From NCBI RefSeq assembly GCF_006345805.1, contig NC_043007.1, positions 5,952,001 through 6,016,000 of the forward strand: a DNA stretch of 64,000 nucleotides, written 5' to 3'. The notes beneath the pieces are model-generated. The model was not told where the DNA came from. It saw only the letters and a list, made by a program, of their open reading frames with translations, and did no database searches. This document shows, in pieces, positions 1-64,000 of the stretch; within the stretch, counting starts at the first letter, position 1, and each line of letters starts with the position of its first letter. The position numbers were made by a program, and so were the translations under genes. The stretch is from Octopus sinensis. Its lineage: Eukaryota.

Positions 1-462
1 ACCAGGCACATGCATCACAACCATATGTGCGCGACATGGTGATCTCATATCAAGATAAACAGCACATGACCTTGCAGGTGGGGCCCAGTTAGAATTTTCT
101 TCAGGTTGAGTAGCCCATCCCGCTCAAACGGTCCCTGAATAAGGGTTGTTTAAGGATGTTGAAAGAACCACCCATGTTTCCAGAGGTGAACTATTCAAAC
201 CCCAAAGAATCCCTCTCAACACATGGCTATGATGCTCCCCCACTACTTCTGCTCGTGATCAGAGATGCACATATCGTCAGCCACTAAGGGACATGCTCAA
301 CTGGTTAAGGTCAAACAACTGACAAGCAAATCTGTGGTATTGAGCAGAATATTTGCTGTAGCCCATCTTTTATACCAAGACAAAACAATGTACATGATAA
401 CACTTCCAATCAGTTAAGATCAGAAGCCATGTGAGCCACTGCCTGGTACTGCATCAGGGCAT
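1..462 (-). mobile_element. Element X copy 1 (non-coding retroposon in (AAT)n; its 3' end lies off the window)
   Basis: Near-identical to 39863-40418 and to the reverse complement of 9047-9515; bordered by an (ATT)n tract at 481-590. Confidence 0.85.
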
Positions 463-478
463 AATTCTGCCCTGATGC

Positions 479-612
<134 letters not shown>

Positions 613-1119
613 AACGATCGATTCAAGATGTTTCAAAATAATTGCTGTGATTAATAATTCTCGCATATTCCATCTTCCATCTTTCATCTGTGATATAATA
701 TATAGATATATATAGTAAATATAAAACACAAAACACTCAACAACGCTTTCTTTCATATTAATTGTACTTCGAGCAGAGTTCTTTCGTCACACTTCTGTAA
801 CCTCATCAATTGTCCTTTGCTTTCTTCTTTCTTTTTTGCGTCGCTCCATCTTAACGACCTGCCATTTTGTATTCCTGTTGTATGTGTCTTTAATTCGCAT
901 GTGTATATCCCTGTGTATGGCTAGGTTCACTAAGTGTGTGTGGGAGGCAGCGTGTATCGAACCTGCATTATCAGTATCCCCTGTTTATTCACGTTCGTTT
1001 AATTTAATTTAATTTAATTTATTTATTTTTTTATCTACTTACTTTCTCATTTCTTTTTTGATTTGCATTTATCTAATTCAATTATTATATTTTGTTTATG
1101 TATATAATTATTTGGGCCT

Positions 1120-1457
1120 TGAGAAACACCGGCGGTTTCCTGAACCCGCATCTGTTTCTAGTCTATATAAACGACATTTCAGGCGTAATAAAGGACAGCA
1201 AAGTGAAAATATTCGCCGACAACTCTAAGCTCCATAAACTTATCAACGGAGAAGACCAAACTGAATTCCAGTCTGATCTACATGCTGGAAGTCAATGAGC
1301 AGACAAAAACAAAATGCAACTAAACGAGAGATAATCTGAGATTATGCACTTTGGAAGAATTACTATGCTAAAACAACCATATTATCTTCCTACAGGTGAC
1401 CCGCTCACAGCGTATGATAATATCAGAGACCTGGGAGTGACTGTTGACAACAACCTC
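1120..1457 (+). mobile_element. CR1/L2-group LINE reverse transcriptase fragment (degraded)
   Basis: LFLVYINDI, VKIFADNSK (FADD motif), DQTEFQSDL, IRDLGVTVDNNL; truncated at the (TA)n tract. Confidence 0.8.
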
Positions 1458-1458
1458 A

Positions 1459-1528
<70 letters not shown>
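1458..1528. repeat. (TA)n microsatellite
   Basis: Direct reading. Confidence 0.95.
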
Positions 1529-1529
<1 letters not shown>

Positions 1530-2549
1530 ACGTATGGGGACTGTGGTGGCCAGATAATATGTTCAACTTCACTAGAATGTTCATTGTGTCATTCAGTAAG
1601 AACTTTAGCTGTGTGAATTGATGCATTATCGTCCTGTCCTGAAAGATTGCGTTCGCATCTAGAAAATTCTCTGAAGCCATAGAATGAATTTGATCAGATA
1701 AAATGCTTAAATAGTCTTGAGTATTAATTCTGCCTTGAAGGGAAACCATTAGGCCGGCAGATTTCCAAGATAGAGCCCCGTCCCAGGTCATCAGAAATCT
1801 TCCTCCATATTTAACTGTTCGAAGATGGCAGTTTGGGTCAAATGATTCTTTTGGCTGTCTCCACATGTAAACTCGGTCGGTGGGCGGAAATAAGGTAAAG
1901 GATGATTCGTCCGAGAAAGTAACATTCTTCCACTGTTCTAGGGATCAATTCTGTAGGCTTTTACTCCACTCTAAACACTTTGCAACATTTGTTTTTGAAA
2001 GTAGTGGTTTCTTGGTTGTAGACCTCGCGTGAAATCCGGCTTTCTGCTGCTCCTGGCGAGCAGTTTTTGTAGAAACAGGGTTCTTGAGACGGTCATTAAG
2101 CTCGGCAGTAATCTTGTGAGCTACGCTTTTGTGAGCTTTTCTGACAATTCGCGGAACATTAAGAAAGTCTGAAAGTTTGGTTTTCTCCCGGAGTTTTGTT
2201 TCGGCAATGATGTTTTTTTCCTCTTTCTCAAAGGCTGCCATTACTTACGAGGCAGTACTTCTTGAGACATCAAACATTTCGGCTGCTTTCGTTATGCTAG
2301 CGCCTGCCATATGGGCACCAACAATTTGACCTCTTTGAAAGTCCGATACATCTGTTATTTTAATTAATTTCAATTACCTTTTCTGATGACATCTCAAAAG
2401 AAACAGCAATTTTAGCAAAAAATATTAAGCAACGCTAATAATAAATAAAAAAAAACATAAAAATAAAGAAGCCTTTGACGGTTTTACAGATATTACCAAA
2501 ATTATGATGCAATGATGCTAGGTGTTTCCACTATTTTGTCCTACACCTG
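1530..2549 (-). mobile_element. Tc1-like DNA transposon, 5' terminus plus degraded transposase, 3' truncated
   Basis: HTH-like segment ITAELNDRLKNPVSTKTAR..KKPLLSKTN; VIFSDESSF-type motif; TVKYGG; terminus TA-CAGGTGTAGGACAAAATAG at 2549. Confidence 0.85.
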
Positions 2550-2639
2550 TATATGTGCAAGCCTAGATAAGTAACTAAAAGCATGAGAATACATGGATAA
2601 AAGGTACGAATCTACTAATACATACATAGAAACATAAAT

Positions 2640-2713
2640 GCATGCATAAAGCATACATACATACATTCATACATTTATACATACATGCATACATACATAC
2701 ATACATACATACA

Positions 2714-2747
<34 letters not shown>

Positions 2748-2790
2748 CATACGTACATACATACATACATATAATACATAAATATATTTC
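2640..2790. repeat. (TACA)n microsatellite
   Basis: Direct reading. Confidence 0.9.
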
Positions 2791-2951
2791 ATAATATATA
2801 TATACATATATTATACTAATTTCAGCACTCAGAGCTGCGATACAGAGGCGTAACACCAAAATACGACGACTCAGTAAGTAAGTACTATTTTCACTACGTT
2901 ATTTACATTATTTACATTCGATGGATATTTGCCCTCATTTTGTTTGTTGTT

Positions 2952-2997
2952 AACACAACGTTTCAACTGATATACCATCCAGCCATCATCAGGTGTC
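2952..2997 (-). ncRNA. Minimal type I hammerhead ribozyme motif (Penelope-like type), partly degenerate
   Basis: GACAC-CUGAUGA-u-GGCUG/CAGUU stem II-GAAAC-GUU-GUGUU; palindromic AACGUU at helix III. Confidence 0.6.
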
Positions 2998-3049
2998 TTG
3001 AGGGAATTTCGAACGTGGGTTCTCATTCCTAAGGTATTTTTCGATGTTG

Positions 3050-3052
3050 TTG

Positions 3053-3131
<79 letters not shown>

Positions 3132-3185
3132 CATTATTATCATTACTATTATCATCATCATTATTATTAGTAGTAGTAGTAGTGC
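3050..3185. repeat. (ATT)n/(ATC)n/(AGT)n microsatellite
   Basis: Direct reading. Confidence 0.9.
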
Positions 3186-3491
3186 TAATAGTATTAACAT
3201 CCGTTTTCGCCGTACTCCGGGCTTCCTCGGAAGCGGGGTGGTTCGTATCCTGGTTTATGCTGGTTACACTGTTAGTCGTACGGGTGTGCTACATGTGCTG
3301 TCCCGTTCGGTGTTAGTGTTGCCGCTGCATTGACTTTATGCTATGATTATACATATTTAGGTTGTAAGAATTAAGTTTTCGCTGATTCGATGAAGTAACA
3401 ACAGATTCTATTTTGGGCGGAGAGGAGGAGGATTCTTTCTGAGTAGATTTATTGACGATTGAATGCTAAATATTAACTAAACACCAAATAT

Positions 3492-3544
<53 letters not shown>

Positions 3545-4139
3545 GTGTGTGTATGTATGTACGTATGTGCATGTGTGTGTAGGAGGAGGAGAAGAAGAGA
3601 GTAGAAGAAAAAGAAGGTGGAGGAGGAGGGAGAAGAAGAGGGGGATAGGAGAAAGGATGAAAAGGGAAAAGAACGAGAAAGCGAGAACGAATACTTGGAA
3701 GGGAGAAGACGTGTAATGTGGGGAATAAGGAGAGCGATCCTACAATCGCCAGGATCAAATTACAACGGACAAGTGAAAAGGAAATCAGAAAATAGAAATA
3801 ATACTTCACCAACAGATGATGTGCCTAGTGAGCAAAGAGAAATTAATGGATGGCGGTAGTGAAGGCGTAGAGCAAAGGGATCACATTCGGGTTTACTTTG
3901 CACTATGTTAGTCCGACTGCTTTGGGTTGTACTGGAGATCATCAGGAAGTGGGTGCTTCCTGAAGGGTTTACTGCCGACACCTAGGATATTGTCCCCTTC
4001 GTTCTTTCAGCACAAGGTTTATGCATGCATTTTTGCTGCTGTTGTTTAACAGGGGCACTCTGAGGGAAAATGATTAAATGAGTGAGAGAGTAAAAGAAGA
4101 AGAGAGAGAGAGTGAGAGAGAGAGAGAGAGACGGTCTAC

Positions 4140-4400
4140 GGCCATTCGAACGCCATCTGCACTGATCTCAAGCCTCGACCACGTTTCTCTCTATCACTGT
4201 TTCTGTGTAAGTTTCCTGTTGATGTCCTGTTTAATGTCTCTGCAAAGGATTTTCTTTACAGACCAGTCAACTATCCCCAATGCTGGTGTATCATTACTCA
4301 TACTGCAGATCTCCTCCCGGATACTCTTATCCGCCTACTTTATTTTTTCTAAGTCAGACGTAATATTCTCCAGCCATTTTGTCTTTATCCATAACACCTT
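4140..4400 (-). mobile_element. Ancient Dong/R4-like RT C-terminal fragment
   Basis: Frameshifted peptides ALGIVDWSVKKI, TSTGNLHRNSD, RGRGLRSVQMAFE resemble the post-RT region of the Dong copies. Confidence 0.55.
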
Positions 4401-5079
4401 TGTTTAGGTTTTCATCAATGCCTAGATTTTTGTAGCATTGATAGAGAGAAACTGTTGATGAACAGGTTTTGAGTCTGGGAGACTGAATTTCCACGTTCAA
4501 AAATCAAATGTGAACATTCCTTTCTACCAAAATTCATTTATTTCTGTTTCTCAGTGAAAATGTTAACTTCAACTGTTTTTATGACAACGTAAATATTTTA
4601 GCATAAACCTTCAGCCCATCTACAAAGAATTTATGGGTTGCGTTGGTAAGTCTTGTAGTTGCAGACCCTCGGATGTGGCCATTCGATTTTTGAAGCAGAA
4701 ATGATAAGATATGCATATGTTTATATAAATTCAATTTTTGCCACTAATTATGTTTCTTTTATTTTTCCTTTCAACAGCTTTTACACCCCCTTCTCCGGAG
4801 GGTGGACTCAATCACTTTCAGTTCTTGCTGTATCCACAAATACCCGATATTATCAAGTATCGCTCAATTCGACGATTGGATATGGCTACCTTTGAAAGAG
4901 AGAACAACATAAAGCATATAATGAGCTTTCAATACACCATTTCTCTACCAGATTCTCCAACACCTACTGCAGAGGAAGCATCAACAGCTTCTGATCTGAT
5001 CAACCAGAGAATTAGTTCTTTATTTATTTTAATTCTAACATATTTTGCCCTGATACTATACTAATTAATCTACCGAAGA

Positions 5080-5138
<59 letters not shown>

Positions 5139-5284
5139 TCCTGCAATGCGCCATAAAGTTAAGCCCTTTATAGACGAGAAACCTAAGGTAATCCCATAAA
5201 CGAGCCTTCCCCATTTTTAATATGTACTGCTCTAAATCTTGGAGTGTGCTTCTATTTTCGGATTAATATTTTTAACAAACGATA

Positions 5285-5379
<95 letters not shown>

Positions 5380-5390
5380 ATATATATGAA
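5080..5390. repeat. Two (TA)n tracts
   Basis: Direct reading. Confidence 0.9.
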
Positions 5391-5689
5391 CAATAAAACA
5401 ACAAATAAACAATAAAGTGTTATATCTTCTTTCAATGTTCCCATTTTCATTTCCTGTTTTCTTTTCACCCGAACAAGTAAAGTGTGTGTAGGCAATGTGT
5501 TCTGTTGTTATATATTCTTATATTGCACTCTCTCCTAATCCTTCTTTCTCTATACTGAGTCCTGCGCTCCTTTACGTATTTCTCTGCATTTTTTTTCCTT
5601 CATTCATTTTCATTTGCAAATCCTTTTATTCCAGAGATAATTTATTAACTGTCAGAACTACGAAGGGGTCTGATGTCAGAACTGTAACG

Positions 5690-6060
5690 CGGGGTGTTGG
5701 CAGAATCGTCAGCAGCCCCCGGGATAAAAATCGTTTAGCAGCATATTCTCTGTTGTACGTTCTGAGTTCAAACACCACCGAGGCCGAGTTTTCCTTTAAT
5801 TCTTTCAGTGGGGAGGAACAGAATCTTCTAGTTGAGCACTGGAACTGATGTGATCGACTACACCGCTTCTCCGTAATTTCGGGTCTTGTGCCTTATAGTT
5901 AAATGCATTATTTATATTGCATGCTGGCAGAACCGTGAGCTCACCGAACAAAATGATTGACGGCATTTCGTCCGTCTGTTCCTTCTGGGTGTCCACCGAG
6001 GTTGACTTTGCCTTTTATCTTCTTAGTGTCAAGGAAATAACTTCCAGTTGAGCGTCGATA
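5690..6060 (+). mobile_element. Degenerate SINE fragments
   Basis: GGCAGAATCG..., GTACGTTCTGAGTTCAAA, GAGGTTGACTTTGCCTTT match the SINE at 34179-34390 and 54775-55015. Confidence 0.55.
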
Positions 6061-7152
6061 AGTTCCCGCCTCTACCATATTTCTGAGTAGATTCTGTGTC
6101 TACAGTAGAGAGGACTCTCTGTCAGAATTCATTTTTCAGACAGGCATCAATTCTTTTCTCGACGGGTTTTCATACCTCTAGTTTTAGTGTTCCTTTTCCC
6201 CACTTCACATTTTACGCTCTTAACAAAACACTGTATAAACACTACTCAAACACACAATCAGTCCAATCATTGCATGAATGGACCCACAACTAAAACCCAA
6301 CACGGCGACTTTCATACTAGCGGCACAACACCCATTACTTAACTTGAGGGAAGAGTGAAACCTAGCTTGCCTGCACAATGGTAAGTTTACCTTCTCCATT
6401 TATAAATAACATTAGAGACCCTTTGCATCTACCATCCCCATAAGTAGCACCAGAGCTCTTCACCACAGAAATGGCAGATTTCGATACTAAATGATGGCAT
6501 ATATTAACTTGCAAATTACAGCTAGTTTAATAGTTTTACACACCTAGGTTCCTTATAGGTAATCCCTACACCAACATCTCCGTGTTTAAATTCCACCTCT
6601 ACACATAATAACTAAAAGCATAATATATTTATTAATCTATTTCTCTTTAATGTAATCTTCTCACCCCTTTGATAATGGCAGTTCTTTCAACTATGAGCCT
6701 AATCTATAATACAGAGGGCATAGATACTCAATCCCCCACAATTAATACCACCCCCTAAGAGTGCCTGCACTTGCCAACTCAGCAATGGATTTATTTACAA
6801 CTAACTTTAACTTTACTTTCTAAACCATGTGTCAGCTTGTTTGAATTAATTTAATTTCATTCTGGGCCTAACTATCAGTCAGCACATGAGTCTACTTGTA
6901 TTGATGACCCCGTTAGATTTACACATTAAGAAACCCCTACCACGTATAACATAATTTAACAACTTTAATATTAACTGCACACCTCATTAGATTGTGCTTG
7001 CTTATGCTTCGACCTGCAGCAGGCGCTTTCCTATGAACTGTTATTAACCCTTAGGCATATTTTTGTTTGAAGGGAAGTGTAATTCTGTGGTAGATCCCAT
7101 ATGGATGCACTCAAGCAGGGGTTGATATATCGACAAGGTTAGCAATATTAAC

Positions 7153-7193
<41 letters not shown>

Positions 7194-7197
<4 letters not shown>

Positions 7198-9021
7198 GAG
7201 GGACTCATGAAAACCAAAGACATCCCCATTAGAAGAGGAATATTCCAGGGAGACACGCTCTCTCCACTCCTTTTCTGCTTGGCACTGTCACCTCTATCTG
7301 ATATGCTAAATAGAACTGGATGCGGATATAAATGTTACGGCAAAACGATCAGCCACCTTTTATATATGGATGACCTAAAACTATACGCTGCAAATGACAA
7401 ACAGCTGGAAACACTATTAAAGACAGTTCATGGATTTACCAAAGAAATAGATATGAAATTTGGATTAGAAAAATGCGCCAAAGTAACCATGAAAAGAGGA
7501 AATCTAGTTAAGAGTAACAACATCACACTAGATAAAACCAATGAAATAAAAGAATTAGACCAAAGCCAAACTTACAAATACTTAGGAATCCATGAACTAG
7601 ATAAGACACAACACACACAAATGAAAGAGAAAATAAAAAAAGAATATTATAGACGAGTTAGATCAATACTAAAAACAGAGCTCAATGCTAAAAACAAGAT
7701 AACAGGTATCAACACTTTAGCTGTCCCAGTTATAAGTTACAGCTACAATATCCTTAACTGGACACGAAATGAACTGTCCAAAATAGATAGGAAAACAAGA
7801 AAAATACTGACAGGATCTAGGATGCATCACCCAAAATCTGACATAGAAAGACTATATATACAACGTATAGAAGGTGGTAGAGGCCTTATACAGCTGGAAA
7901 ACTACTATAAAATAACCACCATAGGACTGCAAAAATACCTACTTCAGAAGGAAGGAAAACTGATCCAGATAGCAGCAAAACACGAGCAAAACAAAAACTG
8001 TTCTCAGTATTTAAGGAAGCTGACAAATACAAACAAGAAATCATACCACCTAATAAACACAAAGAAGAAGTAGAAGATGATGAAGAAACAACAAAAGCTA
8101 TAAAACAAATGAAATCCAAACTAAAAATAGAACAGCAACGAGCCATGATAAAACGATGGCAAGAAAAGCCCCTTCATGGTAAATACTGCACTAAACTAAA
8201 CGCAAAAGAAATAGACAAAGAAAAATCCCAGCAATGGTTGAGAAGCTCAGGACTCAAAGCAGAAACAGAGGGATTTTTAATTGCAGCACAAGACCAAAGC
8301 CTCCCCACCAGAAATTACCAAAAACATGTAATGAAAAGAAATATTACAAGTAACTGCAGAATATGTGGAGATGGACAAGAAACAATAAATCATATTATCT
8401 CTAGCTGCCCAGTCCCGGCTAAGAAGGAATATATTCACAGACATGACAGAGTTGGAACCTACATACATTGGAAGCTATGCCAACATTATGGAATAACAAC
8501 ACAAAAAAGATGTTATAGGCACACACCAGAAAAGGTCACAGAAAACGAGAAAGCAACCATACTCTGGGATATGCCGATACACACAGATAGAGAAATTAAG
8601 GCCAACAGACCAGATATAGTTGTCAGAGATCAGGAAGAAAAAAAATGCTTTCTAATTGATGTATCAATACCGGCAGATGACAACGTGTCTCTAAAAGAAA
8701 TGGAGAAACTCTCAAAATACAAAGACCTGGAAATAGAGGTAACTAGAATGTGGAACCTGAAAACAGAAACAATTCCTATCATAGTAGGTGCATTAGGCAT
8801 GATAAAAAAATATTCAGACAAATACATAACAAAAACACCAGGACTTACAAACACATATATCATACAGAAAATTGCACTACTAGGCACTGCACACATCCTA
8901 CGCAGAACACTTTCCATACAATAACCATCAGAGCATCACAACAAATCACAGCACATACCCAAGGCACACAGAGCTGCGCTCGGTAGTGAAGTGAAAGCAC
9001 GCTATAAAATTAAAACTACTG
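7194..9021 (+). mobile_element. Dong/R4 non-LTR retrotransposon family A, 5'-truncated
   Basis: ORFs 7207-8073 (FQGDTLSP, YMDD) and 8109-8924 (CCHC C-R-I-C..H..C; RPDIVV..D..K RLE), one frameshift; 3' UTR ends ACTACTG then (AAT)n; (AAT)n on both sides. Confidence 0.95.
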
Positions 9022-9046
9022 AACAATAATAATAATAATAATAATA

Positions 9047-9515
9047 ATAAAAAGATGGGCTACAGCAAATATTCTGCTCAATACCACAGATTTGCTTGTC
9101 AGTTGTTTGACCTTAACCAGTTGAGCATGTCCCTTAGTGGCTGACGATATGTACATCTCTGATCACGAGCAGAAGTAGTGGGGGAGCATCATAGCCATGT
9201 GTTGAGAGGGATTCTTTGAGGTTTGAATAATTCACCTCTGGAAACATGGGTGGTTCTTTCAACATCCTTAAACAACCCTTATTCAGGGACCGTTTGAGCG
9301 GGATGGGCTACTCAACCTGAAGAAAATTCTAACTGGGCCCCACCTTGCAAGGTCATGTGCTGTTTATCTTGATATGAGATCACCATGTCGCGCACATATG
9401 GTTGTGATGCATGTGCCTGGTGTACCCTTATCAGACGGGTAGTTATGATGGGTATATTGGGCTTCGTATATTTTACCCCAGTGTCACTTTGATGGCATGC
9501 ACTGCTCTCTCACTC
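9047..9515 (+). mobile_element. Element X copy 2, 5'-truncated by ~90 bp
   Basis: Reverse complement of 39863-40418 lacking its first ~90 nt; ends CTCTCTCACTC then (AAT)n. Confidence 0.85.
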
Positions 9516-9552
9516 AATAATAATAATAATAATAATAATAATGATAATAATG

Positions 9553-9583
<31 letters not shown>

Positions 9584-9600
9584 TAATAATGATAATAATG

Positions 9601-9667
<67 letters not shown>

Positions 9668-9704
9668 TAATAATGATAATAATAATAATGATAATAATAA
9701 TAAT

Positions 9705-9757
<53 letters not shown>
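9516..9757. repeat. (AAT)n/(GAT) microsatellite spacer
   Basis: Direct reading. Confidence 0.95.
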
Positions 9758-12700
9758 GCTCCCCACGAGCGAACCAAAGCTAAAAAATGATAACATTATC
9801 GTAGCACCAAAATGTTTTTGGAAACTAAAAGGAAAACTAAATCAGTATACCAAATCGCTTGTCCTATGGTTAATCTGGAAGCGCGTCCCCCAGGGAAGAG
9901 CCAGCCTGGGACCGAAAATCATCAACTGGCACAAACTCTTCTCCGAATACGGACATGGATGGTCACTTGAACGGGAAATCCCCCAACTCGAGCCCTCCAA
10001 GTTCACCACCACAACCACCACAGAAAGAAAAATGTAAGCGGAACAAATGGACCCGAGAAGAGTATAAAGAAGTAATATACGCTTATTACTATGCATTAGG
10101 TAGGCCATCTCAAGAGAGACACACCGCAAACTCTTACAGTATATGGAGAACACGGAATCAAGACAGTAGGCCCTATTTGGACGAGAACAAATTAGCAAAT
10201 GTGAGGAGGGATATCCTTAGAAATAACAGACTCACAGACAGTGAAATAAGCGCGATCAAGCACGCAACGGAAAATGACATAAATATAAGACACAAAGGAA
10301 ATGAAGAATCAGATGAACAGTATAGCCCGCCACGAGGCTTAATTGAAAGACTGCCATCTGACCAAAGTACGCAAAGGCCTGAAGATACAAGAAATTCTAT
10401 TATACCTGTTAAAGATAGCCAGGAAAACGAAAACACAACAGTAACTGAAGATCTCGCATTTGCTGAAGAACACAGAGAGTCTATGGCAGAAATGAGGCAG
10501 AAAATCCTGAATACACTTGAAGTTGTAAGACATACAAGTATGAATGATAGAGAACCACTTCATAAACTCTCAAATACAAACCAAAATAAAAAAACAAATC
10601 CAAATTGGCAACTATGTAACAAATGAAATAATACGAGAATTAAAACCTGATTTTACTGAGTTAAATGAAATTATTTACGCTTCTGCTAGGGCAATTGAAA
10701 CCAGCTGTATGCCCCCGAAAAAACAAAGAAAACAAAACCTGGGAAGAAATCAAACCTGGAGAAGTAAAATTGAAAAAGATTGAATTTATGAGAGGGGAAA
10801 TATCAATATTAAATGAACTAATATGTGGAAATGATGTAAGATCCAGAACAGGAAGAAAGATGAAGAGAAAATTTGGATCCTCACCAAGAGAAGAACTGAT
10901 ATCAATAAAAGAAACGCTGAAACAAAAAGTCCAAGCAAAAGCCCAAAGAATACGAAGATTTGAGAAGAGAAACAAGTTTTACAAGCAAAATAAGCTGTTC
11001 ACATCCAATGCCAAAAACTTCTACAGAGAAATAGGGAAGGAGAAAGTAACCGTTAAAGACCCCCCTCTCAAGGAAGAAGTTCAAAACTTTTGGAAAAGTA
11101 TTTGGAGTGACAAGAAGACGTACAAAATAAATGCAGACTGGATTATACAAACTGAAGGATCCTACCAAAATTTACAACAACAAGCATGGGAAGACATCAC
11201 AATAACAGACCTAAGAAAGGCACTCACGAAGGCCCATAATTGGAAATCCCCCGGTAAAGATAGGGTGCCGAATTTCTGGCTCGCATCGCTCCCATGCGCA
11301 CACGGTAAGCTAGTTCAGCTGCTCAATGGAATTATGAGAGACCCAAAGAAAACACCTGAATGGTTAGCAAGTGGCATTACTTACCTACTCCCAAAGAATA
11401 ACGAAACCAACCTTCCAAAAAACTATCGGCCTATAACCTGTCTATCCACCACGTATAAAATCCTAACATCTATCCTGGCGGAGAAAACATATGCATTCAT
11501 GGAGAAGAACGATATTTTCCCCATTGAACATAAAGGGTGCCGCCGAGGCTCTTACGGATGCAAAGATCAACTGCTAATCAATCGTATGATCCTTGAGAAC
11601 TGTCACAACAAGCGCAGAAATCTCAGCACCGCATGGATTGACTATAAAAAGGCCTTCGACAGTATACCGCATCCATGGATCTTGAGATCGCTGGACATCT
11701 TCAAAATTTCCCCTGTGATTTCAAACTTCCTGAAGCACAATATGTCGTTGTGGAATACGAATCTCCAATTATACCACTCTAATGGAGTACTTGCCTCAGA
11801 AAATATAAACATCAACTGTGGAATTTTTCAAGGTGACTCACTTTCACCTTTAATATTCTGCATAGCCCTAATACCCCTTACAAGTGAATTAAACAGAACA
11901 GGGTATGGGTATAAAATTGCCAATAAAAAAATAAGCCATCTATTTTATATGGATGACTTAAAACTTTATGGTAAAAAACAATAATGAACTTGAAGGCCTA
12001 TTGTGCACTGTGAAAGCATTCAGCGATGACATCGGGATGGAGTTTGGACTTGAGAAGTGTGCCAAGGCCACTTTCCAGAAAGGGAAAGTGAAGACCACAA
12101 ATTCAGTCGTGTTAGATGTTGACACAGTCATAAGTGAGCTTGAGCAAGAACAAACATACAAATATTTAGGGATAAATGAAGGCTCTGGTATTCAGCATGC
12201 AAGCATGAAAGAGAAGATCAGGTAGGAATGTTATAGGAGAGTTCGTGCAGTCCTGAAATCTGAACTAAATGCACGTAACAAGGTGTTAGCTATAAATTCC
12301 TTAGCAGTTCCAGTTGTTACTTATAGCTACAATGTGTTGAACTGGAATATGAGTGAAGTAAAGAATATAGATAGAAAAATACGCAAGCTGCTGAGTTGTA
12401 ATAGGATGCACCACCCAAAGGCAGACGTAGATCGCCTTTACCTTCCCAGAGCCCAAGGAGGTCGAGACCTGATCCAATTTGAACTAGCTTACAAAACAAC
12501 CACAATTGGACTGGCCAAATATCTCGAAATATCGAATGACTGGATGCTAAAGCTCGTGGACAATCACGAGAGATGAAAGAAGCTTCATTCTATTATAAAG
12601 GAAAGCAAAAAATTTGCTATTGATCTCGTGCAGGATACCCAAACAGAACAACCCGAGGGAAGTACGGCAATTATTGTTGCAAAGAAGGTGAAAATAATGG

Positions 12701-13535
12701 CAACGAAAAGAGCGCACGAGCAATTGGCTGATAGGTGGGAGGAGAAACCTCTGCACGGCAAATATGTGACCCGCAGCAAACAAGCTGATGTTGACCAGAA
12801 GCAAACCCATCAGTGGCTACGGAGCTCAGGGCTAAAAGCAGAGAGCGAAGGTTTCATCCTGGCTGCTCAAGATCAAAGCCTATTAACCCGGAACTACCAG
12901 GCCAATGTGATGAAAAATGGAGCACACCCAAAATGCCGATTCTGCAACGACATGATTGAAACAGTGGACCACCTAATCTCTGGATGTAAAGTCTTAGCAC
13001 CAGTGGAGTATAAATTAAGACATGACAGAGTTGGCCAATATCTCCACTGGCTAATAAGTCGGCATTACAATATCAAAACTGCCGACAAGTGGTATAATCA
13101 CCACCCTGAGGCTGTAACTGAAGGAGAAAATGTAACCATTCTGTGGGACTTTCCAGTACATACAGACCGAACCATCAAGGCCAATAAACCAGATATTGTT
13201 GTGAAAGACCAAAACAATAAAGTTTGCTTATTGATCGACATGAGCATCCCCTGTGATCATAATATCTCAGCGAAAGAGTTTGACAAGCTCAGAAAATATA
13301 AAGACCTACTCATTGAAATTGAGAAAATGTGGCATCTCAAGGCGGTTACAATACCAGTGATCGTAGGAGCACTAGGAATGATCAAGAAGGGAACCGAAAA
13401 TTATATGAGAATGATCCCTGGCTTACCATCCCTGCAAGAAGTGCAAAAGATTGTCTTAACTGGTACATCACACGTATTGAGAAGAGCATTGTCGATGTGA
13501 GAACTGTTGCTGCTCATGTATTTTAATTTAACTTT
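9758..13535 (+). mobile_element. Dong/R4 family B, full-length or nearly so, single ORF broken by 2 frameshifts and 2 stops
   Basis: N-terminal KRNKWTREEYKEV motif; RT (WKSPGKD, NYRPITCL, WIDYKKAFDS, FQGDSLSP, YMDD); CCHC; KPDIVV..D..K RLE; ORF pieces 9955-13500; (AAT)n on both sides. Confidence 0.95.
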
Positions 13536-13705
<170 letters not shown>

Positions 13706-14028
13706 GGGGCTGATAGCTACCTAACTCAGATACCAGGAAACCCCAAAATGGCAGAAGTTCAAAAGATAGTGCTCATGGGAACTGCTCATATCCTATGCAA
13801 AATACTCTCTATGTAATCTCAAGGTTTAAAACAAACATAATTTTCGGTTTAAAAAAAAAAAAAAAATTTTTTTTTTTTAGACATTCATTAGTACAACATC
13901 CCCACCCCCCAAATATATGGCACACTAGGCATAACAACAACATGAACTTCCAACCCTGTTGTCTCTTGAGGTCTCTGGGTGAGACTTGGAGCCAACTTGT
14001 ACAAATATAAAGCAAAAGTCAAACATAG
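13706..14028 (+). mobile_element. Dong/R4 family C, short 3'-end copy
   Basis: Encodes ..YLTQIPGNPKMAEVQKIVLMGTAHILCKILSM* then ~215-bp 3' UTR and (AAT)n; matches the 3' end of 60922-62326. Confidence 0.85.
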
Positions 14029-14946
14029 AATAATAATAATAATAATGATAATAATGATAATAATAATAATAATATACATTAAGTATGATTTAGAAAACTG
14101 CAGTAGGCTCTGTATCTGTAACCATAATAGTAATTAACAAATCATTTAATTAATTTGGGGATTTGTACTTATGTTTTCGCATAGGTCCTTTAGGCTGAAT
14201 GTACTTAGGAATGTTTAGACAATTACTGTCCAGTAAGATCACCGCTTGGGTCCTCTGGTAGCTATTTCAGAAGGTAGACTTGGTATTATAATTATATAAT
14301 TGAAAGTCAATGCCCTATCTATTACCTCCCTTTAACCTCCCTTTAACCGTAGTTCCTTCCTTCGCACGGAGCTTGTTTACATATTTGATTGTTTGATAAT
14401 GTCGTTAGCGGTCTTGTGTCACTCATAACAGATGCTATTTCTCCATACTTTTACTTCATATTTTCTTCTTTACTTACATCTACCCCAATAACGCCCCTTT
14501 GTTTTTAACTTTAACTGACCAATTATATTGATGGCTGGATTTTGGTCACTCCCATTACAGACAACAGGTGGTTGGTCTTTACAATATAACAGTAAGTATA
14601 TTAATGTAATTAACTTATGGGCATGTTATTTGGATAAATATTAAGTACCACTATTTACGAAACATTATAGAACTATCACTCCTTCTTCTTCTAGACATAT
14701 TGGCATATCCCGATATACTAAAGTAATTATTTTACTTTTTATGATTTATAAACCCTGTTATCCCTAAACAATGATTAACGCACCAATTAATTTTCTAGTC
14801 CAGCCATTTACTCAATGGCCTGAATCATTTACACTGCAAAAGAGTTTGATTCAAAATGGAATGATTCAAACATATTAGGCCTTCATTCCTCCTCTCGGAA
14901 CTCTTTTTCTTTTCTTTTCTTTTATTTTATTTTATGTATTTTTCTT

Positions 14947-15065
14947 CACTCTGATGAAGCTCCATGTTCCAAATCGGATGTACTTTAAATATGATGAATA
15001 TTATTCTCACAGTTTCTTTTTTGGCAGCGCTGTGGAACATTGGAAGCAGAAACGGCTGTTAGATG
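14947..15065 (+). ncRNA. Hammerhead-like motif with extended helix II, degenerate helix I
   Basis: CUGAUGA-a-GCUCCAUGUUCCA...UGGAACAUUGGAAGC-a-GAAAC-GGCU-GUU. Confidence 0.45.
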
Positions 15066-15134
15066 GGATAAAGTTTTTGTATTAAAAAATAATAATCGAT
15101 GGTAGTCAGTTGTTGTTGATCAAGATTTCTCTAT

Positions 15135-16098
15135 TTTCTGCTTAATTCAAATTTGGGGAAATGACCAGTGAGTGGTCAGCTCGAAAATGGTTTAAACGAT
15201 TTCACAGTGGAGAGATCTGAGCCTTGAAGATCTTGAGCGTAGTGGACGTCCATCTGTCACCGATAATGGTCAATTAAAGACCGTCATTGAGGAAAATCTA
15301 TGTAAAAACCACTCGAGTACTGGCCAAAGAACTTCAAGTTAGCCAGAAAAATTACTGCTACCATTTGCATACTTTCGAATAATCAAAATATCTCGACAGA
15401 TGGGAACCACAGAAAATGAGCAAATGTGAAATTTGCTCGTCGCTTCTTCTCCGCAGCCAAACCGATCCATTTCCCGACCGTGTTATAACTTGCGGGGAAA
15501 AGTGGATTCTGTACAATAATAAAAAGTACGTTCTTCGCAGTGGTTGGACCAAAATGAAGCACCGAAAACCTTCCCTAAACCCGAGTTCTTCAAAATGAAG
15601 GTTATGGTGACTGTTTGGTGGTGTACTGCTGGACTCATCCAGTGTAACTTCAAAAATCCTGAATAAATCATTACGGCAGAAACATATTGTCAAGAAATTG
15701 CCAAAATTAACGAAAAGCTGTCACTCATCCATCCCAGACTGGTCAACAGAAGAGGGCCAATCATTCTTCATGTCAATGCTCAACCACACGTTTCACTAAT
15801 GACGCTCCAGAAGTTGAGGGAACTTTGCGACGAAGTTCTTTCCCAACTAGCTTATTCCTTGATGGTTTCCTGCAAGAGAAGGAGTTCAAAAATCAAACCG
15901 ATGCTGAAAGTGCATTCAAAGAGTTCATTAGCTCGAGGCTCCAGATTTTTGCTGTCGAAATACACAAATTTATAACTCGTTGGCAAAAATGTGTTGATTG
16001 TAATGGTACGTACTTTGATGAATAAAATTTCCGCATTGTTGAAATATATTGTGATGAATTTCATATTTCAAAACGTTGCTTACTTTTACTCTGATATA
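15135..16098 (+). mobile_element. Mariner-like transposon relic (DD34D type)
   Basis: [57 protein letters not shown]; 3' TIR-like end. Confidence 0.85.
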
Positions 16099-16099
16099 T

Positions 16100-16201
16100 A
16101 TGGACACACACACACATACACACATACACACATAGACACGCATATATATAGATATATATACATTTACATATATGTACATATATGTGTGTATGTATATGTG
16201 C

Positions 16202-16262
<61 letters not shown>

Positions 16263-16344
16263 TATGTATGTATATGTATGTATGTATATATATATAATTG
16301 CATATACCTATACATATTTATATATATATACATGTATATAAATG

Positions 16345-16395
<51 letters not shown>

Positions 16396-16502
16396 ATATA
16401 TATGTACGTACAAAATATGACAAAGATGTTATAAATAAGAAGTAGAAAGCTCTATTACTGTAAAAGCACATAATTATATAGGTATACACATAAGCATATA
16501 TG

Positions 16503-16574
<72 letters not shown>

Positions 16575-16588
16575 CACACATACATACA

Positions 16589-16621
<33 letters not shown>

Positions 16622-16700
16622 TTGTGTATATATATATATACATACATATACACATACATACATGCATGCATGCATACATGCATACATACATGCATGGATA
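16100..16700. repeat. (CA)n/(TA)n/(TATG)n/(TACA)n microsatellite cluster
   Basis: Direct reading. Confidence 0.9.
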
Positions 16701-17061
16701 CACACTGCTGGCTGTATATGTTTGTCTCCCACTTCAAATTTATTGGATTTCTTAACTGCATTTCCTCCCTTTCATAACAAAAACTTGCTTTCATCACCAC
16801 AGTATCAACATTATACAATCTTTACTTTTATTCATCTCGCAAAAATCTCTTCGTAATACATTTTCCTCTCAAGCAGTTCAATGTCTGCTTTCCTTTGTTT
16901 GTTTTTTTTTCTAAGACTTTTGTATTTTATCACCATTTGTAATTACCATCCACATTTTATCACGCGCATCTTGCAAAACCGCATCAGCTTAAATTCAATA
17001 TTTACTAAACTTTTTCAAACAAACAATTCGTTTGAATTTTTTCTTCGTAGTGTGTTTCCAT

Positions 17062-17161
<100 letters not shown>

Positions 17162-17219
17162 TTGATGAGATTGGATATTTCTTGAAACAATGAAATTTTT
17201 ATGTCGACGACGAAGACAT

Positions 17220-17380
17220 CGGCGGCGGGGATGATTCTTTCTCCTGTCGGCACAAGGCCTGAAATAATAGGCAGGTGGACTTGCAGATTATATGGACCTT
17301 AGCGGTCAACTGATATTTTTTTTATCGACCTCAAAAGAATGAAAGGCAAAATCGACCTTACCAGAATTTGAACACAGGCC
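17220..17380 (-). mobile_element. SINE fragment
   Basis: ATCGACCTC..AATGAAAGGCAAAATCGACCT..GAATTTGAAC matches the SINE at 54775-55015. Confidence 0.55.
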
Positions 17381-17439
17381 ACGTCATTCCAGACGAAATG
17401 TCACTAAGCATGTTGTCCAGCCTGCTTTTGGTTTTGTTA

Positions 17440-17440
17440 G

Positions 17441-17476
<36 letters not shown>

Positions 17477-17485
17477 TAATACTAC

Positions 17486-17524
<39 letters not shown>

Positions 17525-17662
17525 TAATAATAATAATAATAAGAAGAAGAAGAAGAATACACATAAAAACAATAATATAAGTGATATCAGTGATGATGAT
17601 GATGATCACAACAACAACAACAACAACAATAATGATAATAATAATAATAATAATAAAAATAT

Positions 17663-17695
<33 letters not shown>

Positions 17696-17720
17696 AAATA
17701 TTAATAATAATAATAATAAT
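17440..17720. repeat. (CTA)n/(AAT)n/(AAG)n/(GAT)n/(CAA)n compound microsatellite
   Basis: Direct reading. Confidence 0.9.
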
Positions 17721-19974
17721 AGCCAGAGACAATGCCTGAATGGCTCACGAAGGGGAAAACCATCTTAATTCCCAAATCAAATGAAACAGAAAAACCAGAA
17801 AACTACAGACCAATAACCTGCCTCCCTACTATGTTCAAGGCATTTACTGCAGTGATATCGCAAAGGCTGAACAAGCACCTGGACGAAAACAAACTGTTCC
17901 CAGAAGAGCAGAAAGGATGCCGCAAGGGCTCATATGGCTGTAAAGATCAACTAATGATTAATAAAGCCATAACTGAAGACAGCCACAGAAAGAAGAAAGG
18001 CCTCAGTATGGCCTGGATAGACTACAAAAAGGCGTTTGATAGCATCCCCCACACATGGATCCTCGAAACACTAGCCATTAACAAAGTAGCACCAACAATC
18101 ATAAAATTCATAGAGCACTCTATGATAAATGGCAAACAGTCCTACACACACCTCCAAACAAAAGAGGGACTCATGAAAACCAAAGACATCCCCATTAGAA
18201 GAGGAATATTCCAGGGAGACACGCTCTCTCCACTCCTTTTCTGCTTGGCACTGTCACCTCTATCTGATATGCTAAATAGAACTTGATGCGGATATAAATG
18301 TTACGGCAAAACGATCAGCCACCTTTTATATATGGATGACCTAAAACTATACGCTGCAAATGACAAACAGCTGGAAACACTATTAAAGACAGTCATGGAT
18401 TTACCAAAGAATATATATGAAATTTGGATTAGAAAAAATGCGCCAAAGTAACCATGAAAGAGGAAAACTAGTTAAGAGTAACAACATCACACTAGATAAA
18501 ACCAATGAAATAAAAGAATTAGACCAAAGCCCAACTTACAAATACTTAGGAATCCATGAACTAGATAAGACACAACACACACAAATGAAAGAGAAAATAA
18601 AAAAGAATATTATAGACGAGTTAGATCAATACTAAAAACAGAGCTCAATGCTAAAACAAGATAATAGGTATCAACACTTTAGCTGTCCCAGTTATACGTT
18701 ACAGCTACAATATCCTTAACTGGACACGAAAATGAACTGTCCAAAATAGATAGGAAAACAAGAAAAATACTGACAGGATCTAGGATGCATCACCTAAAAT
18801 CTGACATAGAAAGACTATATATACAACGTATAGAAGGTGGGTAGAGGCCTTATACAGCTGGAAAACTACTATAAAATAACCACCATAGGACTGCAAAATA
18901 CCTACTTCAGAAGGAAGGAAAACTGATCCAGATAGCAGCAAAACACGAGCAAAACAAAAAAACTGTTCTCAGTATTTAAGGAAGCTGACAAATACAAACA
19001 AGAAATCATACCACCTAATAAACACAAAGAAGAAGAAGAAGATGAAGAAACAACAAAAGCTATAAACAAATGAAATCCAAACTAAAAATATAACAGCAAC
19101 GAGCCATGATAAAACGATGGCAAGAAAAGCCCCTTCATGGTAAATACTGCACTAAACTAAACGCAAAAAATAGACAAAGAAAAATCCCAGCAATGGTTGA
19201 GAAGCTCAGGACTCAAAGCAAGAAACAGAGGGATTTTTAATTGCAGCACAAGACCAAAGCCTCCCCACCAGAAATTACCAAAAAATGTAATGAAAAGAAA
19301 TATTACAAGTAACTGCAGAATAGTGGAGATGGACAAGAAACAATAAATCATATTATCTCTAGCTGCCCAGTCCTGGCTAAGAAGGAATATATTCACAGAC
19401 ATGACGAGTTGGACCTACATACATTGGAAGCTATGCCAACATTATGGAATAACAACAGAAAAAAGATGGTATAGGCAAACACCAGAAAAGGTCACAGAAA
19501 ACGAGAAAAGCACCATACTCTGGGATATGCCGATACACACAGATAGAGAAATTAAGGCCAACAGACCAGATATAGTTGTCAGAGATCATGAAGAAAAAAA
19601 ATGCTTTCTACTTGATGTATCAATACCGGCAGATGACAACGTGTCTCTAAAAGAAATGGAGAAACTCTCAAAATACAAAGACCTGGAAATAGAGATAACT
19701 AGAATGTGGAATCTGAAAACAGAAACATTCCTATCATAGTAGGTGCATTAGGCATGATAAAAAATATTCAGACAATACATAACAAAAAACACCAGGACTT
19801 ACAAACACATATAACATACAGAAAATTGCACTTACTAAGCACTGCACACATCTACGCAGAACATTTCCATAAAATAAACATCAGAGCATCACAACGAATC
19901 ACAGCACATACCCAAGGCACACAGAGCTGCGCTCGGTAGTGAACTGAAAGCACGCTATAAAAATAAAACTACTG
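17721..19974 (+). mobile_element. Dong/R4 family A, 5'-truncated
   Basis: Near-identical to 7194-9021 plus more RT (ORF 17732-18286); same 3' end; many 1-bp indels. Confidence 0.95.
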
Positions 19975-20018
19975 AATAATAATAATATTAATAATATTAA
20001 TAATAATAATAATAATAT

Positions 20019-20050
<32 letters not shown>

Positions 20051-20121
20051 TAAAATAAATTAATAATAATAATATAATGATAATTATATATTAATAATAA
20101 TAATAATAATAGTAAAATAAT

Positions 20122-20179
<58 letters not shown>

Positions 20180-20426
20180 ATAATAATAATAATAATAATA
20201 ATGATAATAATATTAATAATAATAATAATAATAACATACTAATAATATAATAATAATAATATTAATTAATAATAATAATAATACTATAATGTTTTAATAA
20301 TAATTATTAATAATATAATAATAATAATAATAATAATAATATAATAATAATAATAATACTAATAATAAAATATAAGATAATAAAAAAAAATAATAATATT
20401 AATAATAATAATAATAATAATAATAA
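19975..20426. repeat. Degenerate (AAT)n tract
   Basis: Direct reading. Confidence 0.9.
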
Positions 20427-23400
20427 TGTAAGAACCGGGGACATTTAAGATGTAAGAGACCGGGGACGTTTAAGATGTAAGAAGGAAAATTCAGATCTCC
20501 GAAATTCTATCCACAAACATCGAAACAAGACATCCTATGGAGCCAAGTTTTACTAACAAAGAATTGGACTGTATCCGAGTAAGTAATACTAATTGAAATT
20601 TATTACTATTTTCGAAACGAAATGATGTATTTTGACTCGATATCATCTCCGCCTCTAACGCAACACATGTAAACATGCGTAAGTAATACTAATTGAAATT
20701 TATTACTATTTTCGAAACGAAATGATGTATTTTGACTCGATATCATATCCGCCTCTAACGCAAACATGTAACCATGCGTGGAACATCACGATCATCTCCG
20801 ACCCCAAACACCATACAAGGAACTACGAAGAAATTAAATGCCACCGATACTATTCAACCCAAGAATAAACAATCGAGCGGTACGTACATTAAACTTACAA
20901 CAAAAAATGTACGAAAATTACACGTGCGAAATAATGTGACAACAGAAATAAACGGACCGGTACCCTACGAAAATGACGACCGTCAAAATAATGGGCCGGA
21001 CGTTGTACCTCATGTCCCGCAAATAAATAAAACCAAAAGAACGTAAATGGACACGTGAGGAATACATTTCTATCTTACACGCATACTTCACAGCAGTACT
21101 CTACCCGAAAAATGAAAATAAAATACAACAACACTACATATAAAATATGGAAGGAAAATAATAGAGATATAGACTTGGATACAGCAATGAACCCTAATAA
21201 ATTAGCTAACGTACGAAGATACATTCTCAACACAAAAAAATATCAGAAATAGAAATAGAACACCTAAAAGAAAATATACACGAGGAAAATGTAGATAGAA
21301 GCCACACAACAATGCCCAATAATATAAACACGAAACTGGAAACACGAAGACAAACGCAAAATTCCCAACAAACACGATGTAAACAACGAAGGGAGCCTAA
21401 TGATTATGATAATATAAAAATTAAAATAATCAAAGAACTGAAAACACAGAGCTCAAAATTGACCACCGACCATACCTCCCAAGAATCAAAATAAACAAAA
21501 TAACAACATCTATTATAAACAGCATAAACCTAGCCGTCACTGAACTAGCCACTGAAACAAAAAAAAAGTGATATCACTGAAGTAAAAATGACTTGATATA
21601 CGCAGCAGCCACTGCAGACAAAAGAAGAGGATACTCACCCAACCCGCCCAAACAGGAGTACCACCACCCAAACAAAACCTGTGGATAAATAACATCCAAG
21701 CAAAATAAAAAAATTAGAAAAGACCTGTCGATTCTTAATGAAATCAGCAAACATCAACGCTACTGAGCAACAAAAAGAGAACAAAAATACTCCGCAAATA
21801 TAACATCACAGAGAAAGATTTGCCTGAAATAAAAGAAAAGCTGAAGAAAGATGTCCTTGCCAAAGCACAAAGGATCCGCCGGTACGAGAAACGCCAACGC
21901 TTCTTTGAACAGAACAAAAAGTTCAACTCTAACCCCAAAAAGTTCTACCAAGAACTGGGAAAAACTAAAAAAGAAGTCACTGCAGCACCAACGGCAGAAG
22001 AATTGGAAGAATTCTGGGGAGAAATATGGTCGGCGAACGAACCACGAAGAAAAAGGAGTATCAGAATAACAAACTCGGCATCTGAACAACTTTGGACCCC
22101 CATAACAACTGAAGAGGTCACCCAGGCACTGCAAAAAACTAAGCAACTGGAAGGCACCTGGACATGACAAGATCCCCAACTTCTGGTTGAAAATATCTAC
22201 CAGGAATGCACAAAAAGCTGGCTGAAAAACTTAACAAAGTACTAGCAGAGCCAGAGACAATGCCTGAATGGCTCACGAAGGGGAAAACCATCTTAATTCC
22301 CAAATCAAATGAAACAACAAAACCAGAAAACTACAGACCAATAACCTGCCTCCCTACTATGTTCAAGGCATTTACTGCAGTGATATCACAAAGGCTGAAC
22401 AAGCACCTGGACGAAAACAAACTGTTCCCAGAAGAGCAGAAAGGATGCCGCAAAGGCTCATATGGCTGTAAAGATCAACTAATGATTAATAAAGCCATAA
22501 CTGAAGACAGCCACAGAAAGAAGAAAGGCCTCAGTATGGCCTGGATTGACTACAAAAAGGCGTTTGATAGCATCCCCCCACACATGGATGCTCGAAACAC
22601 TAGCCATTAACAAAGTAGCACCAACAATCATAAAATTCATAGAGCACTCTATGAATAAATGGCAAACAGTCCTACCACCTCCAAACAAAAGAGGGACTCA
22701 TGAAAATCAAAGACATCCCCATTTAGAAGAGGAATATTCCAGGGAGACACGCTCTCCACTCCTTTTCTGCTTGGCACTGTCACCTCTATCTGATATGCTA
22801 AATAGAACTTGATGCGGATATAAATGTTACGGCAAAACGATCAGCCACCTTTTATATATGGATGACCTAAAACTATACGCTGCAAATGACAAACAGCTGG
22901 AAAACACTATTAAAGTCAGTTCATGGATTTACCAAAGAATAGATATGAAATTTGGATTAGAAAAATGCGCCAAAGTAACCATGAAAAGAGGAAAACTAGT
23001 TAAGAGTAACAACATCACACTAGATAAAACCAATGAATAAAAGAATTAGACCAAAGCCAAACTTACAAATACTTAGGAATCCATGAACTAGATAAGACAC
23101 AACACACACAAATGAAAGAGAAAATTAAAAAAGAATATTATAGACGAGTTAGATCAATACTAAAAACAGAGCTCAATGATAAAAACAAGATAATAGGTAT
23201 CAACACTTTAGCTGTCCCAGTTATAAGTTACAGCTACAATATCCTTAACTGGACACGAAATGAACTGTCCAATAGATAGGAAAACAAGAAAAATAATGAG
23301 GATCTAGGATGCATCACCCAAAATCTGACATAGAAAGACTATATATACAACGTATAGAAGGTGGTAGAGGCCTTATACAGCTGGAACACTACTATAAAAT

Positions 23401-24518
23401 AACCACCATAGGATTGCAAAAATATCTACTTCAGAAGGAAGGAAAACTGATCCAGATAGCGGCAAAACACGAGCAAAACAAAAAACTGTTCTCAGTATTT
23501 AAGGAAGCTGACAAATACAAACAAGAAATCATACCACCTAATAAACATGAAGAAGAAGAAGAAGATAATGAAGAAACAACAAAAGCTATAAAACAAATGA
23601 AATCCAAACTAAAAATATAACAGCAACGAGCCATGATAAAACGATGGCAAGAAAAGCCCCTTCATGGTAAATACTGCACTAAACTAAACGCAAAAGAAAT
23701 AGACAAAGAAAAATCCCAGCAATGGTTGAGAAGCTCAGGACTCAAAGCAGAAACAGAGGGATTTTTAATTGCAGCACAAGACCAAAGCCTCCCCACCAGA
23801 AATTACCAAAAACATGTAATGAAAAGAAATATTACAAGTAACTGCAGAATATGTGGAGATGGACAAGAAACAATAAATCATATTATCTCTAGCTGCCCAG
23901 AAGGAATATATTCTGGCTAAGAAGGAATATATTCAGAGACATGAAAGTGTTGGAACCTACATACATTGGAAGCTATGCCAACATTATGGAATAACAACAG
24001 AAAAAAGATGGTATAGGCACACACCAGAAAAGGTCACAGAAAACGAGAAAGCAACCATACTCTGGGATATGCCGATACACACAGATAGAGAAATTAAGGC
24101 CAACAGACCAGATATAGTTGTCAGAGATCAGGAAGAAAAAAAATGCTTTCTAATTGATATATCAATACCGGCAGATGACAACGTGTCTCTAAAATAAAAG
24201 AAGGAGAAACTCTCAAAATACAAAGACCTGAAATAGAGGTAACTAGAATGTGAATCTGAAAACAGAAACAATTCCTATCATAGTAGGTGCATTAGGCAGA
24301 TAAAAAAATATTCAGACAAATACATAACAAAAAACACCAGGACTTACAAAACATATAAAACATACAGAAAATTGCACTACTAGGCACTGCACACAACCTA
24401 CGCAGAACACTTTCCATATAATAACCATCAGAGCATCACAACAAATCACAGCACATACCCAAGGCACACAGAGCTGCGCTCGGTAGTGAAGTGAAAGCAC
24501 GCTATAAAAATAAAACTA

Positions 24519-24521
<3 letters not shown>
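20427..24521 (+). mobile_element. Dong/R4 family A, apparently full-length (~4.1 kb), fragmented by indels
   Basis: 5' UTR; N-terminal KRT(R)KWTREEY and NPNKLANVRRYIL motifs as in family B; RT, CCHC and RLE; family A 3' end plus (AAT)n. Confidence 0.92.
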
Positions 24522-24576
<55 letters not shown>

Positions 24577-24623
24577 TTAATAATAATAATAATATTAATA
24601 ATAATAATAATAATAATAATTAT

Positions 24624-24681
<58 letters not shown>

Positions 24682-24711
24682 TTAATAATAATAATATTAA
24701 TAATAATAATA

Positions 24712-24755
<44 letters not shown>

Positions 24756-24897
24756 TAATAATAATAAGAATAATAATATAATATTAATAATAATTATAAT
24801 AATAATATTAATAATAATATTAATAATAATATATTATAATAATAATATTAATAATAATATTAATAATAATAATAATAATAATATTAATAATAATAAT

Positions 24898-24988
<91 letters not shown>

Positions 24989-25025
24989 TATAATATAATA
25001 ATAATATAATATTAATAATAATGAT
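24522..25025. repeat. (AAT)n tract ~500 bp
   Basis: Direct reading. Confidence 0.95.
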
Positions 25026-25475
25026 AATCAGAAAATACCTGCAGACTAATAGAAGTAAGCGTCCCCACTGATATAAATGTAAAATGTTATCTGTCAAGGA
25101 ATTTGACAAACTTAGTAACTATAAGGACCTGGAAATCGAAATACAGAGGGATGTGGAATCTTAAAACAAAAACTGTTCCTGTTATTGTAGGTGCCCTAGG
25201 TATGATAAAAAAGGGATGTCAGAAACAACTAGACAATATCCCTGGAAAACCATGTCTCAAGGAAATCCAAAAGAGTGTGCTAACAAGTACTGCCCACATC
25301 CTTAGAAAAACCCTATCAATGTAAATGTTTGTGTTTGTATTACATGAGATATATCTCTACTTCCCCTCCCCAAGCTTTCAGCTATATTTCAGCAACTCTT
25401 AACCTTCACTTGCCTAGGGCGCTGGGTGTGCCCCGGCAGGTGATGCTCAAACACGCAGATTAAAAAGTAAATGAC
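25026..25475 (+). mobile_element. Dong/R4 family E, short 3'-end copy
   Basis: KEFDKLSNYKDLEIE, MWNLKTKTVPVIVGALGMIKKG..TAHILRKTLSM*; distinct 3' UTR then (AAT)n. Confidence 0.85.
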
Positions 25476-25512
25476 AATGATAATAATAATAATATTAATA
25501 ATAATATTAATG

Positions 25513-25545
<33 letters not shown>

Positions 25546-25645
25546 TAATAATAATATTAATAATAATAATAATAATAATATTATAATAATATTAATAATA
25601 ATATAATAATATAATGAATAATTTAATAATAATAATAATAATAAT

Positions 25646-25676
<31 letters not shown>

Positions 25677-25923
25677 TAATAATATAATAATAATATTATA
25701 ATATAATAAAATAATATTAAAAATATAAAAAAAATAATAAAAATAAAAAATAATAAATAATAATAATAATATTATAATAATAATAATAATATAATAATAA
25801 TAATATTAATAATAATAATTTAATATAATATATAATAATAATAATAATAATAACAATAATAATATAATAATAATAATAATAATAATATAATAATATTAAT
25901 AATAATAATAATAATAATAATAA
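25476..25923. repeat. Degenerate (AAT)n tract
   Basis: Direct reading. Confidence 0.9.
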
Positions 25924-26076
25924 TCTCTGTAAATGATGTAAGATCAAGAAAAGGCAGGAAGATTGTGAGAAAAATATGGACATTCAACAAGAGAAGAACT
26001 AATGTCAGCGAAATTAGGGTGCGCAAGGGTGGGTGTGTGCATGTAAGGGTGTGTGTGCGTGTGAATGAGGGCGATG

Positions 26077-26108
<32 letters not shown>

Positions 26109-26232
26109 CTATATATATATATAATAATTATTACAATAATAATATAGGTTGAAATTAATTAATTTGGAATAATCATCAATTTCCACCAAGTAGATTTCGG
26201 CATGTAAAGCCCCATTCAAGGAAGGTTTAAGT

Positions 26233-26603
26233 AATACTAAGTAATTAAGGGTTTAGCAACGATTTGCCTCACCACATACCGAATTTAGAAATAGCAGTCA
26301 AAAGAGTTTTGGGTATTGTAGAGTCCTACGCTGAGGAGGAAAATAATTGGGTAAGACATAATTATTTAATTTTTATGCTTTCCTATTGCTTAATTCCGAA
26401 ACGTACGTCCGTAGGTGACTTAATATAGAATGATTCTCGCCATTTCTTTCTCTTTTGCCTGCGTTGTTTGCCTTTTAAGTGCTATGGTTTTACTGGGATC
26501 TCCCCTTTAAGTAGAAAGAATACCCACAACTCTTTTGACTGGTATTTCTAAATTCGTGTGTGGTTGAGGCAAATCGTTGCTAAACCCTTAATTACTTAGT
26601 ATT
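26233..26603. repeat. ~85-bp inverted repeats (26233-26317 / 26519-26603) enclosing a hammerhead
   Basis: AATACTAAGTAATTAAGGGTTTAGCAACGATTTGCCTC...GGGTATT and its reverse complement with few mismatches. Confidence 0.9.
26325..26415 (+). ncRNA. Canonical minimal type I hammerhead ribozyme
   Basis: Helix I CCUACG/CGUAGG; core CUGAGGA; helix II opens GGAA/UUCC; GAAA; helix III palindrome ACGUACGU; GUC cleavage triplet at 26407-26409. Confidence 0.85.
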
Positions 26604-26606
26604 GAC

Positions 26607-26674
<68 letters not shown>

Positions 26675-26690
26675 TATATAATATATATAT
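26607..26690. repeat. (TA)n tract
   Basis: Direct reading. Confidence 0.9.
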
Positions 26691-27003
26691 ATCACGTCAG
26701 GTCGACGATGGGAGAATGGCTTCCCTTTGCAAATAAAGATAAGGCACGTAAGTGTGTCACTACCCAGCTGGAGAAGATGTTCTTCTGGGGCTACACGCTA
26801 CAGGAGCATCCACCCTTAGTGGTTAGCCACATTCAAGTGGCAAATATACTTCACGCTGTTGTGCACCTACTGTTTATACCTCGTTCAGAGATTTAGTATA
26901 TATATATATATATATATAAATGTACATAATATAGCCATTCACTTATTCATGTACACACACACATATAAATATATATACATACATACATACATACATACAT
27001 ACA

Positions 27004-27032
<29 letters not shown>

Positions 27033-27034
<2 letters not shown>

Positions 27035-30000
27035 TTGTTTGGCATCCTTTCTGTCTCGGGAGACAATGGAGTTGCGCATTTTTTTTTCTAGGTCTAGTCC
27101 GGCTGTTATATTTTATTTCCTGTTACATTTCTTGCTGTGGCTGTGTAGTCCTATCCTGGACAAACACTCCCTCTGGCAGGTACTGCAAATGTAGCGAAGA
27201 CTGTTCCTGGCTGATTGTAGTGCCATGGTCTCTTGTTTATGTCTCTTCCTTTCTTTCCATTTCTCCTCTCTCTTTCTGTCACTCCTCTGTAACCCCTCTT
27301 TTACTGTACGTCGCCATTCTCCACGGTTGCCGGCGACTGCCTACCAACCGCTAATGTTGATGTTGCAGGCCTTCATATCCCTTTGGAAACATCCTTGTAA
27401 CGCAAGATCGGTCTACCCACAGACCTAGTACCCCTAGCAAGCTCTCCGTAGAGTATGTCCTTGGGGATTCTGCCATCTTTCATACGGCTAACATGCCCAA
27501 GCCATCTCATACGTCTTTGTGTGAGGAGTGCAAACATGCTTGGTATTCCTGCTTGCCTGAGGACATCTTTGTTGGGGACATGATTCTGCCATTTGATGTG
27601 GAGGATTTTTCGGAGGCAGCGCAGGTGAAAGATGTTTAGGCGACGCTCTTGGCGTGTGTATAGCGTCCAGGTCTCGCTTCCATACAGTAGAGTGCTGAGT
27701 ACACATGCCTCGTAGATCTTCATTTTTGTGGTCTTGGTCAGCTTATTGTTGTCCCAAGTCCGTTTGGAGAGTTGGGCCATCGCAGCAGCTGCCTTGCCAA
27801 TGCGTATATTGAGCTCAGCGTCAAGGGATAGGTTGTAGGTGACGGTAGAGCCCAGATAGGTAAACTTCTCCACTCTTGTAATCTGTGGTCTCCAATATGT
27901 ATTGTTTGGGACGTCCGATGTAGCCTGGCCCATGATGTTGTCTTCTTAAGGCTGATAGCTAAGGCCAAAGTCGTTACATGCTTGCTCAAAACAGTTAATG
28001 AGCCTTTGGAGGGCTTCTTCTGTGTGTGTTACCAGAGCGGCATCATCAGCAAATAACATCTCCTTGATCAGGACGTTTCTGATTTTGGTCTTGGCACGCA
28101 GGCGCGAGAGATTGAACAGTTTCCCGTCACTTCTACTGTGCAGAAACACTCCATCATCTGATGTCTGAAAGGCATGTGACAGCAAGAGTGAGAAGAAGAT
28201 GCCAAACAATGTAGGAGCGAGGACACAGCCTTGCTTTACCCCGTTTTTTTTATTTGGAAGGCGGCTGATGTTGAACCGTTGTGCTGTATGGTGCCTTGCA
28301 TGTCATCATGGAAAGACTTGATGATCCTCAGCAGCTTTGGTGGACATCCGATTTTTTGGAGTCAAAAGCCTTTGTTAGATCAATGAAGGCCATATATAAT
28401 GGCATTGTTAGATCAATGAAGGCCATATATAATGGCATCTTCTGCTCTCTGGACTTCTCCTGAAGTTGGCGTATGGAGAATATCATATCGATAGTTGATC
28501 TGCTTCTTCTAAAGCCACACTGCGATTCCGGATAGATTCGAGAAGCAAGCAGTTGTAGCCTGGCCAGGATAACGCGGGCAAAGGTCTTTCCAACAGTGCT
28601 TAGAAGGGATATACCACGGTAATTGTTACAATCACCACGGTCACCTTTGTTTTTGTAGAGCGTAATGATGTTGGCATCCCGCATATCCTGAGGGACTGTA
28701 CCCTCTTCCCAGCACTGACACAGAAGCTCATGAAGGTGCCGAAGCAGGATGGTGTTTTTGCCGGCTTTTGATGATCTCTGAGGGGATGCCGTCTTTTCCC
28801 GGAGCCTTATTTCTTGCTAGGGAGTCAACAGCCTTGGTGAGCTCTACTATAGATGGCGGACTGTCAAGTTCGCACATGACTGGCAAGATCTTGACACTCT
28901 CGACTGCAGCCTCAGCCACTGTGGTCTCCCGTGAGTAGAGATCCTGGTAGTGCTCCACCCATCTATCCATTTGCTTGCCTTGATCCCTGATGAGATCTCC
29001 AGTAGTTGATTTCAGAGGGGCTGACTTGGTTGCGGATGGACCGAGGGCCTTCTTCAAACCAGCATACATCCCACGGGTGTCGCCCCTGTCAGCAGCTGAC
29101 TGGATACTCTGACAGATTTCCTGCCAATACCTATTTGCACAGCATCTGGCTGTCAGTTGGGTTTTATTTCGTGCCTTTCTGAGTTCTTCGAGTGACTTGT
29201 AGAAGAGTCCTCTCTCTGTATTGCCCAGAGCTGCACGCTTTGCTTCGATAACTGGCTCCAGCTCTGAGAGCCCAGCATTGAACCAATCTGGGTTTTTGCC
29301 TTTCTCTCATGCCGAAAGTATCCAATGATGTCGTATACAAGGCTTCCCTGATATAGTCCCACCTACTTTCAGCAGAGAGGTTGGGCAGCTACTGAGGGCA
29401 ACCTTTGATAGAAGCAGCAAAACATTTTCGCAGTGTAGGGTCCGAGGTTTCTGGCGGTGTTGATGCGTGGTCGGCCCACTTCTTGGAGCGATGGACTTTT
29501 TTAGGGAGAATCCTCACCCTGCTTCTAATTAGTGAGTGGTCTGTGTCACAATCCGCACTGTGGTAACTGCGGGTCAATAGAGTGGAACTCAGAAAGGATC
29601 TCCGTGTAATGATGAGATCCAGCTGATGCCAGTGGTGAGATCTTGGATGTCTCCAGGATGCCTTGTGGGATGGCTTGCTGGTGAAGAATGTGTTTGTGAT
29701 GCACAGGTTGTGGTATGTGCAGAATTCGAGTAGTCTCTGACCATTGTCATTCATGTTGCCAATACCAAAGTGTCCAACACAATGGGCCACGAATCATGGT
29801 CAGATCCCACGCGAGCGTTAAAATCCCCTAGAAGGTAGATATTTTCAGTCGTTGGTATATTTTCTAGGACACAGTTGAGATCTTTGTAGAACTGGTCCTT
29901 GGTCTCCTCTGAGCTGTAGAGAGTGGAGCATAGATGCTGAGTAGATGTACTGAGCCAGAAGAAGTCGAGAGGCGCAGTGAGAGGATACGCTCAGTGCCTC

Positions 30001-30915
30001 CCGATGGTGGTTCTATTGAGGAGAGTAGTGAGTTTCTCACTGCAAAGCCAACGCCATGTTGACGAGGTTCTTCTGGATCTCTTCCCTGCCAAAAGAAGGT
30101 GAAGTCCTGCTCTTTTGTCTGCCGTTTGAGGGAAGTCTTGTCTCCTGCAGCCCAGCAATATCTATGTTGAGCCTCTTAGTTCACGGTCAATGGTGGCCGT
30201 TTTCCTTGTGTCTTCAATACTGAGAAGATCGTCAGATATTCCAGGACACATGGTCCGACATTCCAGCTGCCAACTGCAGAACTGGTGTTTTCTTGAATTT
30301 TAGTTGCTTGCCTGGTGCAGAGGTTGCAGGCCGCTTTTCGAGTCGTACTCTTAGCTCCAAGCACCCAATGGAACAGGCGGCTTGTGGCGGGTCAGCACCT
30401 TATTAACTGGGGGCTGCCCAGCTTGAGGTGGGCAGTAGCTAACCAATAGGACACGGAAGTCCCTCCCACCGCAGAGGTAACCCGTAGCGTCCATATTTTA
30501 CGCCAATCTGAATGGACTTATCACTCGTAACTGTTACCTCCCGTGTTGTTTCTGCAGCTTTTTACAGCAGCACTGAAGTGTCCTCTCCAGTTTTGCGCAG
30601 GCCTGGGCTATAGATAAGAAAGTCCTGGGTAGCCCAATCGTCAGGTTTCCTCTCTCGACCTTGCTGATGTAGCCAGTGGAGTGCAGTGCATTACGTTTGG
30701 CACCAGCTTGTTGCAGGAGCTGCCGAAAGAGTGTCGAATCGAACACTAGACCGCCTTCGGGGCTCCACTCCGGATTTCATTGAAGGTTGTCTCCTTTCCG
30801 TAACCCTGGATAGGGGCCCATACCGGGTACTGTCAGCCGGAGCCAGCTGAGCCCGGAACTCGTGTCAGGCAGGGTCGTCACTCCCTGAAGTAGTGAAGAA
30901 GTTCGCTACCCACTA
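27033..30915 (-). mobile_element. RTE (BovB-like) LINE, near full-length, frameshifted
   Basis: APE endonuclease (SWNV, IAGLQETRL, GDFNARVG, HQLDLII, DTDHSLI); RT (NYRGISLLS, QCGFR, AFIDLTKAFD, LFADD); C-terminal CSTC..SRIGLHSH; 3' end TCCATTGTCTCCCGAGACAGAAAGGATGCC followed by (ATGT)n; long GC-rich 5' UTR. Confidence 0.92.
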
Positions 30916-31330
30916 CCTTTTCAAGTAATGTTAAATTATTATTACGGTTTTTTTTTTTTCCCTATGTTAAATTTCAACCACAATATTCACCATCATCATC
31001 AGCAGCAGCAGTTTGTAGTAGAAGCAGCAATATCACTAGGAGGGAAGTGGGAAGGGGAGAGAATAGAGAGATATCCGGTATTGGTGGTGGGGGTGGGTTT
31101 GGGCGGCCGCACAGCGAACAGGTCAGCCGGAATTTAGGGAGAATTAACGTAATTCTATAGGTTTTAGCGATGAGATCATTTAAAACTGTCATCCTAACGT
31201 AGTAGAGATGGAGAAAAAAGAAAAAGGAGCAAAAATATTCTTAGCTTGCGTATCGTCATCGTGTGGCAGAATGAAAATAAAATGGCCAGCGAACAGGTCA
31301 GCCGGAATTTAGGGAGAGTTAACGAGAATT

Positions 31331-31334
<4 letters not shown>

Positions 31335-31400
<66 letters not shown>

Positions 31401-31525
31401 CACATACATATATATATATATATAATATATATATATATATATGTATATATATATTATACATACATATATATATATATATATTATATATTATATATAATAT
31501 ATATAATATATATATATATATATAT

Positions 31526-31559
<34 letters not shown>

Positions 31560-31635
31560 AGTGAATGGTGTAATTGAGACCCAAAGGTGTAAGGTAATGC
31601 TGAATAAGTGCTAAGATATATATATATATATATAA
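31335..31635. repeat. Degenerate (TA)n tract
   Basis: Direct reading. Confidence 0.9.
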
Positions 31636-31841
31636 GAGAAATGGTCTAATTGAGACCCAAAGGTGTAAGGTAATGCTGAATAAGTGCTATAGACAGACCA
31701 TAGTTCAGTTCCAGTTTCGGTGATTTTGCGAATAAGGGGTTCAAAGTTTGTCATATGTCAGCGTGTGTATATAAGAATTTTTTGTGTAATGAGATAAAAA
31801 AACCCAAGGCTGTATAGATATTAGAACATTTATAGTTAGAA

Positions 31842-31894
31842 GGTCTTACAGCTGTCTCAAGAATATTAATTAATTATATCCTTTCATCGGAGCC
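31842..31894 (-). ncRNA. Decayed hammerhead motif
   Basis: CCGAUGA-AAGGAUAU/AUAUUCUU-GAGAC-AGCU-GUA-AGAC: two core substitutions; same layout as 54058-54105. Confidence 0.45.
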
Positions 31895-32029
31895 GATATG
31901 AGAGAATGGTTTAGTAATAATTAATTTTGATAGGATTATTAGTGAAAGTCAATTTATAGTCATAATCAAAATGTCATGAAACAACTTGTAGTATATTTAT
32001 AATATATAGTAAGTTAAGAAATATGCCAG

Positions 32030-32430
32030 CATTGTTGTGTGTTTGTATGGTGTGTGTGTGTTGTGTGTGGTGTATGTAAGTGTGTTGTTGGGTAATGTGT
32101 GGTATGTTGTGTGTTGTGTGTAAGGTGGATGTTGTGTATGTGTAGTATGTGCCCGTGTGTTGTGTTTGTGTGTTGTAAGTGTGTTATGTTGGTAATGTGT
32201 TGGTATGTTATGTTGTGGTGTGTTGGTGTGTAAGTGTGTATGTTGGGTATGTGTTGTATGTTGGCGTGTGGTGGGTGTTTGTGTTGTGTTGTGTGTGTGT
32301 GTAAGGTGTGGGTGGTGTGTGTATGTGTGTATGTTGCGGACTCGTGATTTTGTGTGTGTGTGTAAGTGTGTATGTTGTGTATGTGTTGTATAGGTCGTGT
32401 GGTGGTGTGTGTGAGTGTGTGTATGTGTGT

Positions 32431-32465
<35 letters not shown>
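32030..32465. repeat. Degenerate (GT)n tract
   Basis: Direct reading; noisy, like uncorrected long-read sequence. Confidence 0.85.
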
Positions 32466-32466
<1 letters not shown>

Positions 32467-32744
32467 CCTGTGCCTGCGATAATTTTACTTTAGCCCATTT
32501 GCGGTAAATGAATTTCTGTCGGCTTCAACGATGCCTATTCGAGTTGTTCCATCATCAGAAGAGCCAACTCATAGAATGAATGCATAAGTTTTAAATGATC
32601 ATTCTATACACAACTTATACGCTACTTGTACGTGTGATACAGCATGAGACAAAACTGGACGTTTCAATTACTGGTATAATCCATTTAAGGGGCTTCCTCA
32701 CAGTTTCCGTTTTCCCGAAGTTATAGCAAACATATCTTTAATAT

Positions 32745-32815
32745 GCTCGCAGTAGCATCGAACTCGCGTTCTCGTGGTTGCGAAGTGAACTTCTTGACCA
32801 TTCGGCCACGCCACA
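32745..32815 (-). mobile_element. tRNA-derived SINE head
   Basis: GGCGTGGCCGAATGGTC (A box) ... GAGTTCGATGC (B-box-like); no full cloverleaf. Confidence 0.55.
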
Positions 32816-33268
32816 TTAAATATTAATATTTAGGTGATCCGGAAGAGATAAAAGGTAAGATTTAATCCCCGAAGGAATTGAATCATTTCATTTTACAAAA
32901 CTCCCATATTCTATTCAGTCAACGGTTTCTCGATATGAGGATTAACACCTGTTGAGTACACCGTTGAGAGTTACGTCCCTTGGTGATAATCACGTCAGAG
33001 TCACCGCCACATGATGCTGTGGTTTTCTTGCATTCATGTTAAATAAGGCAGTTTTCTCAGCGGCTTCTGGGCCGTTGATTCTGAAATGATTATATTTGAA
33101 ATATGGAAATATATCTTCGTAAATGTGACATGAAGTAATTCCGATAGTCACGAAAGAAAATCAACACAAATTATTAGCAAAACCGGAACAAAATGTATAT
33201 TCAATATATCAGAAACCAGACAGACAGACAGAAGCGAAACAACACACACCACATCCCTCTCTATTCTT

Positions 33269-33303
<35 letters not shown>

Positions 33304-33324
33304 TCTCTCTCTCTCTCTATAATA

Positions 33325-33384
<60 letters not shown>

Positions 33385-33443
33385 TAGTACATATATATAT
33401 ATATATGTACATATATATATATATATATTATATAATATATATA

Positions 33444-33474
<31 letters not shown>

Positions 33475-33989
33475 ATATGTAAGTGTGGTGTGAGTGTGTG
33501 TGTATGATCGATGTTATCTTTTACCTGTTTCACTCATGAGACGGCGACTACGCTGGGGCATCACCTTGAATTTATTTTTCGTCTAGAACCTATTTTTATT
33601 GGTCGAACCGCGAAGTCAGGTGGACGTAAAAACACCCACATCGGTTGTCAAGCGGTGGTGGATGACAAACACACACACACACACACACACACGAACACAC
33701 ACATAAATGTGAGGATGCTGAAATGTTCCTGGCGTTGGGTAAAAGAAAATCAGTTAATTATGATTTTATCCTCTCAGATTCACCCAATCATTGCAGCGGT
33801 CCTTTAGTTTTTCTCAGCCTTGTAAAACATCTCAGAAGTCAGGTTATCCAACGGGGTCTTACTGTACCCCCTCGTATATGCATCCATAAATTTAAATATA
33901 TATATATATATATATATATTTACTCTTTTACTTGTTTCAGTAATTTGATTACGGCCATGCTGGAGCACCACGTTTAGTCGAGCAAATCA

Positions 33990-34170
33990 CCCCTGGACTT
34001 ATTCTTTGTAAGCCTAGTACTTATATACATATAAACGATGGGCTTCTTTCAGTTTCTGTCTACCAAATCCATTCACAAGTCTTTGGTCGGCCCGAGGCTA
34101 CAGTAGAAGACACTGAACCCGGAACCATGTGGTTAGTAAGCAAGCTACTTAGCACACAGCCACTCCTGCG
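33990..34170 (-). mobile_element. tRNA-derived SINE
   Basis: GGCGCAGGAGTGGCTGTGTG..AACCACATGGTTCCGGGTTCA head with A/B boxes. Confidence 0.65.
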
Positions 34171-34178
34171 CCTATTTA

Positions 34179-34390
34179 TGAGGCGGTGAGCTGGCAGAAA
34201 CCTTAGCACGTCGGGCGAAATGCTTAGCAGTAATTCGTCTGTCGTTACGTTCTGAGTTCAAATTCCTTTCATCTATTCGGGGTCGATAAATTAAGTACCA
34301 GTTATGCAATGGGTTCGATGTAATCGACTTAATCCGTTTGTCTGTCCTTGTTTATCCCCTCTATGTTTAGCCCCTTGTGGGCAATAAAGA
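34179..34390 (+). mobile_element. SINE (same family as 54775-55015)
   Basis: GAGGCGGTGAGCTGGCAGAA..GGGCGAAATGCTTAG..GTTCTGAGTTCAAAT..GGGGTCGATAAATTAAGTACCAG. Confidence 0.75.
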
Positions 34391-34489
<99 letters not shown>

Positions 34490-34491
34490 TG

Positions 34492-34525
<34 letters not shown>

Positions 34526-34714
34526 TGTCAAGTAATGCTAAATAAGTGCTTTGGATATACCATAGTATATGGTATATCCAGGTTCGGTATTTATGCGAAA
34601 AAGGGGTCCAACGTGGGCCATATATCAGCGTGTGTATATAAAAAATATATACATAAATACTACGCACTTCTTTCTGTTTCCGTCTACAAAATCCACTCAC
34701 GTGAGCGTATAGGG

Positions 34715-35300
34715 GTTTTTAGGAGCAATTATTTCGACTATTTCACAGGTAATTAACTGAACAGTAAAAAGAAATACAAAAAAAATCTACGCTATATAAA
34801 TCAAAATTGACTCGTCACTTGTGTTAAACGATTAATACAATTTAGAGTTACTTCCCTTAGTATTTATTCGTAAAATCCATCCTTTCATTAATGACTTATA
34901 TGTTAAAGTTAGTTTTGTAAAGAAGTATTAATAGTTATTGCCAAGCTAACATGGCAGTCCAGAAAAGTGACGAATGCTGCCGTTGATTAGCCCCAAGGGG
35001 CCGTCGCCTCTAGCTAGCCATGTGACACAAGAACCAGTGTCCATAATAATCTTCGAACAGGGGAGGTCAGCCGCTCCCCCTTGCTAGTCTGGCAGTCACA
35101 GACTAGGTTCAGGGTATTTGCCCCTTATCAATGTAGAGCAGCCGAACCCAAACGACTAAAAGTGACTCACATTAGAGAATATTCAACGATATTCTCAGGG
35201 GAATCTATTTTCCATCTCATCAAATGCACGGCTTTAAATATCTCCTTTTCGCTAAAATTATAGGAGACTTGTTATAACAGAAATATTCAGAAAATATCTC
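34715..35300 (+). repeat. Dispersed repeat, direct copy of 62690-63030, carrying a ~250-bp insert
   Basis: Shared blocks ATCAAAATTGACTCGTCACTTGTG and GAATCTATTTTCCATCTCATCAAATGCACGGCTTTAAA. Confidence 0.8.
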
Positions 35301-35309
35301 TATAGCATT

Positions 35310-35473
35310 ATGTTTATTATTATTATTATTATTATCATTCTTCTTCTTCTTCTTCTTCTTCTTCTTTTCTCTTCTTCTTCTTCATCTTCTTCTTCTTCAT
35401 TCTTCTTCTTCTTCTTATTCATTCTTCTTCTTCATCTTTCTTGCTCTTCTTCTTTCTTCTTCTCTTTCTTCTT

Positions 35474-35504
<31 letters not shown>

Positions 35505-36188
35505 TTATTATTATTATGTATCATTATTATTATATTATTATTATTATTAGTTATCATTAGTTATTATTATTATATTATTATTATTATTATCATTATTATT
35601 ATGATTATTAGGATATTATCATCATCATTATTATTATTATTATTATTATTATCCGGATATATTATTAGTTATTATTATTATTATTAGGATATCATATCAT
35701 TCATCATCATCATCATTATTATATTATTATTATCATTATTATTAGTAGTATTATATTATTATTATCATTATTATGATGTTTATTATTAGTATTATTATTA
35801 TCATTATATTATTAAGGATTATTATTTATTATATTATTATAAATTATTATTATGATTATTTGATTAGTATCATCATCATGATAATATTATTATATTATTA
35901 TGTCATTATTATTAGTTATTATTAGATTATTATCATCATCATCATCATCAGCATTATTATTATTATGATTATTATTAGTATTATTTATCATTATTATTAT
36001 ATTATTATTATATTATCATTATTATTATTATTATTAATATCATTATTTTTATTATTAGGATTATATCATTATTATCATTATTATTATTATTATGATCATT
36101 TCATTATTATGATTATTATTATTATTATTATTATCATTATTATTATCCTTATTTTATTATCATTATTATCATTATCATCATATGATTA

Positions 36189-36219
<31 letters not shown>

Positions 36220-36589
36220 CATTATTATTATCATTATATTATTATCATTCTTATCATTATTATATATTATATATCATAGTATCAGATTATTATTATTATC
36301 ATTATTATTATTATTATTATTATTATCATTATTATTATTGTTATATTATCATCTTATTATTATTATTATTATTATATTATTATTATTATTATCATTTAGT
36401 ATTATCAGAGTAGTATCATTCATTATTAGTATTATATTATATTATTATTGATATTATTATTATTATCAATTATTATCATTATTATTATTATCATTATTAT
36501 TATTATATCATTATCATTATATTATAGATTTATTTTATTATTATTATCATTTATTATCATTATTATTATTATCATTATTATCATTATCA

Positions 36590-36629
<40 letters not shown>

Positions 36630-37204
36630 GTATCATTATTATTATCATTATTATTATTATCATTATTATCATTAGTATTATTATTATTAATATCATTATT
36701 ATTATTATTATTATTATCATTATTATCATTATTATTATTATCATTATTATATTAGGATTATTTATCATTATTATATTGTTATTATTATCATTATTATTTA
36801 TTATTATTATTATTATTATTATCAGTTATTATTCAGTATTAGTATTATCATTATTATCATTATCATCATTATTATTATTATTATTATTATTATATCATTA
36901 TTATTATTATCATTATTATTATCATTATTATTATTATCATTATTATTATATTATTATTATATATCATATTATTATCATTATTTATTATCATTATTATTAT
37001 TATTATATATTATTATTATGATTATTATTATCATTATTATTATTATTATATTTATTATTATTAATTCATTATTATTATTTATTATTATTATTATTATCAT
37101 CATTATATTATTATTATTATTATATCATCATTATATATGTATTATTATTATTATCATCATATTATTATTATTATTATATTATCATTATTATTATTATTAT
37201 TATT
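35310..37204. repeat. ~1.9-kb (TTC)n then degenerate (ATT/ATC)n array
   Basis: Direct reading; abuts the 3' end of the minus-strand Dong copy. Confidence 0.92.
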
Positions 37205-39510
37205 CAGTAGTTTTATTTTATTTTTATAGCGTGCTTTCACTTCACTACCGAGCAGCGCTCTGTGTGCCTGGGTATGTGCTGTGATTTGTTCTGATGCTCT
37301 GATGGTTATTGTATGGAAAGTGTTCTGCGGTAGGATGTGTGGCAGTGCCTAGTAGTGCAATTTTCTGTATGTTATATGTGTTTGTAAGTCCTGGTGTTTT
37401 TGTTATGTATTTGTCTGAATATTTTTTTATCATGCCTAATGCACCTACTATGATAGGAATTGTTTTGTTTCAGATTCCACATTCTAGTTACCTCTATTTC
37501 CAGGTCTTTGTATTTTGAGAGTTTCTCCATTTCTTTTAGAGGACACGTTGTCATCTGCCGGTACTGATACATCAATTAGAAAGCATTTTTTTTCTTCATG
37601 GTCTCTGACAACTATATCTGGTCTGTTGCCTTAATTCTCTATCTGTGTGTATCGGCATATCCCAGAGTATGGTTGCTTTTCGTTTTCTGTGACCTTTCTG
37701 GTGTGTGCCTATACCATCTTTTCTGTTGTATTCGATAATGTTGGCATAGCTTCCATGTATGTAAGTTCCAACTCTGTCATGTCTGTGAATATATTCCTTT
37801 AGCCAGGACTGGGCAGCTAGAGATAATATGATTATTGTTTCTTGTCCATCTCCACATATTCTGCAGTTACTTGTAATATTTCTTTTCATTACATGTTTTT
37901 GGTAATTTTGGTGGGGAGGCTTGGTCTTGTGCTGCAATTTAAATATCCCCTGGTTCTGCTTTGAGTCCTGAGCGTCTCAAAATTGCTGGGATTTTCTTTG
38001 TCTATTTCTTTTGAGTTTAGTTTAGTCCAGTATTTACCATGAAGAGGCTTTTCTTGATCGTTTTATCATGGTTCGTTGCTGTTCTATTTTTAGTTTGGAT
38101 TCATTGGTTTTATAGCTTTTGTTGTTTCTTCATCTCTTATTCTTCTCTTCATGTTTATTAGGTGGTATGATTTCTTGTTTGTATTGTCAGCTTCCTTAAA
38201 TACGAGTTTCCTTCCTTCTGAAGTAGATATTTTGCAGTGTCCTATGGTGGTTATTTTATAGTAGTTTTCCAGCTGTATAAGGCCTCTACCACCTTCTATA
38301 CGTTGTATATATAGTCTTTCTATGTCAGATTTTGGGTGATGCATCCTAGATCCTGTCATTATTTTTCTTGTTTTCCTGTCTATTTTGGTCAGTTCATTTC
38401 GTGTCCAGTTAAGGATATTGTAGCTGTAACTTATAACTGGGACAGCTAAAGTGTTGATACCTATTATCTTGTTTTTAGCATTGAGCTCTGTGTTTAGTAT
38501 TGATCTAACTCGTCTATAATATTCTTTTTTTATTTTCTCTTTCATTTGTGTGTGTGTTTGTCTTATCTAGTTCATGGATTCCTAAGTATTTGTAAGTTGG
38601 GCTTGGTTAATTCTTTTATTTCATTGGTTTTATCTAGTGTGATGTTGTTACTCTAACTAGTTTTCCTCTTTTCATGGTACTTTGGCGCATTTTTCTAATC
38701 CAAATTTCATATTATTTCTTTGGTAAATCCATGAACTGTCTTTAATAGGGTTTCTAGATGTTTGTCATTTGCAGCGTATAGTTTTAGGTCATCCATATAT
38801 AAAAGGTGGCTGATCGTTTTGCCGTCCCCACCGTAACATTTATATCCGCATCCAGTTCTACTTAGCATATCAGATAAGAGGTGACAGTGCCAAGCAGAAA
38901 AGGAGAGGAGAGAGCGTATCTCCCTGGAATATTCCTCTTCTAATGGGGATGTCTTTGGTTTTCATGAGTCCCTCTTTCATGAGTCCCTCTTTTGTTGGAG
39001 GTGTAGGACTGTTTGCCATTTATTCATAGAGTGCTCTATGAATTTTATGATTGTTGGTGCTACTTTGTTAATGGCTAGTGTTTCGAGGATCCATGTGTGG
39101 GGGATGCTATCAAACGCCTTTTTGTAGTCAATCCAGGCCATACTGAGGCCTTTCTTCTTCTGTGGCTGTCTTCAGTTATGGCTTTATTAATCATTAGTTG
39201 ATCTTTACAGCCATATGAGCCTTTGCGGCATCCTTTCTGCTCTTCTGGGAACAGTTTGTATTCGTCCAGGTGCTTGTTCAGCCTTGTGATATCACTGCAG
39301 TAAATGCCTTGAACATAGTAGGGAGGCAGGTTATTGGTCTGTAGTTTTCTGGTTTTGTTTGTTTCATTTGATTTGGGAATTAAGATGGTTTTCCCCTTCG
39401 TGAGCCATTCAGGCATTGTCTCTGGCTCTGCTAGTACGTTGTTAAAGTTTTCAGCCATCTTTTTGTGCATTCCTGTTAGATATTTCACCAGAAGTTGGAG
39501 ATCTTGTCAT
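37205..39510 (-). mobile_element. Dong/R4 family A, 5'-truncated
   Basis: Reverse complement of family A from DKIPNFW through RT, CCHC, RLE and 3' UTR; (ATT)n on both sides. Confidence 0.93.
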
Positions 39511-39599
39511 TATTTATTATTATTTTATTATTATTATTATATTATTATATATTATTATTATATTATTATTATTATTATATTATTATTATCATTATTATT

Positions 39600-39630
<31 letters not shown>

Positions 39631-39812
39631 TATTATTATCATTATCATTATCAGCATTATTATTATTATTATCATTATTATTACTATTATTATCATTATT
39701 ATCATTATTATTATTATTATTATTATTACTATTATTATTATTATCATTATTATTATTACTATTATTATCATCATCATTATTATTATTATTATTATTGTCA
39801 TTATCATTATTA

Positions 39813-39862
<50 letters not shown>
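39511..39862. repeat. (ATT/ATC)n spacer
   Basis: Direct reading. Confidence 0.92.
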
Positions 39863-40416
39863 GAGTGAGAGAGCAGTGCATGCCATCAAAGTGACACTGG
39901 GGTAAAATATACGAAGCCCAATATACCCATCATGACTACCCGTCTGATAAGGGTACACCAGGCACATGCATCACAACCATATGTGCGCGACATGGTGATC
40001 TCATATCAAGATAAACAGCGCATGAGCTTACAGGTGAGGCCCAGTTAGAATTTTCTTCAGGTTGAGTAGCCCATCCCGCTCAAAAGGTCCCTGAATAAGG
40101 GTTGTTTAAGGATGTTGAAAGAACCACCCATGTTTCCAGAGGTGAATTATTCAAACCCCAAAGAATCGCTCTCAACACATGGCTATGATGCTCCCCCACT
40201 ACTTCTGCTCGTGATCAGAGATGCACATATCGTCAGCCACTAAGGGACATGCTCAACAGGTTAAGGTCAAACAACTGACAAGCAAATCTGTGGTATTGAG
40301 CAGAATATTTGCTGTAGCCCATCTTTTATACCAAGACAAAACAACGTACATGATAACACTTCCAATCAGTTAAGATCAGAAGCCATGAGAGCCACTGCCT
40401 GGTACTGCATCAGGGC

Positions 40417-40418
<2 letters not shown>
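39863..40418 (-). mobile_element. Element X copy 3, full-length (~556 bp), non-coding
   Basis: Flanked on both sides by (ATT)n; same 5' end as copy 1 and same 3' end as copy 2; no TIRs and no meaningful ORF. Confidence 0.88.
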
Positions 40419-40449
<31 letters not shown>

Positions 40450-40789
40450 CATTATTATTATTATTATTATTACTATTTCAATAAAAACAGGGGCAGTTGC
40501 TCCGAGCTTTAATATAGGTCATTCAGGTGACAGTGCCGACGTTTCGGTTTCCATAACTGTTAAACAGAACATAACCCAAAGAGCTTGCCAAGGGAAGTAG
40601 CCATCGGATTGGCTTAAAAGTCCGTTTGCTTGTTGTGGACCTTAAACATGAAGCACTCAAATAAATAACTGATTTCTGTCTGTCCCTTGCACAAGAACAC
40701 TTGTTAGATTCGGGATACTTCAGCGTTGTACAACGGGAACTTGAAACGAAACAGATTGTGTTTTTGTGTGCTTGGGTCACCCTGAAAAT

Positions 40790-41737
40790 GGAGAACGAAA
40801 ATGAACATTATGGACACCGCATGCTTTTTTATTGGAAAAAGTAAAATAAAATAAAATAAAGCAGCGAAAACTGGAGAAAGATGTCTTGAGTACGCAGAAG
40901 ATGCTCTAAGAGAAAGTATGTGCCAGAAGTGGTTTTCTAGATTTCGGTCGTGAAATTATTCGGTTCTTGGTGTACCTCGCACTGGTCGGATAACTCAGCT
41001 TCACAGCGGCAATCAGTTGAATGAGGCCAATCTCGACCAGAGGATTTCCATCTGCGATGCGTTGTAGAAACGTGAAGAAAATGATCCCTCTTTTGAAGAG
41101 AATGATGGCAGCGGCTGGAAGATGGATATTCTATGACAACATGAAATGCATGCTATCATGCGTGAATCGAAGCGAACAGCGGAAATAACATTCTTATCTA
41201 AGACTCCACCCGATGAAGGTTATGTCTTCAATTTGGTGGGATTGTAAGTCTTTTACCTGCTTCTCTCCTCAATTCGGATGTGTACTGAGGCCAGCTGGAT
41301 AAATTCAGCGCAGCGATCAACCTGAAGCGTCCAAAACTTGCTAATTGTAAAATTGTTGTCTTTCACCAATACAATGCCAGATCGCACACTCCTTTGCAAA
41401 CGCAGAAGAAATTTACTGCGGGTTAGCTGGTAAGTTTTGCCGCGCATGCCCTATTTGTCCGACCCTGCGCCTTCAGTTTTCTGTTTCAATCTCTTCGAAA
41501 TTTATTGAATGAACAGACCTTCAATTCTAAAGCCGATATAAAAATTTACCTGGGAGATTTTTTCACCCGTAAAGACAGGAAACTCTTTGAACAGGTAATA
41601 ATGGATCAGTCCACAATATGGCAGATGATATTAAAAAGAAATGGTAATTATATCATTGATTAGATAAATCACTTTGTGTTTAAAACTTTTGTCATATTTT
41701 CGCTTAAAAAACCGAACGAGCATTTCGGCCAACCCAG
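40790..41737 (+). mobile_element. Mariner-like transposon relic
   Basis: MENENEH, CQKWFSRFRS, WIFYDN, HPMKVM..WW, KRPKLAN..FHQYNARSH, WQMILKRNGNYIID*; ends ..TTTCGGCCAACCCAG-TA. Confidence 0.8.
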
Positions 41738-41790
41738 TAATTTTAGAGCTCACTTTTTTGTGATTTATGAAATAAGATGATATCCGTGCA

Positions 41791-42779
41791 AGTCGCATTG
41801 TTGGGTTTTAGTTGTGGGTCCGTTCATGCAATGATTGGACTGAATGTGTGTTTGAGTAGTGTTTATACAGTGTTTTGTTAAGAGCGTAAAATGTGAAGTG
41901 GGGAAAAGGAACACTAAAACTAGAGGTATGAAAACCCGTCAAGAAAAGAATTGATGCCTGTCTGAAAAATGAATTCTGACAGAGAGTCCTCTCTACTGTA
42001 GACACAGAATCTACTCAGAAATATGGTAGAGACGGGAACTTATCGACGCTCAACTGGAAGTTATTTCCTTGACACTAAGAAGATAAAAGGCAAAGTCAAC
42101 CTCTGTGGATACCCAGAAGGAACAGACGGACGAAATGCCGTCAATCATTTTGTTCGGTGCGCTCACGATTCTGCCAGCATGCAATAATAATAATGCATTT
42201 TACTATAAGGCACAAGACCCGAAATTACGGAGAAGCGGTGTAGTCGATCACATCAGTTCCAGTGCTAACTAGAAGTTCTTTCCCCCCACTGAAAGAATTA
42301 AGAAAACTCGGCCTCGGTGGTGTTTGAACTCAGAACGTACAACAGAGAATATGCTGCTAAATGATTTTTATCCCGGGGGCTGCTGACGATTCTGCCAACA
42401 CCCCGCGTTACAGTTCTGACATCAGACCCCTTCGTAGTTCTGACAGTTAATAAATTATCTCTGGAATAAAAGGATTTGTAAATGAAAATGAATGAAGGAA
42501 AAAAATGCAGAGAAATACGTAAAGGAGCGCAGGACTCAGTATAGAGAAAGAAGGACTAGGAGAGAGTACAATATAAGAATATATAACAACAGAACACATT
42601 GCCTACATACACTTTACTTGTTCGGGTGAAAAGAAAACACGGAATGAAAATAGGAACATTGAAAAGAAGATATAACACTTTATTGTTTATTGTTCATATA
42701 TATATGAACAACAAATATATATATTTAATTGTATATGTACATATACATATATATATACATAATTTAATTGTATATGTAC

Positions 42780-42852
<73 letters not shown>

Positions 42853-42895
42853 GATATATATATACATATATATATATTCATATATATATATAATA

Positions 42896-42928
<33 letters not shown>

Positions 42929-44146
42929 TTCTGTAGAATATTTACGATAGTAATTGGTCAAAATATGTTAAAAGTATCATAAACAAAGAACTAATTCTCT
43001 GGCTGATCAGATCAGAAGCTGTTGAAGCACCTCTTACTCCAGATATAATGTATTCGAAGCTGAATTTAGACGTTGCAACGTTCATGATTTCAAAGTCAAC
43101 AATATTAAGTATTCTTGTTATTTCCAATTCCGGGTCTAAGGGGTAAGGATCATGTATCAGTGGATACAGTAAGAACTGGTAGCGATGGATTCCAGAGTGC
43201 CGAGTAGGGTTGCTGTAAGCTGTTGAAGGGGAGAATAAAAGAAAAATAATTTATATAAACATATGCATATATCATCATTTCTGCTACGAAAATATAAAAG
43301 CTACATCCAACTACAAGAATTACCAACGCAACCCATAATTTCTTTGTAGATTGGCTGAAGGTTTATGCTAAAATATTTACGTTGTCATAAAAACAGTTGA
43401 AGTTAACATTTTCACAGAGAAACAGAAATGGAATTTGGTCGAAAGGAATGTTCATATTTGACTTTTGAACGTGGAAATTCAGTCTCTCAGACTCAAAACC
43501 TGTTCATCGACAGTTTCTCTCTATCAATGCTTAAAAAATTTAGGCATTGATGAAAACCTAAACAAAGGTGTTATGGATAAAGACAAAATGGCTGGAGAAT
43601 ATTACGTCTGACTTAGAAAAAATAAAGTAGGCGGATAAGAGTATCCGGGGAGGAGATCTGCAGTATGAGTAATGATACACCAGCATTGGGGATAGTTGAC
43701 TGGTCTGTAAAGAAAATCCTTTGCAGAGACATTAAAGCCAGTCGTGACATCAACAGGAAACTTACACAGAAACAGTGATAGAGGCAAACGTGGTCGAGGC
43801 TTGAGATCAGTGCAGATGGCGTTCGAATGGCCGTAGACCGTTTTTCTCTCTCTCTCTTCCTCTCTCTCTTCTCTCTCTCTCTCTCTCTCTCTCTTTCTTC
43901 CTCTCTCTACCTCTTTTACTCTCTCACTCCCTCTCACTCATTCTCTCACTCATTTATCATTTTCTCTCAGATAGCACCTGTTAAACAACAACAGTAAAAG
44001 TAAATACATAAACCAAGACCTGTAAAACGAAGAGAGTAATATCCCAGGAGTCAGCAGTAAACCCTTCAGGAAGCATCCACTTCCTGATGATCTCCAGCAC
44101 AACCCAAAGCAACCGGACTAACATACCCCAAAGTAAATCCGAATGT
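41791..44146 (-). repeat. Right arm of the ~2.4-kb inverted duplication (partner 3883-6310)
   Basis: Colinear reverse-complement match. Confidence 0.9.
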
Positions 44147-44199
44147 CAACCATAAAGAAAAAAAAAGACGTCATGTTCAGGAAATAATCTCCTCTATGT

Positions 44200-45273
44200 T
44201 TGTTCAGCTTACTTCCTTAAATGTTGTTTCGTTAAGAAAAGTAAAGCTCCCGAAATTGCTTCCCCTTTAAACTTCCTCGGGTTATGTAAATACTTCTCAA
44301 GAATGAAGCTTTCGACATTTCTTCTCTTATTATATCTATGCATAAGTCTTTCACGAAGATTTAGAGCCAAAGGGTTGCCGACGATATTAAGTATATACAA
44401 TAGAAATTCTATAGAATATTCCTCTTTCAGTAAATCCGTATCCTCAGCGCAAATAGCCTTGAAAATAATTTCTACTGGATGCAGAATTTCATATGGTAAA
44501 TCGAGAGATTTCTATTCTTCGTTAGCTATGGCATCTGTGGAAAGTACTGCTCGTAGAGCATTTGGAATGCAGCTTTTCAATTTCAAAAATCTCTCAATCA
44601 TATGGAATGTGCTATTCCACCTAGTTCTGCAATCCAGTATAATTTTATATTCTCTGTTATCAAAGTTCGTCGTACAGCCAACAATTTGCATATCCGAATT
44701 CACGGGGATGTCCTCTCACAAATTGCTCTGTTCTCCTGCTATTAAGGGAGCCATGGATCTCAGTAAGACCCAACGACCAATAATTCTCTTTCCTATGAAC
44801 ATTTATGTTCATATATCGTTTATTTTGAATTGATGTGTATTCATCCAATGTCAATGAGTAGCGAATCCCCAGCGCTTCTTCTTTTTCAAAATAATAACTT
44901 CTTCTTTCTTGGTTATGTAATAATTCTTTACCATATTCCTGACTCTGTTTGCAGATGTTGGTTGTAATTTATCATATTTGCCTCTCTGACTATGAAGATT
45001 TCTCTGTATAAAATCGCTTTTGGCGATTGAATTGAAAGAGAATCCATCTATAGCAGATAAATTTGAAACTTCTTCCATTGATTTCTTTGTTAAAATATGT
45101 TCCATAGTTGTTGTCATTTTCACAGGAGGCTGGTTTGTATTTTGATTTATGTCGATTTGATGAAGTTTCTTCAAGTGCAAGATCAGAGACGTAGTAGATC
45201 CTCCAGAAGACTTCATGATCTTATCACACTTTATTGCATTGAGCTTCATCTTTGTTTTTCCTAACGAAAACAT
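44200..45273 (-). mobile_element. hAT-family transposase relic, internally deleted
   Basis: BED-finger-like KCDKIMKSSGGSTTSLILHLKKLH; ILDCRTRWNSTFHMIERFLKLK. Confidence 0.85.
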
Positions 45274-45721
45274 TCCAAACAGCTGATTTTCTTTTTATTA
45301 TGCTACGGCTAATGAAAATAATTAAGAAAACATTTAGTTAGTGTTACTTCCTTGAAATGAATCTGGAACTGGTTATTACATATGCTCAACGGGAGAGATC
45401 ACCTGACTGAAGACTAAAAGCATCCCTTTGACTTGCTATGAATAAACCTAGTTACCTCCAAATTCCAAGAGTCAGCCAGGGGTTAGCTAAGAAAAGGTGC
45501 TGATATGCGATATGTTTCAATGAAACAGACAGCACTCGCAACTAAAGGCAGTCTAGTTAGTTAAGTTTCAACGATATCTCTTCAAAAGAAAAAAATAGAG
45601 AAATGTTTTGCGAAAAAAAAAGAAAAAGAAACAGCAAGCATTAAAATCGGTTTTGGCAAATCAGTGTCGGTTTTACTGATCAGGGTTTTAACCGGTTTTA
45701 TAAAACCGGTTTCGAAGACTA

Positions 45722-46270
45722 GTAGGAGTCCCTCTTTTGTCTGGAGCTGTAGTACTGTCTGCCATTTATTCATGGAATATGTTATATATTTTATGATTAT
45801 TGGTTCGTGGCTAGTGTTTCGAGGATCCATGTGTTGGGAATACTATCAAAAGCTTTTCGGTAATCGATCCAGTCCATACTTAGACCCTTCTTTCTGCAGC
45901 TGTCTTCAGTTATGGCTTTATTGATCATTAGCTGATTTTTACAGCTGTATGCACCCTTGCAGCCTCCCTTTTGCTCTTCTGGGAACAGGTTGTTTTCTTC
46001 CAAATGCTTTCTCATTCTCTACGATATTTTTGCTGTGGCTTACATTTTGCACTCCTTGAGTGACCTCTTCAGTTGTTATATGGGTCCAGAGTTGTTCAGG
46101 CACAGAGTTCGTTGTTTTGATAGACATTTTCAGAGGTTGTTGTTCCTTTGCCGACCGTATTTCTTTCTAAAATTAGTCTACTTCTTCTGCTGTTGGTGCC
46201 TGATTGTTTGTTTGTTGAGCGCAGCGGTCTTCGTCCCTTTAGTGGAAGAAGTCCGAAACGTGGTCCTTTG
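45722..46270 (-). mobile_element. Older Dong/R4 family A-like RT fragment
   Basis: LFPEEQKGGCKGAYSCKNQLMINKAITEDS..WIDYRKAFDSIP; substitutions relative to the young A copies. Confidence 0.8.
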
Positions 46271-46384
46271 CTATTCGTAAGACCCGCAGAAGAGAAAGCA
46301 GATCAACCCCTGACACCGAGAGCATCGACGGATGAATGAATGCGCATCCTGGCTCAGCGGTTGCGTAAGAAGTCGGGGACAAGA

Positions 46385-46582
46385 AACAGGAAGAAAGAGT
46401 GAGAGAAAGTTGGAGCGAAAGAGTACAACAGGGGTCGCCACCACCCCCTGCCGGAGCCTCGGAGTTTTATGTGTTTTCGTTAAGCATATATATAAACATA
46501 CACAACGCCCGGTCTTGGAATCGAAACCGCGATCCTCCGACCGCGAGTCCGCTGCCCTAACCATTGGGCCATTGCGCCTCCA
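46385..46582 (-). mobile_element. tRNA-derived SINE
   Basis: GGAGGCGCAATGGCCCAATGGTTAGG (A box), GGTTTCGATTCC (B box), then non-tRNA body. Confidence 0.8.
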
Positions 46583-46660
46583 CTGCTGTTGGTGCATATA
46601 CATACATACATACATACATACATACATACATACATACATGAATATATATAGATATGTATA

Positions 46661-46696
<36 letters not shown>

Positions 46697-47727
46697 TGTA
46701 TGTATATGTATATGTGTGTGTGTGTCAGTGTCTGTGTGCGCTCACATTGTGTGTGTGTATACATCCACGAATGCATACATCCATTTATACATAACATTTA
46801 ATGTACGCAATAGCAGGAAGGTTCACCGAACAAAGCACTGATCTTGACAGGCTTTTTACAAACAGGTTTTTACAACACGCCTTGTGTCTCCAAGCAATCC
46901 AGAGGCTCTGAGCATATGGTCTATTCTCTTCAGAAATAGAACGAACCATGCGCTCAGAGCCTGAGATTGCTTGGAGGTACAAAACAAGAAACTATTACCA
47001 GCTCGAATCTTTATTCTGTGCACATTCAATGATATTTATCTCTCACTGGATCGTGTTTGTATGGCGTAGATTTTTGTTTATTTACTTAACGGAACAACAA
47101 ATTATATTGATAACCTCACGCGTGCCCACGCACGTATGCATGCATATATGTATGTATGTTTGTCTGTATGTGTGTATGTATGTATGTACATGCATGTATC
47201 ACTATTGAGTAACAATGAAAATATTACTTACGTAGCAAATCGCTTGATGCTGCTGTTACTCCCTCTTTCAGTTGTGTGGGCTGCAATTATAATTTCATTA
47301 AGAATACATTGATACTTACATGCTTCCATACATAAATATGCACACACACAAACATATACTTACGTAATCATATAGAAATGTTTTTGTTGTTGTTGTTCTA
47401 CCCACAATAGTAATATTTATTCAATAACGTATCTTCATTTATTCAAGTAGTAGCTGTAATACCCGTCATTGATCGGGTAATTACTTTTACTCTTTCTCGA
47501 GGGCCATATTCAAATTGTTATTATTTTTTTGCTAAAACAATTTGAATCCTATGTATAACCGTAAAAAATTAACAATATGAAGGTTTTTATTCTTCATTCC
47601 CTTCGAAATAACTCTTAAATGTGGTTTCGGTCGTTTTGACTGCTTTTTCTAGCGTGTAAAATTACATGTTAAATCTAATTTCTCTTGTGTCTAAATATAC
47701 ACTATTTTATAGTTTGATACTTAGATA

Positions 47728-48870
47728 GGTTTCGGCCAGTATTGGCCCAGGTGATATCTAACTTAATGGCACCACTTGGCGAAGCCATTCAGTTCAGGAA
47801 TCGGATAACATGGCTCACTTAAGTAAAGGGTTATGGTTTACGGAGACATATCCGGGTGTAGAGCTTTGCCCGGCATTTATTGAATGAATTTGTCCAAAGA
47901 GTTCTTAAACTTTATGATGTCTATTTCTGTTTTAATGTGTTTTGATGAAATATTAAACAGAACGGGGCCAATTGAGGTGAACTAATTGTGCCGTATTATT
48001 GTTATGAGATGCGAATGTGATCTATGGTGTGGGCGGGTAGCACGGGGCCCAAATCTGGATATATCTTAAGTTGATACGAACATCATTTGGGCAATGCTGC
48101 TGATATATTTTCTACATCATGCAGATGAAGCAGTGATCAAACCGAGAATAAAGCTCGAGCTTTTCTTGTCAACCTCAATAGACAAAGCCTGTCATGTCAT
48201 CTATTATTTTGTAATTGACCTTTGAAACGGTTCAACTTTCATGATATTTTGTTTCGTTTGGGGAGACCACAGTGGACAACATTATTCAAGGTGGGGTCAA
48301 GCAAAAACGGAGAACAGAAGGATAATTGTGTGAATATTTTTCGACTGGAAAGTTTTGAGAATTCAGTAACACATTCTGCGGGCTATGTCAACTTTGCTGT
48401 TTACATGAGCGGCCCAGCTTACGTTGTTGTCCACAATTACTCCCAAGTCGTCTCTGATGTTGTTGGATGCTATGAGAGTTTCACCTGATGAAAGGGATTA
48501 TGGGAGTTTCAGGGTATCCTACTTTCCGAAGTGGATTAACTCAAATTTGTCCTCGTTCAGCAGCATATTATTAATTTTCCACTTATTGGATCTGACTGAA
48601 GGCATGTCCAGTCACCCAATCCATTGATGACCTTCAGGATCATGGAATCATCTGCAAAGTGCCTTGTGAAATGCCGCTACTAATTTTGGCTGGGCTTGAT
48701 TTTACTCCTTCGACTACAACGTGTCAAGTTCTGTCAGTCAGGAAATACTTGATCCATTGTAGCATCATTCCACAGACACCAATGTTCGATAGTTTTTTAA
48801 GAGAATCTTATCATCAACCCTGCTGAAATCAAAGTAGTTGGCATCGGTGTTGGAGCCTTGTCCTAAAGCT
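47728..48870 (-). mobile_element. CR1/L2-group LINE 3' part (degraded)
   Basis: YFDFSRVD..KILLKKL, RHFADDS, DDLGVIVDNN, PHLE*CCPLWSP, GPVLFNI..FKNSLDKF; 3' stem-loop GGCC-AATACT-GGCC. Confidence 0.8.
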
Positions 48871-48879
48871 TGCTCAAGT

Positions 48880-48952
48880 TGGCACGCAATGGGACTGAAC
48901 ACGGAACCTTGTGGTTAGGTAGCTAGTTTCTTACCAAACAGCCACGCCTATG
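48880..48952 (-). mobile_element. tRNA-derived SINE head
   Basis: GGCGTGGCTGTTTGGTAAG..AACCACAAGGTTCCGTGTTCAGTCC. Confidence 0.55.
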
Positions 48953-48996
48953 CCTATATATGCACATACATATATGTGATATATATATATATATAT

Positions 48997-49069
<73 letters not shown>

Positions 49070-50288
49070 ATATATAGCATATATATATATAGCATATATA
49101 TATATATATATAAATATATAGCATAAATATATTTATATATATATTTATATACGCACTTGAATATATCATAGATCTTACACGTATTACTATTTTACTACAC
49201 ACACATACACTCACATACAAGCACATACATACACACACACACACATGCACAATGTCGGATAAATGAAAAGATGCATTCATTTAAAACTAGCCACTGCACA
49301 TGAACACACAGATTTTATCAATTTCAATTCCTATATACATTACTGTTAATAATTGAACGAAAACATTATCGAACATATTGCCTCCCCAGTTACTGTAAAT
49401 ATTTATTTAACTCTTCCCCTGATACCACCAACAACCACATACGAATTTAAAGCATTTTCACCAACAAGAGCTAGTTATATAATCATGAAATTATGACAAC
49501 ATCATTAATTAGAAAGAATATGTTTTAAAAGTGTTGAAACCGGTAAATTACAGAAATATTTGATTTCTTTCATAATGTTTTAGCGCAGGTTTCAGTGAAA
49601 TTTCTCAATATTCAGTATGATTTATCAGTTAAACAATTTCTTGAATCTCTTCGCTATTTATATGTATGTATGTGTGTATTTGCTTGTATTTGTGTGTATG
49701 AATATGTGCATCTGTGTGCATGTGTATGCATCTTTGCGTGTATGCATGTGTGCAAGTGTGTGTATGTGTGTGTAAGTGTGTGTATGTGAGTGCGCGGTGC
49801 GTTCCAATTTGTAAAATTATATACGCATATTGGTGCTAAAATTAACAGTTGCATGTATGAATGCACATATCTGCATAAAAAGATAATACATTTACCAAAA
49901 AATATCTATTATACTTACGGTGATATGTGCCTTTATCCAATGCGGATACACCATTTCAGAATTCGGAAATTCGTCCGCATCTATCATGAGCAATAAATAT
50001 GTTTGTGCTGGCAGAGTTGCATTTGCCTAATAAAACAATTTTTTTAATTGGGAAAAATTTATTTTATTAAATTATACATACAAACATACGAGCTTATTAG
50101 GAAGTTGGCATGCATATATATATAGTGGTTAAGATGTTGCACAAAAGATCTGGCGATTGTGATTTCAATTGCTAGATCGGATGGTTCATTGCATACTTGA
50201 AGAAAATATCTCATCACACGTTAATCTGCGATCACTTACCACGCCCTCACGCTGTTTCTTTTTGCTCTTAATTTTTTGGATTTATTAT

Positions 50289-50335
<47 letters not shown>

Positions 50336-51200
50336 GTAAATGTGGAACGATAAAAATGAGTGCTCTGCACCGCATTGGTGGATAGGATTTCTTTGTTTGC
50401 GTGATAAGGCTAACGTTAGTTTCATGTTAAGGGAAAAATAGAAATATTTTAATATCTTCATTTCTTTTAGCCGATCAAATGGAGGAATTGTGTTCGTCAC
50501 CATTTTGGATAAAAGCAGTAAATCTCGTTGAATTCTCGGAGATTCTCATAAAGGAAACGATAAATCAATGTGAGCTACTCTTGGGTGACATCTTTCGACT
50601 GGTTAACCCTCTTGAATTTGACTTTTGGGTAAACAGTCACGTAAATGGTAAATTTGTTTGCGCTATCTTATATTATATTCTGGGTGTATATGATCTTCTT
50701 ATTCTTGTGTACTGAGGTAGTTCGTCAAGGGGGAATATTTCTACTGTGTGTCGAGTACCTGTGTTATGTATATTCCCATTTCTCGTATAAAGAAGGGGCA
50801 ATCGTGGCGGCATTAGTGGCGCATGTGGTGTGTCCTCATAAGTGCTTAAATGTGAAATACTTTTTCAATATGTAGGGCGAGATTTCACCCCTAATATTTA
50901 GGATGAAACTTGTCGAGTGAATGTCATTTAGTTTTACAGTGACAGAGAATCCAAATTTGTTACACGGCCCTCTTTATTTTCTGGCTTTTGCAATGATGCT
51001 CCATTTAATGTAGAGGTGACATTTTCTACCGTCTTTTAATGTCCATATATGTGTGTGTATGTGTGTTTCTATATAACATCCGTATCATACTGGATAGAGA
51101 TGATTTATATATATATATATGTAAATATAATATGTAACAATTATTCGGTAGCCAAGATAAAACTATTGAAACATTTTTCATACCGCTTATCCGATGGCCG

Positions 51201-51261
51201 GACAACTGAAGAGATGTTGGTGTGGATTTCCACCTCAGCATCCGAAACTCATAGTTTTATC
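51201..51261 (+). ncRNA. Hammerhead motif, mildly degenerate
   Basis: GACAA-CUGAAGA-GAUGUUG...CAGCAUC-c-GAAAC-UCAUA-GUU-UUAUC. Confidence 0.55.
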
Positions 51262-51359
51262 TTGGCTACCGAATAATTGTCACATATTATATTTACAGAT
51301 AAATTCTCTATTTACATAATATTGAGGTTTCTATCTGTTGTTATCTTCCCGTTTTACCA

Positions 51360-51441
<82 letters not shown>

Positions 51442-52769
51442 TGGCTGCCCCCTCGTTGTCGAGTATGGCCATTGCACGAAGCTTAATCAATGTTGTTATC
51501 GTGCAATGCCTGTGCAAGAAGGGTATTTTTTACGTGAGGAAAGGCTGTGCACTGTGTTAATCCCACTCACTAAGCAACAGCAGTCATAATCCGAAAAGAA
51601 GAACAAGTCAACATCATCGGTAACCAGTTTAGGTTTGTGGTTTACTACACACTTTAGAAGTCTTCCTCGTATACCTTCTTCTGTAACCATCTGCAGGTTC
51701 TTTGTCGGAGTTATCCCAGTTACCTGAGTTACCTTCTCCTATATATAGTTTAGTAGAGTTAGCGGTTGGAATAACCGTCTAAGAATATCCGTTTTTACTA
51801 CCGGTATAAATTACCTATGTTAACCCGGGGCATGCATATATGCATATGCAAGCATACTATGCTGATAGGATATAGGCAATAACAAATAAACAAGTGTTTA
51901 TCTGGAATCAAATTTAAATTAAACAGAAAATGGATAAATTTCTTGATCAACAAACAAATTGACTATCATCGATTATTAATTTTTTAAATACAAAACTTAA
52001 ACATATCTAACAGCCGTTTCTTCTTCCAATGTGTATCAGCGCCTGCAAAGAAAATTCTGAGAACAATATTCGTCATATTTTATAGCACAGCCAATCTGGT
52101 ACATAGAGCTTCAGCAGAGTGAAGACATATACATAAAAGAAAAGAGAAGAGAAAAGAACAAGGGCTCGAGATGAGGAAAGAAGGCTAAATATATTTGAAT
52201 CATACCATTTTGCAGTGTAACGCTTGAAGTCTATGAGCAAATAACTAAACTAGAATATTAACTGGTGGATTAATCTTTCTTTAGGGATAACGGGGTGTAT
52301 AGATAATACAAAAAGTAACAAGTACTTTAGTATAACGGAATTCACCAATAGGTCTTAAAAGAGAATAGTACTTAAGATTTCGTAAATAATCAATATTTAT
52401 CCAAAGTACATGCTCATAAAATTATTACATTAATATACTTACTGATATATTTTAAAATATGTGTATGTATGTGTGTATGCGTGTATGTGTATGCATATAT
52501 ATGTATGAATATGCGTACATTTGTATGTATGTATTCTGCATATTCATGTATTTGTATGCTCATGTTTGAGTGTGTCTATGTGTATGAGTTTGTGTGACTA
52601 TGTAGCGCATCTGTTATGTATGGACGTGCGTCTCCGTATGTGTCCTTGTGCGTGTGCGTGTGTGAAGTGTGTATGTGTATATATGGCCATGTATTTCAGT
52701 CTTTAGTTGTGTGTGTATGTGTGTGTGTTATGTACCTGTCTGTTTATTTATCAGTTTACTTACATATCC

Positions 52770-53378
52770 ATATGTATGAAAGTTTACGGAGAGGAGTGTA
52801 TGAGTGGCACACAAATGGTTCAGCTGTTTCCAAGATGGCCGAAATAGTGTCGACATTGATGAACATTCTGGGAGACCCACAACCAGCAGAACTGGGAAAA
52901 ACATTGCAGATATGCGTGCAGCTGTGAGGGGTATTCCGTGACTTATCATTGGATGTGCAGATTAGTTACGGTTCAGTTCAGTCCATTATCACTGAAGATT
53001 TGGGTATGTGATGCATGTCTGCCCAGTTTGTGCCAAAACTGCTTCCAGCGGACTGAAGAGACACTCGAATTTCAGTTGCACAAGATCTCCCTGATTGTGT
53101 CGAGAAAAATTGAATCATTTTGAAAACTTTGCGTAGGCCTCTGAACAAGTATCACCAAGCTTTTGGCAAAACGTTCTGTTATGGTCAATAGGACGATCAC
53201 ACGCTACACACCTTCCTTCCAAGCACTGCTGTAAGCAGTGAAAGTGAGCTAAAATGCTAAAAGTTAGAGCGCATGCACAACAGAGATCAAGGTCAATTTG
53301 TGCCAAGCGGCATTACTCTACGTGCTATAGATTCGTTACTATAGCAACATTCTAGATATTTATTGATGAGACCACGTG
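52770..53378 (+). mobile_element. Internally deleted mariner-like element
   Basis: FQDGRNSVDIDEHSGRPTTS, ISYGSVQSIITEDLGM, FVPKLL; TIR-like end TTTATTGATGAGACCACGTG-TA. Confidence 0.7.
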
Positions 53379-53418
<40 letters not shown>

Positions 53419-53539
53419 TGTATGTATATATGTCACGTGACCGACTGGGGTATCAGAAGTTGCTATACATCGCTGGTCACAAAGCGCTACGCATTGTTTT
53501 CGTCTTCAAATGACGCCACCCCGGTGGCTAAACGAGCAG

Positions 53540-53558
53540 GCCATATATATATATATGT

Positions 53559-53654
<96 letters not shown>

Positions 53655-53715
53655 ATATATATATATATATATATTCATACACACACACTCATACATATAT
53701 ACATATATATGTATG

Positions 53716-53799
<84 letters not shown>

Positions 53800-53800
53800 G
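53540..53800. repeat. (TA)n/(CA)n cluster
   Basis: Direct reading. Confidence 0.9.
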
Positions 53801-53884
53801 AGAATTTACAAAAAATGCAAAAGACGAAGACGGTTGTGTAAACAACAACCAGATGTATTAGTTTAACGTTCGGGAAATGAGAAT

Positions 53885-53920
53885 GTCTTACATCTCGAAC
53901 CTTCGCTCTTCGGCAGAAGG
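53885..53920 (-). ncRNA. Decayed hammerhead motif
   Basis: CUGCCGA-a-GAGC-gaag-GUUC-GAGAU-GUA; several core changes. Confidence 0.35.
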
Positions 53921-54057
53921 GACCACAGAAATAAACAGGGAGAGAAAATAGAAAAAGGTATAGTAGCTAGCGATCTATCATGGCGAACCCATATATATAC
54001 ACACATATATATATACATATAAGTATAAATACATTTTTCTATTTTCTCACCCTTACA

Positions 54058-54105
54058 GTCTTACAGCTGTTTCTGGTATATTAGGGACATTCCTTCGTCA
54101 GAGAC
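54058..54105 (-). ncRNA. Minimal type I hammerhead ribozyme motif
   Basis: Helix I GUCU/AGAC; CUGACGA; imperfect helix II; GAAA; palindromic ACAGCUGU; GUA triplet. Confidence 0.7.
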
Positions 54106-54774
54106 GATGTGAGATCGTTAAATAGAGGGAAATATTGGAGTTCAATATAAGAGTTATTTAGAAAAAGGAAGGAAATAACGAGTATTAGGGAAATAGGAGA
54201 AAGAAAGTAGAAATAAAAATGTGTAAAGATGTTAAAGTAGCATGTCCATTATCCAAGGAAAATGGTGTGTAGAAGTGGTAGAAATGCTTCTTGTCCGTGG
54301 TAAGGAAATTCCGATAGGAGTTCATATTTTGTAATTACAAATGGAAAGTGTGGAGATGCAGATTCCATGTGCTGTTCATTCAAAGGTGTCTTGTGGTGTG
54401 AATGAAAAAATGAGAATGAAGTGGTAGTATTAAGTAGATAGAGAGGGCAGAAGAGATGTATATGTTAAAATGAAGAGAGAGGTCAAAGGAAAAGGTGAGA
54501 AAAGAAGAAGGAAAGGAAGAGGAAGAGAAATGAAAGCAGGATGAGAAAATGAAAAAGAAAAGAAAATTGCAAGAAAGTGAAAAAATGTTAAAAAAGGAGT
54601 GTTAGTGGGTGATCAAGATATTATGAAGTGGGATGGGTGAAGAGTAGGGAACGGGTAGGAAGAGATAAGAATATAAGTAATGAATATGTGTGAGGTGTGA
54701 GGTGGGGTGATATGTTAGAATGACAATAAGGGATGGTTACAGAAGAAGGTATACGAGGAAGATTTCTAAAGTGA

Positions 54775-55015
54775 GTAGTAAACCACAAACCTATTTCTTT
54801 ACTACCGACAAGGAGCTAAGCACAGAGGGGATAAAACAAACGTATTAAGTCGATTGTATCGACCCCAGTGCGTAACTGGTACTTATTTAATGGACCTCGA
54901 AAGGATGAAAGACAAAATCGACCTTGGCGGAATTTGAACTCAGAACGTAGAGGCAGATGAAATACCGCTAAGCATTTCGCCCGGCGTGCTAACGTTTCTA
55001 CTAGCTCGCCGCCTT
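54775..55015 (-). mobile_element. SINE (same family as 34179-34390)
   Basis: Reverse complement of GGCGGCGAGCTAGTAGAAACGTTAGCACGCCGGGCGAAATGCTTAGCGG..GTTCTGAGTTCAAATTCCGCC. Confidence 0.8.
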
Positions 55016-55777
55016 GTGCGAATGTAAACCAGAAACCGAAAGGGAAGAAGAATAAGAACGGTCAGGTTTCTATAAATAGACTTATGTGTTTATTCTACTG
55101 GCTAATGTGATGGTGTGGGTGGGGGAATCAGAGAGAAAGAAAGAAAGAAGTGTATATCGATAAACGCATGCGCACACCTATGTACATATATATGTGTGTT
55201 TATGCATTATTATATAGGTTTGCGCATCTGTGTATTTAAACCCGTACGAATGCATGCATATATTTATACACATACGCACACACTTACGTATACATATAAA
55301 TACATACACACACATACGCATGCATGTATACACACGTATATACACATACTTATACATACACACACACATACCCATAAATACATGCATATACGCATACACG
55401 TGCGCACATATACACACAAACATGCACACATACACACATATGCATATACATCCGCACATACATCCTCACATGCACGCATGCCCATATGTGTAGAAATAAA
55501 CGATTAAAATAAGATTGGAGAGATACAAAATTAATAGAAAGTCAAATAAGATTGTTGGGGATTACTTAAGAGATGTTTGGGATATGTGAGCTGTGGTCAT
55601 TTAGGTGGCATTTAGATTTGTGGTAAAATTTGAAGGTATGAAAATAAGCGGCAGTTGCATGTATCTAGGGCCTCATTATATTTATTTAGTAGTATTAAAA
55701 GCTGTATTTTAATATGTGGAACGCCTCTTATAGGCATAACTTACATGCTGAGCTTTGACCTTGGTATGGAAGCCCTG

Positions 55778-56547
55778 AATCTATTATGGATTATGACCAG
55801 ATGTAGGGAATATTTCTATTTTTACGATGATGTATATGACTGGCGAGTGTTTCTTGTATCTAGAAGAATTGAGATGCGCTGCGTATCACTGTTTAAAATA
55901 CAGGGCGGACCAAAATGATCTGACACATTTGGAGGCTTAATAAAGGCACAAAATAAGAAATAATGATAAGAAAAACTTTGTTTTCTGAATGTACAATTTA
56001 AAATTTAAATCAGCTAAATGCTTCCCATCATTGTCTGTTGACACTGTTGGAGACGTTCATGAAAGTTATCGATAACTCTATGGATCATTTCTTCTGGAAT
56101 GGTTGCTATTTCTACATATATTGCACATTTTAATTCATTAAGAGATCGAAGGTGATGACTGAATACATTTGATATTAAATATCCCCAGAAGAAGAAATCG
56201 CATTTCACCATTCCAGAAGAAATGATCCATAGAGTTATCGATAACTTTAATGAACGTCTCCAACAGTGTCAACAGACAATGATGGGAAGCATTTAGCTGA
56301 TTTAAATTTTAAATTGTACATTCAGAAAACAAAGTTTTTCTTATCATTATTTCTTATTTTGTGCCTTATTAAGCCTCCAAATGTGTCAGATCATTTTGGT
56401 CCGCCCTGTATTTTAAACAGTGATACGCAGCGCATCTCAATTCTTCTAGATACGAGAAACACGATAAATGCACAACACTCGCCAGTCATATACATCATCG
56501 TAAAAATAGAAATATTCCCTACATCTGGTCATAATCCATAATAGATT
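55778..56547. repeat. Fold-back inverted duplication: arms 55778-56103 and 56207-56547, 103-bp spacer
   Basis: Near-perfect reverse-complement arms; right arm has a ~15-bp insertion. Confidence 0.95.
55901..56206 (-). mobile_element. Tc1/mariner-superfamily transposase C-terminus plus TIR
   Basis: CDFFFWGYL..LNELK..I..EIATIPEEMIHRVIDNFHERLQQC; terminus TA-CAGGGCGGACCAAAATG. Confidence 0.8.
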
Positions 56548-58399
56548 AGCACCGTCTGCTCCGGACAAGCTCTACCGATTCTGGAGTCTTAGCAATGTCG
56601 GGCGTGTCCTAGAAACATCAAGCACTTATTCATTCTGTATTCCTGTTTTTCCTGATTTGTGAGTTTCTATCGAATGTATGCCATCACATGTAAAACAGAT
56701 TCGGCCGTCATCCCAGTCTATAAGGTAAGATCGGCCCACTGCTTTCTATTGACAAGAAAAGGCGACTAACCTACTTCTACTAAGTGGCTATGGTAAAGAA
56801 AGTTGTGTTGGACGCGGTTAAAAGGATTTGGTTAAGGATGTTCTCGAACAATGCCCACATCAAATGCTTAAAGTACACAGTTGAAGGGAGGAGGAAATCA
56901 CTCTCCTCCATTGTCTTTACAAAATATAAACACAGCGAGTCTGATGAGGCGAAATGAACCCATTTTGACTTGACGACTCTAAACAAAAGACAACAAACTA
57001 CGAGTGCGCACTTAACATTTGATGCGCGTCACCCAGAGTTTCGTGGAAGATACTCCGAGTTAATCAAGAGGAATTACTTCTTACTTGCCACCTCATCGTG
57101 TTGACATTTTGCACTTGTCATTTTTGTAGATTTCTCCTCTTTTTACCCGAAATAAATCTCCTACTGTTTTTGTTAATTGTATTTTCATTGTCAACATTTT
57201 GGGGCCTTGTCACCAATGGCAGAAATTTTTATACATTGACAGAATTTTTAGAGCATCGGTAAAAATATGTTTCGTGCAATCTTTTTCGGCTCTTCAGATT
57301 TTGAGTAGGAACCCCGCCAGGGTTAACATAGCTTTTCATTCCCTTGGGTGTCGAAATGAATGAAAGCAACTGTCAAGTAGTGGAATTTGTGGCACCTACT
57401 TATAACCTCATCTTAAAACTGCTGGCGGGGAACTAGCAGAATTGTTAAAGCATCGGGAAACATGCTTTCCAACTATTTACATTCAAATCCCCCACACAGG
57501 GTCAACTTTGCGTTTCAGCCTTTCCAGATCGATAAAATAAAGAAGCAATCAATGGTATCAACTCATCTTCTTTTCACAAATTGATGGCCTAAATCAGACA
57601 AAATGTTAGTATTATTCATAGATAACCTACCGGAGCTTTCACTGTTGGCGGTTTCTTTACATCAGCTACACTAAGGTCGACTTTACATTTTTTGTATATA
57701 TTCTTAGGAAGAAGAATCAGCTGGTCCTTTCTGGAGCACAGGTAATTCGCATAGTATGCCAAACTGTGAAAGACCATGCAAGAAAGCAGTAGGATCTTCA
57801 CTCGGAAAACATGCCAGAAGAACATTATTTCTGTCAATGGATTATTTGTAGTTTAGATGCAAATATTTCCGTATTTACTGTAATAAATATACTTTGATTT
57901 ATCTTCAAAATTGTCAACACTAGACTTCTGTTTGACGTGATCTTTCTCTCCTTGTTTCTAACACATCCGTGCCTTATAGGTATGCTTGTATAAGTGAGCA
58001 TTTGTCTAAGTGTGCGCGTGGTTGTATTTATGTTTGATTATGACGCATCAATGTTTTAAATTTGCTAACGCGAAAGTGTGTGCATGTGTACCTTTATATA
58101 TATAAGTGCTTACATACATATATACATAAATACATATAGACAAATACGCATATATAATATACGCACACGCAGACACACATACATACACATATCTATCACT
58201 CTCTCTCTCGCACCTCTCTCTCTCTATAGATATATATCTATCATGCGTATACATGCATGCAAACATACACACAGAGTCACAAGCATTTCGTCCCTCAGCA
58301 TTTACGCTTCGCCCGAGTGCGTGATCGAGGACCGAACTAGTTTTCCCCTACCGAAGATAGTCACCTTCAGCTAGTTCTAGGTTCTGGGACTGTCTCCTT

Positions 58400-58710
58400 C
58401 ATGGCTTTCTTTAGTTATCTGTGTTTCAGACCTATCTTCTGCAGATCATAGTGCACTGCTTTAGCTGAAAATCTGCGGTTGCCGACTTCAATGGAAATGA
58501 GGCCGCATGTCATCCCTTGACAAAGGCCTTGTTGACGAAGTTTTCTTTACGTGGTGAGAAATATAGAGTCTGTCCTCCCTTTGGTGGTGGTGTTTATTAG
58601 CCTTCATTCTTTGAAGATCAGTCGACTTGACAATTTCTGCAAGGGCCACGTCATATCATCACTTAAATTGACCTTCTCTCAGTGCCTTGGGGTATCCTGT
58701 CAAAATGTTG
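58400..58710 (-). mobile_element. HERO-like (R2-group) non-LTR retrotransposon C-terminal fragment, degraded
   Basis: HILTGYPKALREGQFK**YDVALAEIV and CQGMTCGLISIEVGNRRFSAK..LQKIG resemble HILxGCxxALxxGRYxWRHD and PIEVGCRGF motifs. Confidence 0.55.
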
Positions 58711-59319
58711 TTCAGTGTACAACGATTTATTTACCCTTTATTTTAAGGCTATTTGCTGTTGGCAAAAAGTCAGCTACAGCACGAAGGAGGAAGGAGAATG
58801 TTCTCTGGCCAGTGATCCAGGGTTCCTTCCAGGACAGAACGTGTCTGTTTCCACTGCATCTGTTGACCCTGGTGGGCAAGCCCTACTGCCTTCAACCGGC
58901 GATTCTCAGCTGTCGAATCACGAATCCTTTGCACTATGAGCCCTCAATTGTTCCTGGTATTGGTGTATTTATATGTGTGGGAAGATGCGTGTGTATGTAT
59001 ATGTAAGTATGTATGAAGTGAGGTTGTATGAAGAATTCTATAATACGATTAAAACTGAAAAATCCGCCATAGAAAACTTGTCTGATTCAATTTGCAGACG
59101 AAGGAATAAAGCAAAACAAAAACAGGCGCCTCCGCTTACACGTCTATGAAACGATACACTCTGTCGCAAAGGAAAGGTTTTAGCTGACCAGATTTTGTCA
59201 AAATTATTAGTTAATTAGCTGTGTTCAGATCATGGTAATCCAGCAGAAAATATATTACAAGCTTATACTTTATCTTGTTTCAAACAAGAATACATGTTTT
59301 ACTTCTTAAAAAGATTATT

Positions 59320-59480
59320 TGCGATGTGGCTGTGTGGCAAGAAGAATAGCTTCCTAAGCATATGTTTCCATGTTTAGTTCCTCAGCATAGCTTCTTGGAC
59401 AAGGGTCTTCTGTAATAGCCCCGGAGTGAACAGATCTTAATGAGTGGATTGTTTGACGGAAACTAAATGAAGCGCGTCGT
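59320..59480 (+). mobile_element. Degenerate tRNA-derived SINE
   Basis: GATGTGGCTGTGTGGCAAGAAG head; GACGGAAACTAAATGAAGC..GTCGTAT body. Confidence 0.5.
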
Positions 59481-59834
59481 ATGCATGTGTGATTATGTTT
59501 TGGGTTTGGGTTTGCTCCGCACCTTCATTTGTGACCCTGTGTTGGTTTGTTTATGTCCCCATACCTATACAGCTCGGCGAAAGTGAGAGAATATGTACCA
59601 ACCTTAAAAAGTAAGTCCCCAGTTGATTTGTTCGAATAAACGCAGAGCAGTAAGTTAAGAAAGCGAAAGATTCAATTACACACTTTAAGAGAAACAAAAG
59701 TCATATTCATAAAGTGGCCGGAGTCGGTGATCAGCGTTCGAAACACATACAAAACATTTTTTTCACATTCCTCTTCTTTCATTATTGGACATAAGAATAC
59801 TACAAACAGGTTCTCGATAATGTTTCTCATAAGA

Positions 59835-59960
59835 TTATCCTATGATCCGTCTTCAGTTTTGATGACAACTTCCATGTGGGCCCAGAACCGTTGACATTCT
59901 TGCATTAAACGGTCCTTATTTATTTCGGACATCAGATGGGAAATGGCGACCTTCAGTGAT
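59835..59960 (-). mobile_element. Tc1/mariner transposase C-terminal scrap
   Basis: ISHLMSEINKDRLMQECQRFWAHMEVVIKTEDGS. Confidence 0.5.
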
Positions 59961-60029
59961 GTTATGGTGAGGATTTCGATTATTTTCCTGGGATATGTGG
60001 CAACGGTGCTCAGCCGTACTTCGCGGTAA

Positions 60030-60412
60030 TGACCACAATGACGTTGCCGCAGAGAATGGTCAGCAACACTCGATACCTCAGTAACTTCACCTCGCGGGAT
60101 TCATTTCTCCGACGGGTCGCCACTATCCCTATTTTGCGGAGGAAATCGGCAGGACGGGGTTCCGACAGCGACCGGCACAAACCAATAGCGGCCGGCCAGA
60201 CTTCTGTACTTCATAACTTTCCTTTTGTGCATGATATGGACGGCGGGGCAATGGGGTTTGCAGCAGATGCCTCAAGGTTGGAGCTGCAGAATGTGTCGCT
60301 ACACATCCTGTCCCAGACTAGACATCCGCCTCTCGCCAATCGGAAGAGGGTTATTCTGTCAGGTGGCTTACTGTCGAAACCTGCAGGCTCATTTCTTCTG
60401 ACGGATCTAAAA
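60030..60412 (-). mobile_element. CRE-like non-LTR retrotransposon RLE-domain fragment, degraded
   Basis: NEPAGFD.KPPDRITLF.LARGGCLVWD.MCSDTF then KVMKYRSLAGRYWFVPVAV across a frameshift (RPDG..WD..C.DT and K..KY..FVPxAxE motifs). Confidence 0.65.
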
Positions 60413-60584
60413 TATATAAAAACAAACTCCAAATTCATTTGAGGAGTGTAATTCACTAATAATTTAATGTCCTCAAATACTTCTTTCATACACTCTCTGT
60501 ATACGCATACGCGCATGCATGCGTGTATTATTGTTGTTGTTGCTATTTTTATTATTGTACACAGCTTATTTTGTTGGATGTGAT

Positions 60585-60921
60585 GGAAAGTGTCACTTGT
60601 CCACTTTCACATTGATCCTGTTGTCAACAGGTCATGCTGTGTCGATTATCATACATGTTCTTTCTTTTCTTTTATTCACCACAACAATATTCCTTTTCCG
60701 ATGTTTGGTCAGGTGATCGCACTGGAATCATTGCGTCCCACAGAAATTTGCAATTCTCATTCCCGGTGACTCCTTCTGGAGTTTTCTCATACCATGCCTT
60801 TGCTCTTTATAAGCTGGGATTTCTACAGAAGTCCCAATGGATCATCCTTGCCACATTGTCATGGTGTCTTTTATATTCGCGTTGTGTGAATTTCGAGCAT
60901 TCGCTAACGATGCACAATACT
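60585..60921 (-). mobile_element. Dong/R4 family D fragment (CCHC end to RLE)
   Basis: VSECSKFTQREYKRHHDNVARMIHW, AWYEKTPEGV..NENCKFLWD, IVVVNKKKRTCMIID. Confidence 0.7.
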
Positions 60922-62326
60922 TTGAGATTACATAGACCGTATTTTATGTAGGATATGGGCAGTTTCCATGATCACTATCTTTTGATTTTCTTCCACTTGG
61001 GTGTTTCCTGGTATTTGAGCTAGGTAGCAATCAGCCCTTTTATAATTTTTAGGGTACCTATAACAACAGGTATTGTTTTAATATTCAGGTTCCACATTTT
61101 GCCAATTTCTATTTCAAGATCTTTATATTTGCTCAGTTTTTGGTAGGTCTTGACGGATCCGTTTATATCGATTGGGACAGTCATATCAATGAGGAAGCGT
61201 GACGTTTGTCTGAAGTCTTTCAATATAATGTCTGGCCTATTCGCATCTATCTTTCTGTCAGTTTTAACGGTGAAGTTCCAGAAGTGTGAGATGTGATCAT
61301 TTTCAAGCACTGGAGGTGGTTTGTATTTCCACCAGTTTTTATCATGGGGCAGGTTCAGGGCTTTGCAAATTACCCAGTAAATACATTGTATTGCTCTATC
61401 ATCCTGTTGAGGTACTCTGTAGGCGCAAGAAGACTGCACTTGGAGACAACATGCTCAATGGTTTCATTTTGTTGCTGACATACACGACATGATGGACAGC
61501 TACCGTTCTTTAAATTTGTTAGCCTGGTAGTTTCTTGTTTGTAGGCATTGATCTTGGGCTGCTATGATAAATCCTTATGTTTCTGATTTTAAGCCAGAAG
61601 CCACTAGCCATTGATGAGAAAGGGCTTTGTCAACATCGGGACTATAAGCTCTCTTTGGGTATTTGCCATTGAGAGGTTTCTCTTGCCATTTATCATTCAG
61701 AATATCTAAGGCAGCAGTTTTAGCACTGGTTTTCATATGCTTAGCTTTTTCTGTGCATGTTTCTAGTACGTGTTGTTCTGGAATTTGTTGTATTTGGAAT
61801 TCACTTACATATTCCTTTGCCTGTTTTGTTATTGAGTATGATGCTTTCTAGTTTTCCTGTTTTGAGACAAGTTTTAAGATGCAGTCTTCAGAGTTTTTCA
61901 GGTAGGTGTATAGGCTAATTGTAGCAACCTTCATTGTTAATTCCAGTTGTAAAATTCCACGTCCTCCCTCCTTTCTTGGCAGATAATTTTCTAATATATC
62001 TGCCTTAGGGTGGTGCATTCTATGCAGTCAACAATTTTTGCATTTTTCTGTCACGATTACATATTTCAGTAATTGCCCAGTTAACGATATTGAAACTGTA
62101 AGTCACGACTGGTATGACTAAACTATTGATCGCTTCGACCTTGTTTCTTGCATTCAGCACTGACTTGAGTATTGTCATTACCCTGCGATAACATTCTCTT
62201 CTGATCCTTTCCCTCATCATTGAATGCCTGATTCCGTCCCCTTCAATCACCCCTAGGTATGTGTAGCTCTCCGCTGGGTCTAATTCCTTTATGACATTCT
62301 GCTGGCCAAGATTAACGCTGGATGTT
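60922..62326 (-). mobile_element. Dong/R4 family C, 5'-truncated, degraded
   Basis: ORFs 62020-62250 (ECYRRV..NKVEAINSL) and 61020-61439 (ANRPDIILKD..LIDMTVP..KLSKYKDLEIE). Confidence 0.88.
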
Positions 62327-62340
62327 TGTTGTTGTTGTTG

Positions 62341-62405
<65 letters not shown>
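62327..62405. repeat. (TTG)n(TTA)n
   Basis: Direct reading. Confidence 0.95.
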
Positions 62406-62407
<2 letters not shown>

Positions 62408-62491
62408 ATAGTCTTATTTTTACCAAGTGCTTTCACTGAACAACGGAGTGCAGCTCTGGGTGCCTTGGGTATATGCTGTGGTTTGTTGTGA
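62406..62491 (-). mobile_element. Family A-related Dong 3' UTR stub (~85 bp)
   Basis: CACAACAAACCACAGCATATACCCAAGGCACCCAGAGCTGCACTCCG..GTGAAAGCAC..ACTATTG-(AAT)n aligns with the family A 3' end. Confidence 0.8.
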
Positions 62492-62515
62492 CCACAAAAT
62501 GAAAGCAGTCCGACG

Positions 62516-62581
<66 letters not shown>

Positions 62582-62689
62582 TGTGAGCGGGTAGGTGTTT
62601 GTGTGTGTGTGTGTGATTGTTACTACTGAAAATTAAAAGGAACCAACTAAATCAGAAATCCCTTTCGTGGAAAAGTAGGATTATTTTTT

Positions 62690-63030
62690 GCAATTATTTC
62701 GACTAATTTCACAGGTAATTAAATGTACAGTAAAATAAAAAATGGAAAAAATAAAATTACGCCATATTAATCAAAATTGACTCGTCACTTGTGTTGAACG
62801 ATTAATACAACTTACCTCCCTTAGTATTTCTTCGTGAAATCCATCTTTCACAAATGGCGTATATATTAAAGTTTGTTTTGTAAAGAAACATAACGCCTTG
62901 GGAATATCCAACGATATTCTCAGGAGAATCTATTTTCCATCTCATCAAATGCACGGCTTTAAATGTCTCTTTTTCGCTAAAATTATAGGAGACTTGTTAT
63001 AAAAGAAATATTCAGACGATATCTCTTTTA
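62690..63030 (+). repeat. Dispersed repeat, direct copy of 34715-35300 without the insert
   Basis: Shared sequence blocks. Confidence 0.8.
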
Positions 63031-63251
63031 GTTCCATATTTTTTTCTTTTTCTCAGATGACACAAGGCAACAGTTATGGCACTTTTTCTCCCAGGGCCTG
63101 ACTCTGGAGGGAGTTATCCTAATGAAGGAAGAATGGCTCGATGGAATATATTCTATCAAGCCATTTATATTTTATTTTAATTGTCGTTATCGTCGTCGAT
63201 CTTATAAGCATCATCATTATCCCTACCATTCACCTCCAGCATCTTCATCAA

Positions 63252-63448
63252 CATACATACACGCATACATACATACATACAACATATACATACATATACA
63301 TACATACATACACACATACATACATACATACATACATACACGCATACATACATACATACATACATACATACATACATACATACATACATACATACATACA
63401 TACATACATACATACATACATACATACATACATACATACATACATACA

Positions 63449-63480
<32 letters not shown>

Positions 63481-63787
63481 CATACATACATACATACATA
63501 CATACATACAACATATACATACATACATATACATACATACATACATACATACATACATACAACATATACATACATACATATACATACATACATACATACA
63601 TACATACATACACACATACATACATACATACAACATATACATACATACATACATACATACATACACACATACATACATACATACATACATACATACATAC
63701 ATACATACAACATATACATACATACATACATACATACATACATACAACATATACATACATACATACATACATACATACATACATACA

Positions 63788-63816
<29 letters not shown>
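63252..63816. repeat. (TACA)n array ~565 bp
   Basis: Direct reading. Confidence 0.97.
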
Positions 63817-63818
<2 letters not shown>

Positions 63819-64000
63819 GAGGGTGGGCTGAAAAGTTCGTCTTCATATTACGGCAAAATCTGACATTGTTTCAGGCAGCTCCAGCTGGTTTCCTCGAACG
63901 TTCCCTAAGTCCGGATAAGTGTTGGGTTCATCGCTTTGAGCCAGAGACAACGCGACAATCCATGCAGTGGAAACACCCCCTCCTCACCTGCACCAGAAAA
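63817..64000 (+). mobile_element. Mariner-like element start, internally deleted; runs off the window
   Basis: TA-TGAGGGTGGGCTGAAAAGTTC TIR-like start; WVHRFEPETTRQSMQWKHP catalytic-region motif. Confidence 0.7.

What the first reader, a model, noticed from the sequence alone, without database searches (positions are those of the whole stretch)
39863..40418. Element X: a 556-bp non-coding retroposon that appears to parasitise Dong's (AAT)n-targeting machinery
Seen: three near-identical copies (1-462, 9047-9515, 39863-40418), each bordered by AAT-type tracts at every end visible in the window, with AAT on the same strand as for Dong. Two copies sit inside Dong trains in the same orientation as their neighbours. 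The 3' end is fixed (CTCTCTCACTC-AAT); one copy is 5'-truncated with microhomology and one has a 5' fold-back. There is no ORF, TIR or recognisable tRNA/5S/7SL head or A/B box, and no primary-sequence match to the Dong ends here. Established: non-autonomous partners of site-specific R2/R4-group elements (SIDE-type) exist. Inference: X is a sequence-specific non-autonomous element mobilised in trans by a Dong/R4 RT-RLE, with an unknown promoter or processing route. I cannot tell whether it already has a library name.
Basis: partly seen in the sequence, partly recalled or inferred. Interest (0 to 1): 0.8.

Follow-up and report, generated by a model that had tools for sequence, protein, structure and literature searches.

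The report
Octopus retroposon inserting into AAT repeats
Element X is a real, abundant, non-coding "copy-and-paste" repeat of octopus genomes that lands in AAT microsatellites, the same targets as the Dong LINEs beside it; it most likely borrows their enzyme, which makes it an undescribed example of a known kind of genomic parasite-of-a-parasite.

Summary
The window has three copies of a ~556-bp non-coding element, 97.6-99.2% identical. They share a fixed 3' end (…CTCTCTCACTC) followed by (AAT)n, have AAT-type tracts at every visible end, and sit in the same orientation as neighbouring Dong-type LINEs. One copy is 5'-truncated at a microhomology and one has a 13-bp 5' snap-back.

A six-frame protein search placed X in Octopus. 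Another 100 kb from O. bimaculoides and O. sinensis holds four more independent insertions. One is full length with the same 5' end (ATGCCCTGATGCAG). Three are 5'-truncated to 203, 148 and 39 bp. All are followed by (AAT)8 or more.

The three short copies lack AAT on their 5' side. Their AAT tract is instead the (ATT)n tail of an older, inverted SINE-like repeat, so the tract was there before X arrived: it is a target, not only X's own tail.

X has no ORF, Pfam, Rfam, tRNA or TIR signal, and carries three T4 runs that argue against Pol III. It shows no similarity to the UTRs of the Dong families in the window, so it is not a SIDE of any of them.

Mobilisation by Dong-R4 is therefore inferred from shared target, strand, junction and truncation pattern, not shown. 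Verdict: new member of a known kind; moderate interest.

The parts
39863..40418 (-). X3: full-length copy of element X (556 bp; sense strand is the window minus strand; 5' ATGCCCTGATGCAG ... CTCTCTCACTC 3')
39509..39862 (-). AAT-rich tract (with GAT/AGT variants) immediately 3' of X3, running into a 5'-truncated Dong A
40419..40477 (-). about (AAT)20 immediately 5' of X3, bounded by unique DNA: the upstream remainder of the target tract
1..462 (-). X1: copy of X cut by the window start (its 3' end lies outside); same 5' terminus as X3
463..480 (-). 5' snap-back of X1: 13-nt inverted copy of X's first bases plus a loop
481..596 (-). (TAA)18(AAT)17 tract 5' of X1
9050..9515 (+). X2: 5'-truncated copy (X positions 92-556) joined to the tract at a TAAAA microhomology
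9027..9049 (+). short (AAT)7 between the Dong A 3' end and X2
9516..9757 (+). (AAT)n tract 3' of X2, ending at the 5' end of Dong B
20428..24521 (+). Dong A, full-length reference copy (candidate autonomous partner family), flanked by AAT tracts
7191..9026 (+). Dong A, 5'-truncated copy upstream of X2 (RVT_1, zf-RVT)
17721..19974 (+). Dong A, 5'-truncated copy
37216..39510 (-). Dong A, 5'-truncated copy downstream of X3 in the same orientation
9758..13550 (+). Dong B: starts GCTCCCC directly after (AAT)n; RVT_1; CCHC plus KPD...D...K restriction-like endonuclease; frame-broken
13706..14028 (+). Dong E: 3' fragment of another Dong-like family, inserted in the tail of Dong B
25029..25475 (+). 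Dong C: 3' fragment of a further Dong-like family, lying between two AAT tracts
62406..62491 (-). 86-bp Dong A 3' fragment with (AAT)20 on its 3' side and unique DNA on its 5' side: the same flank pattern as the short X copies

Best explanation
X is a non-autonomous non-LTR retroposon family of Octopus that integrates by target-primed reverse transcription at (AAT)n microsatellites. It most likely uses the reverse transcriptase and restriction-like endonuclease of the co-resident Dong-R4 LINEs.

Proposed mechanism:
1. X RNA ends in ...CUCACUC, probably followed by some (AAU)n. It is made by Pol II or by read-through, not by Pol III.
2. The Dong protein nicks the (ATT)n strand of an AAT tract.
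3. The freed ...ATT-3'OH primes cDNA synthesis at X's 3' end. This fixes both the 3' junction and the orientation relative to the tract.
4. Synthesis often stops early, giving 5' truncation.
5. The 5' junction is then closed by microhomology (X2) or after cDNA snap-back (X1). For short copies this step often loses the upstream remainder of the tract.
6. Each new copy carries or keeps an AAT tract that serves as the next target, which builds the Dong/X trains.

Shown: the family, its truncation polarity, the fixed 3' end, the shared 5' end, AAT tracts that existed before insertion, co-orientation with Dong, the absence of coding capacity and of Pol III features, and the absence of Dong-derived ends.

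Inferred: Dong as the enzyme source, tail-to-target annealing as the basis of template choice, and the route of transcription and 5'-end formation.
For: (1) Family and polarity. There are 7 independent insertions: window X1-X3; O. bimaculoides L002 17344-17896 (full length), L002 9748-9951 (203 bp) and L003 5016-5163 (148 bp); and O. sinensis L004 18181-18219 (39 bp), which is orthologous to L002 19360-19400. All truncations are at the same end. All 6 visible 3' ends are ...CTCTCTC(ACTC)|(AAT)>=8.

(2) Discrete unit. Three independent full-length copies start at ATGCCCTGATGCAG and have different flanks.

(3) AAT is the target, not only a tail.
- 4 of 7 insertions have AAT on the 5' side as well.
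- In the other three, the tract is the (ATT)n tail of an inverted SINE-like repeat 'S' (S-(ATT)n-rcX).
- S carries an (ATT)7 tail on its own at L002 18971-19140.
- The three host S copies have visibly different 3' ends (...CCGATAGCAGGAAGG...CCTATAGTGCAAAGG...TCTTTAGTAGAAAGG), and other S copies in these loci are only 69-75% identical to the L003 one. The X parts are 92-97% identical to the window's X.

(4) Same behaviour as Dong.
- Same tracts and same strand.
- A ...C|AAT junction for X, Dong A and Dong C.
- X sits inside Dong trains in the same orientation.
- A short Dong A fragment at 62406-62491 also lacks AAT on its 5' side.

(5) The neighbours are RLE LINEs of Dong type: RVT_1, a CCHC plus KPD..D..K motif, R2 proteins as the only PDB matches (E 0.18-0.24), and the GCTCCCC start also seen in B. 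mori Dong (PMC3774820).

(6) Literature context. Dong targets (TAA)n in insects and a snail (PMC3812793, PMC7998251). Dong-R4 accounts for 1129 recently active LINE insertions in O. vulgaris, more than any other LINE group listed there (PMC13282606).

(7) The 3' UTRs of Dong A, C and E share nothing detectable with each other. The only common 3' feature of the elements using these targets is therefore the AAT repeat, which X also has.

(8) Not Pol III. The sense strand has T4 runs at positions 78, 334 and 512, and there is no tRNA, 5S, 7SL or snRNA match.
Against: - There is no direct evidence that a Dong protein acts on X.
- There is no sequence or predicted-structure similarity between X's 3' end and any Dong 3' UTR available. 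R2 and R1, the best-studied site-specific relatives, are 'stringent' and need their own 3' UTR (PMC3414825).
- Three of seven copies have no AAT at the 5' flank, and their tails are a uniform 8-13 units. That is also what an element with its own AAT tail would show.
- The sample is small (about 163 kb, 7 events) and two loci were reached through a gene model containing X.
- Petrosino et al. found no sign of recent Dong activity in O. bimaculoides (PMC9115989).
- No promoter or ribozyme that would explain X's exact 5' end was found.
Confidence: 0.6

Rival explanations
1. X is an ordinary SINE-like retroposon that carries its own (AAT)n tail and is mobilised by a LINE that is not site-specific (for example an RTE, CR1 or L2-type element). 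On this reading the link with AAT tracts and Dong trains is secondary. X brings the tract, Dong elements later insert into X's tail, and microsatellite expansion does the rest.
For: - The three short copies in O. bimaculoides and O. sinensis have unique 5' flanks and tails of 8, 10 and at least 13 units.
- The full-length L002 copy has only 3 AAT units upstream and 9 downstream.
- X shares no sequence with any Dong end.
- RTE is the LINE with evidence of current activity in octopus (PMC9115989).
Against: - Three of four non-window insertions sit exactly on the (ATT)n tail of an older inverted SINE-like repeat. Such tails are a minute fraction of the genome (AAT tracts make up about 0.3-0.4% of L002 and L003), so integration is directed to existing AAT/ATT tracts.
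- X3 has about 20 AAT units upstream, bounded by unique DNA.
- X2 lies between a Dong A 3' end and a long tract.
- No LINE with an X-like 3' end occurs in the 163 kb examined.
Confidence: 0.15
2. X is a derivative of an autonomous element that is not present in this window. It could be a short internally deleted element (SIDE), or the detached 5' and 3' ends of another Dong-R4 family whose UTRs match X. It would then be recognised through a shared 3' UTR in the classical 'stringent' way.
For: - SIDEs of R2 and R1 have exactly this logic (PMC3414825).
- O. vulgaris has at least five recently active Dong-R4 families (PMC13282606), and not all need be in the window.
- X has a precise 5' end, as ribozyme-processed Dong and R2 RNAs do (PMC3774820).
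Against: - No similarity to the 3' UTRs of Dong A, B, C, E or the 5' UTRs of A, B.
- No longer element containing X was seen in 163 kb.
- No HDV-like fold was found in X. That test was uninformative, because it also missed Dong A and B.
Confidence: 0.12
3. The three copies are products of segmental duplication or misassembly of one AAT-flanked sequence, and not of transposition.
For: The copies are 97.6-99.2% identical within 64 kb, in a repeat-rich region that is hard to assemble.
Against: - The flanks, neighbours and tract variant patterns differ.
- The three 5' ends differ in structure: full length, truncated, and snap-back.
- Further copies with different truncation points occur in two other assemblies and species, and one is orthologous between species.
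Confidence: 0.01

Closest known systems
R2 SIDEs and R2/R1 hybrid SIDEs of Drosophila (Eickbush & Eickbush 2012, PMC3414825)
   Same: Non-coding and non-autonomous. They insert at the same specific target as a site-specific LINE, in the same orientation, by TPRT. Their 5' junctions vary.
   Different: SIDEs are built from the partner's own 5' ribozyme and 3' UTR. X shares no detectable sequence with any Dong end available. The SIDE target is rDNA, whereas X's target is a microsatellite. SIDEs are rare, whereas X is abundant.
SINEU-3 of crocodilians and its Tx1-Mar partner (Kojima 2015, PMC4494074)
   Same: A non-autonomous retroposon that shares the target preference of a sequence-specific LINE. 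Its transcription possibly depends on flanking sequence rather than on a promoter of its own.
   Different: SINEU has a U1/U2 snRNA-derived head and its partner is an APE-type Tx1 LINE. X has no recognisable small-RNA head, and the candidate partner is an RLE-type Dong.
Dong / R4-clade LINEs (B. mori Dong, DongAg, DongBg; octopus Dong-R4)
   Same: Same (TAA)n/(AAT)n target, same strand, the same ...C|AAT type of junction, the same 5'-truncation behaviour, and formation of trains.
   Different: Dong is 4-5 kb and encodes RT plus RLE. X is 556 bp, has no ORF, and has no sequence in common with Dong.
LP-SINEs of molluscs and SVA-like Pol II retroposons (Matetovici et al. 2016, PMC4758252)
   Same: Short non-autonomous retroposons without a Pol III small-RNA head. 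They end in tandem repeats and are presumably Pol II transcripts.
   Different: LP-SINE heads are visibly derived from a LINE 5' end, and no microsatellite target specificity is reported for them. X's head matches nothing available here.
Alu/L1 and UnaSINE1/UnaL2 (tail-dependent template choice)
   Same: In these pairs the repeat at the RNA 3' end (poly-A, or short tandem repeats) is the feature that the RT or the primer uses. This is the step proposed for X's (AAU)n.
   Different: Those partners are APE LINEs without microsatellite target specificity. For Dong, dependence on the tail is a hypothesis.

Membership tests
Non-LTR retroposon (TPRT product) | Fixed 3' end with variable 5' truncation among copies | tested here: met
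   Copies of 556, 553, 465, 203, 148 and 39 bp all end at ...CTCTCTC(ACTC). All truncations are at the other end.
Non-LTR retroposon (TPRT product) | Simple-repeat or A-rich tract directly after the 3' end; no LTR or TIR | tested here: met
   (AAT)>=8 follows all 6 visible 3' ends. There is no TIR.
Non-autonomous element | No coding capacity for RT or endonuclease | tested here: met
   The longest ORF inside X is 50 aa. There is no Pfam hit in six frames. The only protein-database hit is an octopus gene model that has exonised an X copy.
Classical SINE | 5' head derived from tRNA, 5S, 7SL or snRNA with an internal Pol III promoter | tested here: not met
   ARAGORN finds nothing. Rfam finds nothing at E<=10 or at gathering threshold. 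No A/B box was found by inspection. Three T4 terminator runs lie in the sense strand.
Classical SINE | 3' tail shared with a partner LINE | tested here: not met
   No similarity to the 3' UTRs of Dong A, B, C or E. Other octopus LINE families could not be searched.
SIDE (short internally deleted element of a site-specific LINE) | 3' end is the 3' UTR of the autonomous partner | tested here: not met
   Smith-Waterman scores against the Dong A, B, C and E 3' UTRs fall within the shuffle distribution (p 0.28-0.95). This covers only the families present in the window.
SIDE (short internally deleted element of a site-specific LINE) | 5' end carries the partner's HDV-like self-cleaving ribozyme | tested here: inconclusive
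   No Rfam ribozyme family matches. My own HDV-like descriptor finds nothing in X, but it also finds nothing in the 5' ends of Dong A and B, which should be positive controls.
Sequence-specific ((AAT)n-targeting) retroposon | Target sequence present before insertion, on both sides or demonstrably older than the insert | tested here: met
   AAT lies on both sides in 4 of 7 insertions. In the other 3 the tract is the (ATT)n tail of an inverted SINE-like repeat whose three host copies differ clearly from one another. A clean empty site could not be obtained.
Sequence-specific ((AAT)n-targeting) retroposon | Constant orientation relative to the repeat strand | tested here: met
   All 7 insertions read AAT, not ATT, on X's sense strand.
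Dong / R4-clade LINE (the neighbours, candidate partner) | Single-ORF LINE with RT followed by CCHC and a restriction-like endonuclease, and no APE domain | tested here: met
   RVT_1 in Dong A and B. CRFC..H..C and KPDIVV..IDMSIP..K..KY in Dong B. The only PDB matches are R2 proteins, aligned over these motifs, but weakly (E 0.18).
Dong / R4-clade LINE (the neighbours, candidate partner) | Insertion in (TAA)n microsatellites in one orientation | tested here: met
   Every Dong A, B, C and E copy is followed by (AAT)n, and all but the 86-bp fragment at 62406-62491 also have AAT-type repeats upstream.
Dong / R4-clade LINE (the neighbours, candidate partner) | Phylogenetic placement of the RT within the R4 clade | not tested
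   No reference R4, Dong, R2, NeSL or HERO sequences were available. Support is indirect: the GCTCCCC 5' start matches B. mori Dong (PMC3774820), and Dong-R4 is reported as abundant in octopus (PMC13282606, PMC8967140).
Trans-mobilisation by Dong | Dong protein reverse-transcribes and integrates X RNA | not testable with these tools
   Circumstantial only: shared target, strand, junction and truncation pattern.

The most novel reading that the evidence does not exclude
X is mobilised by an RLE-type, site-specific LINE (Dong-R4) with no partner-derived sequence at all, purely because its RNA ends in the target repeat (AAU)n. That would be a 'relaxed', tail/target-homology mode of template choice, in a LINE group otherwise thought to be stringent. 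X's exact 5' end would be made by an unrecognised processing motif or by an internal Pol II promoter. On this reading any transcript ending in (AAU)n could be copied into AAT microsatellites. That would help explain the octopus-specific explosion of unclassified SINE families and of AAT tracts.
Probability: 0.3. Interest if true: 0.65.

Novelty: new member of a known kind. Interest (0 to 1): 0.45.

Why it matters
Octopus genomes stand out for their SINE content: about 11.6% of O. vulgaris is SINE, with 893 recently active families left 'unclassified' (PMC13282606). It is not known which LINEs drive them.

X is a concrete, well-delimited case that links one abundant, long-lived non-coding family to the (AAT)n-targeting Dong-R4 LINEs. 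The family is older than the O. bimaculoides / O. sinensis split, and copies in the window are still about 98-99% identical.

If the partnership is real, three things follow:
- The list of non-autonomous parasites of site-specific LINEs grows from rDNA and transposon targets (R2 SIDEs, SINEU-3) to microsatellite targets.
- A self-reinforcing mechanism explains both the growth of AAT tracts and the element 'trains'.
- A natural system becomes available to ask whether an RLE LINE can choose templates by tail homology alone. That question bears on current attempts to use R2-type proteins for targeted insertion.

X insertion into the tails of older SINEs, and its exonisation in a gene model, also show that it affects annotation.

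Tried and rejected
- Exact-match scans of JGI metagenome contigs with two conserved X 22/23-mers: 0 hits.
- Protein search with the Dong B RT: only relatives at 73% identity or less (59% for the best full-length hits), from other animals. The source genome's TE ORFs are therefore not in the protein collection. Locus L001, obtained this way, comes from an unrelated organism. It has Dong trains in (AAT)n but no X. Its 463-bp AAT-flanked insert looks, by eye, like an antisense coding fragment of another TE rather than an X analogue (not tested further).
- The third protein search was run with too strict an E-value and returned only one further usable octopus protein.
- The representative-library search returned only giant sushi-domain proteins of unknown taxa, which were useless for fetching more octopus DNA.
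- An empty-site comparison for the L002 9748 copy against O. sinensis failed. The region carries a different SINE subfamily, about 300 bp of extra DNA and a MITE-like insertion.
- HDV-like ribozyme descriptor, strict and relaxed versions: nothing in X, but also nothing in the 5' ends of Dong A and B, so the test has no power. Rfam does not see a ribozyme in the Dong B 5' end either.
- Comparison of predicted 3' hairpins of X and Dong A, B, C: no common motif. Only Dong C is clearly structured.
- Whole-X fold: z = -2.7, with a long internal stem that is broken in the 90%-identical old copy. This was not pursued.
- 'X is a decayed coding fragment': rejected by Pfam in six frames.
- 'S-(ATT)n-rcX is one composite SINE': rejected. 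The rcX part would then be 3'-truncated at variable points, full-length X copies lack S, and the S parts look much more diverged than the X parts.
- ARAGORN and Rfam do not classify the S repeat as tRNA-derived, so I call it only 'SINE-like'.
Full report
**1. What is in the window**

The window is AT-rich (about 35% G+C) and full of simple repeats.

blastn with 39863-40418 finds three copies of X and no more:
- 39863-40418 (556 bp);
- 1-462 (97.8%, cut by the window start);
- 9050-9515 (97.6%, opposite strand).

In a MAFFT alignment X1 and X2 are 99.2% identical.

GCACTGCTCTCTCACTC 3'. The flanks, read directly, are as follows.
- X3: unique DNA, about (AAT)20, X, a 354-bp AAT-rich tract, then a 5'-truncated Dong A in the same orientation.
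- X2: Dong A 3' end, (AAT)7, X starting at position 92 at a TAAAA microhomology, a 242-bp (AAT)n tract, then Dong B in the same orientation.
- X1: (TAA)18(AAT)17, a 13-nt inverted copy of X's own start plus a 6-nt loop, then X from its normal first base.

The tracts downstream of X2 and X3 differ in their pattern of GAT/AGT variants, and the neighbours differ. The copies are therefore separate insertions. Period-3 AAT-type tracts cover about 7% of the window, so three hits in such tracts on one strand is far from chance.

**2. The neighbours are Dong-type LINEs**

Self-comparison and Pfam define these elements:
- Dong A: one full-length copy at 20428-24521, 5'-truncated copies at 7191-9026, 17721-19974 and 37216-39510(-), and an 86-bp fragment at 62406-62491(-).
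- Dong B: 9758-13550.
- 3' fragments of two more families: C at 25029-25475 and E at 13706-14028.

Dong B has RVT_1 and a C-terminal CRFC..H..C motif followed by KPDIVV..IDMSIP..K..KY. Its only PDB matches are R2 retrotransposon proteins, aligned over exactly these motifs, though weakly (E 0.18 and 0.24).

Dong B begins GCTCCCC directly after the AAT tract. B. mori Dong begins GCTCCC, and its HDV-like ribozyme cleaves a (TAA)n co-transcript at that junction (PMC3774820). Dong is the established (TAA)n-specific R4-clade LINE in insects and in a snail (PMC3812793, PMC7998251). Dong-R4 accounts for 1129 recently active LINE insertions in O. vulgaris, the largest count among the LINE groups listed (PMC13282606).

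I did not run an RT phylogeny, so 'R4 clade' rests on these features.

**3. X has no function-bearing features of its own**

- No ORF above 50 aa.
- No Pfam match in six frames.
- No tRNA.
- No Rfam family, at gathering threshold over the window or at E<=10 around X.
- No TIR.
- Three T4 runs in the sense strand, at positions 78, 334 and 512. These would stop Pol III.
- Smith-Waterman scores of X against all of Dong A and B, against the 3' UTRs of A, B, C, E, and against the 5' UTRs of A, B all lie inside the shuffle distributions.
- Predicted 3'-terminal folds show no common hairpin.

**4. Finding X elsewhere**

The decisive step was to search the six-frame translation of X against the protein collection. 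The single hit, UniRef A0A0L8FVA6 of Octopus bimaculoides, starts with 31 residues that are 30/31 identical to the small antisense ORF at window 39932-40048. An X copy has been annotated as the first exon of that gene model.

This identifies the window as Octopus. The species was not determined.

It also gave access to more DNA:
- 70 kb of O. bimaculoides chromosome CM046623.1 (L002 and L003);
- 29 kb of the orthologous O. sinensis contig (L004).

blastn and nhmmer with alignment find the following.
- L002 17344-17896 is a full-length copy, 90% identical to the window's X, with the same first bases.
  - It has three AAT units upstream and (AAT)9 downstream.
  - Its decayed orthologue, L004 16094-16381, is 87.5% identical to it. 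The insertion therefore predates the split of the two species.
- L002 9748-9951 (203 bp), L003 5016-5163 (148 bp, 96.6%) and L004 18181-18219 (39 bp, orthologous to L002 19360-19400) are all 5'-truncated. All end in CTCTCTC(A/G)CTC, followed by (AAT)10, (AAT)8 and (AAT)>=13.
- An older fragment of X positions 99-273, about 77% identical and without AAT, is conserved in both species.

In total there are 7 independent insertions in about 163 kb.

**5. Target or tail?**

The three short copies have unique DNA on their 5' side. That could mean the AAT tract is merely X's own tail.

In all three, however, the tract is followed by the reverse complement of an abundant SINE-like repeat, which I call S. 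S ends ...AAATTCCAGGCCTTGTGCCTATAGTAGAAAGG. The structure is S-(ATT)n-rcX, tail to tail.

Several observations indicate that S and its tail came first:
- S occurs with its own (ATT)7 tail and no X at L002 18971-19140.
- The three host S copies have clearly different 3' ends, and other S copies in these loci are only 69-75% identical to the L003 one. The X parts are 92-97% identical to the young window copies.
- AAT tracts make up only 0.3-0.4% of these loci.

X therefore integrated into tracts that were already there, on the strand where they read AAT. Together with the four copies that have AAT on both sides, this supports real (AAT)n targeting.

The loss of the upstream remainder in short copies is mirrored by the 86-bp Dong A fragment at 62406-62491. 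I attribute it, by inference, to resection when a truncated cDNA is joined to the upstream DNA by microhomology. I could not obtain a clean empty site.

**6. Mechanism and partner**

The polarity of truncation, the fixed 3' junction, the snap-back and the microhomology junction are the signatures of target-primed reverse transcription.

The only elements in these sequences known to nick (TAA)n, and found in the same tracts, on the same strand and with the same ...C|AAT junction, are the Dong LINEs. The 3' UTRs of Dong A, C and E are unrelated to each other. The one 3' feature common to everything that uses these targets is thus the AAT repeat itself.

My best explanation (confidence 0.6) is that Dong RT-RLE copies X RNA, primed by the nicked (ATT)n strand, and that an (AAU)n end on the RNA provides the match.

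How X RNA is made, and how its exact 5' end arises, is unknown. That end is shared by three independent copies. Pol III is unlikely. No known ribozyme family matches. My HDV-like descriptor was uninformative, because it also failed on Dong A and B.

**7. Comparison with known systems**

X works like the R2 and R2/R1 SIDEs (PMC3414825) and like SINEU-3 with Tx1-Mar (PMC4494074). These are non-autonomous elements that inherit the target of a site-specific LINE.

X is not a SIDE of any Dong family I could test, and it is not a classical SINE, because it has no Pol III head. Like the mollusc LP-SINEs (PMC4758252) it is probably a Pol II or read-through transcript.

I found no paper describing a non-autonomous partner of Dong, or of any microsatellite-specific LINE. 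Repbase and Dfam could not be queried, and a family this abundant is surely in automated octopus repeat libraries, perhaps among the 893 'unclassified SINE' families of PMC13282606.

I therefore rate it a new member of a known kind, with moderate interest (0.45).

**8. Limits**

- The sample outside the window is small and was reached through a gene model containing X.
- The species of the window was not determined.
- The partner is inferred.
- The main rivals remain open at about 0.15 and 0.12:
  - X carries its own AAT tail and is mobilised by a non-specific LINE;
  - X derives from an unseen Dong family.

Noticed in passing
window 39932-40048 (+); L002 9748-9951: The small ORF antisense to X (MTTRLIRVHQAHASQPYVRDMVISYQDKQRM...) forms the first 31 residues of an O. 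bimaculoides gene model (UniRef A0A0L8FVA6, 'Sushi, von Willebrand factor type A, EGF and pentraxin domain-containing protein 1'). An X copy just upstream of that gene has been exonised or mis-annotated. The newer NCBI model XP_014786617.2 is 13 residues shorter (642 vs 655 aa).
   Followed up: partly
L002 9560-9951; L003 5016-5395; L004 17990-18219: There is a recurrent tail-to-tail arrangement: a SINE-like repeat 'S' (B-box-like GAGTTCAAATTCC, ending ...AGAAAGG) with an (ATT)n tail, followed by an inverted 5'-truncated X. No ATT is left beyond X in any of the three cases, which suggests either a preferred nick at the distal end of the tract or loss of the remainder during 5' joining.
   Followed up: partly
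window 7191-14028 and 17476-25924: Element trains all lie on one strand and are separated only by AAT tracts: Dong A - X2 - Dong B - Dong E, and Dong A - Dong A (full length) - Dong C. At least four, possibly five, Dong-like families occur in 64 kb; a further B-like RT lies at about 61327-62323(-).
   Followed up: partly
window 20426-20483 and 20579-20779: The 5' UTR of the full-length Dong A has a 25-nt unit (ATGTAAGAACCGGGGACATTTAAG) repeated 2.4 times at its very start, and a 100-bp unit duplicated in tandem at 97% identity. Its start (GTAAGAACCGGGG) differs from the GCTCCCC start of Dong B.
   Followed up: no
window 35502-37227: A 1.7-kb degenerate (TTA)n tract (77% matches) lies 3' of the minus-strand Dong A. 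It is far longer than the tails seen in gene-rich octopus loci (8-20 units) and suggests tract growth inside trains.
   Followed up: no
L002 28402-28560; L004 24787-24944: An older fragment corresponding to X positions 99-273 (about 77-79% identical) has no AAT flanks. It is conserved at orthologous positions in O. bimaculoides and O. sinensis within an intron. It may be an older relative of X, or the source of X's central part.
   Followed up: no
window 3883-6314 vs 41787-44146: A large inverted pair of another repeat (79-97% identical over about 2.4 kb) lies 35 kb apart and brackets the Dong/X region. It was not classified.
   Followed up: no
L001 2341-17818 (ENA ERZ25066843, unknown organism): An unrelated organism (Dong RT about 59% identical in protein) shows the same Dong trains in (AAT)n. 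One Dong copy there ends ...CATTGAAC|AAT, like octopus Dong A. A 1.15-kb segment flanked by AAT on both sides (16602-17749) has an internal ~180-nt duplication and only one short called ORF (69 aa, running into the downstream AAT tract); it could be another non-autonomous passenger.
   Followed up: no
window 39863-40418 (-): X RNA folds more stably than shuffles (MFE -183 kcal/mol, z = -2.7, 0 of 100 shuffles as stable). It has a long internal stem between about 218-243 and about 425-450. The stem is disrupted in the 90%-identical old copy, so its significance is unclear.
   Followed up: partly
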